Origin: a virus
Taxonomy: Duplodnaviria > Caudoviricetes
IMG/VR virus record: IMGVR_UViG_3300030333_001969
Coordinates: 1,761-65,760 of that record
Reading direction: 5' to 3' (one strand)
DNA length: 64,000 bases
Shown here: positions 1 to 64,000 of the stretch, in pieces
How the letters are laid out: the number at the start of each line of letters is the position of its first letter
Position numbering within the stretch: the first letter of the stretch is position 1
Program-made: the position numbers and the translations under genes
The notes under the pieces: generated by a model
The model's database searches: none
Seen by the model: only the letters and a program-made list of their open reading frames with translations
What the model was told of the DNA's origin: nothing

Positions 1-1
1 C

Positions 2-3000
2 TGGGCCTTTAATAGCACTAGCATGGGTATCAATCATATCAATATACCCTAACGAATTGAATCCTATGCTAGTAGTAGGGCCACCACTTCTCATAAGAGT
101 ATTTGATTGTAAATCTAAATTACCACCTAATTGTGGAGAGTTATCATCAACAACATCTCCACCACTTGCAGTTGATGCAATTGTCATATCGCTTCCAGAA
201 GGAGTTAAAGTAATATTACTACCTGCAACTAGTTTAATATCTTGGGTTCCAGAACCTGCTCCTCCAGCAGTTAATCTCAGTAATACATCATCTGTTGAAT
301 CTACCCAAGAAGAGGTATAAGTATTTTGAGTGTTAGTATTGGTATCTGTTGATGCGATTGTTATGTTGTTAGCATCAGTATGTGTTAGTGTAATATTAGA
401 ACCTGCATTAAACTTAATATCTTGAGTGCCTGAACCTGCACCGCTTTGTGTTAATCTCAATAATATATCATCAGAAGAATCTACGAAAGATGTAGCATAT
501 GCATTTTGAGTGTTAGTATTAGTAGTTTGATTAACCCAAGATAAGGCTCCGCTTCCATCTGTTTTTAGCACCTGATTAGCAGAACCATCATCACCGGGTA
601 ATGTAAGAGTATAACTTGACGTAACATCAGAAGGTGTTTCAAATGCTACATAATTAGTATTATTATCATCCCACAAAGCCAACCTTGTTTGATTATAGAG
701 ACTAAAGCCGGGGGCTGCTCCCCAAAGATTAGGTTTAATACCAACTAGTTTTGTTAAAGTTTCATTCTTTAATACGCTAAAGGCTAATTCTCCATCACCA
801 CTTAAGTTAGATGAGTCAATCATTGTTGTTGTTATAGAAGCATAAATATCATCACCTGTTGCACCTCCCGGCCCTCTAAATGCTATTTCTCCTATTACAT
901 CGCCATCTGCTTCTCCATCATGGTCACGATATAATTCTAAAATAGGGCCAGCAGTTGCACTATCTACTGTATTAGTAATAACAACTTTACCTGTTCCATG
1001 AGGTTTTAAGTTTATATCTCTATTAGAAGTAGTAATTAAATCGTGTGTTACTAAGTCTAAGTCACCGCCTAATTGTGGTGAAGTATCATCAACCATATTA
1101 CCACTTGAAGCAGCAAGGTCTATTGTACCATCATCATCTTGATATGTTACAGTAATGTTTGTTTCTGTGTTTCCTGTAAACATGGCCCCAACAATATCTT
1201 GAACTTGTTCAGTTGATAATTGCGTGTTTGTATCTGTTGAAGCAATTGTCAAAGTCCCTGCTGCATCATCATAAGTTTTGGTGATGTTAGAACCTGCAAC
1301 AATTAATCCATTTACATAATCTTCAACTTGCTCTTGACTTAGTTGAGTATTAGTATCTGTTGAAGCAATTGTTATATCGCCTCCACTTTCAGTAATGGTA
1401 ATATTTGACCCTGCAACAAAGTCTAAGTCTTCAGTATTACTAAGAGTATTACCACCTGCTGTAATTGTTCTCCATGTATTAGTATCAGTATAGTTACCAG
1501 AATGAATATTAGTTGAACCTTGGTCTATTGTCCAATCTATTATTTCATCATCACTAATACCTAAGTCGCTTCTGACTTCTGCGGCAGTTCTTCCTTCAAC
1601 AGATGTTCCGTCAATCTTCAAGAAATCATTATCCGCTACATTAGCGTTGGCGACTAGAACATTACCATCAGAAATACCAGATGTTAGTCCCTTTACAAAC
1701 GCAAGATTAGTTACTTCTGAATCCATTAATGCACCTGCGGCAGTAACATTTGTTGCGTCTGTTACATCAGCACTTGCTTCAATACTATCTAATTTGGTAA
1801 TCTGAGTTGAAGTTGCTAAACCAGTTTGTGAAGCAGTAGCATTTGGAATGGCTGATGTATATTGCACATTTGGTTTATTAAGAATCTTTGCATCTCCGCT
1901 AGAAGCATTCCAATCTGATTGAACGTTAACTTCTGCACCACTAGCAGGTAAAGTAGCCCAAACCTTTCCTGAGCCTGCTAATTGAGAAGAAGTAATCTTT
2001 CCTAGTATATCATCTATGCTTGCTCTTTTCATTACATCTGATGCGCTATCATCGAACAACAACATAAAGTCGCTACCTATTTGTATATCATCTCCTAAGT
2101 CGGTATAATCTCCTACTGTTGGAGAAAGTTTAGCATTCCAAGTAGAAGCAGAAGCAACATAAGTATCAGCAACGGCAGTTCCTTGCCATGTTCCTGTTCC
2201 TATTGTTCCAACTGTTGCTATACTTGAATGTCCGGTTGTGGGTGATTTTCCATCTAATTGTGTTTGAATAGCACTTGTTACTCCGTTTAGGTATTGAAAT
2301 TCAGTATTACTTATCGTTCCGTTTGCAAGTTTATTTGCATTAATTGCAGCACCAGATTTTATGTTAGCGTCTTCTATATTTGTAATAGAGTTACCTGTTC
2401 CATCAGCGTCAATCGTTTTGTTGGTTAAAATATCTGTTGAATCTTTTAATACTACTGTTCCTGTTGTATCAGGTAATGTAATTGTATTATCTTGGTCAGG
2501 GTCTTCTATCGTTAATGTTGTTTCAAATGAATCTGCCGTAGCCCCCTCAAAAACAATAGCATTAGAAGCATTCATGGTAACAGTATCAACTACTGTTTGT
2601 GTTCCTTGAACAGTTAAGTTACCGCGAATTTCAACATTAGTATCATTATCAGTATCTCCTATGTATAATGTGTCGGTAGAATCTAGTGCTGCTAATATTG
2701 CTTTAACGTTTGTTTCGTCAGTTACATCTGCACCGTCTTCTACATTAAGGAAAGATAAAACATTTGCTTTTGTCATTTCTGTAACATTACCATCTGAGCC
2801 AGCATTATTACCTAACATTCTTGCATTAGTAACGTTTTGCATTCTAGCATAAGTTACTGCATCTGATGCTATTTTCAAAGTGGTTACTGAATTTGCTTTC
2901 AGTTCTGATGAATCTACTGAATTAGCCGCTAACATTGCTTCGGTAACTGTTCCTGTATCTCCTGTTGTTACAACGGTTCCTGTTGTAGCAGGGAAAGTAA

Positions 3001-3607
3001 TCGTTCCAGAACCCTTAGTGATAGTTCCATCATCATTTATTCTTAGGTCTTCTGTATAGTTAGAACCGAAGAAAGACATTGATTGAGAAGATTTACCTAT
3101 ACCTAAGAACTGAATCTTTCTATCTGTTGCTTTGGCTGCGCTTCCTTTAGCAATTTGAATTACTGCTACAGGAATATCTCCGGGTTTAGGAACAGCAGTT
3201 TTAGAATTATTGGCTCCTAAAGTGGATGTTCCTCTAAATTTAATTGTATTTGCGCTTTCTCCACTTTGACTACCATCTGCTATTACAATTAAACCATACC
3301 AGTCATTTGAACTATTAACTGCCCAAGTGGGTTCTTGGTTAGTAACTGCGCTTGCTGTGTTTAATTTACCATCTCTAAGGTATTTAATTTCAGTTATATT
3401 AAATCGAGTATATGAAGAACCGCCGCTATTTTGTGTAATGTCTCCACCATGTATTACAAAAGATAATCCTGTTCCAATGTTTAAAGTATTGATTATGCCC
3501 GAATGGAGTTTATCTGTTCCGTCCTGTATATGCTCAGTATCGTTGTTTCCACTCGTTCCATCAATAGCATTAGACAAAGTGCTGATAAACTTCGGATTTG
3601 TTGCCAT
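2..3607 (-). CDS. Tail fibre / receptor-binding protein, truncated by the window edge (absent from the ORF track)
   Basis: ATG at 3607 overlaps the TAA of the upstream gene (TAATG). Starts MATNPKFISTLSNAIDG; the portions I translated are T/S/G/D-rich with repeated AGSNIT and D(T/N)SPQLGG(D/N)LD motifs. I did not check every codon. Last gene of the tail module. Confidence 0.75.
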   Translation of the reverse strand, partial: MATNPKFISTLSNAIDGTSGNNDTEHIQDGTDKLHSGIINTLNIGTGLSFVIHGGDITQNSGGSSYTRFNITEIKYLRDGKLNTASAVTNQEPTWAVNSSNDWYGLIVIADGSQSGESANTIKFRGTSTLGANNSKTAVPKPGDIPVAVIQIAKGSAAKATDRKIQFLGIGKSSQSMSFFGSNYTEDLRINDDGTITKGSGTITFPATTGTVVTTGDTGTVTEAMLAANSVDSSELKANSVTTLKIASDAVTYARMQNVTNARMLGNNAGSDGNVTEMTKANVLSFLNVEDGADVTDETNVKAILAALDSTDTLYIGDTDNDTNVEIRGNLTVQGTQTVVDTVTMNASNAIVFEGATADSFETTLTIEDPDQDNTITLPDTTGTVVLKDSTDILTNKTIDADGTGNSITNIEDANIKSGAAINANKLANGTISNTEFQYLNGVTSAIQTQLDGKSPTTGHSSIATVGTIGTGTWQGTAVADTYVASASTWNAKLSPTVGDYTDLGDDIQIGSDFMLLFDDSASDVMKRASIDDILGKITSSQLAGSGKVWATLPASGAEVNVQSDWNASSGDAKILNKPNVQYTSAIPNATASQTGLATSTQITKLDSIEASADVTDATNVTAAGALMDSEVTNLAFVKGLTSGISDGNVLVANANVADNDFLKIDGTSVEGRTAAEVRSDLGISDDEIIDWTIDQGSTNIHSGNYTDTNTWRTITAGGNTLSNTEDLDFVAGSNITITESGGDITIASTDTNTQLSQEQVEDYVNGLIVAGSNITKTYDDAAGTLTIASTDTNTQLSTEQVQDIVGAMFTGNTETNITVTYQDDDGTIDLAASSGNMVDDTSPQLGGDLDLVTHDLITTSNRDINLKPHGTGKVVITNTVDSATAGPILELYRDHDGEADGDVIGEIAFRGPGGATGDDIYASITTTMIDSSNLSGDGELAFSVLKNETLTKLVGIKPNLWGAAPGFSLYNQTRLALWDDNNTNYVAFETPSDVTSSYTLTLPGDDGSANQVLKTDGSGALSWVNQTTNTNTQNAYATSFVDSSDDILLRLTQSGAGSGTQDIKFNAGSNITLTHTDANNITIASTDTNTNTQNTYTSSWVDSTDDVLLRLTAGGAGSGTQDIKLVAGSNITLTPSGSDMTIASTASGGDVVDDNSPQLGGNLDLQSNTLMRSGGPTTSIGFNSLGYIDMIDTHASAIKGP

Positions 3608-3963
3608 TAGACGACCTCCATCCTAAAGTTGAAACTAATAGTCTCGTCTGCCCCTATGGGGCCAATGCTATTAAATGTAACGCGGCTTAACATATCACCA
3701 CCAGTCTGTGCATTAAAAATACCTAATTCAGAAATCTTATTACTACCTAATTCTGCACCTGTAAAATCTACTGAGTAAATTAATATATTAGAGACTAAAG
3801 TGGGTGTTGCTGATTTTCTTTGTGCTAATACACTATTATCCAATTCTGTCTGTGAAGCAGAAGAAGAATCTCTACCATCTCCTACGTCTATATATGTGAA
3901 TGCATTTACTGTTTCACCTTTAATCATTTTGCCTAAAGCAACTCTTCCCGCGTCTATTATCAT
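3607..3963 (-). CDS. Small baseplate / fibre-anchoring protein (probable start MIIDAG at 3963)
   Basis: G-R...YIDVGDG...SELGIFNA..GGDMLSR pattern resembles tail-fibre-attachment proteins. ATG overlaps the upstream stop. Lies between tail tip and fibre. Confidence 0.55.
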   Translation of the reverse strand: MIIDAGRVALGKMIKGETVNAFTYIDVGDGRDSSSASQTELDNSVLAQRKSATPTLVSNILIYSVDFTGAELGSNKISELGIFNAQTGGDMLSRVTFNSIGPIGADETISFNFRMEVV

Positions 3964-6900
3964 AGTTTTATCTCCGTTGTTGTGACTGTATCTGTTCCTG
4001 AACCTATTGTTGATATATGTCCTATTGTAGTATTCCACCCCGATAATGTTCCACCCGGAGTTGATACTTGGTATTTAAGAGAAGTTTCCTTCAATAAGAC
4101 ATCTTCCATTTCATAATGAATCTTAATAGTTTCTCCTGCATTCTTAGTAAATAGGGTTCCAAAGCCAGTTTTTTGCTCCACCCCTAGTTCTGATAGTCTC
4201 TCAGCGATTGTCTTATTAAATGTTCCCACAGTTACAGTAGTTACATTAGACATTACATTATCAATCTCAAACACAGTAAACTCTTCATTTTTAATGTCAT
4301 GCGTTTCAAAGGTTAATGTTACCCTATCTCCGGGCTTCATCATTTCATAACCAGTTCTATCCATTTTAATTTGTATCTTTTTTGCTTTTTGTTTATGTGC
4401 AGTTAATGTCTTTTCTGCTTTAATTCTTGCTTCTGAAACGCTTGTAATATTTGGGTCAATTACTTTAACAGTTTTTGTTTTTCCTTTAGTAACAGGTATT
4501 TCTGCTTCAGCCTTAACACTATCTCCAATAACAACTACTCTTGTTGCTTTATCAAACATATTTTCATTCTTTTCTATTTCTAACACAGTTCCTGATTTAT
4601 ATGAAATGTCAAACTTTCTTTTACTATCATAATCATAGGCATCTTTAATTCTCATCTCTCCGGGAGAATTTTGAACAAACTGATATTCTAATCCTTTCTT
4701 ATTAGCCAAGAAATTTATTGCTCCGTAAACATCTTGTTCTGTAAATCTTGAATTTACTATTAATGGTTTTCTATTATAGACTGTTATTTCATCATTGGCT
4801 ACAGGTTTGTATGCAACATCAGCCCCTCCACTATCTAATTCTGCTAATGTTATTGTATTAGTAGAAGTAGATGCTACCTCACCTATAAACTTCCCATCTT
4901 GATTGTAAATATCATCACCAGCAGAAACATTAATTGCATTGTTTTCTAATGTTATTGTCGTTCCTGTAGTATTTTGAGAAACAATATTAGTAGTATATAC
5001 TAAGCCTTTTTCTGATGTATCTACATTAATATTGTTTTCTTCTAAAATGTCTTCCATTGCTTTTTCTGCATCTGTTCCGACATTAAATGTGGTTCCAATA
5101 TATGCTCTTTGAGCCTTTCTCATCTTTGGTTTAACGTGAGTAGTTATATTAAATACTTCACCAAAGGATACAATTCCTTTACCGTTTAACTCACCATCAT
5201 ATGTTATTCTTACATTGGTGGTACTTGATTCTATACTTAAGTCTTTAACTTCTCCTGTATCTCCGTCTGTAATATAAAACTCCCCACCTGTAAATGTATT
5301 ACTATTAAATGGTGGAGTGGCTCTAACGTGTGCAACGGTTCTTCTATCTGGTTTACCATCTATTATTGAATCTACATCTAATAATAAATACATAGCAAAT
5401 AAACCTTCTTCATATATTAAATCATCATTAGTTGCAGCAGAAGTAGTATATGTATCTGCACTACTGCCAAATCCAACCACGCTATCAGTTAGTTCTTCAT
5501 CACCAGTAATATAATTTTGAGTGAGATAATCATATTTTAATCCAGTATCAAACATCTTATTTAGGTCAAAGTAATCAGGAGTATCTTTAAATGTAGTTTC
5601 TGAAATCCTCATTAATCTGAATGTTTTACCATGATTAGCAGTATTTAATGTAGTATCTAATTTAATAGTATGAACTGCATAAGTGCTGCTATCTGTTACT
5701 CCATGATGTATTATTTTTCCAATATATACTGGTTCTCCCTTTAACCTATTAGTAGTAGTAGTTCCATCAAAAGCATCTTTATCTGGTAATGTTAAATTAG
5801 TTCCTACTAATTTGTCTGATACTAAATAATATCCTTTTAAGTTTGGCACATAGTCTATCCACGAATTAATACAATTTTCATCTAACGTTATTGAAAAACT
5901 AGTCGCGTTAAGTGTATCTGAATCAAAATCTATCTTTGGTTTAAATAATGCCTGTGCTTGGAATACATCTCCCTTCTTTTTAAGACCCCAATCGTTTTCT
6001 GTATGTTTCCAACTTCTAGAATCATAGTTAGAAGAATCGCTTCTAACACTATCTTCCCCTAAGAAATGTGAACGTGTCTTAGTTCCAAGATATGTCATTT
6101 CTTGTCCATCAGGAGGTTTTTGATTAATCCTTAAAACTCTACTATGTTGGTCTATCTCATCCCATGCACCACTAGTGCTAATATATGTTCCAAGACTATT
6201 AGACCATGTGTTTATGCAACCAGCATCAATATCAATTACTGCACTTGTTGGACGTGTAAATGCTTTATTTACGTCTTTTTGTTTAGTTACCTTTTTCATG
6301 TCTTTAAATAGTACGTTACAACTGGTGTATAAATGCGTATTGTTATGTGTTTTATACTGCGTTCCATCTGAGTTGCTACCAAAGGTTTGTCTTGTAATAG
6401 CATTTACTATCCTAGAAGGATGATAATATGTTTCGCTGCTATTGCCTGTCCAATCCTTTGCTTGATGGAATCCTGAGATTTGTCCTCTATTGTCATCCGC
6501 ATTATAGTTTGTTCCAGCAACCCCGTCTATACATTCACCAATTAAAGGTATCCATAAGTCATGTCCATTTAATTTATTAGTTGAAGAATTAACTCCTACC
6601 AATAAACGATGTCTAAGATAGTCTCGATAAACCATAGGAACTGACATATACATATTTGGCATATATAATCCATTATTACCCACCTCATCTAATCCCCATT
6701 TTCCTTCAGGTGGGGCTAAAGTATTGAATAATTTTGCTCTTACAATGTATATTGTATCTCCGTTTGCATCTGTTTCATCATCATAACTAAGCATCTTAAG
6801 GTCTTTAGTCGTATCTGTATTGTGAACAGTCAAAGAAGAATCATTTGTAATTGTTTTATGAGCAACCGCTAGTGCTGTACCATCTTTGCCTCTATAAATT

Positions 6901-9900
6901 ATATCTCCTGCTGATAAAGATACATTGCCGCTTAATGTTAGCCAACCACTATTTATACTACCAAAGTTGTCATAGTTTACTGTTAAATTATGATAAAGCA
7001 CTCTACTTCTCGGCCACTTTAAATGAGAAATAGTTTCTAATGCATTTGTCTTTGGTAATGATTCATAGTCTACAGGATTGAAATGCCAATCAAATGTTGC
7101 TTCTACTAACCTCATAACACCAAATCTTTTCATACTAGATGGACTAATAGAAGCAGATTTAATTGTCATGTTATCATAATCTATGTCTCTTTGTTCCATT
7201 ATATTTGAATCACCTGTATATTTTTCATGAGAAACAGAATCTCCCTTATTTCCGTCTTCTTCTAACATTAATCCAAAAGAAGTAAATTCATGAGAATCTG
7301 CTGCAAAAGCAATGTTATTGTGTCTTAATTTAGAATCTATGAACATATCTCCTAATCCCAAAATATCATATGTTTTTGTGCGATAATCAATATTTTCTAG
7401 TTCTGTCCAATTACCTGCATATGAACCGCAATTAGCCGGATTGCTTGAATCATATTCTGTTATCCATTCTGTTGGGGCTTTTCTAACAGAAGAACCACCA
7501 GTTAACCCCATATGAGAACCAGTCCATATATTAGACTCTCTAAGTGGTTTTAGTGAATGTGTTAAATCGCCCATTTCTGCGTTTGTTCCTCCACCAAAAG
7601 CGGTGCTTGCAGTTATTGCTTTAATTGCCCCTGATTCATCTATTTTATATGCAGAACAGTATCCATGAATGTTCTGTTTGTTCTTATTATTATTATAAAC
7701 GCTGGTATGTGTTTCATTCACAGTTCCTTTTTTAAATTTATTTAGTCCGGTGTATCTATATATTGTATCACCAAAGTAATAATTAGAATCTAATTCTGAA
7801 GATAGTCTGTGCAAGAACCCACCCGCAGGTAAATTAGTGTTTACTAAATAAATGCCCGCCATGCCTGTAGTTCCAGCACTACCTAATAATGTATCACTAC
7901 TATTTGTTTCTATACTTCCTAGCACTAATGGGAAAGTGGGTGCTAGACTTATAACAGAGTTAGCCTCGTCCTTTGTATTCATCGAAACAACATTGTAAGG
8001 AGAGTATCCTGATGTTGTTTGCATCGGTTTTAAACTAACACCTGCTTCTGTTTCATGTGCAAGTTTAAATGCAAAAGAAGAATCTTTTCCTCTTTCTATT
8101 GCCTTAATACTATTTATGTCATATCCTAAACTTTCATCTTCTGAATAACTACCTGTGGCTGAACTATATATTAAGTCTGTCTTTGTATTTGATGCCCCGT
8201 TATATAAATTTTTAATACCTGAGTTAAAAGATATTCCATTGTTTCCTAAATGTGATAGTTCTGTTGGGTGTGCAGATGCTTGAACATTCGCCCCTGCTGC
8301 TTTAAGTGCAGATAGATATGTTGAAGTTTTACCTAATCTTACAAATTTAAGTTGTTTATTTCCACTAGTTGGATTAGTTTTATTGTTATGAGTGAATACT
8401 ATTACAGTAGTGCCACTATTATCAGTTGCAGTAGATACCTCTCCCATAAATCTATAGTCACTACCTCCAGCATAATGGAATACTAAGTCATATTTATTCA
8501 AAGCCTGTAATACATCAGAAGTGTCTGTTATAGTAACTCCATTAGTTTGAATTGAAACAAGATTATATTGTCCGTCTAGTGGGTCATTAAAATCTAACAT
8601 AGGGGGCAATGAAGAATATACCATATCAGAAGTTCTATTTAAGTTTTTATTTACAGAATTATTTAATAGTGTTGATATGTTATCTCTTCCACTAACTGTA
8701 TATATCATATTACCATGTTCATTTTTAGTAGAAATATCTTCAACAGTTCCTTGAAATACTGTGTCTTCTATTGAGTAGTTTCCTTCCATATAATATAAGA
8801 AAGAAATATTATTGGAAGGGACGTAAAACTTTTTATTAGGGTTTTGTAGTTTTATATATTTGTTAACTGCGTCACCATAGTCTATTAATACATTATGCCC
8901 ATAGAATTGTTTATTCAAGAAAACTAATTTATTATTATATAAGGCGGTGTTTTCTTTACTTATGGTTTTACCATTAATTGTTAGTCTAGCAAGATTATTA
9001 GAACTATAGACTCCTTCGGTATCTATTGGAATAGAACCAGTTAATCCTCCATTCCATGCCCTTACAAATATTTTTTTCTTTGATATGTTAGGTAATGTTC
9101 CTACTGCTTCCCATGTATTTTTAGTAGGTAGTTTCTTTTTATCTACTGTTATTTGTTGGGTTTTTAAATCAGTCAAGGGACTTGCAATTGCTGATATTCT
9201 ATAATAAGTATTTTCTAACCTTACAATGTCTCCTGTTGATAAAAATGAATCGTTTCTAGCATCAAACCCTTCTTCTATTTGTTGTAAAATAATATTTTGT
9301 CCAGAAGTTGTGTCTGTTGATGCAGTATATGGCAACTCATGTTCAGATAAACTTCCTCTATGTAATGAAGTAGATATTTTTAAATCTGCATCTTCTTTCA
9401 TTTTAAGATGTTTAACACCTGTTTCATCTATAGAAGTAACAGTAGCAAATTGACTTATCCTGTTCTGTGGATTATTTACATTTGTAGGAGAAATTATGTT
9501 TGTTACGCCATTGTTTCTATCCTTGCTGTCTTTAAAATATAAATACTTTCTTGGCCCTGATAAATCTCCATGAATTAATTTATAGGTTGTAGTAGGACTA
9601 TAACTGGCGTGTGCGCTTGTTCTATCAGAAGCATTCCTAGAGAAATTTCTAAAGCAATTAACCCATTCAGATGGATTAGGAGTATATGTAGAATTTGTAT
9701 CTTTATCTGTTGGTGCATCTAAAATATCAGTAGTAACTAAGTTATCTACTAATACACCGTGTTGATTTTTACTACCTAAATCAATAATAGTTGCACCATA
9801 CTTTCTTTCTGTTTTAAATACTGCACTAGTAATAGTTCTACCATAATAAATATATTCAGCAGTTCCTTGAGAATGAGTAAGATTAGTTCTCATATTATCT

Positions 9901-10943
9901 AAAACTATAGTATTGTTTGAATTGTCATGACTCGCAATAACTCCTGCATGAAGATAATTGCTTCCATCTAATATCCAAACACTTTGCCCATAATCAGAAG
10001 TGGCAAAATCATAGTCTCCTGTATAGTCTGTTATAGTTAACGTTTTATTTGCCGTCCAATCAGTATCGGTTCCAGCAGAATTATATGCTTTTGTATTGGT
10101 AGCAAACTTAGTCCAATCTTTAAACCATCTACAAGTAGTTAAAAGATATTTAGTATCGTAATCTAGTTGGTTTTCTATATCTAACCTGTCATTATAGAAA
10201 TACCATGTAGGTAAAGAAACACTACAGAAACCATCATATTTGTCAAGAGTAGTATTAACAGCAGTATCTCCTCTTAAACCATAAGATACGGCTACTATGT
10301 TTGTATTAGTTACTGCTGGCCCTTTGTAAATTTCAAAGTTTGTGCCTTCAGGTATAGTAGTTGGATATTTGGGGCTAAACTCAAACCCGTCACCATACTC
10401 GTCATAACTTATGAGTTTATTTATTTTGGCAAAATGAGGTCTAATTGTTGGGGTAGTGTCATCAGATATTTCTGGATTTATTAAAACGAAATAATCATAA
10501 TTTTCTAAATCTAATCCTGATTCTGGTGCAGACGAACCACCTACCTTTTGTCCGGCAGTTGTTTGTTTAGCATCATAGCATCTAATTTTATGCGATAATG
10601 TATTCTGTTTATTAGTAGCATAATTAGCCAATGTATTAGGATTACTAGAAGGCATTATTCTATTTACTATTCTATCAGTTGCATGATTAGAAATATCGGG
10701 TTCAGTAGTGGCTCCAACATCAGTCGGTGCTTTTCTAATTTCAAAGAAATTAGCAGAACTTCCTTGATATTTTGAACCTAAAGAATCTATCATAGGGTTC
10801 TTTAATGTAGGATTAACTGAAACACTAGTAAACGCTACATGATTTCCTGCTGTCCACCTAGTTGCCCAAAGGTGGTTAAGACTTTCTGAACTGGACACGC
10901 CAGCATTTAATGGATAAACATAGTTAACTGTCATCTTCATCAA
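3960..10943 (-). CDS. Very large tail tip / baseplate hub protein (2327 aa)
   Basis: Size, position, beta-rich composition. C-terminal ATRVVVIG...DPNITS..EAR...PGDRVT...F.V.EI resembles tail hub proteins. Confidence 0.6.
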   Translation of the reverse strand: MMKMTVNYVYPLNAGVSSSESLNHLWATRWTAGNHVAFTSVSVNPTLKNPMIDSLGSKYQGSSANFFEIRKAPTDVGATTEPDISNHATDRIVNRIMPSSNPNTLANYATNKQNTLSHKIRCYDAKQTTAGQKVGGSSAPESGLDLENYDYFVLINPEISDDTTPTIRPHFAKINKLISYDEYGDGFEFSPKYPTTIPEGTNFEIYKGPAVTNTNIVAVSYGLRGDTAVNTTLDKYDGFCSVSLPTWYFYNDRLDIENQLDYDTKYLLTTCRWFKDWTKFATNTKAYNSAGTDTDWTANKTLTITDYTGDYDFATSDYGQSVWILDGSNYLHAGVIASHDNSNNTIVLDNMRTNLTHSQGTAEYIYYGRTITSAVFKTERKYGATIIDLGSKNQHGVLVDNLVTTDILDAPTDKDTNSTYTPNPSEWVNCFRNFSRNASDRTSAHASYSPTTTYKLIHGDLSGPRKYLYFKDSKDRNNGVTNIISPTNVNNPQNRISQFATVTSIDETGVKHLKMKEDADLKISTSLHRGSLSEHELPYTASTDTTSGQNIILQQIEEGFDARNDSFLSTGDIVRLENTYYRISAIASPLTDLKTQQITVDKKKLPTKNTWEAVGTLPNISKKKIFVRAWNGGLTGSIPIDTEGVYSSNNLARLTINGKTISKENTALYNNKLVFLNKQFYGHNVLIDYGDAVNKYIKLQNPNKKFYVPSNNISFLYYMEGNYSIEDTVFQGTVEDISTKNEHGNMIYTVSGRDNISTLLNNSVNKNLNRTSDMVYSSLPPMLDFNDPLDGQYNLVSIQTNGVTITDTSDVLQALNKYDLVFHYAGGSDYRFMGEVSTATDNSGTTVIVFTHNNKTNPTSGNKQLKFVRLGKTSTYLSALKAAGANVQASAHPTELSHLGNNGISFNSGIKNLYNGASNTKTDLIYSSATGSYSEDESLGYDINSIKAIERGKDSSFAFKLAHETEAGVSLKPMQTTSGYSPYNVVSMNTKDEANSVISLAPTFPLVLGSIETNSSDTLLGSAGTTGMAGIYLVNTNLPAGGFLHRLSSELDSNYYFGDTIYRYTGLNKFKKGTVNETHTSVYNNNKNKQNIHGYCSAYKIDESGAIKAITASTAFGGGTNAEMGDLTHSLKPLRESNIWTGSHMGLTGGSSVRKAPTEWITEYDSSNPANCGSYAGNWTELENIDYRTKTYDILGLGDMFIDSKLRHNNIAFAADSHEFTSFGLMLEEDGNKGDSVSHEKYTGDSNIMEQRDIDYDNMTIKSASISPSSMKRFGVMRLVEATFDWHFNPVDYESLPKTNALETISHLKWPRSRVLYHNLTVNYDNFGSINSGWLTLSGNVSLSAGDIIYRGKDGTALAVAHKTITNDSSLTVHNTDTTKDLKMLSYDDETDANGDTIYIVRAKLFNTLAPPEGKWGLDEVGNNGLYMPNMYMSVPMVYRDYLRHRLLVGVNSSTNKLNGHDLWIPLIGECIDGVAGTNYNADDNRGQISGFHQAKDWTGNSSETYYHPSRIVNAITRQTFGSNSDGTQYKTHNNTHLYTSCNVLFKDMKKVTKQKDVNKAFTRPTSAVIDIDAGCINTWSNSLGTYISTSGAWDEIDQHSRVLRINQKPPDGQEMTYLGTKTRSHFLGEDSVRSDSSNYDSRSWKHTENDWGLKKKGDVFQAQALFKPKIDFDSDTLNATSFSITLDENCINSWIDYVPNLKGYYLVSDKLVGTNLTLPDKDAFDGTTTTNRLKGEPVYIGKIIHHGVTDSSTYAVHTIKLDTTLNTANHGKTFRLMRISETTFKDTPDYFDLNKMFDTGLKYDYLTQNYITGDEELTDSVVGFGSSADTYTTSAATNDDLIYEEGLFAMYLLLDVDSIIDGKPDRRTVAHVRATPPFNSNTFTGGEFYITDGDTGEVKDLSIESSTTNVRITYDGELNGKGIVSFGEVFNITTHVKPKMRKAQRAYIGTTFNVGTDAEKAMEDILEENNINVDTSEKGLVYTTNIVSQNTTGTTITLENNAINVSAGDDIYNQDGKFIGEVASTSTNTITLAELDSGGADVAYKPVANDEITVYNRKPLIVNSRFTEQDVYGAINFLANKKGLEYQFVQNSPGEMRIKDAYDYDSKRKFDISYKSGTVLEIEKNENMFDKATRVVVIGDSVKAEAEIPVTKGKTKTVKVIDPNITSVSEARIKAEKTLTAHKQKAKKIQIKMDRTGYEMMKPGDRVTLTFETHDIKNEEFTVFEIDNVMSNVTTVTVGTFNKTIAERLSELGVEQKTGFGTLFTKNAGETIKIHYEMEDVLLKETSLKYQVSTPGGTLSGWNTTIGHISTIGSGTDTVTTTEIKL

Positions 10944-13701
10944 ACCTATAATAAAAGACTATATCACTATAGCCGGGAGAAAGAGTTGTAGAAGTTAAAG
11001 AAGTTTGTGCTTTATTTGACATTGCTATTTCATAAAGTTCCCCGTAAAATTGTGTAGTATTATCTGAGCCTTGTCCTATTTTACAATCAGTAGCATCAAA
11101 CTCAAACTTATAATCATTAGCATCGGTATCTGTTATAGAAACTTTTGCTTCTTTTTGTAAAGAATTATTAATATATAACTCAACTCTTCCGGTTGTATCA
11201 TTATAAACTAAAGATATTTTGTATACGGAATCCAAATACAATGCTTCTCTAGGTTGTGATGCATATAATGTAGAAGTAACATTGCTTGGTGGACTACCCA
11301 TTGCTAATACATCACCCGTAACAGATGAAACAGTTCCTACTGTTTCACCATTTGAATTATAAATTGTTTCACCAACACCAATATTTGCGGCTTCTCCGCT
11401 TTGTAATGTAATGTCAGCAGTATTCTGCGTTTGCCATGCTTGGGTTGTAAATGATTTTACACTACTTACTTCCGGCCATGTTCCTTGTAATGTGTTATTT
11501 TGTTGACTACCTGCTGCTCCAATAGTTAAAGTTCTTGATTCACTACTATCAACTGGGGTAACAGAAATAGAACCATTATGTCCATCTGTTGATAAAATAG
11601 CAGTTCTTAAGTTATTCATTGTTGCTATTCTTCCACCGCTTCCAGCATAGGTTCCTATTACATAATGCACATATCCATTAGCAAGTTGTCCATTGGAATA
11701 ATTCAATCCTCCGTTTGCAGTAGATTTAGAACCCTTATATTTCTTTTCAACCCCGTTATCATCATAAATAGAAATATATGAATTAGTATAAACAACATTA
11801 GTTGCTCCTGTCATAGCGGTAAGAGTTAATCCACCTATTGTCCCACTTTTAGTAGGAGTGCTATTATTACCCCCTGTTCCTGTATTTGTGCAAGTTATTG
11901 GTCGAGATGCACCGCTACCGCCTATTATTAAATTTTGATTTGCTTCTATGACTGTTTTCCAATTAATTAACGTGTTTGTTGCAGAATTTCCTAGTTTAAC
12001 TAACTTATAATCTCCTAAAGTATCCCCATTACTTTTTGCATCATTTGCTGTTAAAAACTTATATTTAGTAGTATTTGGTGTTCCTTGGTTATCTGTTATT
12101 GAAACATATTGGTTGGGGTTGTTTAAGTTTACACCACCACTAAAATCTGTTTTAGTTGCATGAGCAGTTCCACCAGAATTAATTATACCTGAAGTGAATG
12201 ATATTCCTAAATTACCTCCTGTTCCAGCATTATTTTGCACTAAAGTAATTGCACCATCAGTATATGAAGTGCCTGTATAAGTAATCGCTCCATTGTGACC
12301 ATTTGCGCTACCCAATGCTGTTCTAAAGTTTACAGCAGTTTGATGGAGACTTGTGCCATTTCTATATAAAATAACGTTTACAGAACCACCATTTGTTGTA
12401 GCCTGTTCTCCATTTGTTGTGTTACTGTGAGGACTCGCTTTGTATCTTCTAACAACATCTGTACCACTAGGATTATATGATGTAATTGTAATATAATCAT
12501 TAACTTCTGTTCCGGGGTTTCCACCTGATATGTTTGTTACATTCCAAAAATTGGCAGTTGTTCCACTACCTAATGTGACGTTTCCATTAAATACAGAAGT
12601 AAAATATGGATTAGTAGATAATGTTTTTGTGCTTGACATTGTAGAGTTATCTGCCAAATCTAATTGAGAGTGAGGATTAGCCCAACCTACAGCATTTATT
12701 GCTTGTGCTAAATTGCCCGCAGTTATTTGTAATTGTCCAGTAGTATCATTTGCTCCTATTTGATAGCCCCAATCTCCAGAACCAAAACCTTCTACGTTGC
12801 TTAAGTCATCATAGTCTTTTCCACCAGCAATAGAACTCATCGGGTAAAATCTATAGGTATTTGTACCGTCTGTAATTTGAACATATACGTTATTATTGGC
12901 TTCGCTTTGACCTGCTTCTTGTTTTACTATTTCTATACTACCAGTTCCTATTGCTTCATTTTGATTACATGGCATATTAATACTATCAAAATCAATTTGT
13001 CCTGTTGCTTTTACTGCTGTAACATATGCAGGTAAGTCTGTATTATCTGTAATGTTTATATTTCCTGCTGCTGCTGTTGCTTTTTCATCATACGGAATAT
13101 CAGTATGTCTATTACAAACAATGGTGGCGGTTGGGGTGACATTTGTTGCAGAAGTAGTTATTCTCCTTCTACTTGTAGATATGCCATCATACCAAGCAGT
13201 TTCATCATAATAACCATGTAAAGTATTATGACTTTTAATTAAGGTAGGGGTTGTTACATACCTTGTTTCAGCAGTAGCCTGTGGAAAGTCTGCTACTAAT
13301 CGCCATTCAGATGGCTGATTAATATTTGTTGTAGTCATATTTTCTAAATATAAATGCAAATTAGTATTATAAAATATAGACATTTTCTTATTATTTTGAG
13401 TTGCGCCAAGTCTTTGATAACTCTGATAGTGTGTTTTATTACTTTCAGTTTCTCCAACCTGTGGAGAAGTTTTTTCAGAATCTAAGGTTCCAAAACCTGT
13501 AGTTCTGCTACCGTAACCATTAATGTCATAGGGAGTAATAATGGCTTCCAATGTAAATGTATTTCTGGGCGACCATACTCCCTGCCTTAGAGAAAGTTCT
13601 GTATCTGTTGCATTCATTTCAGAATAATCTAAATTGATATATCCATCACAAAGCATAGGAAAAACCAATGCTTTAGTCTTCCCAACATAAACTCCCGGCA
13701 T
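10924..13701 (-). CDS. Tail protein with LamG/ConA-like ends and internal repeats (925 aa)
   Basis: FTLEAIITP near the N-terminus and LVYN...ELYIN...KIG....QFYGELYEI at the C-terminus look like a split LamG-like fold around repeated Y(I/V)(S/T/Q)I(T/Y) beta modules. Confidence 0.5.
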   Translation of the reverse strand: MPGVYVGKTKALVFPMLCDGYINLDYSEMNATDTELSLRQGVWSPRNTFTLEAIITPYDINGYGSRTTGFGTLDSEKTSPQVGETESNKTHYQSYQRLGATQNNKKMSIFYNTNLHLYLENMTTTNINQPSEWRLVADFPQATAETRYVTTPTLIKSHNTLHGYYDETAWYDGISTSRRRITTSATNVTPTATIVCNRHTDIPYDEKATAAAGNINITDNTDLPAYVTAVKATGQIDFDSINMPCNQNEAIGTGSIEIVKQEAGQSEANNNVYVQITDGTNTYRFYPMSSIAGGKDYDDLSNVEGFGSGDWGYQIGANDTTGQLQITAGNLAQAINAVGWANPHSQLDLADNSTMSSTKTLSTNPYFTSVFNGNVTLGSGTTANFWNVTNISGGNPGTEVNDYITITSYNPSGTDVVRRYKASPHSNTTNGEQATTNGGSVNVILYRNGTSLHQTAVNFRTALGSANGHNGAITYTGTSYTDGAITLVQNNAGTGGNLGISFTSGIINSGGTAHATKTDFSGGVNLNNPNQYVSITDNQGTPNTTKYKFLTANDAKSNGDTLGDYKLVKLGNSATNTLINWKTVIEANQNLIIGGSGASRPITCTNTGTGGNNSTPTKSGTIGGLTLTAMTGATNVVYTNSYISIYDDNGVEKKYKGSKSTANGGLNYSNGQLANGYVHYVIGTYAGSGGRIATMNNLRTAILSTDGHNGSISVTPVDSSESRTLTIGAAGSQQNNTLQGTWPEVSSVKSFTTQAWQTQNTADITLQSGEAANIGVGETIYNSNGETVGTVSSVTGDVLAMGSPPSNVTSTLYASQPREALYLDSVYKISLVYNDTTGRVELYINNSLQKEAKVSITDTDANDYKFEFDATDCKIGQGSDNTTQFYGELYEIAMSNKAQTSLTSTTLSPGYSDIVFYYRFDEDDS

Positions 13702-13710
13702 TCATATTCC

Positions 13711-14433
13711 TCAAAATGTTGTGTTAATAAAGTCTGAAACAGCAGTAGATGCTTGAACAAATGATAGGTTGAAATTAATTGTAGGGATACTAGCACCCGA
13801 TAAATCTGTACCTACATCTGTAATAAATCCTTCAATTCCTTTTATTTCTTGAGAAGCACTTGTTATTGCATCAAACGTTCCTTTGGTTTCACCAATAGAC
13901 CAATCAGGAACATCATATATCCTATTAGCAAAGTTAAATGGTATTAACGGCAATTCATCATGTGGGGTATTTTCGTGTCCTGTTCTAACATCAAAATTAT
14001 CATCCACTCTACTAGGCATTAATATAATTAATTTTGATGGATTTTGGTCTTGTTGTAAGAATGAAGAATCTACATATGAGTGTAATAGTTGTGCTACTTC
14101 ATAACTTGTCATTTTGGCTTGCTTTACAGCACCGCTTCCAGACCGCTTATGTATTGTTTGGTCAGTAAGGAATCCACTTAATTGAACTGTTTTTCTAGCC
14201 ATTCCTGCATCCATAACCATAGTAGTAGATTCACCAGAAATAAGACCAGAAAAGGGAACCTCAAATGGCATTGTAGTCTTTGCTGTTTGTATATTTATAG
14301 TCTCACAATATAGTCCTATTCTATTAGTGTGTATAGTATTACTTGCATCATCTATTGGATGAACCTTTCTCCTAGCAAGTTCTAACATTACGAAGGTTGC
14401 TCCTTCTGCTCTTATATCTGCAAAATCTACCAT
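13711..14433 (-). CDS. Putative distal tail protein
   Basis: Immediately downstream of the tape measure; 240 aa. Positional inference. Confidence 0.45.
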   Translation of the reverse strand: MVDFADIRAEGATFVMLELARRKVHPIDDASNTIHTNRIGLYCETINIQTAKTTMPFEVPFSGLISGESTTMVMDAGMARKTVQLSGFLTDQTIHKRSGSGAVKQAKMTSYEVAQLLHSYVDSSFLQQDQNPSKLIILMPSRVDDNFDVRTGHENTPHDELPLIPFNFANRIYDVPDWSIGETKGTFDAITSASQEIKGIEGFITDVGTDLSGASIPTINFNLSFVQASTAVSDFINTTF

Positions 14434-14436
14434 TTA

Positions 14437-15852
14437 TTAAAACCTCGTTGGTGTTGTGTTTGTTCTATTCATTCTCATGTTAATCTCTCTTGCTACCTTT
14501 GTTGCCATGTCTTTTACTTCTGCATCTGATGCGCCTATACGACCTTGAACATTTACTGTAATGTTTGTTGTACCCATCATGTTTGCAGATTGGTTGCTAG
14601 TATGAACCCTAGACCCTCTTGGTAATGAAACTAATTCTGGGCCTTTTTCTCCTACTAAAGTCATATTTTCATTTACTACTCCTCCTGTGGCTCTACCCGG
14701 AATTACCTTTGCTATAGCCCCTGCAACTGCGGCTGCAAGAAGATAACCTAAGGCTATCATCCATCCACCTGTAGCAATGAAGGTTATCGCTGCTACTACT
14801 AATAATATTGCAGAAACCATAGTAAAAAGGAATTTACCTATTCTTGCAAGCCTACTTTGTCCTTCTTCTAACTTACCAAATAATACACTCCATGCTATGT
14901 TTAAAACAAGCATAAGGGCAGAAGCCATTATACCAAATGCCCCAATTACTAATTGAATCATGCCCCAACCTAATTGTTTTAATCCCTCAAAGAACTTACC
15001 AAAATCTCCTTGTAATGCTCCTACTACCATTTTAAATACTCCTCCCAATACATTAACTATTCCTGACCAAATCATCGTTAATGCTCTAACAAATACCTTT
15101 CTTGATTCTTGAATCCAAGGCCACATCATTTTAATAATATTTACAAGGACTAAAATTCCAAGTAAGAAAACAGTTCCCCACATTAGGGCATTTTTCAAAA
15201 ACGTTCTTAACCCTTTTAAGACTGGGTTAATGGCCTTAGCAAAATTAACTAATCGTTGACGTTGTTTAATGAAGAATTTTTGAACCGGATTATCTGCTTC
15301 ATCTAATTCTCGCTTGTCTAATTTCTTTTGCACAATTCTTTCTTGTGCCACATCTAACTTTGCTTTTTGACCACTCATCATGTCTTTGGTATTTTTCATT
15401 ACTTCTTCTTGAATAGCAATTTGTTTTGCTTGCTCATCATTAAACTCCATTAGACCCTTTGTATCTAATGCATCAATATATGCTTCTGCTTGTTGAACAA
15501 TAGCATCGTATTCTTTAACTGATTCGCTTGCTATGCCTTGCCATTCTTCCCATGCAAGGTTATTATCTAATAAGTCTTCATTTAAGTTTTCTAATGCGTC
15601 ACTTAATTTAACTTGAGCATTAATGGCATCCATTACGGCTTTATTTCCGGCTTCATGCCCATCATAATATAATCTAAAAGCATCAGTAATAGCCCTAAAT
15701 TTATTTTGAACTGCCCAGAAATTAGGTAAAATACCCGATGCTGAACGACTAACTATTGTCCAAAATCTTGATTTGTTTAAACCAACCATTACATCTTGTA
15801 AACCAGTTGTATTGGCGGAAAGGGCTTCAATAGAAGCGGATATTGAATACAT
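14437..15852 (-). CDS. Tail tape measure protein (short, about 471 aa)
   Basis: Helical N-terminus, hydrophobic middle with periodic aromatics, C-terminal RATGG...VGEKGPE motif; follows the chaperone gene. Confidence 0.75.
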   Translation of the reverse strand: MYSISASIEALSANTTGLQDVMVGLNKSRFWTIVSRSASGILPNFWAVQNKFRAITDAFRLYYDGHEAGNKAVMDAINAQVKLSDALENLNEDLLDNNLAWEEWQGIASESVKEYDAIVQQAEAYIDALDTKGLMEFNDEQAKQIAIQEEVMKNTKDMMSGQKAKLDVAQERIVQKKLDKRELDEADNPVQKFFIKQRQRLVNFAKAINPVLKGLRTFLKNALMWGTVFLLGILVLVNIIKMMWPWIQESRKVFVRALTMIWSGIVNVLGGVFKMVVGALQGDFGKFFEGLKQLGWGMIQLVIGAFGIMASALMLVLNIAWSVLFGKLEEGQSRLARIGKFLFTMVSAILLVVAAITFIATGGWMIALGYLLAAAVAGAIAKVIPGRATGGVVNENMTLVGEKGPELVSLPRGSRVHTSNQSANMMGTTNITVNVQGRIGASDAEVKDMATKVAREINMRMNRTNTTPTRF

Positions 15853-15874
15853 CCTATCTTCTATTGAAATTTAA

Positions 15875-16093
15875 TCACCCCTTCCTTTGTACTTTTTTAA
15901 TTTCATCAGACTCTATCTCTTTTACAGCCCCATGTATTTGCATAAATTTCTGAATCGTTTTTATTGGAGTGTTTTTTGCTTCCTCTGGATTTAAATGAAA
16001 CGTTTGACAATAACTATATAATAATATATCCATTGCTATTTGTGGGTCAACCTTCCTACCATTTAAAGCATTTTTATAATCACTCAGTTTCCC
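15875..16093 (-). CDS. -1 frameshift extension of the tail assembly chaperone (lambda gpGT-like)
   Basis: Slippery G GGA AAC (16087-16093) directly precedes the chaperone TGA. The -1 frame is open for 72 codons (KLSDYKNALNGRKVDPQIAMDILLYSYCQTFHLNPEEA...) to TGA at 15875. Confidence 0.75.
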   Translation of the reverse strand, partial: GKLSDYKNALNGRKVDPQIAMDILLYSYCQTFHLNPEEAKNTPIKTIQKFMQIHGAVKEIESDEIKKVQRKG

Positions 16094-16455
16094 ATATCAT
16101 CCCCAAAGGAATCCGTTAGGGGATTTGGTAGGATTTCTTTTAATTGCCCTCCTACATAGGGTGATAGACGCAAAAGTTCTATCTTTGACAGACTTGGTTC
16201 TGTCTTTTCTATGAAGTTTTCAACCATGAATTTATACATTTTATTCATGTCTATCTCCATACCTCCTGTCTTTGAATCAAGTGCCATTACACTTGACATT
16301 GCTTGCTCTACTTGGAGCCATGTGGGTTCTTTGACCCACACCTTTACATATTCATCACTATCGGGCGAAGCCTTCAAGTGATGGCATTCAGTTTCAACTG
16401 CCGAAAACAGTTTATTCTTATCATTAACTACTTGTCTTTCCATAGTTTTTTCCAC
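16084..16455 (-). CDS. Tail assembly chaperone
   Basis: About 120 aa between major tail protein and tape measure, ending in a slippery heptamer. Confidence 0.75.
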   Translation of the reverse strand: MEKTMERQVVNDKNKLFSAVETECHHLKASPDSDEYVKVWVKEPTWLQVEQAMSSVMALDSKTGGMEIDMNKMYKFMVENFIEKTEPSLSKIELLRLSPYVGGQLKEILPNPLTDSFGDDMGN

Positions 16456-16666
16456 CTACAATATAACTAACAAACATACAAACGTATTGTTAGTGGAATC
16501 TGAAATTTGATTATAAAATGATTTTTAAAAGCCTCCGCAGGGAGTCATTTTTTGACCCCCTATTTTGCACGACACCCACCCTAAACGGGAAATGCCCTGC
16601 TAAAATTTACCTCCATCTCCTAGAAAAAGTTTTCTTTTTACTTGAATATCTCTTAAGGGTCATCAA

Positions 16667-18292
16667 TCACAGTATAATCCAGTTTCCGTTGTATTGACAA
16701 CCATTGGTTGCAAGGGTTCGTGCCGAGACTGTGAGAGCGACTTCTAATGCTCCTTTATCATCTGGGAACGGAATGTCTACAGAAGTAGTCAAATAGTCAT
16801 CAAACTTAAACTTGATGTATTCTCCGTTTGACTTTGTAAACTCTAACTCAATTAACTCATCAGTTGTTGATGTATCTGTTGTTTCGTTTTGCTTCCTTAA
16901 CTCATCCCAAATTGTTCTGTCGGTTATTAACAAGTTAAGGTTTATATCATAAGTTCTTTGTCCTGCAATGTGAGCAGAAGTAATAGTTCTGTCATAGTTT
17001 CCTATGAATCTTTGTGCGGTTAGGTTGTTGGCTATTGATAAAGACCCGCCCTTTACTCTAGCCATTTGTTGACCGAATATCTTAATAGAACCATCAGAGA
17101 ACATAAAGGGATTAGTGTCGTCTGTATTTCTTCCCTCAAAATTAATTAAATCAGTTACGTTTTGCTGACCTCTTCTTGGAGAATAGTTGGTTTCACAATC
17201 ATGTGCCTTTCTTGCCATAGCACTTACAGATGCAGTTACTTCTTGTCCTTCCTCAAAGTTTAATGTAAGGGAGTTAACCTGACAACCTGTATAAATTCTA
17301 GTAAACATACTTTCCTTATTAGCATCTACTCTATACGGAGACACGTTATTCTTTTCTGCATTAATTTCTAAAGCAAATGAAGGTAAATCTCCAGAATCAT
17401 TTTCTAATATATTATATAGAATATCTGGGTATATACCATCAGTAGTATTAATTGCTTGATAGTTAGTTAAAGTGTCACCACCGGGATATGATGCTAAAGG
17501 AGGAAACAGTCTCTTTACTGTTTGGCTTCCATTATAATCATCTAATACTCTATGGAATGTTGCATTTGCAGTATTGCTTGTAATATGTGAATAGAAGCGA
17601 TTAGTTATTAATGTATCTCCTGCTTCATTGCTAGTTCCACCTAATGAAGATGTAGCGTAGGTCATATCTCCTAAAGCATAATATAACCAAGAACCGTTAT
17701 TCAAAGCAACATCAAAAGACGCTTCTCCAAGTGTTTCTGCGGCTTTGTATTGATACCCAAAGTTTCTTGTTCCTCCCATAGCAAGATTAATTTGTTTTAA
17801 TTCTGCATCAACAGTTGGTGGAGTAATTGTATTTACTAACCCTAACCATACATCTGCGGAAGTAACTATGGCAGTATCATCAGCAGCAGGTGCAGGTAGT
17901 GGCGCACCATATCCATGAATAACTATTTTAAATCTGTTGTTAGCAGTAGTAGATATTTCTTGGTTAAAAGTAATTGAGTTTGACCCGTTAGATTTAATCC
18001 TAAGAGTTTGAGCAGTTGCAGGAGTTCCTAAATCAGCACCAGATGAGTTTTTTTCTGTAATTGTTGCTAGACAACCCTTATACAAATCAGTTACTAATTT
18101 TATTCTCGTTCCCGCAGAAATTTTAACTGAATCAAAACTAGACCCAGTTGTTGTTAGTGAGGGCAATGGCCCACACGCAATCAACGTTCCATTCTTTCCA
18201 CTTTCATCTATTAATGCACCTAAATCAAATTCTAATTCAGGTATCATACTTGCAGATAAACCTGCTCCTGTATATACTTCATTATTTACCAT
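16667..18292 (-). CDS. Major tail (tube) protein with insertions
   Basis: Position. C-terminal half RIYTGCQVNSLTLNF...GGSLSIANNL...GQRTYDINL resembles siphoviral tube proteins. Confidence 0.65.
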   Translation of the reverse strand: MVNNEVYTGAGLSASMIPELEFDLGALIDESGKNGTLIACGPLPSLTTTGSSFDSVKISAGTRIKLVTDLYKGCLATITEKNSSGADLGTPATAQTLRIKSNGSNSITFNQEISTTANNRFKIVIHGYGAPLPAPAADDTAIVTSADVWLGLVNTITPPTVDAELKQINLAMGGTRNFGYQYKAAETLGEASFDVALNNGSWLYYALGDMTYATSSLGGTSNEAGDTLITNRFYSHITSNTANATFHRVLDDYNGSQTVKRLFPPLASYPGGDTLTNYQAINTTDGIYPDILYNILENDSGDLPSFALEINAEKNNVSPYRVDANKESMFTRIYTGCQVNSLTLNFEEGQEVTASVSAMARKAHDCETNYSPRRGQQNVTDLINFEGRNTDDTNPFMFSDGSIKIFGQQMARVKGGSLSIANNLTAQRFIGNYDRTITSAHIAGQRTYDINLNLLITDRTIWDELRKQNETTDTSTTDELIELEFTKSNGEYIKFKFDDYLTTSVDIPFPDDKGALEVALTVSARTLATNGCQYNGNWIIL

Positions 18293-18304
18293 TTTAACTA
18301 CCTA

Positions 18305-18850
18305 CTAACTTACAATTGGTCTTCCAAATCTCTTCATATTAACAGTCAGTTTATACCCTAACAACCTTTTACCTCTATCATTAGCATCACTTCTGCCTGT
18401 AATCTGTAATAACTCGGCACTATTACCAGCACTTATTGATGGCCTTAGCCCCTTCTTCTCTATGATGTAGCGCACGATTTGATATAAACTTTGTAGTCGA
18501 GTCCTTGCAAATGTTAGGTCGGCTTGTCCTTTAGGTTGTAATGTTCTAATATGTAACGTAAATGTGTATTCTTCATTTCTAACCGACCAATCAATTGTAG
18601 GGTGAGTAATGCTTGCTGAGTCTTCATAAAATAATATAATATCTGTTGAATCTAAGTCTACTCTTCTTCCTTGATTGGGAGTAAAGTTTTTTATATCAAT
18701 TAAAAGAGGCTTTGCTCTATGTGAAGATGTTCCCGGACAATTGTCTCCAAAGGCATTAACTTCTCCATTGGCGGCATTACCATCAACATCAACAGTTGCG
18801 TTTGTCCAATTCTCATCAATAAGAGTTATGAGGAAAGTGATTTCATCCAT
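18305..18850 (-). CDS. Putative tail terminator / completion protein
   Basis: 181 aa directly upstream of the tail tube gene; positional. Confidence 0.45.
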   Translation of the reverse strand: MDEITFLITLIDENWTNATVDVDGNAANGEVNAFGDNCPGTSSHRAKPLLIDIKNFTPNQGRRVDLDSTDIILFYEDSASITHPTIDWSVRNEEYTFTLHIRTLQPKGQADLTFARTRLQSLYQIVRYIIEKKGLRPSISAGNSAELLQITGRSDANDRGKRLLGYKLTVNMKRFGRPIVS

Positions 18851-19062
18851 TCTTTTTCCTCCTTACTTAAAGCATATTCAAATTTTCTAAAGAAGTTATC
18901 TGCTGCATTATCTAATACCATGTCGTCATCTGCTGCTAAGTCTTCTAATCCCTGCAAAGCAAGTATTTCTTTTTCTATTTCTGCTCTCTCTTTTTCAAGT
19001 TTCAATATCTTTTGAAACTCAAATATAAGATTTTTCATTTCACCCATGTTATCACTAATCAA
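18826..19062 (-). CDS. Hypothetical neck-region protein
   Basis: 78-aa ORF overlapping both neighbours in the operon. Confidence 0.5.
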   Translation of the reverse strand: MISDNMGEMKNLIFEFQKILKLEKERAEIEKEILALQGLEDLAADDDMVLDNAADNFFRKFEYALSKEEKEWMKSLSS

Positions 19063-20191
19063 TTAAATGAAGCAATTGTTTCTTGCCGTCTATTATCTGT
19101 TTGGCCTCTTCAACAAGTATGTCGTGTTTAGTTTTCAAATCAATATTTGCACCAGATTCAGCAATTAATACAGTATTATCATCATGTAATAGCACTTCTG
19201 CTGCTACCATCTTTGTTGCTGCTTCGTGAATTGCCGCCGGAACCCTGCTTCCACCAATTTGATAAGTGACTTTTATTGCATTGTTTTGAATATAGGGCCA
19301 ATTATTTCTAAAATAAATTCTTCCTTCTTCCTTAATATCCCACCAATCTTCTCTTCTTCCATAAGATTCTTTGTCTTCAAAAGAAATAGTGCTTATTTTT
19401 GCTAAAGTAGAACCTTGCCATTCCTCAATTGTGCATATTGTTCCTGCATCAGAAGGAAGTAGTGAAGAAATTTTAACCTTAGTTCCGTCATGGCTTGGAG
19501 AAGCATAAAAGAAATCTGAGATATTTTTGTCAGTATGGTTTCCTCCACCATCACCTGTGTCGTTTTCTCCTGTAATTGTCTTAGCCTGTGTTTCTCCTGT
19601 AAACCCTGAAGTCTTTGATGGGTATTTTTCATTAATTGCATCACATAATTGTAACACCGTTGTCTTTTCACCTAGATGATTATAGAATCCATTTGCAGAA
19701 CCTCTTGGAACATTAAACCTAATTGTGTTTGCTTCGCCCGGAGTCCCTACATAAAAGACGTATTTATGATTTTCAGTTGTAGTTGTTGGAGTTATTGTTG
19801 CCATAGCAGAAGCAATGTCTTCATATTGATTACCTTTCCAAACCTCTAGCCTAACCAATTTTCTTATATTAGTATATATTAATTGAATAAAACCAACATA
19901 ATCTTTCCAATGTGATACAGGATACATAACATCTCTTGTTGGAATAAAATCATGATGTTCTTTTTGTATTATTTCTGGTCTAAATGTAGTTTTAATACTA
20001 TCATCTATCTTGCCTTCAACTCTCTTAATTATCTTTCCTACTTCTGCATTTGTTGGACTTGTTGACCCACTAAATGTTTGACATTGTAATAATGCTGTAA
20101 CATCTGCATGGGTAGTATAATATCCAAACCCTGTTCCATAGTTTACTGCTTGTCCTTGAACAAAATCACTATCTGACTTTAACTTACTCAT
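19055..20191 (-). CDS. Head-tail adaptor / connector protein
   Basis: N-terminal YTT.ADV..LL and C-terminal IKVTY..G...VPAAIHEAA..MVA are typical of head-tail adaptors, with a central insertion. Confidence 0.65.
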   Translation of the reverse strand: MSKLKSDSDFVQGQAVNYGTGFGYYTTHADVTALLQCQTFSGSTSPTNAEVGKIIKRVEGKIDDSIKTTFRPEIIQKEHHDFIPTRDVMYPVSHWKDYVGFIQLIYTNIRKLVRLEVWKGNQYEDIASAMATITPTTTTENHKYVFYVGTPGEANTIRFNVPRGSANGFYNHLGEKTTVLQLCDAINEKYPSKTSGFTGETQAKTITGENDTGDGGGNHTDKNISDFFYASPSHDGTKVKISSLLPSDAGTICTIEEWQGSTLAKISTISFEDKESYGRREDWWDIKEEGRIYFRNNWPYIQNNAIKVTYQIGGSRVPAAIHEAATKMVAAEVLLHDDNTVLIAESGANIDLKTKHDILVEEAKQIIDGKKQLLHLID

Positions 20192-21324
20192 CTATTCATC
20201 CACCTACTTATTTTTGCCATTTGCCTTTTAATATAGGAAACTATTGTTACGCTTTGTGTTCTGTAAAAACGAGCCTGTCCACCTTCTTCTAATCCTACGC
20301 GGGTTCTTCCTGTTCCAAATTCAGGATTAATATCTTTATGCCCACTTAACACATATTTCTTTTGTCTTTTCCAATCCCTTGACTTTTCAGGAGATTGTTC
20401 TACAACATTTCTCCAGCGATATTCACCAGTAGTTTTAAAGTCTATATTTTCTAATCTATAAACACCTATCCTTTCTTCTAATTCTTCGCGGGCAGCATCA
20501 CTTTTATCTTTTGCTGTTTTTAAATGTTTAAGATATTTATCATCTGCAAGAGTGGCAGTAATTTCTAACTTTAACACTCCTACTTTAGTTGGAGTAATTG
20601 CATCGTTTATTTGTGGTGCAACGTCTTTTATATTCATTAAATTGTCCCAATCTAACTCTAATTTTTTGTCTCCTGCCTCTGGTGTTTGGTTTCTAAAAAA
20701 TCTTCTTTCTGGATATGCTGAGTTTTTAGGAGCATGAACAATGGGTTTTATATTTCTTACACTTCGCTTGGCTTCTATTAACTTATCAGATAGTCCTCTT
20801 TTTCCAAAAGCCATTAATATTTCTGATTCAAATGCGTTAGGGTTTCTTTTACCATCTACCTTTTCAATGTGGTCAATAATAAATTTTACTTCTGCTGGGC
20901 TATATTCCTTAATTGTTGGAAATTCAAATACAGTCCCACCAGTCTTTTCATCTACTTTCTTTTCACCATCCTTCATTACACCCCACACCATGTTTCTAAC
21001 AGTAGGTAAATCAATTACTTTGGTGTTATATGCGTGTTCAATTATATCTAATTCTCTATCAGTTAGGTCAACATCCTCATCAATACCTCCTACTTTTTCT
21101 ATTAATGAGTTAAGTGCTTTCTTAGTATTAACTTTAAACCACAGTTCTCTATCTTTTCCTTCAAAGTCTTTCCATCCTTTAGGATACCATGATGCAGAGA
21201 TTTCATACTCAGACGGCAGTTCCCTTTTATAGTCTGGGTTTTTAGACCCATCATGGGGGTCTACAATATCTTTAAGTTCTTTTAACATTTGCATATTTAA
21301 TCCCCCGTAAATAAACTTAACCAT
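20188..21324 (-). CDS. Hypothetical protein (378 aa)
   Basis: Long ORF translationally coupled in the late operon. Confidence 0.7.
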   Translation of the reverse strand: MVKFIYGGLNMQMLKELKDIVDPHDGSKNPDYKRELPSEYEISASWYPKGWKDFEGKDRELWFKVNTKKALNSLIEKVGGIDEDVDLTDRELDIIEHAYNTKVIDLPTVRNMVWGVMKDGEKKVDEKTGGTVFEFPTIKEYSPAEVKFIIDHIEKVDGKRNPNAFESEILMAFGKRGLSDKLIEAKRSVRNIKPIVHAPKNSAYPERRFFRNQTPEAGDKKLELDWDNLMNIKDVAPQINDAITPTKVGVLKLEITATLADDKYLKHLKTAKDKSDAAREELEERIGVYRLENIDFKTTGEYRWRNVVEQSPEKSRDWKRQKKYVLSGHKDINPEFGTGRTRVGLEEGGQARFYRTQSVTIVSYIKRQMAKISRWMNR

Positions 21325-22316
21325 TCTTTATCTGTCAGTTTTCTAAGATTTGTTCTCTTTGGGTCACCAGTTGATATAATTTTTTCTTGACGAATGCCTT
21401 GTTGTGCCATTATGTCTGCTATTATTTCATCAAAATTAATAGTAATCTTAACAGTTTGTTCAGATAGTGTGCCCGCCTTTTTATCTTTAAAAAGTTCTTT
21501 TTCTGTTACGCTAATATGCATATATTTATATATGTTTTGTTCTTTAATTAATTTCTTAATCTCTTCTTCGGTTAATAATTCTTCATCCGTTAAAGATTCT
21601 TGTTTAAGCCTTGCTTCTTTTTCTTTCTCAGTTTCATCATCCTTGGGCTTTTCATTAAGTAGGTGTTTCCAACCTTTCCTTTTAAATTTTCTATGATGTA
21701 ATGAGTCCTTTATGCCTGTGCTTTTTCTATCATCATTATCGTCAATAGTAAATAAAGTAGATGCTTCTTCTAATGCTTTACGATAAGGTACAACGTTTTC
21801 TCCTGCAATATACAATTGTGTTCCTTTTTTACCTTTTACTTTATGTGCAGATGCTAACCATTCATAACCTATTTTATCAAATACATCTTTCATCTGCATT
21901 GTTTTTGCTCTATCAGTTAATGATGTCATTAATTTATCATATGGGTCTTCGCTGCTTTTACCACTTGCAAAACCTTTAGTATATTTATAGAACTGTTCTG
22001 GAGTTAAATCTTCTATTTGCTTCCAAGTATCTTTAACATATTGCTCATATTGTATTGCATTAAATTCCATATCATTTTCATTTTCAGCATCTTCTAATAA
22101 ATTCCAGTTAAGAAAATGTTTTAGATTTTTAGTAATGTTTGCGTAGTTTTTAGGAGCAAAAGGGGCAACTATAAATTTAAGCATAAGCAGGGCTATGTCA
22201 TTTTCTAACAAATCCTCCGAAACGGTAGGAGAACTAATAACAATTGGTTCTGAACCTATTGTATATTCTCTACCATCATAGCGGATTGTACCGGGTATTC
22301 TAATCATTTGCACCAC
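21297..22316 (-). CDS. Hypothetical protein (339 aa)
   Basis: Long K/E-rich ORF in the late operon. Confidence 0.7.
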   Translation of the reverse strand: MVQMIRIPGTIRYDGREYTIGSEPIVISSPTVSEDLLENDIALLMLKFIVAPFAPKNYANITKNLKHFLNWNLLEDAENENDMEFNAIQYEQYVKDTWKQIEDLTPEQFYKYTKGFASGKSSEDPYDKLMTSLTDRAKTMQMKDVFDKIGYEWLASAHKVKGKKGTQLYIAGENVVPYRKALEEASTLFTIDDNDDRKSTGIKDSLHHRKFKRKGWKHLLNEKPKDDETEKEKEARLKQESLTDEELLTEEEIKKLIKEQNIYKYMHISVTEKELFKDKKAGTLSEQTVKITINFDEIIADIMAQQGIRQEKIISTGDPKRTNLRKLTDKEWLSLFTGD

Positions 22317-23018
22317 TTAAGCCAACCAAGCGGCCCAAGCAGCACCCTTAGAAATCATCTGCGATAGACCCAAACCACTACTAGGGGGAGTATAGGTCAT
22401 TTGACCCGTATTCGGGTCTATCCAGTAAGGGTTCCCCATTGTATCCGTTCCTGCTGGTGGAATCGGATACCCAGAATTGTTGCTAAATGCTTGTTGTTGC
22501 TGATACATGGCCTGATTAAATTGAGTTGCACCACTACCACCTTGTATTTGTGATGGGTCAACACCGCCAGCAACAGGCATTCCTGCTGATGGAGCCATTG
22601 TTGGGGCTTGTGGTTGTGGTGCAGAAAAGCCCTGTGATTCTAAATACTGACTCTTTGCCATCTTTCTTTGATAAACTACTTCTGAATTAACCGCAGAAGC
22701 CAATAGGTTTTGTAAATCAAGTTGAATGTTAGCATCTGTTATTGTATTTAGTTCAGCCTTAACAGTTTCAGTAACTCCTATTTCTGTTCCTGTTCCTACT
22801 GTATCGAATCTTAGTTTTGTTAATTGTTGACTAACAACTCTCTCAACAACATCTTCAACTAACTTTTCAAGTGCGCCCAAAAATTCTACTCCGTGGTATT
22901 GGAAAAACTCTTCTACATGATTGTCCTGTAGTGTTAGTAGATTATTAGTGGCTTTAAATTGCGCTTGTGTATTAGCGTCAATTTGCCTTGCAATGCTTTT
23001 ATTTGATGTGCCCCACAT
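22317..23018 (-). CDS. Helical plus Q/P/G-rich protein with hydrophobic C-terminus
   Basis: Helical N-half, low-complexity C-half, YWIDPNTGQ motif, ends GAAWAAWLA. Confidence 0.7.
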   Translation of the reverse strand: MWGTSNKSIARQIDANTQAQFKATNNLLTLQDNHVEEFFQYHGVEFLGALEKLVEDVVERVVSQQLTKLRFDTVGTGTEIGVTETVKAELNTITDANIQLDLQNLLASAVNSEVVYQRKMAKSQYLESQGFSAPQPQAPTMAPSAGMPVAGGVDPSQIQGGSGATQFNQAMYQQQQAFSNNSGYPIPPAGTDTMGNPYWIDPNTGQMTYTPPSSGLGLSQMISKGAAWAAWLA

Positions 23019-23019
23019 A

Positions 23020-23715
23020 TTATTGTGCCTCCGTTTGTGTTGGTTCAGGATTTATTGTTTGTTCTTCCTGTGGAATTATTTTTGCCCCGTTAGTCATTAA
23101 CTCAATAACTCTTTTATTAATGCCGTTTTGCTCCATTGTTAAACGGAAAAGTTCGTCTTCTGCATTTTCATCAGTCATGCGTGGAGGTCTTATTGTCCAA
23201 CCTGCTCCTGACAAACTCTCAATATCGGATTGCCTTAATGAAGTTAGCGGTGCTGATTGTAACATTTTAGGCACTTTGGGCATAGGTATGTATGATTCAA
23301 AAGAAAGGCCGTGTTCATCTGCTATTATCTGTTGCTCTAACATCTCATATTGTCTGTGTAATTGTGAATGCTTCTCACAATAAGTGCCTCTCATTGGATA
23401 ACCTTTTCTAACTTTGTGAAGAGGTATTGTTGGTCGCATTGGGTCAGAAGCATCCCAAACCTTATGTGTTCCGCATACAACACATCTGTCCTTAGCATTG
23501 AATTTATAGCCATAAGGTATCTTCATAAATGTTTTTCTTTCAGGCCAAAGAACCTTTAGCATTTCTTTAAGTTGTTTCTTTGGCTTGCTGCTTTTATAAT
23601 CATATTGCATTACGCCCCCTGCTGCCCTAGCAAACTTAATGGGCGGTAAGAAAGGATTTGCTGCCGTAGCAGTAGTAGCATCTATTAGTGAAGGAGGGTT
23701 ATATGTCATTGCCAT
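23020..23715 (-). CDS. Zn-finger-containing hypothetical protein
   Basis: CVVC...CEKH ligands; GGTGA RBS upstream. Confidence 0.65.
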   Translation of the reverse strand: MAMTYNPPSLIDATTATAANPFLPPIKFARAAGGVMQYDYKSSKPKKQLKEMLKVLWPERKTFMKIPYGYKFNAKDRCVVCGTHKVWDASDPMRPTIPLHKVRKGYPMRGTYCEKHSQLHRQYEMLEQQIIADEHGLSFESYIPMPKVPKMLQSAPLTSLRQSDIESLSGAGWTIRPPRMTDENAEDELFRLTMEQNGINKRVIELMTNGAKIIPQEEQTINPEPTQTEAQ

Positions 23716-23723
23716 TGTATCAC

Positions 23724-23939
23724 CTAATTACTCATAATATATCCTTCTGCTACCTTGTATAGTTCTCTAAACATATTAGGCTTACCTTTATTTTTTCTAA
23801 TGAAATCCATTACAATTGAATCTAAAGTTGCTACTTCTCCTTGTCCTTCATAGCCCTGTGCTGCATCCCACAAATGTTTATTCCTTCTTTTAAACTCCGC
23901 GTATATTTGCGCTTCATTTTTTAAAATTATATCCCACAT
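23724..23939 (-). CDS. Small protein with WxxIILK-type N-terminal tag
   Basis: Starts MWDIILKNE; coupled to the GTPase stop. Confidence 0.6.
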   Translation of the reverse strand: MWDIILKNEAQIYAEFKRRNKHLWDAAQGYEGQGEVATLDSIVMDFIRKNKGKPNMFRELYKVAEGYIMSN

Positions 23940-24607
23940 TAGTAATCCTCAATCATTGTTGCTACGCCACGATAAACCATTTCTGAATCTGATTTTGCAC
24001 TTACTATATATTTGTATGTTGGTATTCCTTTGTCATTTAATTTGTTTGCTCCATCTTTAAATGCGTCAAATATATGATGTTGTTGAATGTCTTTGAATTG
24101 ATATTTATCTTTCCATAAGTCGAATTTATTTGCCCATATTCCTACTGCTTTTGGATAATCTTTATCAGACTTTTTATATTTTCTATTTTCCATATCCCAA
24201 TAAGGAGCGCATATTGTATCTACTAAAAATGTCCAGCACAATTGTTGCTCTATATCAAAATGTTTTGTTAAATGTCTATCGTCAATCATAAAGATAATAT
24301 ATTCTACTTTTCTTGTTCTCATATCGTATAGCCATTCATTCCAATATGTTGTTTCTCCTCCTATGTCTGATGTTTTGATTGTATGTTGGTCACCATCAAT
24401 TTTAATTGTTTTTCTTAATGCTCTTTCTCTTCCAACTGTTCGTTGTTTGATTTCTGGTACATCTCCTCTTGTTCTTAATTGATGATGTAATGTTGTTTTT
24501 CCAACTTGTGTTGCACCATATACTCCAACTGCGTGAGGATTTATTTTCTTCCAAAGTAGTCCTAATTGTTCTATGCAGATGATTACAAACCCAGTCATTA
24601 CTGACAT
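23939..24607 (-). CDS. Arf/Sar1-like small GTPase (Ras superfamily)
   Basis: G1 GATQVGKT, G2 RTVG, G3 DIGG, G4 NKFD and G5 SAK in correct order; hydrophobic/amphipathic N-terminal extension. Confidence 0.85.
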   Translation of the reverse strand: MSVMTGFVIICIEQLGLLWKKINPHAVGVYGATQVGKTTLHHQLRTRGDVPEIKQRTVGRERALRKTIKIDGDQHTIKTSDIGGETTYWNEWLYDMRTRKVEYIIFMIDDRHLTKHFDIEQQLCWTFLVDTICAPYWDMENRKYKKSDKDYPKAVGIWANKFDLWKDKYQFKDIQQHHIFDAFKDGANKLNDKGIPTYKYIVSAKSDSEMVYRGVATMIEDY

Positions 24608-24615
24608 TCAATCAC

Positions 24616-24834
24616 CTAGAAATGAAATATCGAAGAAATACCTCCCCAAACCGTGCTAAAGAGATTAACCCCCAATGATGGTAAAGCATGGCCTATACAA
24701 AAACTACAGACAGAAGCAATGAAACCCCAAAAATAAAACCTTGCTCTTAGAAACCAAACATCTGCTGAATGCGCTCTTTGCATATCGTATGCTAAAGCAG
24801 ATTCATCCATGCCAAATGCAATGGCCTCTAACAT
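24616..24834 (-). CDS. Small membrane protein
   Basis: 72 aa with hydrophobic FYFWGFIASVCSFCIG segment and hydrophobic C-terminus. Confidence 0.65.
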   Translation of the reverse strand: MLEAIAFGMDESALAYDMQRAHSADVWFLRARFYFWGFIASVCSFCIGHALPSLGVNLFSTVWGGISSIFHF

Positions 24835-24838
24835 TTAA

Positions 24839-25240
24839 TCACTCAACCTGCGCTAAGAAAGAAGGAGAAACCACCTGTGGTTCTTCTGCCTTTGGTGCTA
24901 GGTTATTTGTTGGTGTTCTGTTCCAAGAGTTATTAAACTGTTGAAGACTTTGACGAACCTTTTCTCTTTGTTGTTCATCTCTAGCCCTTCTATTCCAATA
25001 GGCGGCAATTCTTCTATCTAATAGGGTCATCTCTATATAATCGTTTAAGGCAAGGTCAAAGACCGCCTTCATTACAAGTATTCCACCAATAGTCATTAGT
25101 GAAAATACTACTGCGTGTGCATAGTGTGAAAAGGCAAGCAAATTGCCATACTCAGCATAAAAGAAAACATTTATGCCACTAATGCAACCAACGAATAATA
25201 TCGTCATTACTAGTTTTGTATCTTTTTCTAACGCGGGCAT
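24839..25240 (-). CDS. Two-TM membrane protein with charged helical tail
   Basis: Two hydrophobic stretches (LVMTILFVGCISGINVFFY; AVVFSLMTIGGILVM) followed by a charged helix. Confidence 0.65.
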   Translation of the reverse strand: MPALEKDTKLVMTILFVGCISGINVFFYAEYGNLLAFSHYAHAVVFSLMTIGGILVMKAVFDLALNDYIEMTLLDRRIAAYWNRRARDEQQREKVRQSLQQFNNSWNRTPTNNLAPKAEEPQVVSPSFLAQVE

Positions 25241-25244
25241 TTAA

Positions 25245-25556
25245 TCATCTCGCTTGAGCAGAAACGATTAATTGATTAGCGGTTCTACCTGTTGTAGCGT
25301 CTGCCTTTAAGTAAAGACCTATACCCAACATAGCCCCATGATAGTCCAAATCCAGCGTAGTATTTGCAGCAACAACTATAGTTGCAAACAAATTTGCAGC
25401 AGTATCGTTTGTATCATCATATAAATGAACAGTCTGTGCTGAGTCATCTGAATTATGCACTTTAATAGACATAAGTTTAACCCTATGTGCTATCAATTGC
25501 TTTTCTTCTGCATTAGCATTAGCGTTCTTGAATACATATTGTAGTGAACCTGCCAT
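25245..25556 (-). CDS. Small beta-rich putative virion protein (probable start MAGSLQY)
   Basis: GGAG RBS before ATG at 25556; located near the capsid genes. Confidence 0.5.
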   Translation of the reverse strand: MAGSLQYVFKNANANAEEKQLIAHRVKLMSIKVHNSDDSAQTVHLYDDTNDTAANLFATIVVAANTTLDLDYHGAMLGIGLYLKADATTGRTANQLIVSAQAR

Positions 25557-25632
25557 AATCGCATCTCCTGTGAATCGTGTGAGGGGTCGCACCCCTTATG
25601 AATGTTGTCTAAAAAATTTGGTGTGTAGTGAC

Positions 25633-25658
25633 CTATGGCCCCGTTAAGGAGCCATAGG
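25633..25658 (-). terminator. Hairpin after the capsid/decoration genes
   Basis: CCTATGGC...GCCATAGG inverted repeat with a T-run shortly downstream on the minus strand. Confidence 0.45.
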
Positions 25659-25676
25659 CCACATTTATTGCGGTAA

Positions 25677-26021
25677 TCAAAGATTTCCCCAGACTCGGAT
25701 TCTTACCGAACCGTAATCAACGGAGCCACCTTCTGCGTTAGCACCAGATGTTCCTTTAATACAGTTTAACTTGAAAGAAGTTGCTCCAGCGTATTCGCCG
25801 GAAGCATCTACTTCAGGTACGGTAAAACCGATTAACGAGTCTTGACCTGTCATTGCAACACAATGGACGGTTCTCAGTCCTAATTGCGCTGCGGTGACAG
25901 TCAATCCCCCGTCTGCATAAGTATCCATATCAACTAAAGCGTCAACAACATACTCGTCACCAACGGCTTTAGGGGCAGTTATGCCCTTATGGTCAGCCAG
26001 CATTGTTACTACTAATGCCAT
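25677..26021 (-). CDS. Putative head decoration / minor capsid protein
   Basis: 114 aa right after the MCP; Y..GGL....AQLGL motif; same GC-richer codon usage and GGTGA RBS as the MCP. Confidence 0.55.
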   Translation of the reverse strand: MALVVTMLADHKGITAPKAVGDEYVVDALVDMDTYADGGLTVTAAQLGLRTVHCVAMTGQDSLIGFTVPEVDASGEYAGATSFKLNCIKGTSGANAEGGSVDYGSVRIRVWGNL

Positions 26022-26032
26022 ACTTAATCACC

Positions 26033-27451
26033 TCATGCACTACTTAGGTTGGTTATCTTACCTTGTCCCTTAAAGAAGGAACAACCAGTCTCAGCAATCG
26101 TGCGGTACATTGCCTGATTGCCAAGTTTTGCAACACCGAATGGGTTGCCGTGGTCAATACCATCTTCAAAGTATTGGGTGGGCTTCATTACTGATAGCCA
26201 TATATGGTCTGTGTCCAGAATCAGTATATCGCTTAAATCAGTAGCAGCAGCCGTCTTTGTGGTAGAAGGCATATCCTTGCAAGGTATGATGGGTATGTCG
26301 AAGTAAGTAGCGACTCTAAAGCCGACTTCTGACCCCTTTACACCTCTAACACCATTATGGGTAGGGATAATCTCCTTTCTGTCCATAAATCGCTCTTGGG
26401 ACTGTAGTAAGTCACCAAGATGCTGAATGGTGTCATATCCTGTTAGGATGACCTTAGGGCTTCCACCTGCTTCTCTAATGTTTCTTAACGCCTTGTTAAG
26501 AATGGTTAGAGTTAGTGGTCTTGTAGAAGCATATGAATCACCAAAGTCCACATACGAATCAAGATACCCTGCATCAACTGCTTGTGCTAATTTAACACCA
26601 GAAGAACCTGCACCATCAACCGTTGGTCTTCTAGCGGTTGTTCCGAACAAATCAGCCATCTCGTTAGGGAATACGTCTGAACCAGTCTTTGCTTGGTTTA
26701 GGAAACCAAAGTCCTCGTTATACATATCCGTTAACTCAGCAGATGAAGAAACTATCTTCATTAAAGAAGTATAGTTCTGGTCTGCTCTAGCAGCCGAGTT
26801 TTCTAGGTTGTAGTCTTCTAAAGGCATTAGAAGCATAGCGTTCTGCATTTCAGCGTGGTGCTTACCCATATCTTCACGGATTAGAGCGCGAATGTCTCCA
26901 ACACCGTCATCAATCTTTGCCATCTCAAGGGCCAATTCCGAGAACTCAAACAGATGAGCAACCGTCTTTGGGCTGGTCTTAAGTTGTGCATAGGTTGGTG
27001 TAATAGCAGAAATGGTTCCTGCCGTTGAATCGGCTCCAGAATCAATTGCTGCGTTCTCACCATAAGCACCTAAAGCGTCTGGACGTAGTGTATCTGCACC
27101 CTTTGCCAGCGTTGCGCTGTCACCGGACATAGAAACTTTACTGTTTCCACCGCCACCTGCTCTCTTTTCTAGCACTCTCCACCCAGAAGCCGTATATGGC
27201 CTCTTAGCGAGCATTGCAAGAGCATTGCATTCTTGGTTTATCATTGACCATACTTTCTTACCGTATGCAATGTTATATAGGGAAGATACTGCCGTTGGGC
27301 CAGTTCCAGTCAAAAGTCCGGCTGAACCATCGTGTGAAGAACCTAGTCCTCCAACAACACCTGCTGCCTTAAGCAGCGAATTTCCCTGACCGCCCTTAAT
27401 ACCATAAGTTGCGGCTTCCAAATCTTTCATTGACTTAATATATCCACTCAT
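26033..27451 (-). CDS. Major capsid protein (HK97 fold)
   Basis: 472 aa downstream of the protease. P.VILTGYDT...L, VATYFDIPIIP and DILILDTD motifs resemble archaeal tailed-virus MCPs; strong RBS. Confidence 0.85.
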   Translation of the reverse strand: MSGYIKSMKDLEAATYGIKGGQGNSLLKAAGVVGGLGSSHDGSAGLLTGTGPTAVSSLYNIAYGKKVWSMINQECNALAMLAKRPYTASGWRVLEKRAGGGGNSKVSMSGDSATLAKGADTLRPDALGAYGENAAIDSGADSTAGTISAITPTYAQLKTSPKTVAHLFEFSELALEMAKIDDGVGDIRALIREDMGKHHAEMQNAMLLMPLEDYNLENSAARADQNYTSLMKIVSSSAELTDMYNEDFGFLNQAKTGSDVFPNEMADLFGTTARRPTVDGAGSSGVKLAQAVDAGYLDSYVDFGDSYASTRPLTLTILNKALRNIREAGGSPKVILTGYDTIQHLGDLLQSQERFMDRKEIIPTHNGVRGVKGSEVGFRVATYFDIPIIPCKDMPSTTKTAAATDLSDILILDTDHIWLSVMKPTQYFEDGIDHGNPFGVAKLGNQAMYRTIAETGCSFFKGQGKITNLSSA

Positions 27452-27462
27452 ATTTAATCACC

Positions 27463-28704
27463 TTAGTTTTCATACTCCGCGATGAAGTTGTGAATCTCTC
27501 CCCAAGACATTTCAGATACATCTGGTACTTCAATGGTTTGGGTCTGAGCCTTAACAATATCATCAGACTGAGCAGTTAAAGACTTCCTAAGAAGAGTAAA
27601 CTCTTCCTTTAGTGCTTCAACTTCGTTCTTTGCGTCATACTCGTTTCGGGCAACAGAAGCCTTTCTTACGTTTTGCTCCTCTACGAACCTTTCCTCAAAC
27701 CTAGCCTTTAGAGAGTCATAAGCCATCTTCTCTAACTGCTCTGCTTTGAAAGCCTCGTAAGCCTTCTCTACATTCTCGGTGCTAAGGTCTAGTGTTGAGA
27801 AGTCGTCATTTGACCACTCCTTGTATAACTGTCCCATTTGTGCGCCTTGTGGGTGTTTCTTTGCCGTTGAATCATGGTCAGGTAATCTGCCATCTTCAAC
27901 GAAACCTTCCGGCCCCGTTTTGCCTTTGGTTGTATTATCGAAGTCAGACTCTTCTAGGTCATCGGAATCGGACTCTTCTAAGTCCATACTTTCCTTTGCG
28001 CCATCATACTCATCTCCTTCGCTTCCTTCGGAGTATTCCATGTCTTCAACGTCACCTTCTTCTGCCATAGGCACATCAACGTCATCTTCCATGCTACTCT
28101 CATCCTTTTTGAGGTTGTTAACTTCTGCCATAAGGCCGTTAAGTTCCTCAAGTGCTTTTTCCAATCTCTCAGTCATGTCACTCTTCTCCTCCTTTAATAT
28201 GTCAAACTTTGCTTCTGGGTTTATTCCTTTCTCACAAATTGTTACTTCATGGAGTTCTAATTTATCTATCTCATTATACTGGCCTAACTCTTCACTAGTT
28301 TTTTGCCTCTTTGATAATGCTTGTCCACCTATGCTGAATGAACGTAAGGTTCCTTTTCTGATACCTCTTTGAATTTCTTTTGCTTTTTCTATGTCATCTC
28401 TTAGTTTAATAACAACATAAAATCCTACATCGTCTACTTGTGTTTTATGAAGATTTCCAGATTTATCTCTATACTTCTCTATTACATCTCCGACTTGAAC
28501 GTTTGAATGATTTGACATTACATTTCTATATTTGGGTGTTGTCATATATTTATTTACTGCTTCTTCTAATGCTTTCAAAGTAATTAAATCATTTTGTTTA
28601 TCTACTATTTCTATTGAAGCGTATCCACCAATAACTAAATCATCTGATTTTAATATCCTAAAGTTTCCTTCTGTATCCGACTTCAGCAGTTGGGCTTCCG
28701 ACAC
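27463..28704 (-). CDS. Prohead protease (HK97-type) fused to acidic/coiled-coil scaffold
   Basis: IGGYAS.EIVDKQND, H in MSNHSN, LRSFSIGG and ELHEVTIC.KGINPEAKF; acidic linker and coiled-coil C-terminus. Confidence 0.85.
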   Translation of the reverse strand: MSEAQLLKSDTEGNFRILKSDDLVIGGYASIEIVDKQNDLITLKALEEAVNKYMTTPKYRNVMSNHSNVQVGDVIEKYRDKSGNLHKTQVDDVGFYVVIKLRDDIEKAKEIQRGIRKGTLRSFSIGGQALSKRQKTSEELGQYNEIDKLELHEVTICEKGINPEAKFDILKEEKSDMTERLEKALEELNGLMAEVNNLKKDESSMEDDVDVPMAEEGDVEDMEYSEGSEGDEYDGAKESMDLEESDSDDLEESDFDNTTKGKTGPEGFVEDGRLPDHDSTAKKHPQGAQMGQLYKEWSNDDFSTLDLSTENVEKAYEAFKAEQLEKMAYDSLKARFEERFVEEQNVRKASVARNEYDAKNEVEALKEEFTLLRKSLTAQSDDIVKAQTQTIEVPDVSEMSWGEIHNFIAEYEN

Positions 28705-28743
28705 ATTCCCACTTCCTTAATTTACTATATGAATGCCACGATA

Positions 28744-31266
28744 TTACGCAACTTGCATGGTTAACTTTTTATGCCTGTCTTCAGTAATATCCCATATTCC
28801 TTCATCTTTGTCTTTATCTAACATCTTTTGTTTGATTCCTGTCCAAACAACCCATGTATCTTGTTCTTTAACAGGAACCACTCTAAAGTGTAATCTAGTT
28901 TCAAACTTATCCCCATTTATTTTATATTCGTGATAACCATGCCTTTGAACACCTAACTCAATTTCTCCAGAATCTAACAATTTATCTCTTGTTGTCTTTG
29001 TAGAAACTTGTGCAGGAAACTTACCAGACTTGCCAAACAGATTATAAATATCTTCAGCATCTTCAATATCAATTGTCCACGCCATTTCTTTATCGGGCGT
29101 TCTAATAATCATTTCTAAGTTATCATCACTACCATGATATAATAAGAACTTACCCTTCTTTGGAGTCTTTTCTGCTTTAATAAGTTTATCTTTATTTGCA
29201 GTATATTTATCTTTAGTTACCTTGATAAAATCATCATAATCATTCATCCAGTTAACCATTCTTTTGATGTCTCCTGTCCATAAATCTTCAACTAACTTAG
29301 GTATCTTCTCTTTACAGAAATTAAATATTTCATTTATATGTATTCCTTTTTCTTCTGTATCTATTTCTTGTAAGTATGCTTTAATTGCTACTCTAGCATC
29401 CCCAGACTTTGCCTTCATTAACTCTTCAATTTCATGCTTCCACATATCCATGTCGGCTAAAGCATTCTTTTCCATTAGAGAGTCTCCACTAAAACCATAA
29501 ACAGTAAAGCCTTCAAAGTCAGATTTCATTATAATATCTGCTTCACCGTGAACACCATCAGTTATTACAAACTTTGTTAATGCGTCTTCAACTTCATACT
29601 TTAATGATTTCCTGCCTTCTTTAGATAATAGGTCTAATGTAATTAGTTTCTCTGGTGCTTCTACTTCTGGTATTTCAATCACTTTAGCAGTATACAGTTT
29701 ATACCCACCATTGTTCTTTCTAACTTCATCAACCTTAACCCTTACAATATCTCCAACATCTACCTTTTCTTTAGTATTCAATGCTTTACCAACTGCTAGA
29801 TATTTAAGGCCATCTAATTCTGTTCCACCATGTTCTCTTGCTTCTTCTCCGCTAAGTGGCCCTGCTCCTAAAGTATAAGAATTAAGGTTAGACTTCGTAG
29901 ATTTCTTATCTAATACAATTAAATCTAAATCTACAAATTTCTTTAATTTAATCCACTTGGGGTTTTTCTTACTTCCTTTGTAGTAAGTAGATTCTATGTC
30001 TTTAATAACAACTCCTTCTGATGTTGGTAATTCCATAATATCTTTAGAATACTTTTCTATTTCTGCTAATGAATCTGCTATCCTAGTATTCTTTTTATTT
30101 GGGAAAGACAATTCATCAGAAGAATGCTGTGCTAACTGATAAAATAGAATATTTATTCTTTCTCTTAATGGGGTATCAGTTACATTCTTTCCTTCGTGAT
30201 GTAATATATCAAATACCCTAGCCTTTAACTTTGCTTCTGGATATTTTCCTTTGAATAGATGTGCAATAGTATCTGCACGATGTAATGGTTCGTCTTTATC
30301 ATATAATATTATTTCAGCATCAAAGATGCTATCACCAAACCTCTTTTGTTCTAGTTTATCAACAATGTCTTTACATTTGGAAGTAATATCTTTTTCATTA
30401 TATGAATAAATTTTAACCTTGTCTTTTATTTTATGTAGTTGAACTCTAATGCCATCATATTTTTCTTGAACTACCCATTCTCCACTAAATCCTTTTAAGT
30501 CTTTAATATCATTTACTTCAAATATTCTATACATGGGTTTGTTTGGAATTACAAAATCTGTTTCTTCTTTTTCTTTTTCAGACTTTTCTTTTTTCTTTTC
30601 TTTCTTTAATCTGATTGCTACTAACTCTTCCCAATCTTCTTCTGTATTGTCCACTAAGAAAACTTTCTTTAATAATTCCAATGCTGGCTTAAACTTAGGT
30701 TTAACCTTAGAAGTATCCTTATCATCTCCATAGTGTTCTATAATGTAAATAGGTATATCATCTAACCTAAGGTCTAACCCCATAGCCCCTTCAGAAATGT
30801 TGCCTATGTTTATACCATGTTTTTCCCAAGCAGCAGCAGATATACTGTGTGCGTGTGTGCGTAAAGCATAGTGTATGAACATAGCATATATAGAGGGTTC
30901 AGACACAAACGTTTCTATAACGTTGTCACCCAATTGTTTAGCAAAGGGGTCATTAACTTCTTCAGAATTATAACGCAATCTTTTAATCTGAGCATACAAT
31001 TCTCTTGCTTGACTAGATTCTGCATCAAGGGCATTCTTATCGAAAACAGTTTCTTCATCTAAATATCTTTTCATTTCATTAGTAAAACTACTAAGACCAT
31101 CAAAATCATCTCTTATCTTCTTAACAGACTTTCTCCATTCTTTACCGTATTCATCAGGGTCTTCTCTCGCAGATAGATATTTGTATCTTACATCTTCATA
31201 AAAGTCAAGGACACGCTTCGCCAGCCCTGTATTCTTTTTGCGAAAGAAGACCCCAGATTGTGGCAA
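28744..31266 (-). CDS. lig: ATP-dependent DNA ligase with N- and C-terminal extensions
   Basis: Motif I EKYDGIR, III FDAEI, IIIa VFDILH, IV EGVVIKD, V KWIKLK, followed by an OB-fold region. Confidence 0.9.
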   Translation of the reverse strand: MPQSGVFFRKKNTGLAKRVLDFYEDVRYKYLSAREDPDEYGKEWRKSVKKIRDDFDGLSSFTNEMKRYLDEETVFDKNALDAESSQARELYAQIKRLRYNSEEVNDPFAKQLGDNVIETFVSEPSIYAMFIHYALRTHAHSISAAAWEKHGINIGNISEGAMGLDLRLDDIPIYIIEHYGDDKDTSKVKPKFKPALELLKKVFLVDNTEEDWEELVAIRLKKEKKKEKSEKEKEETDFVIPNKPMYRIFEVNDIKDLKGFSGEWVVQEKYDGIRVQLHKIKDKVKIYSYNEKDITSKCKDIVDKLEQKRFGDSIFDAEIILYDKDEPLHRADTIAHLFKGKYPEAKLKARVFDILHHEGKNVTDTPLRERINILFYQLAQHSSDELSFPNKKNTRIADSLAEIEKYSKDIMELPTSEGVVIKDIESTYYKGSKKNPKWIKLKKFVDLDLIVLDKKSTKSNLNSYTLGAGPLSGEEAREHGGTELDGLKYLAVGKALNTKEKVDVGDIVRVKVDEVRKNNGGYKLYTAKVIEIPEVEAPEKLITLDLLSKEGRKSLKYEVEDALTKFVITDGVHGEADIIMKSDFEGFTVYGFSGDSLMEKNALADMDMWKHEIEELMKAKSGDARVAIKAYLQEIDTEEKGIHINEIFNFCKEKIPKLVEDLWTGDIKRMVNWMNDYDDFIKVTKDKYTANKDKLIKAEKTPKKGKFLLYHGSDDNLEMIIRTPDKEMAWTIDIEDAEDIYNLFGKSGKFPAQVSTKTTRDKLLDSGEIELGVQRHGYHEYKINGDKFETRLHFRVVPVKEQDTWVVWTGIKQKMLDKDKDEGIWDITEDRHKKLTMQVA

Positions 31267-31268
31267 AA

Positions 31269-31499
31269 CTATCCCTCAGACTCAGTTACCTTTGTTTTTT
31301 GTTCATCCATTCCTTTTACGTCTGGAACAGATTCAGCCTTGGGTTTTTTAGCCTTAACAGTTTCACCGTTAGAATCTTCTGGTTCAAAGACTTGATTGCT
31401 TAACATAGAAAGAACTTCTGTTCCTTTCTTAGCAGCCTTAGTCATTAACTCTTCTAACTTTTCTTCTTTCGTCACCTTTACAGGAAGTCCGTCATACAT
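31269..31499 (-). CDS. Hypothetical protein
   Basis: 76-aa K/E-rich ORF in the head module. Confidence 0.55.
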   Translation of the reverse strand: MYDGLPVKVTKEEKLEELMTKAAKKGTEVLSMLSNQVFEPEDSNGETVKAKKPKAESVPDVKGMDEQKTKVTESEG

Positions 31500-31744
31500 T
31501 AATTACTCCCCTCCATTCTTGCTACCATTTCATTAATATCTGCCCAATCCATTTTGGCAATATCATCAACAGTAGTGCCCCCTGTGCTAGTTGTTGGTAC
31601 AGGGGTGTTTGCAACCACATAACCTGATTTCATCAGTAGGTTGTCCTTATTGTAAACGGCCTTTTCTAACTCGTTTACCTTACTCACTAACTCCTTCATA
31701 AGAAGAAGCATTTCGTTATCTGTGCTTTCACTCATCTTTTTCAT
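31499..31744 (-). CDS. Small scaffold-like protein
   Basis: Coiled-coil N-terminus; C-terminal MDWADINEMV resembles the scaffold end MSWGEIHNFI. Confidence 0.55.
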   Translation of the reverse strand: MKKMSESTDNEMLLLMKELVSKVNELEKAVYNKDNLLMKSGYVVANTPVPTTSTGGTTVDDIAKMDWADINEMVARMEGSN

Positions 31745-32063
31745 CTCCTAAATCACCTTTACTCTTAGGATAAATAATCCCCTTAAGTTGGCGATATAGA
31801 ATCTCATAATCTTTTCTAAGTTCAGATGCTGCCGCAACCAAAGAAAGATTTGTTTCTTCAATTTTCTCCATCTTCTTCTTATCTGACTTTTCTACATCAA
31901 GTGATTTTATTTCATCCAATAAATCACCCAATCGGGTAAAGTCTTGTCCCATATATTCCGTTGGTTGAACAGATTGACAAAGTTTCTTAATCTTCTTCTT
32001 TTGTTTTTTATCAACCTTTTCCAACAACGGGCTGTCTTCTTTCAATATAACGTTTTCCCACAT
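31728..32063 (-). CDS. Hypothetical coiled-coil protein with N-terminal tag
   Basis: Starts MWENVILKE. Confidence 0.6.
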   Translation of the reverse strand: MWENVILKEDSPLLEKVDKKQKKKIKKLCQSVQPTEYMGQDFTRLGDLLDEIKSLDVEKSDKKKMEKIEETNLSLVAAASELRKDYEILYRQLKGIIYPKSKGDLGDEKDE

Positions 32064-32066
32064 ATT

Positions 32067-34115
32067 CTACACGTCCTTCCAATTCTCTAATAATTGTTCT
32101 ACTTGAGGAATTCTTTGAAATGCTTGTATTTGTTGTTTATATTTCTTTTGTAAATCATACATTCTTTGCATTCTATCTTGAGACTTGAACTTCTCAAACA
32201 AGTCATCCATCTTGTCTTGATATTTGAACTTTCTATCTTGAGTCATCTTATTGTAATATGGGTCGCCTCTTCCCGGATTAATTAATCTCAACAGTTTACG
32301 ATAATCGGCTGATTGTTTGAATCTATCTATTTCTTTTTGTATCTTTTCTTCAACATTCTTTAAGTTAGTTTCTGCTCCCTTTAAAGACGTTTCTGATACT
32401 TCGTCCTTCATGGTTTCTAAATTAGCAGTTAATTTTTCTTTACCAAATCTTTTAACGCGAGATAAGTCTACATTTTCTGATATGGTTTTAAATCCAGTAG
32501 GACTATCTTTATCTCTCACCGTTCTAGTTTCAACAGGGAAAAGAATGTTCTTTTCTCTTTCTTCTTGTGCTAAAAGTTCTTTTGCTTGTTCTGCAAAAAA
32601 TTCTTGTTCCCATTTCTTTTCCTCATCTGATTTAGGTCTTCTCATTACATTATCATATAATTCTTGAGTTTCCCTTCTTTGTTTTGTCTTTTCATGTGCT
32701 TGAGTTTTATATTTGTTGTAGTCAGCAATATTTTCTTGTAGGCCCTCATACCACTCTACTAGGGTTTGTAATTCTGGAAACTGTGTTAGTGATTCATCTA
32801 CATTTTTGTCACTATTATCATTTATGATTGCTTCTAATTTTTCTATAGCAGACTTATGATTTATTACATTTTCATATTCTTCTTCTATCTCTTGAACAAC
32901 ATCAATTATTTTTTCTGCCCTAAAATCATCAAAGTCTTTTCCTTTCTTTTCAGATGCAGACAGTTCATCATATTGTGCCCTAATATTTGTATCTAATTCC
33001 TCTATGCTCCAAAAAGTATTACCGTCTTCTTCTTCTATAAATTCATCAACAACATCGTAAAATTTGCCATCTTCAGATATGCTTTTTTCAAACTGCTTTA
33101 CTAATTTATTAAAATGAACAGCAGAATTTGCTTGAGAATATTTATACTTATCTTCATTTAATTGCTTTATTAATTTTGGAACAGTTGCCCTATCAGTTTT
33201 CTTTGCAGCAATTCTTTGTTGTACCCTTCTTAATTTTAATGAACTAGGCAACCCTCTTCCAAACTCGGACTTCATAAATCTTGCAAACTTATTATATAAA
33301 TCAGTTTTCTTTTTCTTTCCACCATCGTGAACAATTAATTTGTCTATAATAAATGGATGAACTGTTTTCTTTCCTTTCCACATTGATTCATCTAACTTGA
33401 GTAAAAACTTACTCGTATGAATATTATGTTCCTTTAACTTTTTTCTATCTGAATCTGTTAACTGTATGCCGTCATCTAATGCTAATAATACTTCATTTAA
33501 TACTTTTTCTTGAAGACTCATATTTCTACCGGAGTCTCTTTGTTTAGGAGAACTTGCTATTATTTTAGTGACTTTAGAAATTACCTCCCATTCCTTTTCA
33601 TTCATCATATTTTTAAGAGCAAATAGATTACTTCTGATAAATTTAACATCACTTACTTTTAATCCTTTAGGTTTTTCAGAACCGCCCCATTCATCTTTAA
33701 TTTCTTTTGCGGTCATCGCGATTTGAGGAAGGTTAGTTCTTTTAGAATACGTTAGAAACTCTTCACTATGTTTTGGTTTTGCAGAATAATCTGCTCGCCT
33801 TATTTTAAACTTCTTTATTACGTTTTTGAGAACCTTTTGAACTTGTTCTAAAGTTAAATCATTCTTTGCCAACATGGTTTTATATTGTTTTTTTGATAAC
33901 AACCTGTAAAGTTCTGTTTCTGCCGTAGCACCCCTTCTTTTAGTTTTCTTAGGTGTGAATGCTGTTTTGGCATGAGAACGGGCTTGTTCTGTTGTAAACC
34001 GTTGCTTACCTGTTTTTTTGTTTTTTAATTGAAGTAACCATTTAACATAATCTTTTTCAGATTTAAATTTTTCTGTTATATCTTCCTTCAACAAAACTTC
34101 GCCCATTGTTCTCAC
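32067..34115 (-). CDS. Large K/E-rich helical protein (possible internal virion protein)
   Basis: 682 aa between portal and protease; EVLLKE near the start. Confidence 0.65.
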   Translation of the reverse strand: MRTMGEVLLKEDITEKFKSEKDYVKWLLQLKNKKTGKQRFTTEQARSHAKTAFTPKKTKRRGATAETELYRLLSKKQYKTMLAKNDLTLEQVQKVLKNVIKKFKIRRADYSAKPKHSEEFLTYSKRTNLPQIAMTAKEIKDEWGGSEKPKGLKVSDVKFIRSNLFALKNMMNEKEWEVISKVTKIIASSPKQRDSGRNMSLQEKVLNEVLLALDDGIQLTDSDRKKLKEHNIHTSKFLLKLDESMWKGKKTVHPFIIDKLIVHDGGKKKKTDLYNKFARFMKSEFGRGLPSSLKLRRVQQRIAAKKTDRATVPKLIKQLNEDKYKYSQANSAVHFNKLVKQFEKSISEDGKFYDVVDEFIEEEDGNTFWSIEELDTNIRAQYDELSASEKKGKDFDDFRAEKIIDVVQEIEEEYENVINHKSAIEKLEAIINDNSDKNVDESLTQFPELQTLVEWYEGLQENIADYNKYKTQAHEKTKQRRETQELYDNVMRRPKSDEEKKWEQEFFAEQAKELLAQEEREKNILFPVETRTVRDKDSPTGFKTISENVDLSRVKRFGKEKLTANLETMKDEVSETSLKGAETNLKNVEEKIQKEIDRFKQSADYRKLLRLINPGRGDPYYNKMTQDRKFKYQDKMDDLFEKFKSQDRMQRMYDLQKKYKQQIQAFQRIPQVEQLLENWKDV

Positions 34116-34117
34116 CC

Positions 34118-34327
34118 CTAATAGAAAGGAATATTTTCTTTCTTCTTTCTATTTGCCTTTTTGTGTGCAATCACATTAGGCACATTATTTGGTTGCTTCC
34201 TTACCTTTGTGTTTGGGTCGGTTGCCACCATATCATAACTCCTACTTTGAGTTATTTCTCTTTCATTGTGAATCTTGTTAACTTTCTTAACAAGTTCCTG
34301 CTTTGCTCTTTTTATCTCGTCTGTCAT
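34118..34327 (-). CDS. Small basic hypothetical protein
   Basis: 69-aa ORF filling the operon gap. Confidence 0.55.
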   Translation of the reverse strand: MTDEIKRAKQELVKKVNKIHNEREITQSRSYDMVATDPNTKVRKQPNNVPNVIAHKKANRKKKENIPFY

Positions 34328-34328
34328 T

Positions 34329-35072
34329 TTAACGCCTCTTTGGGTCTAAATATGCACTACCTCTAGTTTCTGAATATTCGACTGGGATTTTCTTTCCACT
34401 AGCGAGTAATTTTTGGTAGTCTCTCCATCTTTTAAAGTTATGTTTGAAAAAGGTATATGGAGGATGGGTTTCTGTGTCTTCTCCTGTTCCTTTTATTACT
34501 ACATCAAACTCAAACCATAGTAGTTCTTCAAAGATTGAATTTAATTTTCTTCTTACGTCACTTCTAGCCCAAGAACCTATTTCTACCCAAGTCTTCCATC
34601 TTCTATTAAATTCTACACTAGGATAGGTTGATTCTACTCTTGGATAATATCTTTGTCTTCCATATCTATTAGGGTCAGAAGTATGTGCCCTACGACCATA
34701 TCTTTTAGTGCTAAAAAATCTCTCTAAGAAGTGAAAGAATTGTGCAGGACTACTGTATGGTGGATTGGGTTTTGTTGGTTTATGTGACCATCCTTTTTTA
34801 TAACGATTTTTACTTGCAGCCTGCCATAAAGTAGTATATGCCTCATCAATTTTCGGCTTTAATGATGTCCATTTTTGCTTGAAAAACTCTAAATCTTTAC
34901 TAAAATCTTCGTCCTTCATTTTCTCCTCTCTTTCGCCTAAATACTCTTTTATCTTTCTAGTATTTTCTTCTCTTGTTGCAGTAAAATCTTGTATTGAACC
35001 ACCACCGTCTAAAACTGTTTTCATCCAATCAGGAAGTTCTTCATCCTTTTTAATGATTAATGTCCAACTCAT
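34329..35072 (-). CDS. Hypothetical protein with N-terminal tag
   Basis: Starts MSWTLIIKK; ATGA overlap with portal. Confidence 0.65.
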   Translation of the reverse strand: MSWTLIIKKDEELPDWMKTVLDGGGSIQDFTATREENTRKIKEYLGEREEKMKDEDFSKDLEFFKQKWTSLKPKIDEAYTTLWQAASKNRYKKGWSHKPTKPNPPYSSPAQFFHFLERFFSTKRYGRRAHTSDPNRYGRQRYYPRVESTYPSVEFNRRWKTWVEIGSWARSDVRRKLNSIFEELLWFEFDVVIKGTGEDTETHPPYTFFKHNFKRWRDYQKLLASGKKIPVEYSETRGSAYLDPKRR

Positions 35073-36706
35073 CTTGTTCGCCTTTCTGTTCTAGTATCTA
35101 CGTTTTGATTTCCTGCTTCTCTTGGAAGGCCCGTATTTCTTTTATCTGGGCCTGTTTCAGATGAAGGTTTATTTCTTGTTGCTGGCGGGTTTTCTTGTGG
35201 TGTTGGTTGTCCTTGTTGTTCCATCATTTGACCCATTTGACTTGCATCAATGTTTGTTCCAGCATAGGGGTCACGTTCAATTTGTTCATCTTGACCCGGT
35301 TGTTTTTGTCCTCCTTCTGGTGGAGGCTTATGATATGAAAATCTTCCTTCATCGTCCATTTCAACTTCAAAGCCTAGATTTTTAATTGATGCAGCAATTT
35401 GCACTTCAAGTTCTCTTAGTCTTATCTTTGCTAACTCATCTTCTTCTTCTGATGGAGGCAATCTTAATTCCCAATCTGTGATACCAAATTGTTCTGTAAT
35501 AAATGGTAATACATAATCATTCCAAATTGTTTGAGCCATCTCTACTGCCCTGTTAGTAACAAGTATTTGCATACCTTCATTGTTTAATCCGCCGCTTGCA
35601 GAATTGTCTGCCATGAAGATTTTAGACACACCATAGAAAGCAGAAATCCTATCTCTTAAGTCTTCTTTAACAGCAATGTAATCCATTTCTTTTAGAGTGT
35701 TCATAAAATTAATCCACTCAATAGAACCCTTACCATTTTCTGCCTCTATTCCCATTACAGGAATAAAGTGTGGGTCTTGCTCCATCTTTTCTTTAACACC
35801 TCTCCAGAAATTTTTCATTGAGTCAATATTTCTGGTTTGAACTGCTAGTAATCCTCTTGGCATTCTACTCTTAGTATAAGAAGAGTTTACATAATTTTCC
35901 ATAGCAATTAATGTAGTAATGTGATTCCAAAGTGTAAGAATTGGAGACAGCCCATAAAGTCTGCTTGGATTATATTTACTAAAGTGTAAGACTTCTCCTT
36001 TAATATAATACTGTTCTTCACCGTGCGCTCTATTTACATAATGAATTGGATACGTTGGGCTACCACATTCTTCACAATGTTCTGTTGGGTCATCTGTTCT
36101 AAATTCACGATGCCTTAAACAAGTAAATCCTTCCTTACCTTTGCTTCCTTTTTCGTCAGAAAAGATTGCCATAGTAACAGGGTCGCCCCTATACATTTCT
36201 TTAATTCTGTGCATCTTTATTTCATTATTACCATCCAAGAAATATTCTTTTACAAGAATAACATATGCATCATCCATTATATTAAGGTCATCTTCCATTT
36301 CCTTTAACACATCAATAAACATTTGTTCGGAGTCATTAATATATTTTCCTAAGAATTTCTTAGCATATTTTAATTGGTCTTCATCCGGCTTCTTTAAATT
36401 TTGTGACTTACACGCTTTACATACAGGAGTTGGAGATTTATGTTTTTCTCCACAGTCTGCACACTTTAATACAAACTTCTCTTCCCAATGATAACCGCGT
36501 CTAAATATTTCATTCTTTAATTGATTTGTGCAAGTTCTAACAATTACACATTGTTGAGCAACGTGATAAACCACAGGCCCAGTTATCATATACGAGGCAT
36601 CTTTTTCTTGAATCCCCGGATTGAATACCTTTCTATCCGCAGGTTTAGGAGTTCTTCTCCTAAATACATTACGAAGAGAAAATCTTCTTTGTTCTTCTTC
36701 TACCAT
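35069..36706 (-). CDS. Portal protein with Zn-binding insertions
   Basis: EVLHF.KYNP..LYGLSP, PRGLL, DRISAFYGV and GGLNNEG motifs; downstream of terminase; CADC/CKAC and CLRH/CEEC insertions. Confidence 0.85.
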   Translation of the reverse strand: MVEEEQRRFSLRNVFRRRTPKPADRKVFNPGIQEKDASYMITGPVVYHVAQQCVIVRTCTNQLKNEIFRRGYHWEEKFVLKCADCGEKHKSPTPVCKACKSQNLKKPDEDQLKYAKKFLGKYINDSEQMFIDVLKEMEDDLNIMDDAYVILVKEYFLDGNNEIKMHRIKEMYRGDPVTMAIFSDEKGSKGKEGFTCLRHREFRTDDPTEHCEECGSPTYPIHYVNRAHGEEQYYIKGEVLHFSKYNPSRLYGLSPILTLWNHITTLIAMENYVNSSYTKSRMPRGLLAVQTRNIDSMKNFWRGVKEKMEQDPHFIPVMGIEAENGKGSIEWINFMNTLKEMDYIAVKEDLRDRISAFYGVSKIFMADNSASGGLNNEGMQILVTNRAVEMAQTIWNDYVLPFITEQFGITDWELRLPPSEEEDELAKIRLRELEVQIAASIKNLGFEVEMDDEGRFSYHKPPPEGGQKQPGQDEQIERDPYAGTNIDASQMGQMMEQQGQPTPQENPPATRNKPSSETGPDKRNTGLPREAGNQNVDTRTERRTR

Positions 36707-36709
36707 CTA

Positions 36710-38020
36710 TTATACATCCATCTTTGAGTTTTCTTCCAACTTACTAATTGAATCAATATCAATGTCCCATTCATTCCAATTGAAATTAGTGTTGTCTTTG
36801 TGATTGTGATACTTCATTAACTTAAACAACTCATCCTTTCTTTGTTTAAACCATGACTCCTTTTTGTCTTGTTTTTTAATCTTTATGAGTTCTAATAATA
36901 CTTTTGCATTTGGCCCCTTCATTCTAAAATGTGGCATACAGTTTGTTAATAACTTTTTAATATCTGAACCAGAATAAAAGTTTAATCTATTTACAGGTCT
37001 AGTGTCTTGAGGTGATTTTTGGTCTAAATGTAATCTTCCTATACTTCCTAAGGATTTATACATTTCAGTCATAAATGCTTTTCCTCTTTCTCCTGTTGCA
37101 ACTAATCCTACTCTTGGGTTATGATTTTTATCCATTGTAATGTAACCATCAGAATCTATAAATGCTGCTGTATATGCCCATATATTCTTTTTAATTTCAT
37201 CATTAAATTTATAATAAGCACCATTTACAGAAGTTATATTTTCTTCCTTAGCAAGTTTTGCAATTACAGCAGAAGAAGTTTTATCATACAAATTCTTGTC
37301 TAATGATTCGTGAATTTCTCTAGCAGAAATTCCGGGATTATTACAAACTGATTTAACTATCTCGGCCTTCACCACCGCCTTAGTGCTTGGGTTTATAGAG
37401 GTTTCCTTTAAAATTGCCTTAAATTCTCTTTTGGCCTTTGTTGCCTTTTTCAAACTTTCGGCATATTCTTTCCCATAATATTTACCTTTCATATCTAGGT
37501 TTGCTTCCCAATTCTTACAAAGAGCATCAATAACATTTCGTCTAGTATCTTCATCATTAATTTTACTTAACTTAAGTAAATCAGTTTCACTACAGGTCAT
37601 GGATTTTATAGGAGCCTTATACTTACTAATCCAATATATTGAATCAATACATTTATTTAAATAATCTGTATAGCCATCAATAACATTATCAATAGCATTA
37701 GTGAATTTTATTTTATTTTCTCCCTTTAATGTTCTTCGATGCATTCTCATCTCTTTAATAACACTAGGTATATCATGTCCTTGAATTTTATATTCGTCTG
37801 GGTAAACATCTAACGACTTTTTAGCATCTGTTAGGTTCATATTAAATTCTTGAGCATAATCTTTTGCTATATCTTCATGACTTCTAATAGGCTTATCTGC
37901 TAACCAAGCCCTATTGAGTCCTTCGATTTCTTCTGTTAATTTAGCCTTTTCATTAAGAAGCCTTGCTTCTTCTTCTAAATTTTTTGCTTGTTCTTTCTCT
38001 TCTTGTGACTGTAATACCAT
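36710..38020 (-). CDS. Helical/wHTH protein with C-terminal LAGLIDADG endonuclease domain
   Basis: AYTAAFIDSDGYI motif followed by typical beta elements and L.NCMPHFRMK; preceded by a CNNPGISAREIH HTH-like segment. Confidence 0.75.
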   Translation of the reverse strand: MVLQSQEEKEQAKNLEEEARLLNEKAKLTEEIEGLNRAWLADKPIRSHEDIAKDYAQEFNMNLTDAKKSLDVYPDEYKIQGHDIPSVIKEMRMHRRTLKGENKIKFTNAIDNVIDGYTDYLNKCIDSIYWISKYKAPIKSMTCSETDLLKLSKINDEDTRRNVIDALCKNWEANLDMKGKYYGKEYAESLKKATKAKREFKAILKETSINPSTKAVVKAEIVKSVCNNPGISAREIHESLDKNLYDKTSSAVIAKLAKEENITSVNGAYYKFNDEIKKNIWAYTAAFIDSDGYITMDKNHNPRVGLVATGERGKAFMTEMYKSLGSIGRLHLDQKSPQDTRPVNRLNFYSGSDIKKLLTNCMPHFRMKGPNAKVLLELIKIKKQDKKESWFKQRKDELFKLMKYHNHKDNTNFNWNEWDIDIDSISKLEENSKMDV

Positions 38021-38034
38021 AATTCATACCCGAC

Positions 38035-39474
38035 CTAAAAATTTAATCCAACCATCGCCCCGTTTTGCTCAAATAGAGGCGTTTCAGGCTCATCGAACAG
38101 TCCCATATCATCAAGGAGCATAAACGCTTCTGTCGGTGTCTGTGAGGCCGCATTTGCTAATGCTAGGCCCATAACCAAATCGTCATGTGCGCCGACTCCT
38201 TCAAACTTCCCCGCTTGGGTTATGGAGAACATAGATAACTCTTCTAATAAGGCTTGAGTCATCTTTCTGCTGTTATTATCACCATAAGGAAGATGTAATT
38301 TATTGTTTTCAAAATTCATTTGAAGATTTAGTATGATTTCTTGTTTCTTTCTTCTAGTGGTATCAAAGTCTCGCACATTTAGGTCAGAAACTGCTCTTAA
38401 TTCTTGAGTAAAGGCTTTTGCAAACGTGTTTGTCTCATAGAGTATAACCTCAGGCTCAAATACTTGACCAATTAGCCTTAATTTATCAATATTCTCTCTA
38501 AACTGAACATTCTTTGCTCTATCTACATGAACAATACTTTTATTTTTCTCTTCATCTACTTCTAATACAACAATTACGTTATAATCGCCATCTGTAGAGA
38601 TAGCAGGGTCAACTCCTACATAATATTTGTATCCTTTGTCCTTTCGATGACCCAATTTGAGAATTAAATCTTTATTTTTAGCATTTTCCAAGTGTTCTTG
38701 TCCGAAAAGTGCAGTTCCTGTTGAAACTGGTATACATAAATACTCTCTGGTAAACTTTAATGAGCCAATTTCTGCTTTTCTTTGCATTAGAGCATCATAG
38801 TCCCATCTTGCAGGCCATAGAGGTTCATTCATTGAATCCAAACACGGATACTTTCTAACTGTATATGCAGGATTCTCTTCTAATTGTGAGAATATATCAG
38901 TATATGTGAAAGGAGTTCCTATCATTCTCAAATTAGCAGTATGGTGCAGAGTTGGTATCATATCTCCGAAGAACCAATCTGTAACTCTTTGAATACCTGT
39001 TAAACTAAACTCTTTCAAAGGGTCGTCAATGATAATTTCTTGCGGGTGAAGACCACGAATCTGTGAACCTACTGACCTTTCAAGAATTGAGTTGCCATTT
39101 GTTAATGTAATGTTTCCAATAGCCCAACCTCTTGTCGGCCTAAACTTTTTTAATTGTGGTAGATTAAAATATCTATCAATTTCTCTCATGTGAACCAAAG
39201 TCTGTTTTTGGTTCGATGAAATATATAGCATTTGAAATGGTGGTTCTTGGAATACTAAATTCCATACAACCCAACTGTGCATAAAGACTGACTTTCCGTG
39301 GTCACGACTACAAACAATAACAGTTCTATCTGTGTTTTGCATTGTCTCAAACCACTCTTGCATATATTTTGGATACATCATTCCTAGCACATTTTGAAAG
39401 AAATAAGGAAATGAATCTTTAGACATTTGCATATCCATTTGGTGAGCAAAATTCATTTCTTCTAACTCTACCAT
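38035..39474 (-). CDS. terL: Terminase large subunit
   Basis: Walker A SRDHGKS, Walker B IIIDD, IGTP motif, nuclease GVDPA...D and HDDLVMGLALA. Confidence 0.92.
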   Translation of the reverse strand: MVELEEMNFAHQMDMQMSKDSFPYFFQNVLGMMYPKYMQEWFETMQNTDRTVIVCSRDHGKSVFMHSWVVWNLVFQEPPFQMLYISSNQKQTLVHMREIDRYFNLPQLKKFRPTRGWAIGNITLTNGNSILERSVGSQIRGLHPQEIIIDDPLKEFSLTGIQRVTDWFFGDMIPTLHHTANLRMIGTPFTYTDIFSQLEENPAYTVRKYPCLDSMNEPLWPARWDYDALMQRKAEIGSLKFTREYLCIPVSTGTALFGQEHLENAKNKDLILKLGHRKDKGYKYYVGVDPAISTDGDYNVIVVLEVDEEKNKSIVHVDRAKNVQFRENIDKLRLIGQVFEPEVILYETNTFAKAFTQELRAVSDLNVRDFDTTRRKKQEIILNLQMNFENNKLHLPYGDNNSRKMTQALLEELSMFSITQAGKFEGVGAHDDLVMGLALANAASQTPTEAFMLLDDMGLFDEPETPLFEQNGAMVGLNF

Positions 39475-39477
39475 AAC

Positions 39478-40371
39478 CTATTCCTTCCTTTTATTTTCCC
39501 ATGCTGCATCAATTTCTTGTTGAATTTTTGGAAGATAAATTACCCAATCATATCCTTTTTGTTCTGCACTTTCTTTATGAAAGTCTACAATTTTCTTTGG
39601 TATGTGTTCATAATATTTTTCTAATTCAGTAGGATTTACTTCCCAATGCTTTCTTATAAAAGACTTAACCCAACCATTTCCTTTTATAGTTTGATTATTC
39701 AATAAACCCACTCCCGGCTTATGTGCCATCTTATCCATTTTTTCTTTTTGTAATTTACTACCAATTCCTGTGAATCCTTTGCTTCCACCATTAGCATAAT
39801 CTGGGTGAACTCTTGCACCTGCTAATGCCCACCAAGTTCCGTGGTCTTCAAAACCAGAATAACCTATTAATTTATTACCATCCCACGCAGTAAGATAATC
39901 GCCATCAAAAGTAAAAGGATTTAAACCTACAGGATTAGTTCTTCTTGTGACTCTTGGATTGTCAGATTTAGGGTGAGATTCATTCCAAGCCTCAACTATT
40001 TCTTCATCTGAATATAATCTTGTAGGGAATGTAATACCACGATATGCTTTTTTCACGTCCCTCATAAATTCATTTTGATTAGTTTTTCCCCAATGCTCTA
40101 GTGCTTGCATTACAGCATTCATTAATTTATTTTGCGAACCAACACTTATACTCCAAGAATTGAATCCTTCTTTACGCATCTTAACTAATTCTGTTTGTAA
40201 CGTATGACAGTTAGGACTACTATTTACCCAATCAATAAATGTTTTATGTTTTAGCCACAAATCATCGTGTAATTCTTTATCATCATTTACTGCATTTTGC
40301 AATATATCTAAAGCATCATAACACCCATAATCCATTTTTGTTTGTTTTAGAAATGTATCAAACCAAGTCAC
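39478..40371 (-). CDS. Protein with C-terminal GNAT acetyltransferase-like domain
   Basis: AWDGNKLIGY...ARVHPDY....GIGSKL resembles GNAT motif A with an insertion; N-terminal MTWFDTFLK tag. Confidence 0.6.
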   Translation of the reverse strand: MTWFDTFLKQTKMDYGCYDALDILQNAVNDDKELHDDLWLKHKTFIDWVNSSPNCHTLQTELVKMRKEGFNSWSISVGSQNKLMNAVMQALEHWGKTNQNEFMRDVKKAYRGITFPTRLYSDEEIVEAWNESHPKSDNPRVTRRTNPVGLNPFTFDGDYLTAWDGNKLIGYSGFEDHGTWWALAGARVHPDYANGGSKGFTGIGSKLQKEKMDKMAHKPGVGLLNNQTIKGNGWVKSFIRKHWEVNPTELEKYYEHIPKKIVDFHKESAEQKGYDWVIYLPKIQQEIDAAWENKRKE

Positions 40372-40428
40372 AATCCCACCACCTAAACTTTGTTAATTTA
40401 ACCTTTTTTAAAGGAAGTTTTTTAGACA

Positions 40429-40713
40429 TTAATATCCCATATCCATTTTACTTGGCCCTGTCAACTCTCTAACCTTTTGACAACAAAGCCTAATTTTTTG
40501 TGTTGATTGTAAATTCCAAAAGGTATCCTTTTCCATCCTAAATTTCTTTTCTATGTAAGCACATAGTTCTCTTCTTGTCATTGCTTCAAAGTCAGCATCT
40601 ATTTTTACGCCTAGAATTGGCCCTGTTTCTGGAGGTAATCTTGAATCCAAGATTACATATACCTTACCCATTATATCAATGAGTTTACTAATTAATTTAT
40701 GTCTAATTTTCAT
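40429..40713 (-). CDS. Hypothetical protein
   Basis: 94-aa ORF coupled to the upstream mini-ORF. Confidence 0.6.
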   Translation of the reverse strand: MKIRHKLISKLIDIMGKVYVILDSRLPPETGPILGVKIDADFEAMTRRELCAYIEKKFRMEKDTFWNLQSTQKIRLCCQKVRELTGPSKMDMGY

Positions 40714-40868
40714 TTCTTATCAACTACTTTATGTTCAAATAGATAATCTGATGCATCATCAACAGATGACCAATCATGTTCATCCAAATCATATTTATCT
40801 GCGACTTCCTCTAAATCATCTATTGCCTCATCAACAGGCTTTTTCTTTATCACGTTAAACCATTTCAT
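40710..40868 (-). CDS. 52-aa acidic protein with N-terminal tag (not in ORF track)
   Basis: MKWFNVIKKKPVDEAIDDLEEVADKYDLDEHDWSSVDDASDYLFEHKVVDKK; ATGA overlaps at both ends. Confidence 0.65.
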   Translation of the reverse strand: MKWFNVIKKKPVDEAIDDLEEVADKYDLDEHDWSSVDDASDYLFEHKVVDKK

Positions 40869-43432
40869 CGGAACACCGCCTTTACATGATAAACGACATC
40901 TTCATTAACACCAAACTTCTTTGCAATGGTTTCCATGTTATCAAATTCACTAACAATACCAATAACATCTGTTGCAGTAACTTCTACATTATATCTTTTC
41001 TTTACAAAATCTATTGTATCGTTAACATTATCAAAATCGCTAGTGTCTCCAAATCCTAAGTAAGTAGGTTTGTTTAACATCTTTCTAATTTCATCATGGG
41101 CAATTAATATAGATTGTTCTGGAACAGACAACTTAATTTTATCTTCTCTTTCTGTATGAAGAGTCATAAACTTTTCAACCTGTGCCTTCTTTGATAAATC
41201 TTTTTTGAATAGTTTAGATTTAGATGCAATAAATAAGATTAAATATTTATACATTGGAGTGGGTTTACCTGCCTTTTCATATTCTTTTGAAAGTCTTTCT
41301 ACGCTTTGTCCTTCAATCTTCAATTCGTCTAACGAAACATTATCATTTTCTTTTGCAATCCTTTCTAAAATGTGTGCAAAGTATTGATATTCTAAATTCA
41401 TATTTTCAGTAAATTCTTCAAGAATAGTTAGAACTCCCTCAGTAGTGTTTATAAGATTTTGTTTAGAGGGAGAAGTAGAAGTCATTGCTGCTCTATAATC
41501 ATTGATATGAAGCAAATCATTATTGTCAATCATACCAATACCATAATCTAAGAACATAGTAAATAGGTGAGAAATTAATTGGTTAGGTGCGCCACGCGCC
41601 ATAAACTGTGCTAACTCACCTTTTCTTAAAAATTTAGGAACATCTGTAAATGGTTGCATTTCTCCCTGTGAAGGTTCTACATAATACTTTTGAATTGCCT
41701 CTAATACATTGTTCATAGATTCTTCAAATTCTCCTAAATTATCTCTAAGAGAACCTAAGTGTCCTAATCTAAATCTAGAGAAAACGTTATACAATTCTTT
41801 TTGTGCTGCATCTTCCTTTTCTTCTCTTGCAGCAATTCCTCCTGATGGCATATCTAATTTGTCCCAAATCTCAGGCATGGAAGTTTTATCCAATGGGTCT
41901 TCTAATAAATTACCTATTGCCACTAATAAATCTAAATGGAACTGTTCTAATTCATCGTATGTAGGTAAATCTTGTTCTCCTAAATATTCTGCATAAAATT
42001 GAAATCCATCACCATCATGTCTTAAAAACTCATTAACTTCTGGAGTGTATGGAAGATAATAAAATTCTCTCTTAGAATCAGCAATCATTTCTTTTCTACT
42101 GTTGTGTTCATCTAACAATTCCTGTAAGTCGTCTGCAATACCATCATCCATTTCATTTTCTTCTTTAATTTCCTGCTCTAATATTTCTAAAAACTTTTGC
42201 CACGCTTTCTTATCGAAGGGTTCTTCTATAATTCCTTTCTGTGCAGCAATTGCATAAAGGGGGTCAACTTCTGTGATTCTAGTTTTACGACCCGTTTGTT
42301 GTTTAAAGTTTTCAGCAGTTGTTTCAACTGAACTTCCACCTGTACCAAACTCGCTTGTTGCTCCTGTGGTTCCTGTTTCATCTTCTTCATTAACACCATA
42401 AAGGTCTATCATTTCTTCTTCTTCATCAAGACCAAACTCATCTTCATCTTCATCTCCGTCACGGTCATCTACAGCGTCATCAAAAAGTTGTTGTATTTTT
42501 GTCATTATCGCATTATGAACATTGTCTAAAGTGTCTTGTTCATCATCGCTTGCAACAGGATATTTAACAGTTCTACTTTTAATAACATAATTCATTCCTT
42601 TCATTTTTTCATACAACTTATGTAATTCTTCTAATTCATTATCTAAAGTGTGGAAATAGGTTTCTGATTCTTTTCTTCCAGTTATGGTTGTCTTTTCACC
42701 AACTGTTTCATCTTCTTCGTTTTTGAGTTCTTCAACTTCTTTTTCAATCCCTTCCCAATTAAGTAAAAGTTCTTTAATTGATTCTTCTAATTCTTCATAT
42801 GCGTCATAAACTTCAGACCAATACTTATAAAATTTATCTCTGGATTTAATATATTTGGGGTCAATAACTCCTATCAGTTCTGAATCGTCAAACCTTTGAA
42901 TCTTTAGTTTTCTTTTTCTTGCTGTGGTTTCAAGAGCATCTGATAAAGAAGAAAGACCTAGCGAATAGTGTGACATAAACTCTCTACCTTTGAGATTGTT
43001 TATCATGTCATCCAAGAATTTTTTAGTATCTTTGTCTTTATTTATTAAAGTAATATCTTCTACATTAAGAGCAGACTTAAGATTGCTAGGCTTTAGTTTT
43101 CTATTGCGGTATCTAAAATGAACTAATATATCTTTTAATGCATTCTTACTAAGTTTACCTGTATCAGTTCCTTTAGAAAGAAATGCAATATAGTCTTCAA
43201 TGTATTGATTAGAAAATCCTTTACCTTCTAATTCATCTTTGATTTCTGCTATGCTTGCATCTCTGTCTAGAGATTGAGAAACTTCTATAACATCGGTTCT
43301 AGGAACATGGTCTTCTTGAAATTCTACTGTTTCTGCTTCATCCATCATATCAGCATATACCATCATGTCTTTAATGTCATACTTATCCATGTATGCGTGT
43401 CTAGTTAAACCAATATAATCTTTAATTTCCAT
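40865..43432 (-). CDS. Large acidic protein with C-terminal HTH-like segment (855 aa)
   Basis: D/E-rich; ends METIAKKFGVNEDVVYHVKAVFR. Confidence 0.7.
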   Translation of the reverse strand: MEIKDYIGLTRHAYMDKYDIKDMMVYADMMDEAETVEFQEDHVPRTDVIEVSQSLDRDASIAEIKDELEGKGFSNQYIEDYIAFLSKGTDTGKLSKNALKDILVHFRYRNRKLKPSNLKSALNVEDITLINKDKDTKKFLDDMINNLKGREFMSHYSLGLSSLSDALETTARKRKLKIQRFDDSELIGVIDPKYIKSRDKFYKYWSEVYDAYEELEESIKELLLNWEGIEKEVEELKNEEDETVGEKTTITGRKESETYFHTLDNELEELHKLYEKMKGMNYVIKSRTVKYPVASDDEQDTLDNVHNAIMTKIQQLFDDAVDDRDGDEDEDEFGLDEEEEMIDLYGVNEEDETGTTGATSEFGTGGSSVETTAENFKQQTGRKTRITEVDPLYAIAAQKGIIEEPFDKKAWQKFLEILEQEIKEENEMDDGIADDLQELLDEHNSRKEMIADSKREFYYLPYTPEVNEFLRHDGDGFQFYAEYLGEQDLPTYDELEQFHLDLLVAIGNLLEDPLDKTSMPEIWDKLDMPSGGIAAREEKEDAAQKELYNVFSRFRLGHLGSLRDNLGEFEESMNNVLEAIQKYYVEPSQGEMQPFTDVPKFLRKGELAQFMARGAPNQLISHLFTMFLDYGIGMIDNNDLLHINDYRAAMTSTSPSKQNLINTTEGVLTILEEFTENMNLEYQYFAHILERIAKENDNVSLDELKIEGQSVERLSKEYEKAGKPTPMYKYLILFIASKSKLFKKDLSKKAQVEKFMTLHTEREDKIKLSVPEQSILIAHDEIRKMLNKPTYLGFGDTSDFDNVNDTIDFVKKRYNVEVTATDVIGIVSEFDNMETIAKKFGVNEDVVYHVKAVFR

Positions 43433-45521
43433 CTGTTGTTTCCTCCACTAATTCCTTCTTTTCAAGGCGACCCATAAGTTGATACATTTGGTCTTCAATA
43501 ATTTCTCCTTTCTTTTCATATTGCAACAACTGTATGTATATGTTTGTATTATCTATAATATGTTGAACCTTTTCCTTAACAGCATCTACTAATCCTTGAA
43601 CAATATCGTCTTGATTCTTTTCTGCTAGTTGCACCAATTCCTTTAACATTTTCAATTGTTTCTTTTCATCCTCTTCATCTAATATAGCGTTCTTCATACT
43701 ATTTAATGTTCTAGTTCCATAATAAAAATCTAATTTAATAATAGTATGTAACACGCTTGACGGAGTAACATCATGTAAGTTTTCATCATATTCTTCAAAC
43801 TCATCTAATAATGTTTGTAGTGTGTTAGTTTTTACCATTGATATATCTATTTCATCTTCGGAATCTCTAAACCCTTTAAGTTGGTTAACAAACACCTTTG
43901 CCTTTTCCATAGACACTCCAAGATGATTAAACTTATACATATCTTTTACAGGCTTAAACATTGGCTCATCTGTATTTCTATCTTCTAAAAGAGAAACTAT
44001 TGAAATTGCCATTCTATTATTACCTTTCCCATAAAATTCTTTTAACGCATTATTAACAGCAGCAACGTCATTTCTTGCCGTTTTTATAATCTCAGGTAGT
44101 TTTTCAAACAACTCTACTTCTTCCTTGGTAAATAAATTTGTTCCTTGTTGTTCACCTTGATAATACTTCTCTAGTGTCTGTAAAGATTCTACTACTGCTC
44201 TTGCTTCATCAGATTTAGAATTCATAACATATGTATAAAACTTGGGAAACTCTTCTCCTCTTTTTCTATAAATTTCTCTTAATTCTTGAATTTTCTCAGG
44301 TGAAACCCCGGAAGGATGTGATTTTATATATTGCTCTCTTTTACCTTTTTTGCCTCTATCATAGTCTTCTTTTCTATCTTCTCTAGTATAGAACTCAGAT
44401 TGTTTATCCTTAGCCTTCTCAAATAATGCTACTAGTTTAGAAGAAACCTTTCTTTCTGTTTTAATCTCTTCTCCTCTTTCTATTACATTTCTCAAGTTCA
44501 GAGTACCAGATGTTAGTATAGTTTCTAAGGTAGCAGAAACTCCAAGTTTTCCTTTGATTAATAATAATGATTTTCTTGCATTTTCAATAGCCTTTTTACT
44601 TTTTGTTTTAGGCGTAGGCATAAACTCTACTTTCTTTCTCCAACCCTTGCCTCCTAATAGTTTTAAATAATTTAGTGCATCTTCTTCACTTTCTACTTTG
44701 TTGGTATAATTCTTTTCTTCTAGACTCTCACTTTCTCTTTGAACTCTATCAGATACGTCTGCTTTTCCTAGTAGTTTTAATAGAACAGATTTACTAGAAC
44801 CTCCTGTTCTTGTAAATTTAATTTGATTTCCTTGTTCTCTTTGTTCAAATTTATTGATAATATCTTTCACTTGTTCTAAATGAGCAGGTGTAATTATTCG
44901 TGGGCCATCCTCTACCTTTGCTTTTCCTAAAGTGATTACAATTTCAGCACCTGTTTTTTCAACAGTAACATTATATTTTTTAAGAGCCTCTTGTATTTCT
45001 TTCATTGCACCTACTTGTTTAGTTCTATATTCTTTATCTGTTGTGTAATATAATAAGTCGTCATCATTATCATCTATTAATTCTAATAACTCTGCTTTAT
45101 TATTTAACAACACATCCATCTTACGTTGTCTATTTTTACCAGCCCAAGTTCTAAATCCTTTACCTACAAACTTCTGTAGGGGTGTCTTGTCACCTTCTTT
45201 AAGGGACGCTAATATCTCATCAAACTTAAATTCTGATGTAGCCTTTTCTTGACGCTTTTTACTTTCTGCGGTAAGTATCTTATTTAATCCTTCCACTACT
45301 TTCAATGCTTCTGCTGCAATAGTGTCTTCTAAGTTCTTAAATTCTTTGGGAATTTGTTTCTTTTGAGAAAGAGCAGTAGCCTTGTTTTTAACACTAACAA
45401 TGTTTGTCTTATCTTCTTTCTCGGCTTCTCCTAAGATATAATCTGCACCTTTATCTGTCGTTAACAGTCCCGCAACATTTGCGGGTTTAGGCAAAGCCTT
45501 TAACAAATTTTCCCAAGTCAC
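43422..45521 (-). CDS. Large K/E-rich protein with N-terminal tag (699 aa)
   Basis: GTG start, MTWENLLKA. Confidence 0.7.
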   Translation of the reverse strand: MTWENLLKALPKPANVAGLLTTDKGADYILGEAEKEDKTNIVSVKNKATALSQKKQIPKEFKNLEDTIAAEALKVVEGLNKILTAESKKRQEKATSEFKFDEILASLKEGDKTPLQKFVGKGFRTWAGKNRQRKMDVLLNNKAELLELIDDNDDDLLYYTTDKEYRTKQVGAMKEIQEALKKYNVTVEKTGAEIVITLGKAKVEDGPRIITPAHLEQVKDIINKFEQREQGNQIKFTRTGGSSKSVLLKLLGKADVSDRVQRESESLEEKNYTNKVESEEDALNYLKLLGGKGWRKKVEFMPTPKTKSKKAIENARKSLLLIKGKLGVSATLETILTSGTLNLRNVIERGEEIKTERKVSSKLVALFEKAKDKQSEFYTREDRKEDYDRGKKGKREQYIKSHPSGVSPEKIQELREIYRKRGEEFPKFYTYVMNSKSDEARAVVESLQTLEKYYQGEQQGTNLFTKEEVELFEKLPEIIKTARNDVAAVNNALKEFYGKGNNRMAISIVSLLEDRNTDEPMFKPVKDMYKFNHLGVSMEKAKVFVNQLKGFRDSEDEIDISMVKTNTLQTLLDEFEEYDENLHDVTPSSVLHTIIKLDFYYGTRTLNSMKNAILDEEDEKKQLKMLKELVQLAEKNQDDIVQGLVDAVKEKVQHIIDNTNIYIQLLQYEKKGEIIEDQMYQLMGRLEKKELVEETTDGN

Positions 45522-45525
45522 TTAA

Positions 45526-46386
45526 TCACGCCGTAAACCAGTCATCTTCTTTTATTCCTTCTGGTATAAACAAGAAGGATTTATTGGGATTCTGTTTGAC
45601 TTCTTCTTTAAAGCCAGTTATAAAATCCGCCTTATCCATGTCTGGTGCAACGCTTCGGCCCCTATTTGTTACTTCAGGGAAGTTCCTTAAATTTGCAGGT
45701 TTCTCTATATCTTCATTTAGCCTAAACAATCCTTTTTCTACCAGACTCATAATTATTGGATTTTCACCATGCTTAAGATTGACTAGTTCTCCTAGCCCAA
45801 ATTCTTTCATCATGGCTCTTTGCTTCTTAAGCGCGGTTTTACTAAAATCATCATACCATGTTCTAATGTATAAAACTGCTGCTTCTGCATTAGTTAAAGG
45901 AACATCTTCCGGCATAAATACTAACTCAGTATCGTGTGGTAAATCTATACTAACGCTCCAATTTGGTCTTTTAACTGCGTCTTCTCTAATAGTAAGACCT
46001 ATCTCATTTGGTTCTAATTTCCAAACGTGCCTACCCCTTGAAGCATCACGCTCTAATGGTAATTTACTTGCTCTATCCATTACTCCCCACATTGGCTCAT
46101 TAAACTCCACATTCCAATCTCGTAGTTCCCAAGTGTCAATGTTTACTTTACCATACACACCTCTTTGGGTGTCACTCATTAACCTTGGCCTAAATTCATT
46201 AGTGTTTCTTTTAGTCCATTGAGTCATCGTTCTTTGTTGGTTAAATGTAGACATCCACGTTCCTGTGGTATTAAACACTAACTCTTTTAATTTTGGAAAC
46301 TTATCTAAATAAAAGTATCCTTTTTTCTCGCCCCTCATATTGGTGGGCATTTTTAATATCTTTTCCCAAATATCTTTCTTATTCAT
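45526..46386 (-). CDS. Hypothetical protein with N-terminal tag
   Basis: IWEKILKM near the start; GGTGA RBS. Confidence 0.65.
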   Translation of the reverse strand: MNKKDIWEKILKMPTNMRGEKKGYFYLDKFPKLKELVFNTTGTWMSTFNQQRTMTQWTKRNTNEFRPRLMSDTQRGVYGKVNIDTWELRDWNVEFNEPMWGVMDRASKLPLERDASRGRHVWKLEPNEIGLTIREDAVKRPNWSVSIDLPHDTELVFMPEDVPLTNAEAAVLYIRTWYDDFSKTALKKQRAMMKEFGLGELVNLKHGENPIIMSLVEKGLFRLNEDIEKPANLRNFPEVTNRGRSVAPDMDKADFITGFKEEVKQNPNKSFLFIPEGIKEDDWFTA

Positions 46387-46394
46387 TTTTTCAC

Positions 46395-46802
46395 CTAATC
46401 CTGCACTTCATCTCTAGTTGCTTTTGTTTGTCCTGTTTTACAATCCCAAGGCCCAAATCCATGAACGTCTTTTGCTCTTTGCCCATTTGTTGGAGACTTA
46501 AAAGATTCTAATATTTCCTTATGTATATCACAAGCCTGATGCCCACATTTTCTACATTTCCATGTTGCTCTCATATTACATAATGGGTTTCTACAAACAC
46601 ACTCATCTTTTGTTTGTGCTGCAACTTCTGTTTTATCCTCCACATCAGGAATGTTCCTATCTTTTGTTTTAATCTTGGACTTACTTTTAGTCCTAGACCT
46701 CTCAACGTGTGGAGGGGGTTGACGGGTTAAAGGTTGTGGGCCTACAGGCCGAGGCACTTGAATTACTTTAAGCACATCAGTCCATTGTCGTTCATCTGTC
46801 AT
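46395..46802 (-). CDS. B-box-like Zn-finger protein with N-terminal tag
   Basis: QWTDVLK; CRNPLC...ATWKCRKC...CDIH. Confidence 0.6.
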   Translation of the reverse strand: MTDERQWTDVLKVIQVPRPVGPQPLTRQPPPHVERSRTKSKSKIKTKDRNIPDVEDKTEVAAQTKDECVCRNPLCNMRATWKCRKCGHQACDIHKEILESFKSPTNGQRAKDVHGFGPWDCKTGQTKATRDEVQD

Positions 46803-46971
46803 AAGAAAACCTCTCATTCAATTTTTGCTTTCTCTTTTCACAGCCACATTTTGTTCCTGTTATTTCGTTGATTGCGTAAACTGCCTTTTTAATACCTGTA
46901 GCAGTTGTGATTCTTTCTATGGTGTCACCTACACCTTTGTCTTCTTTAAGTAATGCTTTCTTCCAACTCAT
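46792..46971 (-). CDS. 59-aa protein with CGC motif and N-terminal tag (not in ORF track)
   Basis: MSWKKALLKEDKGVGDTIERITTATGIKKAV...KCGCEKRKQKLNERFSYDR. Confidence 0.65.
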   Translation of the reverse strand: MSWKKALLKEDKGVGDTIERITTATGIKKAVYAINEITGTKCGCEKRKQKLNERFSYDR

Positions 46972-46972
46972 G

Positions 46973-47314
46973 TTATTCTTGCCCCCAAGGATGGCCTAAT
47001 GACATTTGGTTTGGGTCTTTTGGTGGTTCTGTAGTTTCAATAACAGGTGCGTCTTGTAATTTAGTTTGAACCATCTTACCTTGTTTATTGTTAATATACT
47101 CTTCTAGTTCTTTTCTTAGGGACGCTATTATTTCTGTTGCTTTACCTATATATCTATCTTCTATTCTTTTTCTTGCTTGTTTATCAGCAGAATCTCGTTG
47201 TAAACTATAAGCATAACGATTTACTCTATTAAGTTCATCTTTTAAATAACGCCATTTAAGGTTATCAGAATCAGGAACAAGTTCCGCGTTTTTAAGTATA
47301 TCTTCCCAACTCAT
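46973..47314 (-). CDS. Hypothetical protein (probable start MSWEDILK)
   Basis: ATG at 47314 overlaps the upstream TGA. Confidence 0.65.
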   Translation of the reverse strand: MSWEDILKNAELVPDSDNLKWRYLKDELNRVNRYAYSLQRDSADKQARKRIEDRYIGKATEIIASLRKELEEYINNKQGKMVQTKLQDAPVIETTEPPKDPNQMSLGHPWGQE

Positions 47315-48276
47315 GTGTTTTGTGCCTCCAACCAAGTTTTTAATCCATTAAGAGCATCTGTTAAATCTTTTTCTCTTATTTCTCTTTGTCTATCTATTTC
47401 TTTAAGTTCTTCTGCTGTTGGCCCTGCTGCTCTTGCTTCTGCGGCTTCTTGCCTAGTGTCTTTTTGTTTTTCTTGTTCTTCTTGGTCTTCAAGACTTTGT
47501 AATAATCTTACAGATTGGGGTGAAAACTTTTGGTTTGGGTCTTTACTATCTCTTCTAGCCTTCATTTGGTCTATTAGTTTCTTTCTATCTGTTCGCACTT
47601 GGTCTTCATCTCTTCTACTTCTATTTGCGGTTTTAAAGTCTCCAATGTTTCCCATATCTTTAGGTGGTTTATATGTTGGTTTCTTTTTGTCTGTACCTGC
47701 AATGTTTCTTACTACTTGACCCCATCTGGGTTTTCCTGATAATAGACTTAATCTTCTAAGGGATGAAGTGTTAGGGCCAAATGCTTCCTCTAATTCTTCT
47801 CCGGGTATTCCAGTATCTCCGGTATCTTTGTCTCTGGAATAAAATGCTCCTCTTCTTTCTAAGCCTTCTTTAACTGCTGTTCTTTGTCTTGCTGTTTCTT
47901 CTGCTTCTTTTTGCTTATCCCTTTCTCTTTTTGCTTTTGCTTGGTCTTGTTGAGTTTTAACTCTTTTTGCCCTTTCATCCTGTTCTTTCTGTCTTTTTAT
48001 TTCTGCGGCTTCTGCGGCTCGATTTTTTGCTTCTTCCTTATCTGCACTCTCTAATTCTTTAGTACGTTGTTGTTTAGCCCTTCTTTTCTCTTCTGCTTCT
48101 GCTTGTTTTGCCCACCTTTCTTTTTGTTTTGCTTGTTCTTTTTTCTGTTCTGCTATTTTCTTATTCTCTATTTGCGTTTTAGGAGATGCAACATAATGAC
48201 CCGGCCCAGAAGAAAATTCTACACCTCTATCGTCTTTCCACTTAACCATATTAAACCAAGCAGCAGTTGCATTCAT
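47311..48276 (-). CDS. Charged coiled-coil protein
   Basis: K/E/R/Q-rich; AAWFNMVK tag; GGTGA RBS. Confidence 0.65.
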   Translation of the reverse strand: MNATAAWFNMVKWKDDRGVEFSSGPGHYVASPKTQIENKKIAEQKKEQAKQKERWAKQAEAEEKRRAKQQRTKELESADKEEAKNRAAEAAEIKRQKEQDERAKRVKTQQDQAKAKRERDKQKEAEETARQRTAVKEGLERRGAFYSRDKDTGDTGIPGEELEEAFGPNTSSLRRLSLLSGKPRWGQVVRNIAGTDKKKPTYKPPKDMGNIGDFKTANRSRRDEDQVRTDRKKLIDQMKARRDSKDPNQKFSPQSVRLLQSLEDQEEQEKQKDTRQEAAEARAAGPTAEELKEIDRQREIREKDLTDALNGLKTWLEAQNT

Positions 48277-48284
48277 TAAATCAC

Positions 48285-48623
48285 CTAATAATATGTTTCT
48301 GCGAGTCTTCTTTTAGAGGGTTCTGAACAAGTGGGGGCAGTTCTACTTCCTTTTTCTTCTACACAAATAGACCAAGATTGTTGGTTCCATTGTTGATACT
48401 CTTTAATGTTTTCACCACGCCTTCCTATGATTAATCCTGCTACACCGGGCTTTGTTATTATTCTTATCTTTTTCATCATTCTATCTACACTTATGCTAAT
48501 TAGGTATTTTGCCAATTTCTTTCTAGCAAAGAAATTCCAAAGATTACTCCTAATCCTTTTATCTCCCGAAGGTCTATCTGACCTTGGGTTTCTTGTTTTT
48601 AATATTTCAAACCATTCTTCCAT
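48285..48623 (-). CDS. KH-domain (ribosomal protein S3-like) RNA-binding protein
   Basis: IRIITKPGVAGLIIGRRGENIKE GxxG loop; MEEWFEILK tag. Confidence 0.65.
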   Translation of the reverse strand: MEEWFEILKTRNPRSDRPSGDKRIRSNLWNFFARKKLAKYLISISVDRMMKKIRIITKPGVAGLIIGRRGENIKEYQQWNQQSWSICVEEKGSRTAPTCSEPSKRRLAETYY

Positions 48624-48626
48624 TTA

Positions 48627-48890
48627 TCACACCTCATCTCTTCTTAAATTATTTTGCCATGAAGAATCAAAAAATTCAGGAGAACGCATTTTAGGCATAT
48701 CTTTTTCTTGCACTAGTTTAAGCCTATACAATACTACAAACCTATTACAGTTATCACAAACCCTACCGTCAACTAAAGGCTTTCCGTTGTTACCAAAACC
48801 ACTATACGGTTTAGCACACAAAGCACATATTTTCTCATCCTTTAGGTCTTCTGGTTGTCTAACAGTTTTAACCACTTTATGCCAATTCAT
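48627..48890 (-). CDS. Zn-finger protein
   Basis: CALC...GFGNN..P...GRVCDNCN. Confidence 0.65.
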   Translation of the reverse strand: MNWHKVVKTVRQPEDLKDEKICALCAKPYSGFGNNGKPLVDGRVCDNCNRFVVLYRLKLVQEKDMPKMRSPEFFDSSWQNNLRRDEV

Positions 48891-48891
48891 A

Positions 48892-49206
48892 TTACTCTTC
48901 CTCCTTAATGTCTCTTAATATAGTAGATGTATTTAATAGAAATTTACTATCCTTTGGCCCGATTAATGTGCTAGACATAATAAAAGCAAGACTTCTAAGA
49001 ACAGTATCTATATGATATTTCATTTTATCTGTTAATTTAGAATCAGTAGGTAATTTCTCTCTAGGAACCCTTGCCCATTCTTTACCGTCTTTCCTTTTAT
49101 TCTTCTCTCTTTGTTCCTTTTCATATTCTGGTGTTCCCCACCTATGCTCATCAGGATGATAAAAGTATGGTGTTTCATCTTCTTTAAGTATATCTTGCCA
49201 ACTCAT
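48892..49206 (-). CDS. Hypothetical protein (probable start MSWQDILK)
   Basis: ATGA overlap at 49203-49206. Confidence 0.6.
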   Translation of the reverse strand: MSWQDILKEDETPYFYHPDEHRWGTPEYEKEQREKNKRKDGKEWARVPREKLPTDSKLTDKMKYHIDTVLRSLAFIMSSTLIGPKDSKFLLNTSTILRDIKEEE

Positions 49207-49859
49207 TGCATTCTTTCCTCCATCTTTTGTTTTACATCTAACCAAACTTGTGGATGATTCTGTGCTAATACTTCTTGAACAATCTGCATTTGTGCTACTA
49301 TGATTGTATCCTGCCTCTTGTGAACTAACTTGCCCTTAAACTCCATTAAGTATCTTAGGCTTTCCCTAATTTCTTTTGCCAACTTGGTTAAACTATCAAT
49401 ATATTTTGGATGCAATTCGTCCTCTTCAAAGAGAACATCAATCTTTTGCTCCAAACGGGTTATGTTCTTCGATAGACTGTCTATCTCGTCTACCTCTTTC
49501 ACGGCTATAATACTTGCCGCAGCCTTCTGAACTAATGGCTGAAGATGTTTCCTCATGTGTCTCTTTACTTGTTCTTCTGAACATTTCAAAAGCATAGATA
49601 CCCCTTTAGGAGTAACAGCCCCACTATGCAGTTGTTGTTCTAACTCACCCCTTAACTCATGTATACAGAAAGCACATCTAGGATTAGAAGCATCTACATA
49701 ATCCCCCATATGATTTCTTTGATGCCTTGCAGATGTTCCGCTAGGCCAATCCATTCTATTATCTAAATCATCGGCAGTAATTGCCATTGTCTCTAATTGT
49801 GCTTCTAAGTCATCACGGTCTTCGTGATTACACAATTTACATCTTCTTCTCTTTACCAT
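49203..49859 (-). CDS. Duplicated Zn/HTH protein with coiled coil; candidate terminase small subunit or regulator
   Basis: Two CxxC.H...RH...H modules (CKLCNH..RHQRNHM; CAFCIH..RHMRKHL) followed by helices. Confidence 0.5.
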   Translation of the reverse strand: MVKRRRCKLCNHEDRDDLEAQLETMAITADDLDNRMDWPSGTSARHQRNHMGDYVDASNPRCAFCIHELRGELEQQLHSGAVTPKGVSMLLKCSEEQVKRHMRKHLQPLVQKAAASIIAVKEVDEIDSLSKNITRLEQKIDVLFEEDELHPKYIDSLTKLAKEIRESLRYLMEFKGKLVHKRQDTIIVAQMQIVQEVLAQNHPQVWLDVKQKMEERMQ

Positions 49860-51031
49860 GCTAATACACTTTCCCAACTTTTCTTTACGTTCTTCTTTGG
49901 TGTAGCCTTTTTCTTAGGGGCTTCTTTTATTTCTACAAGACCCGGCATAAATACAGTTTCTTTTCCGGGAGTTCTCTTACATTTCCCAGATAGAATTGCA
50001 AGATTTTTCATCTGTCTTCTAGTAATGTTAACGGATATACCTTTTACTTCACCAATAAATTTATCATAGTCTGCTATTCTCTTAACAGTTTTGCTATCCT
50101 TTAAACCAATATCAATAAATGTAAAATTTTTGAGTCTACCTTGTGCATGAGAATCTCTAAACATACCCGTTGTTCTATTCATTCCCCAACCCGGATTATT
50201 TTTATCTCCAATCATTTCTGCTACATATTCTCTAACTGCATCTATTTGCATTAATTCTGCCGCAGTAGTTCCTTTACCTGTATCTACAATCTTAAGTTTA
50301 AGATGCTCAAAATTAACATCTTCTTCTAGGGCTTTAACTACTTCACTTAATACATGAAGTAATCCATTCTGAATCAATGCCTTCTTACGAATAATCATCT
50401 TTTTAACTTCATACAAATCTCCACTACCTGCAAAAAATGCTTGCCACATAGGAGGTTCTGCTTGGTTCTTAGCAGTATTATACCAATCACTAGAAACTGC
50501 CTTTAGAGATTCTTCTTTGCCACCAAATAGTTTAGCCTTTAGGTTTCTATATTTAACATATTCTGGAGTTCTGTAATGTCCATAAACTTCCACAACGTCT
50601 TCTTCTTCATCATAATCTGCGTTGCTTCTATTAACCTTATTCCAATCTGGAATTGTGAATATAATATTTCTTGGGTCGTCATCAGTATCTCTCATGTCTT
50701 TTAGTTTAACATATACTTTAATAACTTCCTTCTTATCTTGTTCTGTAATGGCCTCGTTCATTTCTAACATATCATCTAATAATTTAACTATGTTATGACC
50801 ACCATCTGGAATTTCATTTTCTCTATTTCTAGCCACCGCTAAATCCCCATGATTCGCAACTAAATCTAAAAGGCTTTTATCAGAAGTTATTCCTAAAGAA
50901 TCTCCACTAATAGAATCACAATCCTTTTTCCAACCATCATAGGCTTCTGCAAACTTAGAAGAATCAAAGGTTTGAGTTCCTTCAGAACCATCAATATTAA
51001 CTACTGTTGATGCCTTCTTCTTCTTAGCCAT
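49853..51031 (-). CDS. Hypothetical protein (392 aa)
   Basis: GGAGG RBS; ends KKSWESVLAW. Confidence 0.7.
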   Translation of the reverse strand: MAKKKKASTVVNIDGSEGTQTFDSSKFAEAYDGWKKDCDSISGDSLGITSDKSLLDLVANHGDLAVARNRENEIPDGGHNIVKLLDDMLEMNEAITEQDKKEVIKVYVKLKDMRDTDDDPRNIIFTIPDWNKVNRSNADYDEEEDVVEVYGHYRTPEYVKYRNLKAKLFGGKEESLKAVSSDWYNTAKNQAEPPMWQAFFAGSGDLYEVKKMIIRKKALIQNGLLHVLSEVVKALEEDVNFEHLKLKIVDTGKGTTAAELMQIDAVREYVAEMIGDKNNPGWGMNRTTGMFRDSHAQGRLKNFTFIDIGLKDSKTVKRIADYDKFIGEVKGISVNITRRQMKNLAILSGKCKRTPGKETVFMPGLVEIKEAPKKKATPKKNVKKSWESVLAW

Positions 51032-51033
51032 GT

Positions 51034-51252
51034 TTATTCCTCCTTACGATTATCTTCATGTGTTGACATTAATCCTGCTGTCCCTGCCACAGCACCACCC
51101 ATCGCCAACGGTATTACCTTTTCTACATCGCAATTGCATTCATCTTCACACTTGCATTTCTTTCCCCCATAAGATATATTGAATAATGCATCGGTTCCCC
51201 CACCTGATGACATTACTGCCCCTGCTTCTTTTATTATATTCCACCACTTCAT
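51034..51252 (-). CDS. Small Cys-containing protein with N-terminal tag
   Basis: MKWWNIIKE; CKC...CNC. Confidence 0.55.
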   Translation of the reverse strand: MKWWNIIKEAGAVMSSGGGTDALFNISYGGKKCKCEDECNCDVEKVIPLAMGGAVAGTAGLMSTHEDNRKEE

Positions 51253-51470
51253 AATCTATTCACTTCCTTTATTAAATCCTCATAGTATTCGCTATCTGGA
51301 TTGTGTAGTATCCAAACTTCTTTTTCCTTTTCTTTAATTAGAATTCCTAGCGGGTCGGTTCTTTGAAACCCTAATGTATTTTCAAAGTCTGCATGAATAG
51401 CGTAGTCTTTAGTAAGAGTGTGTGAGCGAATTTTATACTCGCTTTCGCTTTTGAATAAATTAAACCACAT
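51249..51470 (-). CDS. Hypothetical protein (probable start MWFNLFKS)
   Basis: ATG just after the upstream stop, preceded by GGAG. Confidence 0.55.
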   Translation of the reverse strand: MWFNLFKSESEYKIRSHTLTKDYAIHADFENTLGFQRTDPLGILIKEKEKEVWILHNPDSEYYEDLIKEVNRL

Positions 51471-51471
51471 A

Positions 51472-52131
51472 TTAATTATACTCCTGTATTGCTGTTTTAA
51501 TTTTAGAATATAATGGGTGCTTTGTGTAAAAATTAATTTTATATTTATCTCCATCGTTTTTTGGGGGAATGTGTTTAAAAACGTTTTCAGGATTATTACT
51601 CTTTATTCTAACAATCATCACACTAGTAGGTTCTTGTTTTTCTTCGTCTTTAAAACCCATAGCCTCATGGTATGCTTTTATATGTTCATCATTAAAAAAT
51701 TGAAATCCATCTTTTCCTACAAACGTTATTTTTGGCGCACCCATCCATTCTAAGTTTCTATTAATTCTTTCAACTGCATTATCCCTCATGTCTTTTCTGA
51801 CCCACTCATGCATAACTCCTTCTCCCGCAGATTTACCGTGCTTTCCATGTGTCTCTAGGAAAAAAGGAATGTTTTTTTGTTTGAAAAAGTCTGCTTTTAT
51901 TTCTTTAGGAGAAACATCATCTTTAGTCCGTTGTAACATTTCGTCTGATAAAGTGTTAAATTTAACCCAATTAAAAAGAACTCCTCCTGCCTTCTTATCT
52001 TCCTTACTTACTGCTATAATAAATTGAGTTAAATCCCCCCAACGATTGGGCTTCCCATGTCCTCCCTTAAGAAACCTATTAATTTGTTTTTTTGAGAACT
52101 CATTTTTTTCAATTAACTCAAACCAATTCAT
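51472..52131 (-). CDS. Hypothetical protein with N-terminal tag
   Basis: MNWFELIEK. Confidence 0.65.
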   Translation of the reverse strand: MNWFELIEKNEFSKKQINRFLKGGHGKPNRWGDLTQFIIAVSKEDKKAGGVLFNWVKFNTLSDEMLQRTKDDVSPKEIKADFFKQKNIPFFLETHGKHGKSAGEGVMHEWVRKDMRDNAVERINRNLEWMGAPKITFVGKDGFQFFNDEHIKAYHEAMGFKDEEKQEPTSVMIVRIKSNNPENVFKHIPPKNDGDKYKINFYTKHPLYSKIKTAIQEYN

Positions 52132-53309
52132 ACATCAAACCCCCTTTTAGATTTCTTTCGTCTGGGTATTCTTTTTCTACGGCTAACTGTTGAATCAAGC
52201 CAATCTCTATGTCCCTCTCTATATCTTTCAGAAGGCTTCATTTCTCCTTCAGTTATTTGTCCTACCCCCACTTCTCCTTGTAACGCAGAAAGGTCATTAG
52301 TATCTGGTCTTGCTCTATCAAACTCCATACACGCTTCCCAATTGTCTTTAATATCATCCATACCTAATTGCATTCCTTGTTCTTCAAACCTCAAATTATA
52401 TAAATTAACACCAAACAGTTCTGCGCTTCTTCTTCTTAGATTATCTTCTTCAAACAAATTACCAATGGTGGTACAGTTTAATTCTCTAATAGTCTTTGTA
52501 ATCTTTTTTACATTTGCTGGAGTTTTCTCAGCCATTGTAGATGCTAACACATATTCTAATAAAAGTTCTTTAACCATTTCACAACAATACTCATCGTTCA
52601 TTGAAACCATAGCATCGTCTTCGCTTACTATTGGATATATTCTACTTATTTCATCTTCCGCCATTCCCCCTTCTTTGGAATATGGCTGGTCTTCATCGTC
52701 TTCTGGTGCAGAAGTCTGACCCCCGTTATTTGGGCCACCACCACCACCCCCTCCGGGTCGTCTATTATCTAATTCGGTGTCTCTTTCAACCTTAGTCTTC
52801 CATTTACCATCAGGGCCTTTAGTTCTCACTTTCAGTATTTCTTCCATAGACTTCATTAATTTACCGCCACGAAGTTTCTTCTGTTGAATACGTCTAGTAT
52901 CTCCTTTTTCATTTTTAACATAATCACAAATAGTATTATCATTTGTTAATTTAACCCACATTTCTGGGAAAGTATCCATTTGAGTTCCATGATTTCTTAA
53001 CCATACTTGTTTACAATTATCACAAACATTCACATTTTTAGTGGCGTGTCTCCAAGAAGCAGGATGAACTTCCATACCTTCTCTTTCTAATGCTTCTCTA
53101 GTAACTTTAGGCGCACATTCTCTACAAACTCTAGGAACAGGTTGACCTTCTAATCCTAAGGTTTTCCATTCTCTAGCAATTTGTTGTCTTCTTCTATATG
53201 GTATATTGTAAAGATATTCTCCTCCAACTTTAGGAACTTCTGCTCCTACCCCTCTATATTGTTTTTTACATCTAACGCAAGTTGCCTTTAATATGTCTTC
53301 CCAACTCAT
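52128..53309 (-). CDS. Multi-module Zn-finger protein with N-terminal tag
   Basis: MSWEDILKA; CVRC, CREC, CDNC; internal MKSMEEILK; Gly-rich linker. Confidence 0.65.
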   Translation of the reverse strand: MSWEDILKATCVRCKKQYRGVGAEVPKVGGEYLYNIPYRRRQQIAREWKTLGLEGQPVPRVCRECAPKVTREALEREGMEVHPASWRHATKNVNVCDNCKQVWLRNHGTQMDTFPEMWVKLTNDNTICDYVKNEKGDTRRIQQKKLRGGKLMKSMEEILKVRTKGPDGKWKTKVERDTELDNRRPGGGGGGGPNNGGQTSAPEDDEDQPYSKEGGMAEDEISRIYPIVSEDDAMVSMNDEYCCEMVKELLLEYVLASTMAEKTPANVKKITKTIRELNCTTIGNLFEEDNLRRRSAELFGVNLYNLRFEEQGMQLGMDDIKDNWEACMEFDRARPDTNDLSALQGEVGVGQITEGEMKPSERYREGHRDWLDSTVSRRKRIPRRKKSKRGFDV

Positions 53310-53500
53310 GGTATCATCTCCTTAGCCTCATCTAAATACAAGTGTAATACTTGGTCGTAATATTCTGGTGCTTGTTCATTATCAGTATGATATACTCCTA
53401 ACTTACCATCCTCTAAGTATTCAGCAATATAATACTCTATACCATCATGCATTATTTCTTTAGGAAACTTTTCATTCTTTAACACTTCTTCCCAACTCAT
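53306..53500 (-). CDS. Small acidic protein with N-terminal tag
   Basis: MSWEEVLKN. Confidence 0.6.
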   Translation of the reverse strand: MSWEEVLKNEKFPKEIMHDGIEYYIAEYLEDGKLGVYHTDNEQAPEYYDQVLHLYLDEAKEMIP

Positions 53501-53808
53501 CTTAAATCCTCCATATTGCTACAGTTCTCATAAATAAACATAGTCTCATTTACAATCCTTGATAGTTTATCTAAATAAATTCTTCTGTAATTATTTGCTT
53601 TTGGTTCTGGATTTGCTTGATTAAGTGCTTCTTGCAACTTTGAAAAATATTCAACAAACTCTCCATCTCTTTCTTGCACATAATCAAAAATTTCTTTTTC
53701 TCTCTTATATTGAGTATATTGTTGAAACAAAGGAATTACTTGTTTATTGAAATGTGCCATTGCTGGTTTAACGCATCTATCTGATTTAAGTATATCAATC
53801 CACTTCAT
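53497..53808 (-). CDS. Hypothetical protein with N-terminal tag
   Basis: MKWIDILKS. Confidence 0.6.
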   Translation of the reverse strand: MKWIDILKSDRCVKPAMAHFNKQVIPLFQQYTQYKREKEIFDYVQERDGEFVEYFSKLQEALNQANPEPKANNYRRIYLDKLSRIVNETMFIYENCSNMEDLR

Positions 53809-53809
53809 T

Positions 53810-54292
53810 TTATCTGTCTCCCATTGAACCTAGAATTGTCCCTTTAATTCTTTTTTGTCTTCTTTCATCATTAGCGTATCGGGTAAAATATAAATGTCCT
53901 AATGCTCTTAATACTTGTTTAGTCTCTTCTGGTGTCCTAACAACATACTCAAAATATTGTTTTGTATCTAATATCTTTTTCATATAATTTTCATCATCTT
54001 CGTGAACTGCTGAATCTGATTTATTTATTTTATTACGCTCCATAACTTCCCACCAAGGGTCATCTTTTCTATTATCTGCAAACACTCCCAATATTGCTTT
54101 TTTACACCACGCAATCATATCTTTATTATCTGGATATTTAATAACTTCTCTAATATAATAACGAACTCTCCACTTAGCCTTGTCATGTTGTAAATAAACC
54201 TTATATTCAAATACTCCTTTTTCTCCTACTAAATGCTCTAACACCTTTTCTTCTTGTTCGGTTAGTTTGTCTACATAATGTGGCGTGGGCAT
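53810..54292 (-). CDS. Hypothetical protein
   Basis: 160-aa ORF coupled within the operon. Confidence 0.6.
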   Translation of the reverse strand: MPTPHYVDKLTEQEEKVLEHLVGEKGVFEYKVYLQHDKAKWRVRYYIREVIKYPDNKDMIAWCKKAILGVFADNRKDDPWWEVMERNKINKSDSAVHEDDENYMKKILDTKQYFEYVVRTPEETKQVLRALGHLYFTRYANDERRQKRIKGTILGSMGDR

Positions 54293-54654
54293 TATATCAC
54301 CCTATAGAATGTTTTTTTACCGTTCCTCCCAACACCACGTTCTTGCTTAGTAGTAATATCCATATTCTCTAATCTTTTCCTAAGGAAAGAAGTTAGATTT
54401 TCATCACTATCTTTTAACCCCGGATTCTGTTCTCTTAAAGACTTAACAATATCATCAATAGTTGACCATCCTTCTGCGGTGTGCAAGTAAGAATTAATTT
54501 GTTTTTCTAAAGAATCATAAAATTCATCACTTCTTTTTCCGTGCTTCTTTCTCAAATAATCTAAGTGCTTCATATCATCGGGCTTTGCATACTTCTCAGC
54601 AAGCATCTCAAACTCTTTGAGTTCGTCAGATTTAATTAATTCAAACCAAGTCAT
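54292..54654 (-). CDS. Putative winged-helix protein (probable start MTWFELIKS)
   Basis: WSTIDDIVKSL...LRKRL...GKKTFYRV pattern. Confidence 0.5.
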   Translation of the reverse strand: MTWFELIKSDELKEFEMLAEKYAKPDDMKHLDYLRKKHGKRSDEFYDSLEKQINSYLHTAEGWSTIDDIVKSLREQNPGLKDSDENLTSFLRKRLENMDITTKQERGVGRNGKKTFYRVI

Positions 54655-55130
54655 TGTTTTTGCATCCTTTCTGCACAATCTCGACAAAACGTCAAGTCAA
54701 TTTTTTTACCCTTAGCATTCTTGCCATAGTCAATAGTAAATCTATTACGCGCACCTAACATTTTACCACACATAGCACACTTATTCTTAGGCATAGTTTT
54801 AATGGCCTTTGGTTTATAAGCCTGTTCCATTGGGCCACCCTGTAATTTTACTTCTCCTTCTTTAGCCCTTCCTGTACCTAATCTTGTTCCCATTTCAGGT
54901 CTAAAGTCTTTTTGTCTTTGAAGAACTTCTTTATGTCTGATTGCAACTGGAGCATTTTCTCTTACTGCATCCATCCAATTTCCTTCTTCATCTTCCATTA
55001 TTCCTCTACCCATTACTCGCGTCTTTCTGTTTGGGTCAACATCTTCTCGCTTTTCGCCTTCAAACACATTAGGTGGTTGAATTTTCTTTTTCTTTCTTGG
55101 GCGAATTTTATCTATATTAAACCAAGTCAT
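54651..55130 (-). CDS. Basic protein with C-terminal Zn finger
   Basis: CAMC...CRDC; MTWFNIDK start. Confidence 0.6.
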   Translation of the reverse strand: MTWFNIDKIRPRKKKKIQPPNVFEGEKREDVDPNRKTRVMGRGIMEDEEGNWMDAVRENAPVAIRHKEVLQRQKDFRPEMGTRLGTGRAKEGEVKLQGGPMEQAYKPKAIKTMPKNKCAMCGKMLGARNRFTIDYGKNAKGKKIDLTFCRDCAERMQKQ

Positions 55131-55132
55131 AA

Positions 55133-55507
55133 TTATTCCTTCTTATCCTTATCTCTTTGTTTTCTTTCCCATTCATCTCTTTCATACCTACCTATTCTTT
55201 GACCTTCTTTATCGGGGTCATCACCAATATATATTTGTTCAGTATGGCCGTCCATTCCACTAAATCTATGGTCATCGCACCATTGCGCTCCACAAGTAAC
55301 ACAGGCCCATTCTGCTTTATTATGACAACCTCTACCATAGGGTTGCCAAGAAGAACAAGCATCTCTTGGGAAATCTCTAATGTCAAAATCTTTCATAGTG
55401 TCTTTTGCACCTTTACCTGAACCAAAACCTGTAAACTTTCTATTTTTGTGTGGCTTACTAGGTTTGATGGGTTTAAAATCAAATTTTATTATATCTGTCC
55501 ATTTCAT
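55133..55507 (-). CDS. B-box-like Zn-finger protein (probable start MKWTDIIK)
   Basis: C...C..AEWACVTC...CDDH. Confidence 0.6.
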   Translation of the reverse strand: MKWTDIIKFDFKPIKPSKPHKNRKFTGFGSGKGAKDTMKDFDIRDFPRDACSSWQPYGRGCHNKAEWACVTCGAQWCDDHRFSGMDGHTEQIYIGDDPDKEGQRIGRYERDEWERKQRDKDKKE

Positions 55508-55508
55508 A

Positions 55509-56537
55509 CTATGACCTCCAATCTGCTTCTTTATCAAACTTGATTTTATCTTCTGGGTTAAGTGTTAAATTAGTATTTATAACATACCCAACCTTGAACA
55601 ATACTTTATCTCCTTTTCTAATATTTAAAGTATTTACATACATATCTGTTCCATCATTTCTTGACTTCATCCATTTATAATATCTAACAATATAATATTT
55701 ACCATCAACATAAGATTCTCCTCTTGGTCTTGCAGAAGGTTTCTTTTGAGCATCAAACTCTTTTTTAATATTAACAAGAATTTCTTTCTCCCACGGTCTA
55801 ACTAAGGCTTTTAATTTATTCCAACTACCTGCTGCTTCCATTGCTATAGTTATATCAAATGGTTTTTGTCTGTTGTGTTCCTCCCACAAAACTGGGTTGT
55901 TCCAAGCAGTTTTTAAATAACTCTCAAAAGTAGAATCAAAGCCTTCATTTCGTAAAGTAGGTGTTTGGTCTGAAGGTTTTAATGATTTTCTCCTTTCCTC
56001 ATCAAAAGGTGCAGGTCTAGCAGTTTCTGCTTTCCAAGGGTCGCCATTTTCATCTAATGGGCCTAATACTTCTTTTTTACCTATAGGAGTTACTTTAATC
56101 TTCCTTAGTGCTATACAAGCAATTTGCTCAGGTAAGTCATCTGTATAATCCCTATTAGTAATATATCTCTTCATATTAGGGGGTGAAGGATAACTCTCTA
56201 AGAAGGACTTCTCTTTATTCTCTTCATAATAATCATCTGCTACCCGAAGTAATACCTCAGAAAATATTTCCATATCATGTCTACTAACTTTATCAAGATA
56301 GTTCTTTAACTCATCCCTACAAGAATCGTCCGTATAAACATCTAATTTATCATGGATGCGTGTTTGTCGCATTACATTATCTTTAGGTTCATCACTACTA
56401 TCATATTCACCATAATCACGTACTTCAACTTGTGGCGGAATTTTACGCGCCTTTAGACTTCGCTGACCTTCGCTTCTATCCCAACTATCATACAATTCAG
56501 AAGGCTTACGAGCCTTTAGAATAGTATCCCACTTCAT
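55509..56537 (-). CDS. Hypothetical protein with N-terminal tag (342 aa)
   Basis: MKWDTILKA; first long ORF of the late block. Confidence 0.7.
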   Translation of the reverse strand: MKWDTILKARKPSELYDSWDRSEGQRSLKARKIPPQVEVRDYGEYDSSDEPKDNVMRQTRIHDKLDVYTDDSCRDELKNYLDKVSRHDMEIFSEVLLRVADDYYEENKEKSFLESYPSPPNMKRYITNRDYTDDLPEQIACIALRKIKVTPIGKKEVLGPLDENGDPWKAETARPAPFDEERRKSLKPSDQTPTLRNEGFDSTFESYLKTAWNNPVLWEEHNRQKPFDITIAMEAAGSWNKLKALVRPWEKEILVNIKKEFDAQKKPSARPRGESYVDGKYYIVRYYKWMKSRNDGTDMYVNTLNIRKGDKVLFKVGYVINTNLTLNPEDKIKFDKEADWRS

Positions 56538-56611
56538 TCTTCCGCCTCAATTAATGTCTTCATAAAGTTAATAAAAAACCTACACTCGCCATTTGGGTGT
56601 CTTTCTGCCAT
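56534..56611 (-). CDS. 25-aa leader mini-ORF of the late operon
   Basis: AAGGAGG RBS; MAERHPNGECRFFINFMKTLIEAEE; TGA overlaps the next ATG. Confidence 0.4.
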   Translation of the reverse strand: MAERHPNGECRFFINFMKTLIEAEE

Positions 56612-57011
56612 AATATTCCTCCTTGTGTCGCCCGGTTTAACTTATTTAACCATTAAAACTGAAAATTTGGCCCGTCATTTATTTGCCACTTGCGATTTTT
56701 ATTTTAATGTTTTTATCCTATTCCCAGAATAAAAATAGTTTATTGTTTAAATTGAATGATAAAAAGGTATTAATCTCCTGTATCCCTTTACGCGACCCGC
56801 GATTTTTTAATAGTTAAATAATCACCTTTGAGTTTAGTGCGTTCACTCTATATGACCCATGTGCGCCTACTATTTAGATATATGACTTGACACAATTAAC
56901 ATTTTAAGCCTGTTTTAACTAAACAAATCATTAAAAGATTAAAGAAAAAAAATCGACCCAAAGCATATGGTCATGTAAAATACATAGACCCGTCAGGAAA
57001 TTCTTCCAACA

Positions 57012-57436
57012 ACGATAGTCGTATTCAGCGTTCAATGGAGCATAGTAGTGATAACACTTACTATTAGTCTATTTCTCTGAATACGTCATCGTATGTTTCC
57101 ATCCTTCCATATGGTAAGGTTATAGGACATATAGTATCTGTTAACTTGCAGGGACGGGTAGAAAACTGTCTGGTAAATAGGAACTATACATAAGTATAAG
57201 CCTAAGCGTGTTTCGTAGTTTTACCAGCGTTGTTTTCTACTTAGTGCCCTTGCAAGTTAACAGCACGGTGTCCATAAACCACCCGATTAATCTGGTATCC
57301 AACGTTTCACTTAAGTAAATGCTTTGTAGTTCGTTTGCATCTCCAATAACGACAAAAACAGGGGCACTTAGGTTCTCGCTTAGGCGACCCCTTAATATGC
57401 CGTTATTGTTTATCATCCTCACTAACAAGCATTTAC
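57012..57436. repeat. Three long imperfect hairpins of the CCTAAG family (leftmost degenerate)
   Basis: For example CTGTTAACTTGCA (57138-57150) / TGCAAGTTAACAG (57251-57263) enclosing GCCTAAGCG (57200); CACTTAGG at 57365. Confidence 0.8.
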
Positions 57437-57656
57437 ATTTACAACCATATGGTAGCCTGTGCTTTGCTAACAGAATGCCCGATAACGGGACTTACTTCAT
57501 TGTTACGATTTTACAGCAATTACCCATTCTTACTCGTAAATCGCCTAATTCCATTCCGCAGGTTTCACATATCTCTATCATCATTTTTACATCCATTAAA
57601 CCAGCACCAATAGAAAGAGGAATTGCAATCATCACATGATAAAGGGAGAGTATTTC

Positions 57657-57914
57657 TCATTCTCCCTCCTCCACAACATATAGACCAAGACTTATCATAT
57701 CATCAAGCCATTGGTCTTGTTCCTTCAATGGCATTTGATGATGTATTATATCACCAATAGATTGTATATAGTGTCTAAGAAGGTTACAATTCTTTTGCCC
57801 TTTCAACACTTCACAGAACTCTTGATGGGCGTGTAATAAATCCCAATCAATATCTCCTTCATCTTCAACTAATGGGGTTTCATACCCACATTCACAGAAA
57901 CCACTATGTTTCAT
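57657..57914 (-). CDS. Small Cys/His-containing protein
   Basis: CECG...HQEFC; third gene of a palindrome-bounded cassette. Confidence 0.6.
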   Translation of the reverse strand: MKHSGFCECGYETPLVEDEGDIDWDLLHAHQEFCEVLKGQKNCNLLRHYIQSIGDIIHHQMPLKEQDQWLDDMISLGLYVVEEGE

Positions 57915-58630
57915 TCTTCATCCCCCATAACAAGGGCAGTTGTTTCTGGTGAGCATTGGTAGGTTGCTTCACTAATTATCTTAGTCTCACAATCAACAGT
58001 ATGTGTTAATTCGCAAGCACTTAGTTCTGAAAGAACTGCTTCTACTGCCTCGCGTATTCTCATCATCTCAGCCAATGGCACTTGAACAACCTTTTCTTCT
58101 ACTGCCTTTCTATTTGAAATCTTATCAACTTCATAGATAATAGTAAAGATTAGCGAATAGGTGTATCCATAAGTTTCTAATTTAGCCGTCAAAAACACAT
58201 TATCATCATATTCAATCTTTGCTTTACCATACCAATCTTGTTCACCATTAATGTCACCATCGAATATACCAAGATGTGGCCCTTGAACTCTCATCCAAGT
58301 GTCCATTCTCTTTGTTGTTTCAATTGAACCTATTGTGCCATTAATACCGTAGTTCTTCAAACCCTCCAAAGCCAATTGTGCTTGACTATGGTAATCTAAC
58401 TCCATAACTACTTGACCGTGACTATCGGTTATTGCATAAGTAGTGGTTGTATCTTCCTTCTCTTGGAAACCATATTTACTAGGCTGGCTTTCTGGATTAG
58501 TATAGTTATAACTGCTCGTTTGGGCTATGCCTCTATTATACAGCATTCCTTGCACTTTTTGAGCATGGTTAGGAACATCGTCCATATCCGTGTCAAAGTA
58601 TATCTCCATCTTTCTCTCATATATCGTCAT
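57911..58630 (-). CDS. Hypothetical acidic protein (239 aa)
   Basis: AGGAG RBS; coupled to neighbours. Confidence 0.7.
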   Translation of the reverse strand: MTIYERKMEIYFDTDMDDVPNHAQKVQGMLYNRGIAQTSSYNYTNPESQPSKYGFQEKEDTTTTYAITDSHGQVVMELDYHSQAQLALEGLKNYGINGTIGSIETTKRMDTWMRVQGPHLGIFDGDINGEQDWYGKAKIEYDDNVFLTAKLETYGYTYSLIFTIIYEVDKISNRKAVEEKVVQVPLAEMMRIREAVEAVLSELSACELTHTVDCETKIISEATYQCSPETTALVMGDEE

Positions 58631-58825
58631 TTACTCATCTCCTATTGCTTCAACGTAATCGGACAATGCTGATTGCATATCAGCCATTACTTCCTTTAGG
58701 TTGTCTCCAGATACTCGTAATTTGCTAATACATAGAACAAGGGCAGACCCTGATTTCATATGTTTAACTTCTAACACGTATTTTGGCTCAGTTATTGGTA
58801 TTGTCTCATTATTCTCATTAATCAT
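58631..58825 (-). CDS. Small hypothetical protein (probable start MINENNE)
   Basis: Downstream of the TATA-like element at about 58852-58860. Confidence 0.55.
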   Translation of the reverse strand: MINENNETIPITEPKYVLEVKHMKSGSALVLCISKLRVSGDNLKEVMADMQSALSDYVEAIGDE

Positions 58826-58851
58826 GTGAATCATTCTTATCTTATTCTTAG

Positions 58852-58893
58852 AATATATCAGGTAAGTGTTAGCAAAGCACACTACCATATGGT
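58852..58893 (-). promoter_or_regulatory. Palindrome + CTTTG + TATA-like promoter
   Basis: Minus strand ACCATATGGT..GCTTTG...ACCTGATATATTC; same layout at 59551-59594 and 60008-60051 (minus) and 61536-61573 (plus). Confidence 0.6.
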
Positions 58894-58939
58894 TTGCTTT
58901 GCGTTAAACCGGAGAGGTGGAGAGGGGCGCAAAACCCAC

Positions 58940-59488
58940 CTATTCCTCTTCATCGCCTCCGATGAAGGATACCACAGGATAACCGTTCTCATCATAAGAA
59001 CCGTCCCAATGGTATTTCTTGGTCATATCTCCGTTTGCGTGTGCATTGTAAGCGGAATTGAGGAATAGTCTCTCTTTCTTCACGCCATCTGTTGCAAACA
59101 CGGTAGCGTCATCGTCTAGGGTGTTGTAAAGCACACCACCGGACTTTCCGTGTGTTCTAGCGGTTGCGTAAACACATGGATAAACGGTATCACGAAGTGC
59201 GGTAAAAAGTGTCTCATTCAAGTAAAGGTCGAATGAGGACTTGGTTGCGGTATCCATTAGAGACTTGCGCCCCTGTCCAATGGGCGAATTTGCCACATCG
59301 GTGAATACACCTACAATAGAGTTCCAATATCTCTTTCGGGTGCTTGGGTTAGCATCACCGAGAGCGAACATTGAACGCACAATCATTGCCAAATCGCTTT
59401 GGTCTGGATTAACTGCGAACCACTCTTCTAGGTCGGATTTCTTGGTTTCCCACTTGCTGTCATCTATTTCATTGCTCATCTTAATCAT
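58940..59488 (-). CDS. Hypothetical protein, paralog of 61641-62150
   Basis: Shares GD.N.STR, NSI, R.HGKS.G and WDGS with the plus-strand ORF at 61641. Confidence 0.75.
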   Translation of the reverse strand: MIKMSNEIDDSKWETKKSDLEEWFAVNPDQSDLAMIVRSMFALGDANPSTRKRYWNSIVGVFTDVANSPIGQGRKSLMDTATKSSFDLYLNETLFTALRDTVYPCVYATARTHGKSGGVLYNTLDDDATVFATDGVKKERLFLNSAYNAHANGDMTKKYHWDGSYDENGYPVVSFIGGDEEE

Positions 59489-59609
59489 CTCCGAAAAGGT
59501 AAGATAGGTTTGCGCCCCTAAAATTCCTCTCCGTTCTTATGATTCATTGTGAATATATGAGGTGTGTTTAACACAAAGTACCACACCATATGGTTTTACT
59601 TTGTGTAAA

Positions 59610-59995
59610 AAACCAGATAGGAGAGAATGCTTGGATTTACACTTAGGCTAATCTACCGTTATTCTAAGTCCAAGTCTCATATCTCTCCATTGGGGAGTGT
59701 GAGTGGGTTTTGTATTGTGCTTTCCTAAGGCACTCTCAGACCCGAAACTGAGCAAATGAAGGTGGATGCTGGACTCTCTTTCGATTACCAGCAAAGACGC
59801 ATGGGCGTTAGTTCTACATATCTTGAGTATACAGTCCTAACCCGCGCTTACTCATTCTTACCCCGCTAAGGGCGTTGTCCTGCCTTTCCTTTCTAAGAAC
59901 GACTCGGTGTCCCGCTAAGAACCAAGAATGATGCTTTACACCCTAACGATGGTGTTATTCAGCCAATCCGTGCCAACCGCGCCGTTGGCATTCTT
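59610..59995 (-). ncRNA. Candidate structured non-coding RNA (about 380 nt)
   Basis: Same promoter layout as neighbouring genes but no ORF of 60 aa or more; GC-richer; ends AGAATGC/GCATTCT are complementary; contains GCCTAAGTG; followed by a T-run. Confidence 0.4.
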
Positions 59996-60060
59996 ATGTT
60001 TAAGGGTGAATATATCAGGTGCAATTGACACAAAGTATCACACCATATGGTAAGTTATTA

Positions 60061-61296
60061 GGTCATAGTGGATTGTAAGGCGGGTTTCTCCCTGTGGTAG
60101 CCACTATCCAACAAAGAGGCTAATTCCTAAGAATAGAGCCTAAGCGTACTCAAAGTTGGTGTGGCAGCCACGGTGGAGAAACTCCGCCTTAGAAGCCTAC
60201 TGACCATAAACACTTATTCCCCATTTAATGGGGAGAAACATTACATTAACATGAAATAATACAGATTTCGGTTGCTTAATACGCTAAGGCCGATTCAGGG
60301 CCACTTAGGTTCGGCTATGGCCTTTCCCTGAATTTAGCCTTACCGTATTAACCGCCTCAACTGTATATATTTCATTATACTACCATATGGTTACTTAGTC
60401 TAGGAGTTAAGCATAACTCATGCAGCATAATAGGCTCCTAAGAGTCTAAGCCTAAGTGTTGATGCTGCTTGCGTTAGGCTTAACTCCAAGCAAGATAATC
60501 CCATATCGGGTTCTTTTGATTTGAGGTCTGTTTCAAACAGTTCAGATGCCAATCATAAACTTTTGCCAATGCAGTACCGCTTAGGCTGGGTCTTAAGACC
60601 CCCTTTAGGCTAGGAACGGATGTTCCTACCCGTCAAAAGATTATGTTAGCATCATCACAACTCACCAGACCTTTATTTTATAATTAGCAAACCATATGGT
60701 TGTTTAGGTGATGCTAGGTTTAGTGTCTTCCTGTAGTCACGGATTCAATTCAAAAAATTGAAGCCTAAGTGTATCTGTTACTGCGGGAGACACTAAACCA
60801 ATGCCACCATAATAACCAGATTTAGAATCCGGTTCAAACAATAAAGGAGTCTAACATAAAGGTTTGGCCTTTTCCAGATACAGCAAAATGACTCTTCGCT
60901 TAGGCTTCAAATTGAGATTTGTCCGTCATTTATCTGTATCCTCCTTGGCCTGCTAAACTTGCAATAGTTGTTTGCAAGTTAACAAACCATTAAGAAGACT
61001 CCTTTAACTTACCATATGGTTTGATAAAGTGGTCTGCGTTTAGACGCGAATAAAGGGTGCGTAATCTTTAGTTTTGTATTAAAACAAGAGTTCACCTAAG
61101 TGAAAATCTAAATGTCTCGCCAGTTTTAATTCATAACTAAAGAGTACGTCACGCTTTAGTTCGCGTCTAAACGCGTGACCCATATCATTCCCGATAAATA
61201 GGGTATATATTCCACAAGCGATTGCGAAGGAGATAAACCTATGAACACTTAGGCTCTTGTTATGACAAGCCCTATGTTCATCTCCTCCACTATCGC
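60061..61296. repeat. Eight long imperfect hairpins in alternating orientation with apical RCCTAAGYG motif
   Basis: Stems include 60403-60412/60478-60487, 60717-60728/60788-60799, 60842-60852/60996-61006 and 61036-61050/61160-61174. Motif at 60138+, 60302-, 60450+, 60578-, 60763+, 60897-, 61094+, 61246-. Confidence 0.85.
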
Positions 61297-61640
61297 AGTT
61301 CCATTATTACCATATGGTAGGGCATAAAATATTAATTGAAGCATTAATCGCTTCTGTTAAACGAAAAGTTTCGGAAGCCGTCCCTTGTGAATCGAAAAAG
61401 GGTTCACCCGTGACCCCTCCGGCATTTTTCTTATTTCTCGTTTTTCTAAAACGTGAGAATAACGTTAACCAACCTCGTAGAAAACGGCTTGTTTTTCCTT
61501 CTCGACTCTTCAGACCCCTGAAAAACGCTATCATTACCATATGGTTCTGCTTTGCACGGAACCTCTTATATATCCGATTACTCTCCCAAGAATGCCCCCG
61601 AAACTTGGGCACGAAAGAAAATACACATAGGTGATAAAAG

Positions 61641-62150
61641 ATGGAAGATATTGAGTGGGATTCAGTAAAGATAAAAGTAAGCACTATGCTTGAAGGTAAC
61701 GCAGAAGTTGGAGACATTCCAGAAGACGTTGTTACTCTTGCACAGATGCTAATAACGACAGGCGACAATAACGCTTCTACGCGTGATTCGCTGACTAACA
61801 GCATTAAGGATATGCTAAAGCCATACGCTGGTTATCCTTGGAAGAGAGGGAATCAGGGCATTCTACCTGCTGCGGCTCGCGCAGTTGTAGATTCTGCTAC
61901 TGATAACATCCGAGAGGCAGCAAGAGAGTTCTTTAACTCTACTTCGCAGTATTCTCAGCCCCTTCTCCGAAAGCACGGTAAGAGCAAGGGTTCCCCTGTT
62001 TACGCTGATGCTGACGAGTATGCAAACGAACTTGCTTCAAAGGCACGAAAGGCTGCAACACAACTGTTCAAGGACGGTGAGTGGGACGGCTCTCTATCGG
62101 GTCTTGCTGCTTGTGCGTCTTATGACGACATAACCACGGAGGATGAGTAA
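61641..62150 (+). CDS. Hypothetical protein, paralog of 58940-59488
   Basis: AGGTGA RBS, upstream TTATATAT box, shared motifs RKHGKSKG and WDGS. Confidence 0.8.
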   Translation: MEDIEWDSVKIKVSTMLEGNAEVGDIPEDVVTLAQMLITTGDNNASTRDSLTNSIKDMLKPYAGYPWKRGNQGILPAAARAVVDSATDNIREAAREFFNSTSQYSQPLLRKHGKSKGSPVYADADEYANELASKARKAATQLFKDGEWDGSLSGLAACASYDDITTEDE

Positions 62151-62190
62151 TTCTTCCTTCGTTAACCTAAGTTTCGGGGTGCAATCTACC

Positions 62191-62246
62191 GAGGGGGAAT
62201 AGGGTCTTTAATGGCCTTATTCCCTCTCAACTTTCTTCAGGTTTTT
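62191..62246 (+). terminator. Hairpin plus T-rich tract after the 61641 gene
   Basis: GAGGGGGAATAGGG...CCTTATTCCCTCTC followed by T-rich sequence. Confidence 0.5.
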
Positions 62247-62479
62247 GCTGGAAGCAAAGCCCAGTTAAAACCATATGGTAGTGTTTGGCTTCTTAACGGA
62301 AGGGGGCCGCGAGGGGTTCCGCACCGTTTATATATTCTCACGGAAGGGTATGAGTGCTTTCGACATTGGCAATTTATTGACGCAGAAAGAACGTAATCCG
62401 ACTAATGCAGTATATCAATAGTCTGATATTTATGGTGTAATAAATTACCGCCGTTAACAGGCACATGAATTAATAGTTA

Positions 62480-62865
62480 GAGATGCTTGCTTATATGATA
62501 TTCATATGCATTATGTATATACATATCTATATGCCATATCCTATATGATATGATAAGGCTCCCAATTTCTACAACTCAGCCCCACAAAAGTGGGCATGAT
62601 ATGTCATCTTTCTATCTTTCTAATAGGGGTAGAATAATGAAGTGGGCATGATGTGTAAGGAAATGGGTGATAAGTAGATATATAATATATTATTATATTA
62701 TTATTATTATTATACTCTCTTACTACTCCTTCCTTCCTTCCTTCCTTCTTGGCAGGGGGGTGGAAAAATGAGAAAAATAGAAAGATGCTAGAAGTAGACA
62801 TATTATGTTATCTTTATGGGAATTTGTGATAATATTATATTTCTATCGAAAGTAGAAAGATGGGA
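62480..62865. other. AT-rich, repeat-rich intergenic region; candidate replication origin
   Basis: (TAT)n tract at about 62685-62713, (TTCC)n at about 62727-62748, AAGTGGGCATGAT twice, several TAGAAAGA/AAGTAGA copies in both orientations. Confidence 0.35.
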
Positions 62866-62901
62866 GAAAGATGTCGAAGGCATTGTTTAACAAGTGATTA
62901 T

Positions 62902-63540
62902 ATGAGAACAGTTTGGACAAAAGCAGATGTAAAGAAGTTAGTTCGTTTATGGAAGAAAGGAACTAAGATTAAGGAAATTCACAAGGAGTTTCCCAATAGA
63001 ACCGCAGGTTCAGTAACAAATAAGATTTATGCGTTACAAAGAAGCGGTGAATTAGTGAGCCGTCATAAAGATGGTTCAAACCCACCAAAGAAAACTAAGT
63101 CTACAAAGACAGGAAAGCCCCTTAGTGAAGATAAGTATCCCCCTTGGAAAAAGACACCTTATGATTCACACGAAGATATTATTCCTAAAGATTGGATTAA
63201 AAATCCGTGGGGAGACAAGTATCCTGTAAAGAAAGTGCAAGATAATTTGGAGAAGATGGCAAAGGCTTCCAAGAGTTGGGGAGAATCTGGAGATGCAATC
63301 GTGTCTATGATAGAAGAAATCAAGGAATTTTTGCTGTCCAAGAATACACAGTATGGAGATAGTGCGCTAAATCCAATACGAGTGTTCTCAAAAGCAGATA
63401 AATCTGAGCAGTTGAAGGTCAGAATAGACGATAAGTTAAATAGACTGATGCAAGGAAACGCATCACTAGAGTCTGATGAAGACGTTGTAAAGGATTTGAT
63501 AGGTTATTTAATTCTATTATTAATTCATTTACGAGAATAA
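62902..63540 (+). CDS. Myb/GcrA-like HTH fused to a DUF1599 (nucleotide-modification-associated, MazG-like) domain
   Basis: WT..D...L..LWKKG....EI...FPNRT..SV..K HTH; C-terminal KN..YGDS...VRIDDKLNRL....EDVVKDLIGY. Confidence 0.65.
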   Translation: MRTVWTKADVKKLVRLWKKGTKIKEIHKEFPNRTAGSVTNKIYALQRSGELVSRHKDGSNPPKKTKSTKTGKPLSEDKYPPWKKTPYDSHEDIIPKDWIKNPWGDKYPVKKVQDNLEKMAKASKSWGESGDAIVSMIEEIKEFLLSKNTQYGDSALNPIRVFSKADKSEQLKVRIDDKLNRLMQGNASLESDEDVVKDLIGYLILLLIHLRE

Positions 63541-64000
63541 GACTCCAACAACCCTAGTCAGGTAAAGTAGGTTTGCTCAAATAAAAACCATGAACACCAT
63601 TTTTAAAACCTCCAGAGCATAGGTTACATTCATAGTAAATCTAATGGTTCCTACAATAACAAATTCCAAGGCATGAGATGTATAATTTTAGTAATATGTC
63701 CCGATGATTGAAACAGCAGATAAGGAGAGAAGAGATTTTTGAATTTGGGTGCTGGACTGATACATTCTAATTATACTAAAACTGCCGTAGTGCAGGGACA
63801 TAGCGGTTTCAAGACCGTGAAGAGGCTAGACCTCACAAATAATAAACAAACGGCAACCTAGGCCGAAGATGGGAAAACTAGGCTAAAAACAATAAAAGAG
63901 GCTCAATTCTCGCGAGTTGTGTTAGTGGTTTTACTACAATTAATAAAAGAAGAACAAAGTCCAATGCTGGGACGTTTCATTGATTCGGTGTAGTTGTTAG

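Follow-up and report, generated by a model that had tools for sequence, protein, structure and literature searches.

Several GTPase systems provide points of comparison for the locus described here. In Haloferax, the ArvA-ArvB-ArvC operon encodes a GTPase with an N-terminal membrane helix together with a Zn-ribbon protein, and controls vesicle formation according to the passages that describe it (PMC10927574). In the Arf family, a register shift of the interswitch is described as coupling the nucleotide state to the release of the helix (bioRxiv 10.1101/2024.02.28.582541). Arf-type small GTPases have been found on an archaeal mobile element as well, namely in an integrated mobile-like region of an Asgard chromosome in the Atabeyarchaeia (PMC11529989). 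In the passages that present them, these proteins group with the Arfs of Asgard archaea and eukaryotes and are not part of a tailed virus, and a fixed membrane-protein cassette is not reported there. The players in the egress of head-tailed archaeal viruses are stated to be uncharacterised, in the part of the source that deals with them (PMC10791045). We analysed a 64,000-nucleotide stretch of viral DNA, called the window here, and propose with a probability of about 0.4 that it carries a virus-specific membrane-GTPase cassette of magrovirus-like viruses with a late role at the host membrane.

The window is part of a marine, magrovirus-like archaeal tailed virus, the record being 68% complete. 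Its capsid protein, of the HK97-type module and nearest to the Druskaviridae, matched 9 records with 22.5-24.8% identity, and these were haloarchaeal tailed viruses and one Methanofastidiosa virus, nothing else. An ATP-dependent DNA ligase domain was found inside an 840-aa ORF between portal and protease. For magrovirus groups A and B, the relevant part of PMC5434244 likewise places a ligase within the structural module. The capsid module and the embedded ligase together make the virus magrovirus-like. A replication module was not seen in this record, 68% complete as it is.

The genes of the cassette are listed in Table 1. The preliminary description had outlined a gene cluster at 22317-25240, and the ORFs were found exactly there, all on the minus strand. 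From p115 through p378b the intergenic gaps are -28 to +8 nt, a spacing that suggests co-transcription of the cassette. A 168-nt contig from a marine RNA library matched within Zn231 with zero differences; since DNA may have been carried over into such a library, the match counts as weak evidence.

Table 1. Genes of the GTPase cassette, with positions in the window
Gene	Position	Strand	Product
TM133 (TM-A)	24839-25240	minus	133 aa, two predicted membrane helices
TM72 (TM-B)	24616-24834	minus	72 aa, one membrane helix
small GTPase	23939-24607	minus	222 aa, G1-G5 intact
p71	23724-23939	minus	71-aa ORF, variable
Zn231	23020-23715	minus	231 aa, C78xxC81 ... C113xxH116
QP233	22317-23018	minus	233 aa, helical, Q/P-rich

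The gene order two-helix membrane protein, one-helix membrane protein, GTPase, Zn partner and Q-rich protein is common to three divergent virus lineages. Where 2 kb or more of downstream flank was available, the Zn partner was the next conserved gene past the GTPase in 41/41, 73/73 and 4/4 loci (118/118), and the Q-rich protein followed the Zn partner in the same numbers (41/41, 73/73, 4/4; 118/118). Upstream, where the flank was long enough, a TM-A-like gene was present in 46/46 loci of lineage 1, 67/67 of lineage 2 and 4/4 of lineage 3 (117/117). A TM-B-like small ORF, called by a hydropathy threshold, was directly upstream of the GTPase in 46/46, 65/67 and 1/4 loci, respectively (112/117), and the remaining three lineage-3 loci have a 79-aa ORF at this position with a maximum KD of 0.93. 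In the window lineage the cassette sits just after the capsid gene and before the neck and tail genes. In the complete lineage-2 records it is found upstream of the capsid gene, at a distance of about 20-23 kb, and adjoins a homologue of window positions 49203-49877. Since the cassette is intact at differing genome positions, it behaves as one unit. The preliminary description had named beforehand conservation as a unit as a point on which its reading would stand or fall, and the genes were found together, and moving together, in three lineages. The location between head and neck genes, which it had taken as defining, is true of just one of the three.

The position within the structural gene string fits a role in the virion or its assembly equally well. 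The products could take part in morphogenesis, or be virion proteins that are internal or ejected, for example for membrane-active DNA delivery, with the GTPase as an assembly chaperone or switch. In the window lineage the cassette is inserted between capsid and neck/tail genes with almost no intergenic space, in every lineage it is on the strand of all structural genes, and just upstream of the lineage-3 cassette there is a gene for the thermosome, which helps in folding. When 13 genes were compared in lineage 1, identity was highest for the GTPase in most loci, as for a core gene; in the most distant subgroup it was 61% against 57-58% for the capsid protein, and in L007 79% against 62%. A language-model look-up with residues 1-140 of QP233 had fragment clusters of portal and head-tail connector proteins as its nearest named ones (0.87-0.89), below the trusted level and therefore a lead only. 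We regard a virion or assembly function as rather unlikely, however. The lineage-2 cassette lies apart from the head genes, and no cassette protein was matched by the PHROG structural families. HVTV-1 has the capsid and protease module in common with the window virus, but no homologue of any cassette gene was found in it, and the conserved architecture of the virion can therefore do without the cassette. Ras/Arf-type nucleotide switches are not known to be components of tailed-virus virions.

By its motifs and its fold, the protein encoded at the centre of the cassette is a real Ras-superfamily small GTPase. It has the G1 motif GATQVGKT, the switch-I motif RTVG, G3 DIGGE, G4 NKFD and G5 SAK, and W92 stands at +11 from DIGGE. 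That G1 to G5 are intact, as reported earlier, was borne out by two alignments. Among 36 homologues of 59-93% identity, G31-x4-G36-K37-T38, T57 (RT[VI]G), G83-G84, N160-K161-x-D163 and S203-A204 were invariant (36/36), and D81 of G3 and K205 of G5 were conserved in at least 90%. With two distant lineages added (49 rows), G31, G36, K37, D81, G84, N160 and K161 were still invariant. An AlphaFold2 model of moderate quality only (mean pLDDT 67, pTM 0.67), with a helix at residues 2-22, retrieved Ras, Arf and Rab chains in Foldseek with E values of 2e-5 to 1e-4 and TM scores of 0.4-0.5. Among the rows compared, the best TM score was to 8oum (0.50). Solved Arf/Ras proteins share about 16-21% identity with the viral protein.

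Within the superfamily, the profile comparisons suggest a leaning of the GTPase towards the Arf type. The best match of the family profile to PDB sequences was full-length GerdArfR1 (8oun, E 5.5e-7), by a modest margin over Rab33B (2.9e-5), Arl8A (2e-4) and H-Ras (1e-3). Within the alignment to 8oun fall the N-terminal helix as well as T[VI]G and DxGG...W. The nearest solved relative by profile is hence an Arf-family protein, in line with the Arf-like reading of the preliminary description. GerdArfR1 (8oun/8oum) and the viral protein have in common the small-GTPase fold, a helix ahead of the G domain, T[VI]G in switch I, DxGG in G3 and a Trp 11 residues further on. In hhalign, the family matched, over the full length, metagenomic proteins with Arf as their best Pfam family (99.9%, E 1e-33, 187-207 columns). 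The window protein itself had zero matches to Pfam Arf (PF00025) at E<=1 and stayed under every Pfam GTPase threshold, with MMR_HSR1 as the best (19.8 bits, cut-off 21.9); distant relatives found by profile do pass PF00025 with 26.8-57.2 bits. When 49 family members were scanned one by one, MMR_HSR1 was matched by 28, Roc by 23, SRPRB by 23, Ras by 16 and Arf by 10 (the Arf count at E<=0.01). The match of 23 members to SRPRB goes along with a hydrophobic N-terminal anchor resembling that of SRbeta, and one source labels a distant relative as 'signal recognition particle receptor subunit beta'. On this sequence evidence, the cassette is built around a divergent small GTPase of Arf/SRbeta-like type, whose nucleotide-binding motifs are complete and whose N-terminal helix is hydrophobic.

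The protein differs from the Arf family in several features besides the absent Pfam Arf match. It has E, Q, H or D at the position of the catalytic Gln, SAK at G5, which we take to be Ras/Rab-like, a longer interswitch, presumably by about 5 residues compared to Arf1, and a family-specific polybasic insert before beta-5. Unlike the Asgard ArfR proteins, it is encoded by the virus of a non-Asgard archaeon. The Pfam scores would also suit a cytoplasmic GTPase related to translation, the ribosome or nucleic acids that is merely encoded beside unrelated small membrane-protein genes, since the best-scoring MMR_HSR1 is a 50S ribosome-binding family. We consider this very improbable, because such Pfam scores are all below threshold and G3 reads DxGG followed by W instead of the DTPG of Era/Obg-type and ArvA-type proteins. 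In addition, the conserved hydrophobic N-terminus exceeds the hydropathy threshold for transmembrane-type segments, and the neighbours, fixed in all 118 loci, move with the GTPase.

The N-terminal helix (residues 1-22) is conserved, with a KD of at least 1.6 over residues 1-19. It had been described as hydrophobic/amphipathic. The hydrophobic character stands, whereas amphipathicity was not demonstrable in the window lineage, as 33% of shuffled sequences reach the moment of the window helix (mean H 0.41, muH 0.29); the helices of lineages 2 and 3 have hydrophobic moments of 0.37-0.56. A polybasic loop (NRKYKKSDKDY) precedes beta-5, and in all three lineages this region has 6-9.5 K+R versus 1-3 D+E per 24 residues. 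The residue that follows DxGG differs between the lineages. It was E in 39/39 viral-contig sequences of lineage 1, although Q also occurs within this lineage in the 36-row alignment. Among 56 viral-contig loci of lineage 2 it was Q in 36, E in 8 and D in 6, with no DxGG match in 6, and it was H in 2/2 viral-contig sequences of lineage 3. This variation suggests that hydrolysis depends on a partner. From these sequence features, the cassette is likely a membrane-tethered GTPase switch module.

The two small membrane proteins add to the membrane character of the cluster. With Kyte-Doolittle windows of 19 residues, a hydrophobic segment was found in only 4 of the 69 minus-strand ORFs of the window. 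Three of the four are adjacent, the GTPase (1-19), TM72 (38-56) and TM133 (8-29 and 41-65), so the membrane cluster is not due to chance. In an alignment of 38 sequences, the helices of TM133 are followed by a conserved charged helix, DLxLNDxIE..LLDRRIxAYW..RDEQQRE, and the C-terminus has a conserved PSFLAxxE. TM72 starts with a conserved soluble segment, LAYDMQRAHSADVWFLRARF, ahead of its membrane helix. Between lineages 1 and 2, homology was not detected by hhalign for either membrane protein (TM-A 2.2%, TM-B 1.1%). The TM-A proteins of lineages 2 and 3 matched with 97.2%, and the weak TM-B comparisons gave 30% for lineages 1 and 3 and 75% for lineages 2 and 3.

According to the part of PMC10791045 that treats holins, the formal marks of such a protein are small size, one or more membrane helices and a hydrophilic, charged C-terminus. 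TM133 has these properties, with 133 aa, two hydrophobic segments and a C-terminal helix rich in R, E, Q and D, but the definition is loose. In this respect, and in its place in the late gene string, the cassette resembles phage holin lysis cassettes. In lambdoid phages the lysis cassette is ahead of the structural block, and so is the lineage-2 cassette. The viral cassette differs in having no endolysin and no holin-family match in Pfam or PHROG, and a GTPase is not known from any phage lysis cassette. As the preliminary description had put it, no holin/endolysin pair is recognisable: a Pfam scan of 50 window ORFs turned up neither a holin nor an endolysin family. In a host without murein an endolysin is not expected, as stated in the same part of PMC10791045.

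Because the cassette and the genes for head and tail are packed into a single string, recognisable lysis genes are absent and TM133 has a holin-like anatomy, a late membrane role appears most likely. Through its N-terminal helix and the conserved polybasic loop, the GTPase would be anchored to the cytoplasmic membrane of the uncultured host, and it would cycle between GTP and GDP states. In one of these states, it could recruit or release its Zn and Q-rich partners onto TM133 and TM72. In this way the cassette may control a late event at the host membrane, a disruption or remodelling for virion release. That its purpose is egress or lysis is a reasoned guess from the sequence, possible but doubtful. 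The cassette cannot serve tailed archaeal viruses in general as their lysis system, since related haloarchaeal members bring about host lysis without it. For the magroviruses, it is a concrete candidate for an action on the host membrane, possibly for cell exit.

The arrangement appears to follow the operon logic of ArvABC (OapA/B/C) as outlined in PMC10927574, where a GTPase with a membrane helix is linked to a Cys-rich Zn protein and a small protein. The two GTPases share the P-loop context [IV]G[IV]YGxxxxGKTTL, and through this motif and the N-terminal helix the viral profile weakly detects ArvA-type proteins. In hhalign against 22 ArvA-type GTPase sequences from archaeal genomes, the viral family gave 95.7% with E 9e-9 over 70 columns. 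An identity of the viral GTPase with ArvA was rejected, given the full-length match to the Arf-like set (E 1e-33) and the DTPG of ArvA in place of DxGG. Likewise, Zn231 was rejected as ArvC (hhalign 2.3%), and QP233, TM72 and TM133 as ArvB (below 1%). For a control, three cellular Arv operons were scanned and 3/3 matched both OapB (PF09846) and OapC (PF09845); none of the neighbours of the viral GTPase had any Pfam match at E<=1. The viral cassette additionally has two integral membrane proteins and a Q-rich protein.

The likeness to ArvABC, together with the membrane binding predicted from the helix at the N-terminus and the polybasic loop, would also be consistent with a remodelling of the membrane for purposes other than egress. 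The cassette could produce vesicles, set up a site for replication or assembly on a membrane, or change the cell surface such that superinfecting viruses are excluded. We judge such a function to be unlikely. The partners are unrelated to OapB/ArvB and OapC/ArvC (hhalign at most 2.3%, no Pfam matches), and the GTPase is far nearer to the Arf-like set than to ArvA. Exclusion and host-takeover genes are usually variable, whereas the cassette is highly conserved with an invariant gene order.

The GTPase family, proposed here to act late at the host membrane, is almost confined to viruses and nearly absent from cells. It had 85 matches among 1.84 billion representative proteins. A search of 185,579 species genomes yielded only 4 loci, of which 3 belong to one bacterial MAG that evidently contains viral contigs, and 301 genomes of one archaeal phylum had 1 strong match. 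Among the best 50 structural matches in BFVD, all named ones were eukaryotic viruses, nearly all of them giant viruses, and no named phage or archaeal virus was present. This agrees with the earlier remark that small GTPases are unusual in prokaryotic tailed viruses. The Ras, Rab and Ran proteins of giant eukaryotic viruses are likewise virus-encoded small GTPases with the same fold. They are recent captures of eukaryotic host genes and act on eukaryotic trafficking, whereas the archaeal tailed-virus GTPase has no close cellular source and belongs to a fixed five-gene cassette. In the main texts of the virus literature searched, no mention of a GTPase was found, and nothing like this cassette has been described for prokaryotic viruses.

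The conserved core of Zn231 comprises residues 45-135 and contains the Cys/His motif, probably a Zn site. Across the three lineages C78 and C113 are invariant and H116 is conserved in at least 90%, the His being absent from one lineage-3 sequence. C81 is peculiar to the window lineage, and the second Zn ligand is not kept between lineages. The Zn partners were matched between lineages 1 and 2 with 97.2% and between lineages 1 and 3 with 96.2% in hhalign. No Pfam or PHROG family was found for Zn231, and the best 120 of its 508 metagenomic relatives had no Pfam domain and were named only 'hypothetical protein' or by gene coordinates. The analogy to ArfGAPs that had been drawn for Zn231 did not hold up. 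The zinc finger of ArfGAPs is CxxC-x16-CxxC with a catalytic Arg, whereas Zn231 has the spacing CxxC-x31-CxxH and no invariant Arg among 36 sequences. It had no Pfam match at E<=1, and its model (pLDDT 62) no structural match with E<2.

QP233 consists of an N-terminal helical domain (about 25-135), a low-complexity linker rich in Q and P, and a conserved C-terminal block, SGYPxPPxGxD..NPYWIDPxTGQxTYxPP. It had no family match in Pfam or PHROG. In hhalign, homology of the helical domain was seen across lineages, with 91.6% and 91.2%. QP233 was thus correctly seen as a helical, Q/P-rich protein. The terminal hydrophobic helix noted for it corresponds to the conserved tail KGAAWAAWLA, which is hydrophobic but, with about 11 residues, too short to reach the membrane-span threshold.

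Between the GTPase and Zn231, the window has p71, a gene missing from the list in the preliminary description. It had no family match in Pfam or PHROG and a tblastn match in only 1 of 57 related loci (L004), the other loci having a shorter gap at this place. Judged from this distribution, p71 is an accessory insert outside the conserved unit.

The cassette consists of five genes in the order TM133, TM72, GTPase, Zn231 and QP233 (see table). Their ORFs, motifs and hydropathy agree with the preliminary description of a GTPase accompanied by two small TM proteins and a CxxC...CxxH protein, and its gene list stands, except that it had missed the extra variable ORF p71. In a simple hydropathy scan, hydrophobic segments were found in 4 of the 69 minus-strand ORFs of the window, and three of these four, the GTPase, TM72 and TM133, adjoin. 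The N-terminal helix of the GTPase, described as hydrophobic/amphipathic, was hydrophobic, but an amphipathic character was not demonstrable. Similarly, QP233 was helical and Q/P-rich with a hydrophobic end as described, but this tail is short and lies below the membrane-span threshold. The intergenic gaps from the neighbouring ORF p115 down to the 378-aa ORF measure -28 to +8 nt, which makes it plausible that the cassette and the neighbouring structural genes share one transcript. Contigs from four marine metatranscriptome runs (two studies) covered the genes of p114, an ORF near the cassette, of the capsid protein and of the protease (25692-28655) with few or no differences, indicating that viruses near-identical to that of the window were present in those libraries. 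The cassette was covered by one 168-nt contig only (23039-23202), and in such assembled RNA libraries the uncovered parts are uninformative.

Coordinates of features in the window and in related loci
Feature	Source	Position	Strand	Remarks
TM133	window	24839-25240	(-)	hydrophobic segments 8-29 and 41-65
TM72	window	24616-24834	(-)	hydrophobic segment 38-56
GTPase, 222 aa	window	23939-24607	(-)	hydrophobic residues 1-19
p71, accessory 71-aa ORF	window	23724-23939	(-)	matched in 1 of the 57 lineage-1 loci only
Zn231	window	23020-23715	(-)	C78xxC81 ... C113xxH116
QP233	window	22317-23018	(-)	helical N-terminal domain; Q/P-rich linker; conserved C-terminal block; short hydrophobic tail
p115	window	25245-25592
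378-aa ORF	window	19055-20191
840-aa ORF	window	28744-31266	(-)	ATP-dependent DNA ligase domain, residues 255-442; flanked by portal and prohead protease genes
224-aa protein	window	49203-49877	(-)	two CxxC/H motifs near N-terminus
471-aa tail-module protein	window	14437-15852	(-)	three long hydrophobic segments, 217-248, 294-328 and 335-386
2327-aa ORF	window	3960-10943	(-)	end of structural string
1202-aa ORF	window	2-3607	(-)	end of structural string; runs off window end
plus-strand ORF	window	61641-62150	(+)	no family match
plus-strand ORF	window	62860-63540	(+)	no family match
small ORF upstream of 2-TM gene	L060 (lineage 2)	4393-4542
small ORF upstream of 2-TM gene	L062 (lineage 2)	6136-6282
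small ORF upstream of 2-TM gene	L064 (lineage 2)	6114-6317
thermosome gene	L140 (lineage 3)	4250-5782
thermosome gene	L143 (lineage 3)	3820-5478

Lineage 1, to which the window belongs, comprises 57 loci with GTPases 61-96% identical, and the order of the five genes is kept wherever flanking sequence exists. Two divergent lineages were gathered with single-protein queries (80 loci in lineage 2, 4 in lineage 3); a scan with the single protein P0129 found nothing. The identity of their GTPases to that of the window is about 30-36%, and the architecture of the cassette is the same: a 2-TM protein bearing a long charged helix, then a small protein with 1 TM segment, the GTPase, a partner of 256-357 aa and a Q/G/M-rich protein, to which lineage 2 adds one more small 2-TM protein. 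Counts were restricted to loci with enough flank, and eight lineage-1 and seven lineage-2 loci with the GTPase ORF cut at the contig end were left out. The Zn partner and then the Q-rich protein followed 3' of the GTPase in 41/41, 73/73 and 4/4 loci of lineages 1, 2 and 3, and a gene like TM133 (TM-A position) was present in 46/46, 67/67 and 4/4. At our hydropathy threshold, a gene like TM72 (TM-B position) was found in 46/46, 65/67 and 1/4; the remaining three lineage-3 loci carry a 79-aa ORF there with a weaker hydrophobic stretch. The cluster is thus conserved as a unit, with its gene order kept in three lineages.

Profile-profile comparison, in which cross-position controls gave 0.1-26%, related the GTPases of lineages 1 and 2, 1 and 3, and 2 and 3 at 100%, 99.7% and 100%, respectively. 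In the same sequence of pairs, the Zn partners gave 97.2%, 96.2% and 100%, the Q-rich helical domains 91.6%, 91.2% and 27.5%, TM-A 2.2%, 5.9% and 97.2%, and TM-B 1.1%, 30% and 75%. Complex prediction for the GTPase and the Zn partner (49-row and 36-row alignments) gave ipSAE values of 0.00 and 0.10, with the mark at 0.32, and thus speaks neither for nor against a complex. A cytoplasmic GTPase beside chance neighbours is a very improbable reading next to the constancy of the gene order.

The GTPase motifs were intact, as had been described. Across 36 aligned homologues, which share 59-93% identity with the window protein, G31, G36, K37 and T38 of G1, the switch-I T57, G83-G84, N160-K161-x-D163 and S203-A204 were invariant, and D81 and K205 were present in at least 90%. 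At the viral-contig loci the residue after DxGG, the catalytic position, was E in lineage 1 and H in lineage 3, and lineage 2 had mostly Q; Q also occurred in lineage 1 in the 36-homologue alignment, and this variation is specific to the family, as is the polybasic loop before beta-5 in all lineages. What the comparisons establish is a strongly conserved predicted GTPase that has intact motifs and a hydrophobic N-terminus and whose partners and membrane-protein neighbours are fixed.

The claim that the GTPase is Arf-like held in part. The window protein remained below every Pfam threshold (best MMR_HSR1, 19.8 bits) with no match to the Pfam Arf model, individual members were divided among MMR_HSR1, Roc, SRPRB, Ras and Arf, and NCBIfam gave only the generic small_GTP domain, under its cut-off. 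An AlphaFold2 model of moderate confidence (pLDDT 67) matched Ras, Arf and Rab folds about equally, with the best TM score among the rows compared going to the Asgard protein GerdArfR1. The best solved relative of the three-lineage profile was 8oun (E 5.5e-7), which we infer to be full-length GerdArfR1, followed by Rab33B (2.9e-5), Arl8A (2e-4) and H-Ras (1e-3); the alignment to 8oun spans the N-terminal helix, T[VI]G, and DxGG with a Trp 11 residues on. For more distant relatives of the profile the best Pfam family was Arf, over its cut-off, and these aligned with the viral family over the full length (E 1e-33). From the GerdArfR1 match and these distant relatives we conclude that the viral GTPase is probably a very divergent offshoot of the Arf-type GTPases, with membership not proven because the curated Pfam model was not matched.

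A word-indexed search found 342 relatives, the best 120 of which are 59-98% identical; some carry the automatic label 'GTPase SAR1 family protein' in one source. Among 1.84 billion representative proteins, the GTPase profile had 85 matches only at E<=0.001. The longest did not exceed 280 residues, and this search thus revealed no fused forms. A one-genome-per-species scan of 185,579 prokaryote species gave four loci, three in one bacterial MAG and one in an archaeal MAG, and among 301 genomes of the phylum of the latter a strong match occurred in the same MAG only. The three bacterial loci (L144, L145 and L146; two of lineage-1 type, one of lineage-2 type) lie in a MAG labelled Maricaulis sp. 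and almost certainly belong to contigs of viruses that binning had assigned to a bacterial genome. Tblastn with the GTPases of the three lineages found no match in 50,697 GenBank phage records. Given this rarity in protein, species-genome and phylum searches, the family is practically virus-restricted and its cellular counterpart almost absent.

The source is a 65.8-kb virus record of 68% estimated completeness, and a provirus within a cellular genome was rejected because the record is viral. The structural string runs from terminase, portal and the 840-aa protein with its ligase domain through the prohead protease and an HK97-type capsid protein to the cassette, and then to the tail-tube protein and very large tail ORFs. 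The capsid protein matched haloarchaeal tailed viruses and one Methanofastidiosa virus only (22.5-24.8% identity) in a search of 50,697 deposited phage records. Magrovirus groups A and B are described as characterised by a ligase that lies among the structural genes (PMC5434244), and the position of the 840-aa ORF matches this hallmark. Relatives come from marine metagenomes, with contigs of up to about 104 kb. On these three grounds we treat the window as probably a magrovirus-like virus of marine archaea.

The cassette had been placed between head and neck genes. This holds for the window, where it lies just after the capsid gene, but not for lineage 2: in three records (91-100% complete) about 20-23 kb separate it from the capsid gene, which follows downstream on the same strand, and the next gene after the cassette is the homologue of that for the 224-aa protein. 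In the window this gene precedes the capsid gene by about 22 kb and thus marks the alternative position. The protein is 27-37% identical between lineages and has a sub-threshold Pfam match only; its homologue in L072 gave a weak GerE-type helix-turn-helix signal. The differing positions indicate that the five genes were relocated together, which argues for one self-contained function and weakens readings tied to the head-neck position. A role in the virion or in assembly is unlikely; in its favour, the window cassette stands within the structural string, and a language-model look-up with QP233 residues 1-140 gave leads to portal and connector fragments, all below 0.9.

Taken together, we consider the cassette to be a membrane-tethered GTPase switch module, with a probability of roughly 75%. 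The GTPase would be tethered by its N-terminal helix and polybasic loop, its GTP/GDP switch would control the partners and membrane proteins, and a late membrane event may be the purpose. That this purpose is egress is a tentative proposal. It is favoured by the combination of a host type without murein, a cassette within the structural gene string and the lack of recognisable lysis genes among the 50 window ORFs scanned, in agreement with the earlier statement that no holin/endolysin pair is seen. In its specific form, held a little more tentatively still, a membrane-anchored Arf-like GTPase would be the timer that licenses the two small membrane proteins to breach or remodel the host membrane, with the Zn and Q-rich proteins as regulators or effectors. 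TM133 has the formal features of a holin, which are loose, and no more can be said of this likeness. HVTV-1-type haloarchaeal viruses have no cassette, so it cannot be universal.

The nearest published functional analogue is ArvA-ArvB-ArvC of Haloferax (OapA, OapB and OapC), where vesicle formation is under the joint control of a small GTPase that has an N-terminal membrane helix, a SepF-like protein and a Zn-ribbon protein (PMC10927574). Among the 301 genomes sampled from the phylum of the archaeal MAG, the viral profile weakly picked up ArvA-type GTPases in 79 other genomes. We fetched 25 loci (L149-L173; 22 GTPase sequences, 17 OapB-size and 17 OapC-size ORFs after length filtering), and Pfam confirmed OapB and OapC in 3/3 operons scanned; the presumed host phylum thus has a vesiculation-type GTPase system of its own, distinct from the viral one. 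These GTPases carry an N-terminal amphipathic helix and IGIYGPPNVGKTTL, and their G3 is DTPG, whereas the viral protein has DxGG; the two sets aligned at E 9e-9 over 70 columns only. The viral Zn partner is unrelated to ArvC (2.3% in profile-profile comparison), and ArvB has no counterpart in the viral cassette; the likeness is one of design, not descent. Another kind of membrane remodelling, or exclusion, is an improbable alternative to egress.

The suggested analogy of the Zn protein to ArfGAPs failed: the motif spacing of Zn231 differs, no Arg is invariant and no family or fold was matched. Pfam and fold searches gave no match (PDB E<2; model pLDDT 62), and a language-model look-up gave nothing above 0.81. 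In PHROGs, TM133 and Zn231 weakly matched families of unknown function (E 0.008-0.1), and the GTPase, TM72, p71 and QP233 had no family.

Egress of head-tailed archaeal viruses is stated to be completely uncharacterised (PMC10791045). The main texts of PMC5434244, PMC10160649, PMC11706807, PMC8651126, PMC5332604 and PMC13465236, and PMC10768690 throughout, make no mention of a GTPase, which supplementary gene tables may list. A full-text search found no paper pairing magroviruses with a GTPase, titles and abstracts on Poseidoniales, GTPases and viruses held nothing on virus genes, and a search on archaeal viruses and the Ras superfamily gave, among its results, a review mentioning host ArvA only. 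In the literature searched there appears to be no description of the conserved cassette, of its restriction to viruses or of its movement as a unit.

Discussion of membrane-directed Arf-type switches usually treats them as a stage on the way to eukaryotic trafficking; the cassette would show that viruses of non-Asgard archaea also acquired and remodelled them. If the timer reading is true, no small-GTPase membrane machine would have been found in a prokaryotic virus before this one. The cassette would then be equivalent in function to the phage holin clock, but gated by a GTPase, and would be the egress machinery that has long been sought for a major group of head-tailed archaeal viruses. With five proteins, the cassette is a compact, well-defined set of strongly conserved genes open to testing, for which clear point mutants (P-loop, N-terminal helix) and natural variants at the catalytic position are available.

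Several further features were observed. Some lineage-2 loci carry, directly upstream of the 2-TM gene, a small ORF of 48-67 aa (MSRHVSVVMPDDLFAK...) that by eye resembles a ribbon-helix-helix regulator. The gene just upstream of the cassette in lineage 3 encodes a group II chaperonin (thermosome, Cpn60_TCP1, E 1e-133 to 1e-140). The 471-aa protein, the sole membrane-like window ORF outside the cassette and without a family match, may be a tail or DNA-delivery protein that acts on membranes. The two very large ORFs had no Pfam match at E<=0.001, and no tRNA or other RNA features were found in the window. Between 56000 and 64000, where the two plus-strand ORFs lie, G+C rises from about 0.34 to 0.41 and the GC skew changes sign, marking a change of module or of transcription direction.

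Follow-up and report, generated by a model that had tools for sequence, protein, structure and literature searches.

Long hairpins with a covarying apex between copies of an early-promoter palindrome in a magrovirus-like archaeal tailed virus

The window analysed here, a 64,000-nucleotide stretch of viral DNA, belongs to a marine, magrovirus-like archaeal tailed virus, which fits the affiliation proposed in the initial annotation, and its early, cassette-built part carries an array of long, rapidly evolving hairpins whose stems run freely while their tips keep a small covarying module. We tentatively read these hairpins as strand-specific small structured RNAs of a new family, with a putative protein-binding tip, and regard this as a real possibility a little short of an even chance. 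None of the long hairpins matched a family in Rfam.

Results

The ten-letter palindrome ACCATATGGT, here called P1, occurs in 10 exact copies in the window against 0.05 expected, a number reached by none of 100 shuffles, and the exact copies are confined to 57444-62279. The pattern CCATATGG gains one further site at 57107, reading TCCATATGGT (57106-57115, one mismatch), and a degenerate copy with one mismatch, AGCATATGGT, lies at 56962-56971. The recurrence described initially, with spacings of 338, 340, 309, 320 and 298, was reproduced, the copies bounding hairpins including the exact sites at 60382-60391, 60691-60700, 61011-61020 and 61309-61318. P1 also adjoins the TATA-like promoters of early genes, where it is extended to CAAAG-N5-6-P1-N5-6-CTTTG. 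Thus the exact copy at 57444-57453 has a CTTTG half-site on its right; the copies at 58884-58893 and 59585-59594 have CAAAG/CTTTG flanks and lie upstream of leftward TATA-like boxes (58842-58849, followed by genes, and 59556-59563, respectively); the copy at 61536-61545 is followed by CTTTG and the TATA-like box (61566-61573) of gene 61641-62150; and the last P1 in the window, 62270-62279, precedes a TATA-like box near 62327. The copy at 60042-60051 faces both ways, on its left as putative operator of a manA-like cassette (TATA-like box 60008-60015) and on its right abutting a hairpin. In the 11 arrays counted, P1 occurs 11-23 times per genome upstream of the homologue of protein P0005 (for which no structural match was found), down to 54% amino-acid identity, and at least four copies were present in 24 of 34 further viral loci; the P1-bearing group comprises about 30 or more marine viral contigs. 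P1 is common to every early gene cassette and conserved far outside the clade with window-type hairpins, and the idea that it is a specific anchor of the hairpins had to be abandoned.

Neighbouring P1 cassettes were detected in four metatranscriptome runs from two studies, with RNA contigs ending 21-31 nt downstream of TATA-like boxes. Contigs of gene 58940-59488 begin at 59524-59532, and those of the highly expressed gene 61641-62150 run from 61594 to 62135-62179, beginning exactly at the 5' arm and stopping near the 3' arm; the gene cassettes here also have paired ends. Likewise highly expressed (RNA contig depth 634) is the manA-like structured RNA at 59759-59990 on the minus strand, which has its own P1 and TATA-like box and, at 46.9 bits, falls short of the gathering score for Rfam RF01745 (55.2). 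Cassette L (61319-61535, plus strand) is a candidate separate small RNA without the apical motif. It has an AT-rich TATA-like stretch right after P1, two T5 runs and a local hairpin, and it is conserved in three relatives (L038, L039 and L040).

Folding of five P1-bounded intervals (57116-57443, 60052-60381, 60392-60690, 60701-61010 and 61021-61308) gave in each case the two opposed hairpins that had been described, here two convergent long hairpins of 86-166 nt, together with a small central GC-clamped hairpin, P2. In the first interval, hairpin A (57118-57280, plus strand; z -6.7) carries the apex TATAC-ATAA-GTATA and then AGCCTAAGCG, hairpin B (57315-57436, minus; z -6.0) carries TCGC-CTAA-GCGA and then AACCTAAGTG, and P2 between them is CCCGATTAATCTGG (57282-57295). 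The second contains hairpin D (60052-60215, plus; z -7.5), with ATTC-CTAA-GAAT, AG and then AGCCTAAGCG, the P2 CCCCATTTAATGGGG (60219-60233) and hairpin E (60250-60377, minus; z -7.6), with GGC-CATA-GCC and then GAACCTAAGTG. In the third, hairpin F (60403-60484, plus) shows TAGGCTC-CTAA-GAGTCTA followed by AGCCTAAGTG, P2 is CCCATATCGGG (60497-60507), and hairpin G (60524-60672, minus; z -4.4) has a tandem apex made of AGGAAC-ATCC-GTTCCT, AGCCTAAAGG, GGGTC-TTAA-GACCC and AGCCTAAGCG. The fourth holds hairpin H (60701-60808, plus; z -7.8; TCAATT-CAAAA-AATTGA, then AGCCTAAGTG), P2 AACCAGATTTAGAATCCGGTT (60814-60834) and hairpin I (60842-61006, minus; z -6.6; CAAAT-CTCA-ATTTG, A, then AGCCTAAGCG), and the fifth holds hairpin J (61021-61187, plus; z -9.0; TTCAC-CTAA-GTGAA, then AATCTAAATG), P2 CCCGATAAATAGGG (61190-61203) and hairpin K (61214-61299, minus; z -5.7; CTTGT-CATA-ACAAG, then AGCCTAAGTG). 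The leftward gene operon likewise finishes with a P2-like hairpin (57478-57489) at its 3' end.

The initial annotation had counted about 11 conserved hairpins reading away from the palindromes on an array spanning 56962-61318, and ten of them stand, with that orientation in all five intervals. The eleventh, hairpin C (59612-59690, minus), lies at the 3' end of the manA-like cassette, where the transcribed strand carries AGCCTAAGTG and a T6 run comes after the hairpin. This hairpin lacks the mini-hairpin and is oriented towards the P1 at 59585; its opposite strand is the more stable (-24.1 vs -22.8), and its motif is absent from the L015 orthologue, both of which speak against an RNA reading. 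Nor is the array continuous, being interrupted by four protein genes (57454-59584) and by the ncRNA cassette (59595-60041), and the P1 copies at 61536 and 62270 lie beyond its proposed end. The interval 56971-57105 holds a hairpin (57008-57095) that lacks the apical motif and is kept in relative L040 (interval 1892-2035).

As for the proposed apical motif, RCCTAAGYG is indeed enriched, with 13 copies against 1.06 expected in the window, 12 of them within 57200-61254, but it does not cover every unit, as J has AATCTAAATG and the 57008-57095 hairpin has none. Bare CCTAAG is not clearly enriched window-wide (42 vs 28 expected, 2 of 100 shuffles reaching 42). The common apex is better described as a mini-hairpin of 4-7 bp, its loop often YTAA, directly 5' of A-R-Y-CTAA-R-Y-G, the latter forming a covarying 2-bp stem. 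Of the 32 half-intervals in the window, L015 and L018 (the latter two being relatives), 31 contain the pattern A[AG][CT]CT[AG]A[AG][CT]G; its positions 2:9 and 3:8 were paired in 60/60 cells, 21 of them with double changes, compared with 81.7% in shuffles, none of 500 of which reached that value. Of 35 distinct instances of the motif, 30 had the mini-hairpin directly next to it (background 21%), and in 11 seed sequences, picked for their common geometry, 7/7 pairs covaried. ARYCTAARYG is concentrated inside the array of about 5 kb, which accounts for 10 of its 16 occurrences in G001, a complete genome of 96 kb, and for 11 of 15 in each of G002 and G000. Applied to 569 kb of sequence drawn from 54 sources, a covariance model, R1, gave 36 matches at E<=1. 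Of these, 34 belong to the arrays of L038, L039, L040, L041 and the window, so the window-type apex is limited to one clade. Related loop cores (CTAAGCG, CTTAGCG and CTTAATG) occur in other clades, and CTTAATG/CATTAAG has complementary flanks in 40 of 47 distinct copies, on 25 different stems.

Each of the 10 window hairpins was compared with 60 dinucleotide shuffles per strand, and all folded better than these, with z from -4.4 to -9.0 on the motif strand, which runs 5' to 3' away from P1, and from -3.1 to -12.7 on the other. Among the distinct units of the window and two relatives (about 17 non-orthologous families), folding energy was lower on the motif strand in 30 of 30, and G.U pairs numbered 116 on that strand vs 54 on the other, in agreement with the G-T asymmetry noted at the outset. 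G.T wobbles and strand bias would also suit a folded DNA single strand.

Comparison of orthologous hairpins in related viruses revealed that base and apex are kept and the mid-stem is replaced with full compensation, as exemplified by unit J in L038 and L039. Pairs changed on both sides and still paired amounted to 14 of 31 in three orthologues of unit F, 8 of 61 in J and 7 of 38 in E. Divergence is high, a flanking protein being 99% identical in amino acids with DNA only about 82% identical. Cassettes between P1 copies are shuffled and inverted among relatives, and the orthologues of hairpin E in L038 and L039 lie on the opposite side of a gene block. Covariation in the apex and between orthologues thus bears out the family of single-strand-specific folded elements, with conserved apex and free-running stems, that had been suggested. 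The identities set aside from the start, namely CRISPR, TIGR, attC and REP, also found no support in the tests made here; integrase, Y1 transposase, reverse transcriptase and Nop protein are all lacking.

Discussion

Recognition by one protein, and the roles suggested at the outset (defence decoys, guide precursors, and nicking, priming or ejection signals), are treated here as conjectures. Several observations weigh against reading the hairpins as RNAs. The main hairpin block (60052-61535) is flanked by divergent gene promoters and lies upstream of both; most window hairpins have no recognisable promoter, since a suitably spaced TATA-like box precedes the hairpin base in only 2 of 10 units (H and K, F being marginal); the CTTTG half-sites typical of gene cassettes are missing at the hairpins; no oligo-T run is found 3' of P2; the loop CTTAATG/CATTAAG of the more distant clade has no consistent strand preference (10 vs 19 units); and no protein was recognised as a binder of the tip, P0005 lacking a structural match and P0001 resembling Cas6 only at a non-significant level. 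The lack of evident promoters would suit hairpins acting as folded single-stranded DNA or extruded cruciforms, with the apex read by a DNA enzyme. Such structures might serve for priming or loading where the DNA is transiently single-stranded, or might promote the recombination that shuffles cassettes at P1, an explanation that we consider unlikely. With unwinding from P1, the motif strand would serve as lagging-strand template, the array sits at a gene-orientation switch near the cumulative GC skew minimum, cassettes are relocated and inverted between relatives, and small hairpins that combine a conserved loop with a free stem resemble the DNA hairpin promoters of phage N4 and plasmid ssi signals. 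However, the most origin-like sequence, AT-rich with simple repeats (62400-62860), is outside the array, and a single origin there would expose hairpins of one strand only; 10-23 origins or priming sites within 5 kb are implausible; many stem bulges and tips of about 30 nt disfavour cruciform extrusion; integrase, resolvase, Y1 HUH enzyme and reverse transcriptase are all missing from the complete relative genome; and transcribed cassettes plainly make use of these P1 sites.

Somewhat less probable still is that the hairpins do nothing beyond providing structure. As stem-loops of PeSL-like regulatory cassettes, remaining between promoters, they would terminate transcripts, insulate units or protect RNA ends, and the apex would be shared through duplication and gene conversion instead of marking a binding site. 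Archaeal termination generally depends on oligo-T and not on hairpins, 86-166 nt far exceeds what an insulator requires, and the apex sequence persists on stems that are no longer recognisably alike, with neutral divergence close to saturation; moreover, its tiny 2-bp stem covaries, and the loop cores with complementary flanks recur in other clades. The restriction of the window-type apex to one clade and the paired ends of the gene cassettes would nonetheless fit, and the region does resemble published PeSL-type regulatory cassette arrays, because P1 behaves as a promoter-associated operator common to every early gene cassette. PeSL cassettes of T4-type phages are reported to consist of an early promoter plus a stem-loop and to mediate modular shuffling (PMC4122927; PMC2839356), which is like the shuffling and inversion seen here, and a similar TATA-plus-inverted-repeat motif is described for the archaeal virus HGTV-1 (PMC3950731). 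We find it very improbable that the hairpins are precursors which a hairpin-specific endoribonuclease of the virus cuts, so that their variable arms become small guide-like or double-stranded RNAs. An apex that stays constant between arms that vary is what such precursors might look like, and a candidate enzyme, P0001 (57911-58630), is encoded inside the array, with two predicted ferredoxin-like halves (pLDDT 69.5, modest) and as best structural neighbour Csf5, a Cas6-family endonuclease (rmsd 4.1, 104 residues aligned), at a non-significant Z of 6.2, which calibration placed in the chance range for this fold class. The two arms of each hairpin are, however, mutually complementary, and stalk length varies about two-fold, which leaves no measuring rule.

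We read P1 as the operator for a DNA-binding factor, placed next to the TATA-like promoter that each early unit has. If the hairpins are small RNAs with a protein-binding tip, as we tentatively favour, they would be made from the strand running away from P1, with P2 as a candidate transcript end. The 5' and 3' ends of each RNA would pair as a long stalk, like those of neighbouring mRNAs, and this stalk might need only to remain paired. The tip, a constant module in which the mini-hairpin is directly followed by A-[R-Y-CUAA-R-Y]-G, could then be what a viral or host protein recognises. With at least 10 copies per genome, these RNAs may early in infection form a multivalent sponge, decoy or scaffold. 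Independently of this, we read the repeated P1 sites as recombination points at which cassettes are shuffled and inverted between related viruses.

Results

The window is the final 64 kb of a linear viral contig that measures 65,760 bp, with completeness estimated at 68%. The ten-letter palindrome ACCATATGGT (P1), for which the initial annotation had asked for a count in the rest of the genome, occurs in the window in 10 exact copies against 0.05 expected, all of them within 57444-62279, with one-mismatch copies at 57106 and 56962. The motif RCCTAAGYG is present in 13 copies against 1.06 expected, and 12 of the 13 fall within 57200-61254; the hexamer CCTAAG is weakly enriched across the window (42 against 28), with an equally high count in 2 of 100 shuffles. 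In five P1-to-P1 intervals of 298-340 bp (57116-57443, 60052-60381, 60392-60690, 60701-61010 and 61021-61308), folding of both strands reproduced the paired hairpins of opposite orientation that had been described between palindromes, in the order long hairpin, P2, and long hairpin on the opposite strand, where P2 denotes a small GC-clamped hairpin midway between the two convergent long ones, in variants of CCCGAT..ATCGGG. The long hairpins are lettered, in the same order, A/B, D/E, F/G, H/I and J/K. The earlier estimate of about 11 conserved hairpins stands for these ten and does not extend to the eleventh, hairpin C (59612-59690, minus strand), which has the motif and is weaker and atypical, and a hairpin without the motif is found within 56971-57105. 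The array is broken up by four small genes on the minus strand (57657-59488) and by a non-coding cassette (59595-60041). Cassette L (61319-61535, plus strand), which is kept in the related contigs L038, L039 and L040, contains two T5 runs and a local hairpin besides an AT-rich box that directly follows P1, and looks like a candidate for a separate small RNA gene with an archaeal-type terminator.

Most of the ten window hairpins measure 86-166 nt, two boundary calls being longer. On the strand bearing the motif (the motif strand) all ten fold better than dinucleotide shuffles, a test that had been named beforehand, with z-scores from -4.4 to -9.0. Strands were compared in 30 distinct hairpins from the window and two relatives, belonging to about 17 non-orthologous families: the motif strand had the lower folding energy in 30 of 30, and G.U pairs numbered 116 on it against 54 on the opposite strand, which bears out the initial remark that wobble positions appear as G-T on the motif strand. 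Hairpin C is the exception, as its opposite strand folds with the lower energy (-24.1 against -22.8). For both hairpins of each of the five double intervals, reading the motif strand 5' to 3' leads from the nearer P1 toward P2.

At the hairpin tip, the broader form of the motif, A[AG][CT]CT[AG]A[AG][CT]G, was found in 31 of 32 half-intervals of the window and of the related loci L015 and L018. Pairing within the tip was assessed in 32 aligned instances (30 distinct) obtained with a search expression that did not impose it. Standard pairs occupy positions 2:9 (GC, AU or GU) and 3:8 (CG or UA) in 60 of 60 cells, compared to 81.7% in shuffles, and 21 cells carry double changes, a result matched by 0 of 500 shuffles, with the reservation that kinship inflates these counts; in the orthologous F set, a tip pair switches from C-G to U-A. 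Because of the pairing at 2:9 and 3:8, the motif can be described as a 2-bp stem with a CUAA loop and invariant A and G flanks. Adjoining it in 30 of 35 distinct instances, against a background of 21% at random array positions, is a mini-hairpin whose stem has 4-7 bp and whose loop, frequently CTAA, TTAA or CAAA, has 3-6 nt; 7 of 7 pairs covary in 11 tip seeds, which were selected for common geometry. A covariance model, whose construction had been suggested at the outset, was built for the tip; run over 569 kb drawn from 54 sources, it gave 36 matches at E<=1. Of these, 34 fall in the arrays of the window and of L038, L039, L040 and L041, one is a genic site at 41743 and one lies in L046; units E, I and C escape the model. 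Motif matches fell inside the array in 10 of 16 cases in the complete 96-kb relative genome G001, and in 11 of 15 in each of the genomes G002 and G000.

Related viral contigs were gathered by a pattern scan and by protein-guided fetches. P0005, the early protein that flanks the array and is encoded at 61641-62150 (plus strand), shows 99% amino-acid identity in L038/L039 where the DNA is about 82% identical, and unconstrained sites should therefore be near saturation. Orthologous hairpins in these relatives retain the foot and the tip, while the mid-stem is substituted on both arms with pairing preserved: compensatory changes affect 14 of 31 predicted pairs in unit F, 8 of 61 in unit J and 7 of 38 in unit E, so that conserved structure in related genomes, also named in advance as a test, was indeed found. 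These data provide strong evidence that selection acts on pairing, with selection on sequence at the foot and tip alone. In more distant relatives (P0005 identity 54-74%) P1 occurs 13-23 times over the 5-6 kb that lie upstream of the P0005 homologue, and most of the P1 intervals are single-unit, of 95-250 bp. Tips in L043 and L045 have the related core CGCTAAGTG/CTTAGCG, and those of L046-L052 a 4-5 bp stem around CTTAATG; in this latter group at least three complementary flanking pairs accompany 40 of 47 distinct in-array copies, on 25 different stems, and no strand preference was seen when looked for. When P2 was sought as a 3' element among 29 units of the single-unit clades, strict criteria placed GC mini-hairpins at the 3' end of two and at the 5' end of six, and about 6-7 units were judged by eye to end in CCYTAAGGG-YTACA-P1. 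A wider scan identified 34 loci with closely spaced P1 pairs, 24 of which have at least four copies.

At gene cassettes, P1 is extended to CAAAG-N5-6-ACCATATGGT-N5-6-CTTTG, and a TATA-like box (ATATATTC or TTATATAT) lies 20-47 nt from it; copies so flanked precede TATA-like boxes at 58884, 59585, 60042, 61536 and 62270. The same arrangement is seen in distant relatives that are devoid of the hairpin motif (L012, L016, L023 and L067). P1 is best read as a candidate operator for a DNA-binding factor at early promoters, not as a hairpin component, and a specific anchoring of the hairpins by the palindrome, as first described, is not supported.

RNA was studied through assembled contigs of four marine metatranscriptome runs (X7, X9, X11 and X16), which represent at most three samples from two studies. 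RNA contigs cover genes, the manA-like RNA discussed below and gene 61641-62150 (four runs). Contig ends lie 21-31 nt downstream of three TATA-like boxes, at 59524-59532, 59977 and 61594, which fits archaeal promoters, a bacterial -10 alternative remaining from contig ends alone. The mRNA of gene 61641-62150 begins at 61594, where a 5' arm has its first base, and reaches 62135-62179, by the complementary 3' arm at 62166-62182; because the mRNA ends coincide with these arms, neighbouring transcripts have paired termini as the hairpins do. Complementary 5' and 3' ends are also a feature of the early mRNA at 58894-59584, as at 61594-62182. No RNA contigs were seen on 57116-57443 or 60052-61535; such libraries usually lose small tightly folded RNAs, and this absence therefore weighs neither way. 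When promoters for single hairpins were sought, a TATA-like box at a workable distance was found in just 2-3 of 10 units, and no oligo-T run was found after the P2 hairpins. A P2-like hairpin also closes a gene operon at 57478-57489, and the main hairpin block lies upstream of two divergent promoters. To the right of the array, 62400-62860 is AT-rich and contains ATAT-type repeats as well as runs of (TTA)n and (CCTT)n; it is near a GC-skew turning point, adjoins gene 62860-63540 with its weak D5-like/HTH PHROG matches, and is a candidate replication origin.

The minus strand at 59759-59990 gave a match to manA RNA (RF01745) that spans the full model (positions 1-192 of 192) yet stays below the gathering score (46.9 bits, with 55.2 required; E 6e-10), and the equivalent cassette matches manA in L040, L043, L046, L047 and L049 at 32-50 bits. 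This RNA has a cassette with a promoter to itself, and nowhere in the region is RNA contig depth greater (634 in X9). manA RNAs have been described from marine metagenomes, T4-like cyanophages and two gamma-proteobacteria (PMC2864571), and were reported to assemble into decamers and a 60-mer cage (2026 preprint 10.64898/2026.07.01.735769); the match, if true, would place a manA-like RNA in an archaeal-virus lineage and outside a 5' UTR. Kissing loops between CUAAG of the hairpin tip and its complement CUUAG, which recurs in the manA-like transcript, were considered and rejected, as the manA loop of L049 fails to track the CUUAAUG loops of its clade.

Units F and G (60365-60701) match L015 and L018 at about 80% identity, across the gene block there, and D/E orthologues are likewise found across the gene block from the window position. 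The window, L040, L043 and L047 carry the non-coding cassette on their minus strand, L046 and L049 carry it on the plus strand, and P1 copies flank it in every case. Because the complete relative genome has no tyrosine or serine recombinase, Y1 transposase, reverse transcriptase or Nop-domain protein, this shuffling looks like recombination at repeated regulatory motifs. Shuffling by such a route has been described for the PeSL cassettes of T4-type phages (PMC4122927), and was proposed in similar form for the haloarchaeal virus HGTV-1, which has a PeSL-like TATA-plus-inverted-repeat motif (PMC3950731). As in those systems, one short motif is repeated upstream of many small early/accessory genes, adjoining promoters and joined with stem-loops, and the cassettes between repeats differ, relocate and invert among close relatives; the palindrome-bounded cassette design is, in this sense, already known. 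Unlike PeSL, however, the window repeat is a 10-bp perfect palindrome whose distance from an archaeal-type TATA-like box varies over 20-47 nt, many cassettes are gene-free and contain only 86-166 nt hairpins in convergent pairs, and these hairpins share a covarying apical module that goes unmentioned in those portions of the PeSL descriptions that were compared (PMC4122927, PMC3950731).

With regard to the identity of the virus, the major capsid protein matched haloarchaeal tailed viruses in 8 of 8 cases (22-24% identity) and the portal protein archaeal viruses in 11 of 11 (best 30% identity, E 3e-61); an ATP-dependent ligase domain is found in ORF 28744-31266, between the portal and capsid genes in the structural module, and the complete relative genome measures 96,167 bp. 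Magroviruses are described as having structural proteins like those of haloarchaeal tailed viruses only, an ATP-dependent ligase in the structural module and a genome of about 100 kb (PMC5434244). Judging from sequence, our virus appears to share these features (capsid, portal, ligase and, in the relative, genome size), and for this reason its host is probably a Marine Group II archaeon. A search for the host by means of the extended operator in 185,579 species genomes returned 21 loci, 20 of them single chance-like sites, and was discarded. The remaining locus, L067, is a 14.7-kb contig in a flavobacterial MAG labelled Altibacter, with seven P1 operators and two P0005 homologues (31% and 27% identity); since these mark a binned viral contig, L067 is no evidence of host, and it is most likely a mis-binned viral contig.

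P0005 is highly expressed and has 44 homologues (cluster representatives) in an unannotated marine-virus family, P0002 (58940-59488, minus strand) being a paralogue with 23% identity. Its predicted model is helical (pLDDT 84.5); no Pfam domain was found in it, and Foldseek against the PDB gave no match below E 1. All relatives that were retrieved by way of P0005 encode its homologue at the margin of their P1 array. P0001 (57911-58630, minus strand), an array-encoded protein of 239 aa, has eight homologues, one with an identical sequence, and its model comprises two ferredoxin-like halves (pLDDT 69.5), the best structural neighbour being the Cas6-family endonuclease Csf5 at a non-significant Z of 6.2. 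Neither Pfam nor PHROGs returned anything for the array genes. All five early proteins end in acidic tails (GDEE, GDEEE, EEGE, GDE and TEDE). Elsewhere, in the structural module, a 2327-aa ORF (3960-10943, minus strand) has DFDSD at residue 1672, a motif of the type found in two-barrel RNA polymerases such as the crAss-like virion enzyme; a virion RNA polymerase was not supported by PDB sequences, PHROGs or the ESM Atlas, in which the nearest clusters are viral hypothetical and tail proteins.

A search of the 64-kb window with Rfam 15 gave no match at the gathering score. At E<=5 in 56800-62400, the sole match over the long motif hairpins was MIR5998 on unit H (19.8 bits against 180, E 0.76), and a mir-2319 match (E 4.5) spans the palindrome at 59585 and barely touches hairpin C, both being at chance level. 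The region had no blastn match among 50,697 phage records, a literature text search for ACCATATGGT, CCATATGGT and GCCTAAGCG found nothing related by title or abstract among the matches listed, and the magrovirus/Poseidoniales literature searched made no mention of palindromes, hairpins, non-coding RNA, promoters or intergenic regions. A tRNA scan of the window found none; its contig stops short of the position at which relatives, about 2.4 kb downstream of the P0005 start, have a tRNA of Leu-UAA type, whose variable arm is long and whose anticodon loop is CUUAAGA (L040 8361-8444, L043 8121-8204 and 8496-8569, L046 8079-8162, L047 8339-8422). Mimicry of this loop by the hairpin tip was rejected, as 5 of 7 loop letters match and there is no proper 7-nt loop.

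Protein families were sought in G000, G001 (100% complete) and G002, and none of the three had a match to tyrosine recombinase PF00589 (control positive in 14 of 14 genomes), Y1 HUH transposase PF01797, reverse transcriptase PF00078 or Nop-domain PF01798 (control positive in four archaeal genomes); there is no serine recombinase in the complete relative genome either. That the elements had not been recognised as CRISPR, TIGR, attC or REP at the outset agrees with every defining feature tested. CRISPR arrays consist of regularly spaced direct repeats, some 23-50 nt long, and unique spacers of about that length; such an array does not fit, the recurring direct repeats being just P1 and a few flanking bases at 298-340 nt spacing, and a 17-nt apex. 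TIGR-Tas arrays are encoded with a Nop-domain Tas protein, and PF01798 is absent; a retron ncRNA was dismissed in the absence of PF00078. REP/BIME elements with RAYT, or IS200/IS605 ends, are disfavoured by the absence of PF01797 and by hairpins of 86-166 nt with a conserved tip, REP being 20-40 nt with a conserved foot. Integron attC sites resemble our hairpins in conserving structure over sequence, in folding from one strand and in separating exchangeable cassettes. Their inverse core sites read RYYYAAC...GTTRRRY and all point the same way, whereas the hairpin feet are variable or GTTAT...ATAAC, of opposite polarity, orientation alternates, and the conserved part is the tip, not the foot; these feet, the alternating strands and the lack of a tyrosine recombinase led us to reject an attC array. 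Lastly, the 11-nt GAAA-tetraloop receptor is CCUAAG/UAUGG, and both halves occur here (in the tip motif and in P1); the Y3:R8 covariation is that of a local 2-bp stem, and the geometry, tip versus foot of a rigid stem, is unsuitable, so this likeness was regarded as a coincidence.

Discussion

Our analysis establishes a paralogous hairpin family in which folding is a property of one strand, the tip is conserved and the stalk has merely to pair, and places this family in a PeSL-like, operator-punctuated cassette array of an archaeal virus. What the hairpins do is a matter of weighing. We tentatively predict that they act as RNA, although we hold this with somewhat less than even confidence, because their strand rule points outward from an operator associated with promoters, the cassettes next to them are transcribed and likewise have ends that pair, the gene operon too finishes in a P2-like hairpin (57478-57489), and in size and covariation the tip resembles RNA hairpins that bind proteins. 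Counted against it are the TATA-like box available for 2-3 of 10 hairpins only, the lack of oligo-T after P2, and a block lying upstream of divergent promoters. The same strand rule would be explained if unwinding started at P1 and the hairpins functioned as folded DNA, which we consider unlikely, in that the most origin-like sequence (62400-62860) is outside the array and no usual DNA enzyme is encoded. It is rather improbable that the hairpins are purely structural, as PeSL-like elements would be, and quite improbable that they are processing precursors served by the weakly Cas6-like P0001.

Within the RNA reading, a more specific scheme is conceivable, if doubtful. Each genome of the magrovirus-like archaeal viruses would produce 10-20 small RNAs presenting an identical two-loop tip on a long, drifting stalk. 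Shuffled through P1, these RNAs would jointly form a multivalent decoy or scaffold, aimed at a single protein early in infection. The tiny two-loop tip, containing UAA, would be held constant while the stalk sequence was free to drift; the target could be a host factor or a highly expressed early protein encoded among the units, and the flanking palindromic operator might let the virus shuffle, invert and exchange units as cassettes. If true, no ncRNA family would have been described before it in viruses of Marine Group II archaea, and its layout would be a new kind of RNA "array".

Several known systems invite comparison. Long imperfect stems flanking a functional RNA are found in the RNase III hairpins of the T7 early region and in rRNA processing stems; the neighbouring window mRNAs, with paired 5' and 3' ends at RNA contig ends, are similar to these, while the window hairpins enclose just a ~30-nt apex and occur on both strands. 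Small hairpins whose stems covary and whose loop is conserved serve as promoters for the virion RNA polymerase of phage N4; the window mini-hairpins are alike in this and also lie in an early region, but they cap long stems and are not upstream of genes. With phage ncRNA islands (clusters of tRNA-like or small stable RNAs; cyanophage manA and wcaG) the array shares a gene-poor structured stretch beside early genes, and one of its cassettes aligns with the full manA model, at a score below the gathering threshold; in contrast to them, the hairpins are without an Rfam family and form at least ten paralogous units on alternating strands, punctuated by palindromes, and the host lineage is probably archaeal. 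The hairpins have no Rfam 15 match and fail the tested features of CRISPR, TIGR-Tas, attC, REP/RAYT and retrons, and there is a fair chance that they represent a new class of structured RNA.

Marine Group II archaea are abundant and uncultured, as are their viruses, and the locus offers, for this lineage, a candidate early operator conserved over dozens of viral contigs, positions of archaeal-type promoters backed by the ends of metatranscriptome contigs, mRNAs whose termini pair, a manA-like RNA in the setting of an archaeal virus, and a large paralogous hairpin family with unusually clean covariation. Should the hairpins be RNAs, they would make up a new class of structured RNA whose conserved recognition module is very small and lends itself to a search for the protein partner; as DNA elements, they would bear on replication priming or recombination in archaeal viruses. 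In either case, RNA or DNA, the palindrome-bounded cassettes are an instance of PeSL-like modular evolution in an archaeal virus lineage.

Follow-up and report, generated by a model that had tools for sequence, protein, structure and literature searches.

Co-varying complementary 5' and 3' ends of two paralogous genes in a marine virus suggest mRNAs closed by a terminal panhandle

Known end-paired RNAs and the present locus

RNA virus genomes (orthomyxo-, bunya- and flaviviruses) carry terminal panhandles or cyclisation sequences, and plant virus mRNAs carry 3'-5' kissing loops; the terminal helices of RNA viruses act as polymerase promoters or in factor delivery. Archaeal bulge-helix-bulge processing stems, found in rRNA precursors and introns, give rise to circular intermediates. 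To our knowledge, very little is known of how archaeal mRNAs are stabilised and their translation organised, and nothing for viruses of uncultured marine archaea. Pairing between the 5' and 3' UTRs of one bacterial mRNA has been described for Bacillus subtilis hbs and for Staphylococcus aureus icaR and RNAIII/hld (PMC7821165). There, a 14-nt 5'/3' interaction protects hbs against RNase Y, the icaR helix covers the ribosome binding site and results in cleavage by RNase III, and all three are single host genes with 3' UTRs reported as non-conserved among related species. A functional interaction of 5' and 3' UTRs also controls translation in haloarchaea (Brenneis and Soppa 2009, PMC2636863); according to the abstract, both UTRs are needed together in host genes under growth-phase control, which was taken as transcript closure predating caps and poly(A) tails, and UTR-UTR base pairing does not figure in that abstract. 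Archaeal viruses have a conserved sequence around a strong BRE/TATA promoter before early and anti-defence genes (PMC11065993); these are crenarchaeal virus promoters, the word 'UTR' is absent from the article, and neither the palindrome nor end pairing figures in it.

We analysed two paralogous genes in a 64,000-nucleotide stretch of DNA (the window) from an uncultured marine virus with a probably archaeal host. Like hbs and icaR, each has a short helix predicted between the 5' and 3' UTRs of the same mRNA; unlike them, the helix lies at the extreme ends, the Shine-Dalgarno (SD) sequence is free, and the genes form a viral family with compensatory change across dozens of diverged viruses. The locus shares a probably archaeal setting with the haloarchaeal case; unlike there, direct complementarity is the finding here, and any function is putative. 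As in RNA virus panhandles, complementary termini would close a viral RNA, possibly in a kissing-loop variant, but the RNAs here are mRNAs of a double-stranded DNA head-tail virus. As with the crenarchaeal promoters, one promoter module recurs ahead of small single genes of unknown function that are grouped together in the genome, here of a probably archaeal virus. A literature search, with subscription journals largely outside its reach, returned no description of end-paired mRNAs in archaea or archaeal viruses.

Two paralogous genes with complementary ends

The two coding sequences and their arms are as follows.

61641-62150, plus strand: coding sequence of the plus paralog, 169 aa, all-alpha with an acidic tail, of no known family; SD-like GGTGAT at 61630-61635
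58940-59488, minus strand: coding sequence of the minus paralog, 182 aa as listed, from the ORF list and relatives
61593-61615, plus strand: 5' arm of the plus mRNA (UGC, CCCCGAAACUUGGG, ACGAA), from sequence and folds; alternative local hairpin GCCC...GGGC
62158-62183, plus strand: 3' arm of the plus mRNA (UUCGU, CCUAAGUUUCGGGG, bulged U, GCA), from sequence and folds
59526-59533, minus strand: CGGAGAGG, outer 5' arm of the minus gene; both the MFE and the centroid of 58910-59533 have it paired
59502-59519, minus strand: inner 5' arm of the minus gene, AGGGGCGCAAACCUAUCU, core 59509-59519, from sequence, relatives and folds; within the X2 and X4 RNA contigs
58923-58946, minus strand: inner 3' arm of the minus gene, core UUUGCGCCCCU at 58923-58933; its helix spans the stop codon at 58940-58942
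58910-58917, minus strand: outer 3' arm of the minus gene, CCUCUCCG, followed by GGTTTAAC and then a palindrome at 58884-58893

The complementarity between the 5' and 3' flanks of both paralogs is real and far beyond chance. A sequence-only reading had proposed complementary ends for the two genes, and all four arm pairs were recovered where it had placed them. In the minus gene, CGGAGAGG (58910-58917) is the reverse complement of CCTCTCCG (59526-59533), as is AGGGGCGCAAA (58923-58933) of TTTGCGCCCCT (59509-59519), and the inner stem extends across the stop codon. In the plus gene, CCCCGAAACTTGGG (61596-61609) forms a stem with CCTAAGTTTCGGGG (62166-62179) that includes one G-U pair; this stem is longer than previously described, with UGC (61593-61595) facing GCA (62181-62183) beyond a bulged U and ACGAA (61611-61615) facing UUCGU (62158-62162). 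Against dinucleotide shuffles of the 90-nt flanks (500 per gene), the minus gene gave -53.8 kcal/mol (z -6.3, 0/500 as good) and the plus gene -53.3 kcal/mol (z -4.4, 2/500 as good). Among 61 non-overlapping window ORFs of at least 70 aa, with upstream positions -70 to -8 paired against downstream positions +1 to +45, the two paralogs reached -45.0 and -42.5 kcal/mol (next best -21.5, mean -12.9, sd 6.9), and each paralog had a longest perfect complement of 11 nt, a length that none of the remaining 59 ORFs approached more closely than 9 nt. Complementarity beyond chance between the two UTRs of a gene, one mark of mRNAs of the hbs/icaR kind, is thus present.

The outer 5' arm of the minus gene (59526-59533) may coincide with the transcription start or immediately precede it, and at the position of its outer 3' arm relatives have a CCTTCGGGG-type mini-hairpin and a T run. 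The CCTAAG within the plus 3' arm resembles the RCCTAAGYG loop motif of neighbouring hairpins; as relatives do not keep CCTAAG in the arm, it was set aside as lineage-specific or a coincidence.

Both window transcripts contain the long-range stem, in the MFE as well as in the centroid (z -6.95 and -4.73), and so do the whole-transcript MFE folds of 19/20 full-length relatives. Local 5' hairpins are possible in 34/38 plus leaders and compete with the long-range helix. The MFE folds further predict a hairpin around the stop codon, an arrangement also present in the alignment of relatives:

62138-62157, plus strand: stop-codon hairpin in which the last codons (GGAGGA) pair with the first bases of the 3' UTR (UCUUCC) around a loop that holds UAA

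The plus and minus proteins are distant paralogs (BLASTP 23% identity, E 4e-7), and their genes are divergent in the window and tandem in four related loci (L019, L073, L078 and L095). Translation of the minus paralog probably starts at its second ATG (59479), preceded by GGAGATGAT as in a relative (L109). Neither paralog nor the neighbours matched Pfam or PHROGs. For the paralog protein, a PDB profile search gave a best E of 0.02, which is not meaningful, and the ESM Atlas gave no usable match. Its structure model (pLDDT 78) is made of helices throughout and gave no fold match in PDB and BFVD at E <=0.001; two BFVD entries above that cut-off (E 0.007 and 0.02) are possible relatives. No DNA match to 57000-62600 was found in the phage collection, and a scan of cellular genome contigs with query A1 found no relative.

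Co-variation, promoters and RNA contigs

The pairing is conserved through compensatory change, as the sequence-only reading had asked of homologous loci: it is kept while the arm sequence changes in 49 distinct plus-family and 15 minus-family loci. The plus family comprised 74 loci, of which 72 were usable and gave the 49 distinct flank pairs; cognate flanks had a mean duplex energy of -33.7 vs. -23.1 for non-cognate flanks (2100 pairs with <75% protein identity; Mann-Whitney p 1.4e-24), and for 26/49 loci no distant non-cognate partner was equally good. In the minus family (17 loci found, two near-duplicates dropped), the corresponding values were -34.7 vs. -22.2, and the longest perfect run was 9-14 nt in cognate pairs vs. 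a mean of 6.2. Cognate flanks therefore beat non-cognate ones by about 11-12 kcal/mol in both families. By reading, about 19 different core arm sequences in the plus family and about 13 in the minus family each have a matching partner. Pairing maintained in evolution via compensatory change, a further mark of hbs/icaR-kind mRNAs, is thereby found here. Across 115 loci, 74 of 673 distinct ORFs scored -28 or lower, 52 of them in the two families; one more, in locus L029, resembles a divergent family member and has 12-bp arms. The end complementarity is thus a family-specific trait.

The signal has borders. Inner parts, from the UGCC anchor to GGCA, gave -23.4 for cognate vs. -12.2 for non-cognate flanks (p 2e-28), and the outside flanks (20 nt upstream of the anchor against 22 nt past the 3' arm) gave -8.0 vs. 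-7.5 (p 0.06). Co-variation thus begins approximately at the predicted transcription start and ends with the 3' arm; the sequences immediately beyond show none. Complementarity further upstream of the start seemed real in some local alignments; it was rejected, as it shows no co-variation.

In the raw MAFFT alignment, 63.1% of cells were paired vs. 57.8% when shuffled (0/500), 37 cells were changed on both sides vs. 16.6 in shuffles (0/500), double changes occurred in 7/10 pairs, and the unslid register was best for both percent paired and covariation score. The number of pairs with a change on both sides was not above shuffles (105/500 as high), nor was that of further pair types (442/500). 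RNAalifold returned no consensus structure for the 5' leaders, the poor alignments being out of register. Sense and antisense strands did not differ in energy (-27.6 vs. -27.9 kcal/mol, p 0.44), G-U pairs numbered 78/1318 in sense and 116/1393 in antisense, and local alignments gave no strand signal (G-U 57 vs. A-C 68). Because the stems are mostly Watson-Crick, this strand test is weak, and selection on DNA is compatible with its result.

Promoter and terminator-like elements around the two genes were read as follows.

61536-61545, no strand: ACCATATGGT palindrome, upstream element of the plus promoter module; upstream of the TATA box in related loci too
61566-61573, plus strand: TATA box of the plus gene, TTATATAT, read from the sequence; kept as CC(C)TTATA(T/A) in relatives
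59585-59594, no strand: ACCATATGGT palindrome upstream of the minus promoter, part of a longer palindrome ACACAAAGT...ACTTTGTGT
59551-59559, minus strand: TATA box of the minus gene, CATATATTC on that strand, from the sequence and repeats D3, D5 and D13
62191-62228, plus strand: terminator-like hairpin of 16 pairs, then a T-rich stretch with TTTTT at about 62244-62248

Exact copies of the ACCATATGGT palindrome number 10 in the window (0.05 expected), and every one falls within 57444-62279. Counted from the first T of the TATA box, pairing in the core helix most often begins after 27 nt (15/49 loci), and after 25-35 nt in 37/49. TATA spacing and the border of co-variation agree, bearing out the earlier suggestion that the 5' arms start about where the TATA box, here of archaeal type, predicts transcription to begin; RNA contigs start 29-38 nt past the end of the TATA-like box. 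Bacterial sigma-70 -35/-10 hexamers occurred at 7 sites vs. 8.5 expected, none of them before either paralog. The terminator-like hairpin and its T run lie about 10-70 nt past the plus 3' arm, beyond the ends of the RNA contigs, and are followed by the next palindrome at 62270-62279; relatives have an analogous hairpin after the 3' arm.

Evidence from RNA consisted of assembled contigs from four marine metatranscriptome runs, and such contigs cannot show true ends. The plus gene is covered by contigs at 61602-62179 (X2) and 61604-62178 (X4), from two studies and with no loose ends, which places both plus-gene arms, less the start of the 5' arm, in RNA. Given these single contigs, and one at 58955-59524 (X2) for the minus gene, both stretches may belong to a single transcript, as expected of the hbs/icaR kind. 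The X2 contig ends with the final base of the 3' arm as first proposed (62166-62179) and the X4 contig one base short of it; X1 contigs end at 62137. Contig 5' ends fall at 61602, 61604, about 61608 and 61611, and the contigs lack the first 6-8 nt of the arm at 61596-61609 (9-11 nt if it is extended to 61593). For the minus gene, the X2 and X4 contigs both begin at 59524 and reach 58955 and 58925, respectively, taking in the inner arms; the outer arms (59526-59533 and 58910-58917) are uncovered. An X7 contig at 59480-59682 (13 differences, depth 2.8) crosses the minus-gene promoter, which could reflect read-through or DNA. No RNA contig covers 60112-61560, a gap that is no evidence either way.

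The sequence-only reading had held that transcript ends excluding an arm, or pairing not conserved in homologues, would speak against it. As the arms are conserved by compensatory change and both plus arms are present in RNA contigs, neither was observed, with the reservation that the first 6-8 nt of the plus arm and the outer arms of the minus gene fall outside the contigs.

Candidate closure of the mRNAs, alternatives and genomic setting

It is reasonably probable that the mRNAs are closed by a terminal panhandle, or by kissing hairpins, between their 5' and 3' ends. Each paralog would form a monocistronic unit with an archaeal-type promoter composed of the ACCATATGGT palindrome, a CTTTG box and the TATA box, and the first 15-25 nt of its mRNA would be complementary to the last 15-25 nt of a short 3' UTR. 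Given this complementarity, the transcript would close on itself through a terminal long-range helix of about 17-24 bp, with start and stop codon brought close to the same helix. That relatives keep the pairing while the sequence changes suggests that the closed shape matters. The 5' end may fold first as a small local hairpin; once the 3' arm is made, complementary loops could kiss and then extend into the duplex. Nuclease protection and ribosome recycling are candidate functions: closed ends would shield the 5' triphosphate from 5'-3' exonucleases and the 3' hydroxyl from 3'-5' ones, the helix would halt 3' trimming, and terminating ribosomes would have to open the inner helix, to be released beside the 5' leader.

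A bolder proposal, possible yet doubtful, is that the viral mRNAs are non-covalently circular, an RNA-only closed loop setting the mature 3' end and coupling termination to re-initiation. With the stop codon in or next to the helix, each terminating ribosome would then open the helix beside the leader. If true, viruses of marine archaea would have evolved, for one highly transcribed gene family, a base-paired analogue of the eukaryotic cap/poly(A) closed loop. The end-to-end helix itself offers a clear, testable case in one gene family with transcripts present in ocean metatranscriptomes; if it protects ends or recycles ribosomes, it would provide a way to close transcripts that depends on no cap, tail or bridging protein. 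Further such genes could be sought by a simple signature, a TATA box with a 5' arm behind it that is matched in the 3' UTR.

Like archaeal processing stems, the long-range helix lies between sequences flanking a functional RNA, and a double-strand- or junction-specific endonuclease might cut longer transcripts at its base, so that the helix would define the mature ends, as in rRNA precursors, rather than protect them. We regard this as unlikely. For the panhandle reading it is a difficulty that the terminator-like hairpin lies downstream, as a 3' end at 62179 would then need processing or trimming through that hairpin, or be an assembly break; that plus-gene contigs end at the helix base (62178/62179) despite the hairpin and T run fits such cutting, as do the contig across the minus-gene promoter and the dense array of promoters and palindromes in which the units sit. 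But the 5' co-variation border matches the TATA-predicted start, which makes a 5' cut unnecessary; in the plus gene no contig extends over the supposed precursor parts, a point of little weight from contigs; and a bulge-helix-bulge motif (two 3-nt bulges on opposite strands, 4-bp helix), for which the sequence-only reading had advised checking the stems, occurs in 0/66 predicted MFE duplexes, also with relaxed sizes. Still less probable is covalent circularisation, in which the helix would juxtapose the ends for an RNA ligase to make circular mRNAs; this we judge very improbable. The ends are indeed juxtaposed in a near-blunt helix, and among the viral gene products is an 840-aa protein that carries an ATP-dependent ligase domain and matches RNA ligase just below threshold (26.0 bits, cut-off 27). 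However, as to the circular junctions proposed earlier as a check, no joint of 3' arm to 5' arm occurs in the contigs of the four runs, although assembled contigs cannot exclude one; in two runs the contigs stop at matching linear ends, as they would not on a circle; and an odd X1 contig joins 61758 to 61615 (4 nt microhomology), which are not transcript ends.

The arms might instead act in DNA, as cassette borders for recombination, inversion or replication through a cruciform or a hairpin in single-stranded DNA, with RNA pairing as a by-product. This is quite improbable. The lack of strand asymmetry is in its favour, as is the character of the region, a mosaic of palindrome-bounded cassettes shuffled between relatives in which the paralogs change from divergent to tandem order. 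Yet the shuffled cassettes are bounded by palindromes and not by the arms, which lie inside the transcription unit, where recombination between them would separate gene from promoter, and co-variation ends at the predicted transcript borders. The arm sequences, moreover, vary between lineages and between paralogs and hence are not a conserved protein site; this variation, and the lack of direct repeats beside the arms by eye, also sets them apart from a MITE-like mobile cassette. We give an equally slim chance to translational control of the icaR type, in which the 3' UTR would pair with the 5' UTR to tune or shut initiation and perhaps trigger cleavage. In its favour, the 3' UTR opens with a pyrimidine-rich, UCUUCCUCC-like stretch that looks like an anti-SD and is able to pair with purine-rich tracts of the leader, and the minus-gene helix covers the stop codon; but the co-varying core is at the extreme 5' end, >10 nt upstream of the GGTGAT, which stays free in the MFE fold, and the folds show local pairing of the pyrimidine tract with the acidic-tail codons.

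The probable assignment of this virus to archaea is consistent with its portal (10/10 matches in archaeal viruses, best E 3e-61), its capsid (8/8 in haloarchaeal viruses) and the lack of a sigma-70-type promoter at the two genes, and is countered by the terminase, matched mostly in bacterial phages. The manA motif (Rfam RF01745), known from cyanophages and gamma-proteobacteria, also counts against an archaeal host; a sequence at 59759-59990 that adjoins the locus aligned with all of this model (positions 1-192 of 192, E 6e-10) at 46.9 bits, below the gathering threshold of 55.2, and is here called manA-like rather than a member. No Rfam family matched at gathering threshold in the whole window, and a tRNA scan of the window found none. 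Between the two genes lies a hairpin-cassette array; the sequence-only reading had suggested that the gene cassettes may be such a hairpin unit with an ORF in its loop. The array has no RNA contig coverage, which is no evidence either way; its noncoding hairpins adjoin ACCATATGGT palindromes without a promoter, and the nearest relatives carry different ones.

Complementary ends of the two paralog transcripts

The sequence-only reading had proposed panhandle mRNAs for two paralogous genes, and every arm (a complementary stretch of 5′ or 3′ untranslated sequence) was found at its named place, the plus-gene stem exceeding the one described by the last two lines listed here.

58940-59488, minus strand: coding sequence of the minus paralog
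58910-58917 with 59526-59533, minus strand: outer arms of the minus gene
58923-58933 with 59509-59519, minus strand: inner arms of the minus gene
61641-62150, plus strand: coding sequence of the plus paralog
61596-61609 with 62166-62179, plus strand: arms of the plus gene
61593-61595 (UGC) with 62181-62183 (GCA), plus strand: outward extension, with a bulged U
61611-61615 (ACGAA) with 62158-62162 (UUCGU), plus strand: inward extension

The inner stem of the minus gene extends across the stop codon. Over 90-nt flanks, pairing was exceeded in 0 of 500 dinucleotide shuffles for the minus gene and in 2 of 500 for the plus gene. The flank pairing of the paralogs (-45.0 and -42.5 kcal/mol) is unlike that of any other gene among the 61 ORFs of the window (next best -21.5, mean -12.9). 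Whole-transcript folding places the helix in both the MFE and the centroid structure of the two window transcripts, leaving the SD (GGTGAT) unpaired in the MFE, and recovers the long-range helix in 19/20 relatives picked from 49 distinct plus-family loci, the exception being locus L085.

A local 5′ hairpin of 4-6 pairs within the first ~20 nt of the mRNA (e.g. UUGCC...GGCAA, AAGCC...GGCUU, GGUGG...CCACC, or GUGUG...CACAC) is possible in 34/38 distinct plus leaders and 16/17 minus leaders. Because the 3′ arm is complementary to the 5′ half and loop of this hairpin, a kissing complex of two terminal hairpins with complementary loops may replace the extended duplex or precede it; the energy model prefers the extended duplex. 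At the stop codon, which lies in the loop of a further hairpin (62138-62157 and the equivalent place in relatives, with a perfect 11-bp stem in locus L014), the GAG/GAA codons of the acidic tail are base-paired to the first, pyrimidine-rich bases of the 3′ UTR, and the tail sequence may therefore be constrained by RNA as well as protein.

Conservation across related loci

The two proteins, distantly related paralogs with 23% identity (E 4e-7), share invariant W, G-D, HGK, and WDG positions. In protein searches the plus protein had 44 relatives and the minus protein 8, none of them named or with a Pfam domain; the protein consists of helices throughout and ends in an acidic tail, and searches by family and by fold recognised neither. 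At its listed start (59488) the minus paralog lacks room for an SD; the second ATG (59479), which relative L109 uses, is more probably the true start.

Viral and metagenome contigs, when scanned, yielded 115 loci with 673 distinct ORFs of 50 aa or more. The flanks of 74 of these ORFs pair at -28 kcal/mol or lower: 35 are plus-family members, 17 are minus-family members, 8 come from one unrelated GC-rich contig (L108), and the remainder are mostly overlapping or antisense frames. The helix thus travels with this gene family. One 179-aa ORF in locus L029 (5530-6069, minus strand; MKKNNWISNANKV...LGDNAA), with perfect 12-bp arms (CAAGGGGCTAAC / GTTAGCCCCTTG), gave no BLASTP match to either paralog at E 1e-3 and looks like a further divergent member.

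For the plus family, 74 loci with a match from residue 1 and room for flanks were entered; same-contig second copies, partial matches, contig-end matches, and the distant loci L024-L029 and L105-L108 were left out. Dropping two more loci (no stop codon; short flank) left 72 usable loci, representing 49 distinct flank pairs. Mean pairing of a 5′ leader with its own 3′ trailer was -33.7 kcal/mol vs. -23.1 with foreign trailers, taken from loci of <75% protein identity (n = 49 and 2100; p = 1.4e-24), and in 26/49 loci no foreign trailer equalled the own one. In the minus family (17 copies among the loci, two near-duplicates having been dropped before comparison), the cognate mean was -34.7 vs. 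-22.2, with perfect runs of 9-14 nt vs. a mean of 6.2.

Arm sequences vary by lineage, each matched by its own partner through compensatory change (examples from the minus family: AGGGGCGCAAA, AATAGGGGGTA, GGTGGCGACTAAACC, GATTCGCCCC, GGTGGGCAATCA; plus family: CCCCGAAACTTGGG, TGCCCCAAAC, TGTCGCTGACC, GCCTCAGAC, CCGAACAGGGC). In a raw MAFFT alignment of the 49 whole transcripts, counted over a single-register helix of 10 pairs, 63.1% of cells were paired vs. 57.8% in shuffles (0/500 as high), and 37 cells were changed on both sides vs. 16.6 (0/500 as high). Double changes occurred in 7 of the 10 helix pairs (105/500 shuffles as high), and the count of further pair types was not above shuffles (442/500 as high). 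The unslid register was best for both percent paired and covariation score. These figures understate the pairing because many alignment rows are out of register.

Predicted transcript borders, RNA contigs, and rival explanations

The conserved promoter module consists of ACCATATGGT, a CTTTG box, and CC(C)TTATA(T/A), in that order. From the first T of the TATA box to the first paired base of the core helix, the distance is 27 nt in 15/49 plus loci and 25-35 nt in 37/49 (in the other 12 the automatic longest-run choice landed on another helix), and 27-31 nt in 12/17 minus loci. An archaeal promoter should start transcription at about this distance, and the spacing in both families agrees with the earlier suggestion that the 5′ arms begin at about the transcription start. 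Co-variation from the predicted start to the end of the 3′ arm was strong (cognate -23.4 vs. -12.2, p = 2e-28); the sequences just outside, 20 nt on the upstream side and 22 nt on the downstream side, showed none (-8.0 vs. -7.5, p = 0.06).

Parts of the region are present in eight marine metatranscriptome runs, four of which (X1, X2, X4, X7) were compared with the window.

RNA contigs over the two genes, by run
X1: plus gene 61611-61758, 61729-62137; minus gene 59009-59489
X2: plus gene 61602-62179; minus gene 58955-59524
X4: plus gene 61604-62178; minus gene 58925-59352, 59351-59524
X7: plus gene ~61608-62118; minus gene 59199-59508

The X2 and X4 coverage therefore places both plus arms within single RNA contigs, in two studies. 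Relative to the arms as first described, these contigs start 6-8 nt inside the 5′ arm and finish on the final base of the 3′ arm with no loose ends, assembled contigs being only a weak hint about transcript ends. For the minus gene, the inner arms are covered and the outer arms lie outside the contigs.

The borders, the RNA contigs, and the folding tie the pairing to the transcript, and the best-supported explanation is that the two ends of each mRNA pair and close it. From what is known of RNA decay and translation, such a helix would shield both ends from exonucleases and halt 3′ trimming, and terminating ribosomes would let go near the leader. Pairing of 5′ and 3′ UTRs is described in a review for single bacterial mRNAs (hbs, icaR, RNAIII; PMC7821165), and a functional interplay of both UTRs is reported in haloarchaea (PMC2636863); searches of largely open-access literature turned up no account of conserved end pairing in archaeal or archaeal-virus mRNAs.

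Several observations count against an RNA reading: pairing of the sense strand is no stronger than that of the antisense (p = 0.44), G-U pairs are not enriched, and one low-depth contig of a relative spans the minus-gene promoter. So does a terminator-like hairpin of 16 pairs, with a T run, located past the plus 3′ arm; if 62179 is a true end, it needs trimming or cleavage. The rivals to end closure are a stem serving processing, DNA-level repeats, repression of the icaR type, and covalent circles. The bulge-helix-bulge motif, for which the sequence-only reading had pointed to the stems, is carried by 0/66 duplexes.

One X1 contig (record 5, 61611-61758, depth 255) opens with the 26 letters of 61729-61754 and continues at 61611. 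Both places are followed by ACGA, so the contig amounts to 61758 joined back to 61615 over a 4-nt microhomology, a cycle in the assembly graph; a template-switch artefact, a duplication variant, or a small circular product could each account for it.

Viral setting and neighbouring elements

The window covers 64,000 of the 65,760 bases of one contig, and its long minus-strand gene runs encode a major capsid protein, prohead protease, portal, large terminase, and an ATP-dependent ligase domain protein. In searches of a phage collection, the portal matched archaeal viruses only (10/10 records, including a Methanomassiliicoccales virus; best match Halovirus HCTV-5, 30% identity, E 3e-61) and the capsid haloarchaeal tailed viruses only (8/8, E down to 2e-12). 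The terminase matched mostly bacterial phages, Bacteroides phages best (E 2e-37), and also Halogranum virus HGTV-1. All related contigs and RNA runs are of marine origin. We interpret it as a head-tail virus whose putative host is an uncultured marine archaeon. The ligase domain, of the ATP-dependent DNA ligase type (E 9.6e-30), lies in an 840-aa protein (28744-31266, minus strand) that also has a sub-threshold RNA-ligase match (26.0 bits vs. a cut-off of 27).

Immediately upstream of the minus paralog, and oriented like it, lies a manA-like RNA (59759-59990, minus strand) whose match to Rfam RF01745 spans the whole model (1-192 of 192) and scores 46.9 bits (E 6e-10), short of the gathering score of 55.2. 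The RNA comes with a separate palindrome and TATA promoter, which copy the minus-gene promoter at 84% over 61 nt (repeat D3); the match begins at the predicted transcription start and is covered by RNA contigs (59703-59977) of three runs. The manA motif has been described from marine metagenomes, T4-like cyanophages, and two gamma-proteobacteria (PMC2864571).

The palindrome ACCATATGGT occurs 10 times in the window, always within 57444-62279 (4.8 kb), vs. 0.05 expected, and is often nested in a longer palindrome (GCAAAGC...GCTTTGC). It follows each terminator region and precedes the TATA box of three promoters by ~21-24 nt (43 nt at 62270); related loci totalling 461,635 bases hold 759 copies of its 8-base core, CCATATGG. 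It is probably a dimeric regulator site and a break point for cassette exchange. Crenarchaeal viruses are reported to carry repeated promoter modules before early genes (PMC11065993). Between palindrome and TATA box lies an inverted repeat, GGTTC-N11-GAACC (61543-61563), with the CTTTG box in its loop, an arrangement also seen in relatives.

An array of ~300-450-nt units between palindromes occupies 57116-57443 and 59595-61308; the units lack ORFs and match nothing in Rfam. Most have a pair of long hairpins, with stems of up to ~55 bp and loops carrying RCCTAAGYG, a motif present 13 times in the window vs. 1.06 expected (12 of 13 in the array). Because its orientation alternates, RCCTAAGYG reads outward from each palindrome. 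In the nearest relatives (82-89% identical flanks) the array units are different or moved, and the motif is rare in more distant ones.

In loci L019, L073, L078, and L095, a minus-family gene lies ~300 nt upstream of a plus-family gene in the same orientation, whereas in the window the paralogs are divergent and separated by 2.1 kb that hold the hairpin array; this comparison of gene order indicates that whole cassettes, promoter included, have been inverted or moved. At 58826-58862, the gene downstream of the palindrome at 58884 is probably leaderless, since its ATGs (58834, 58826) lie within a few bases of the TATA-predicted start.
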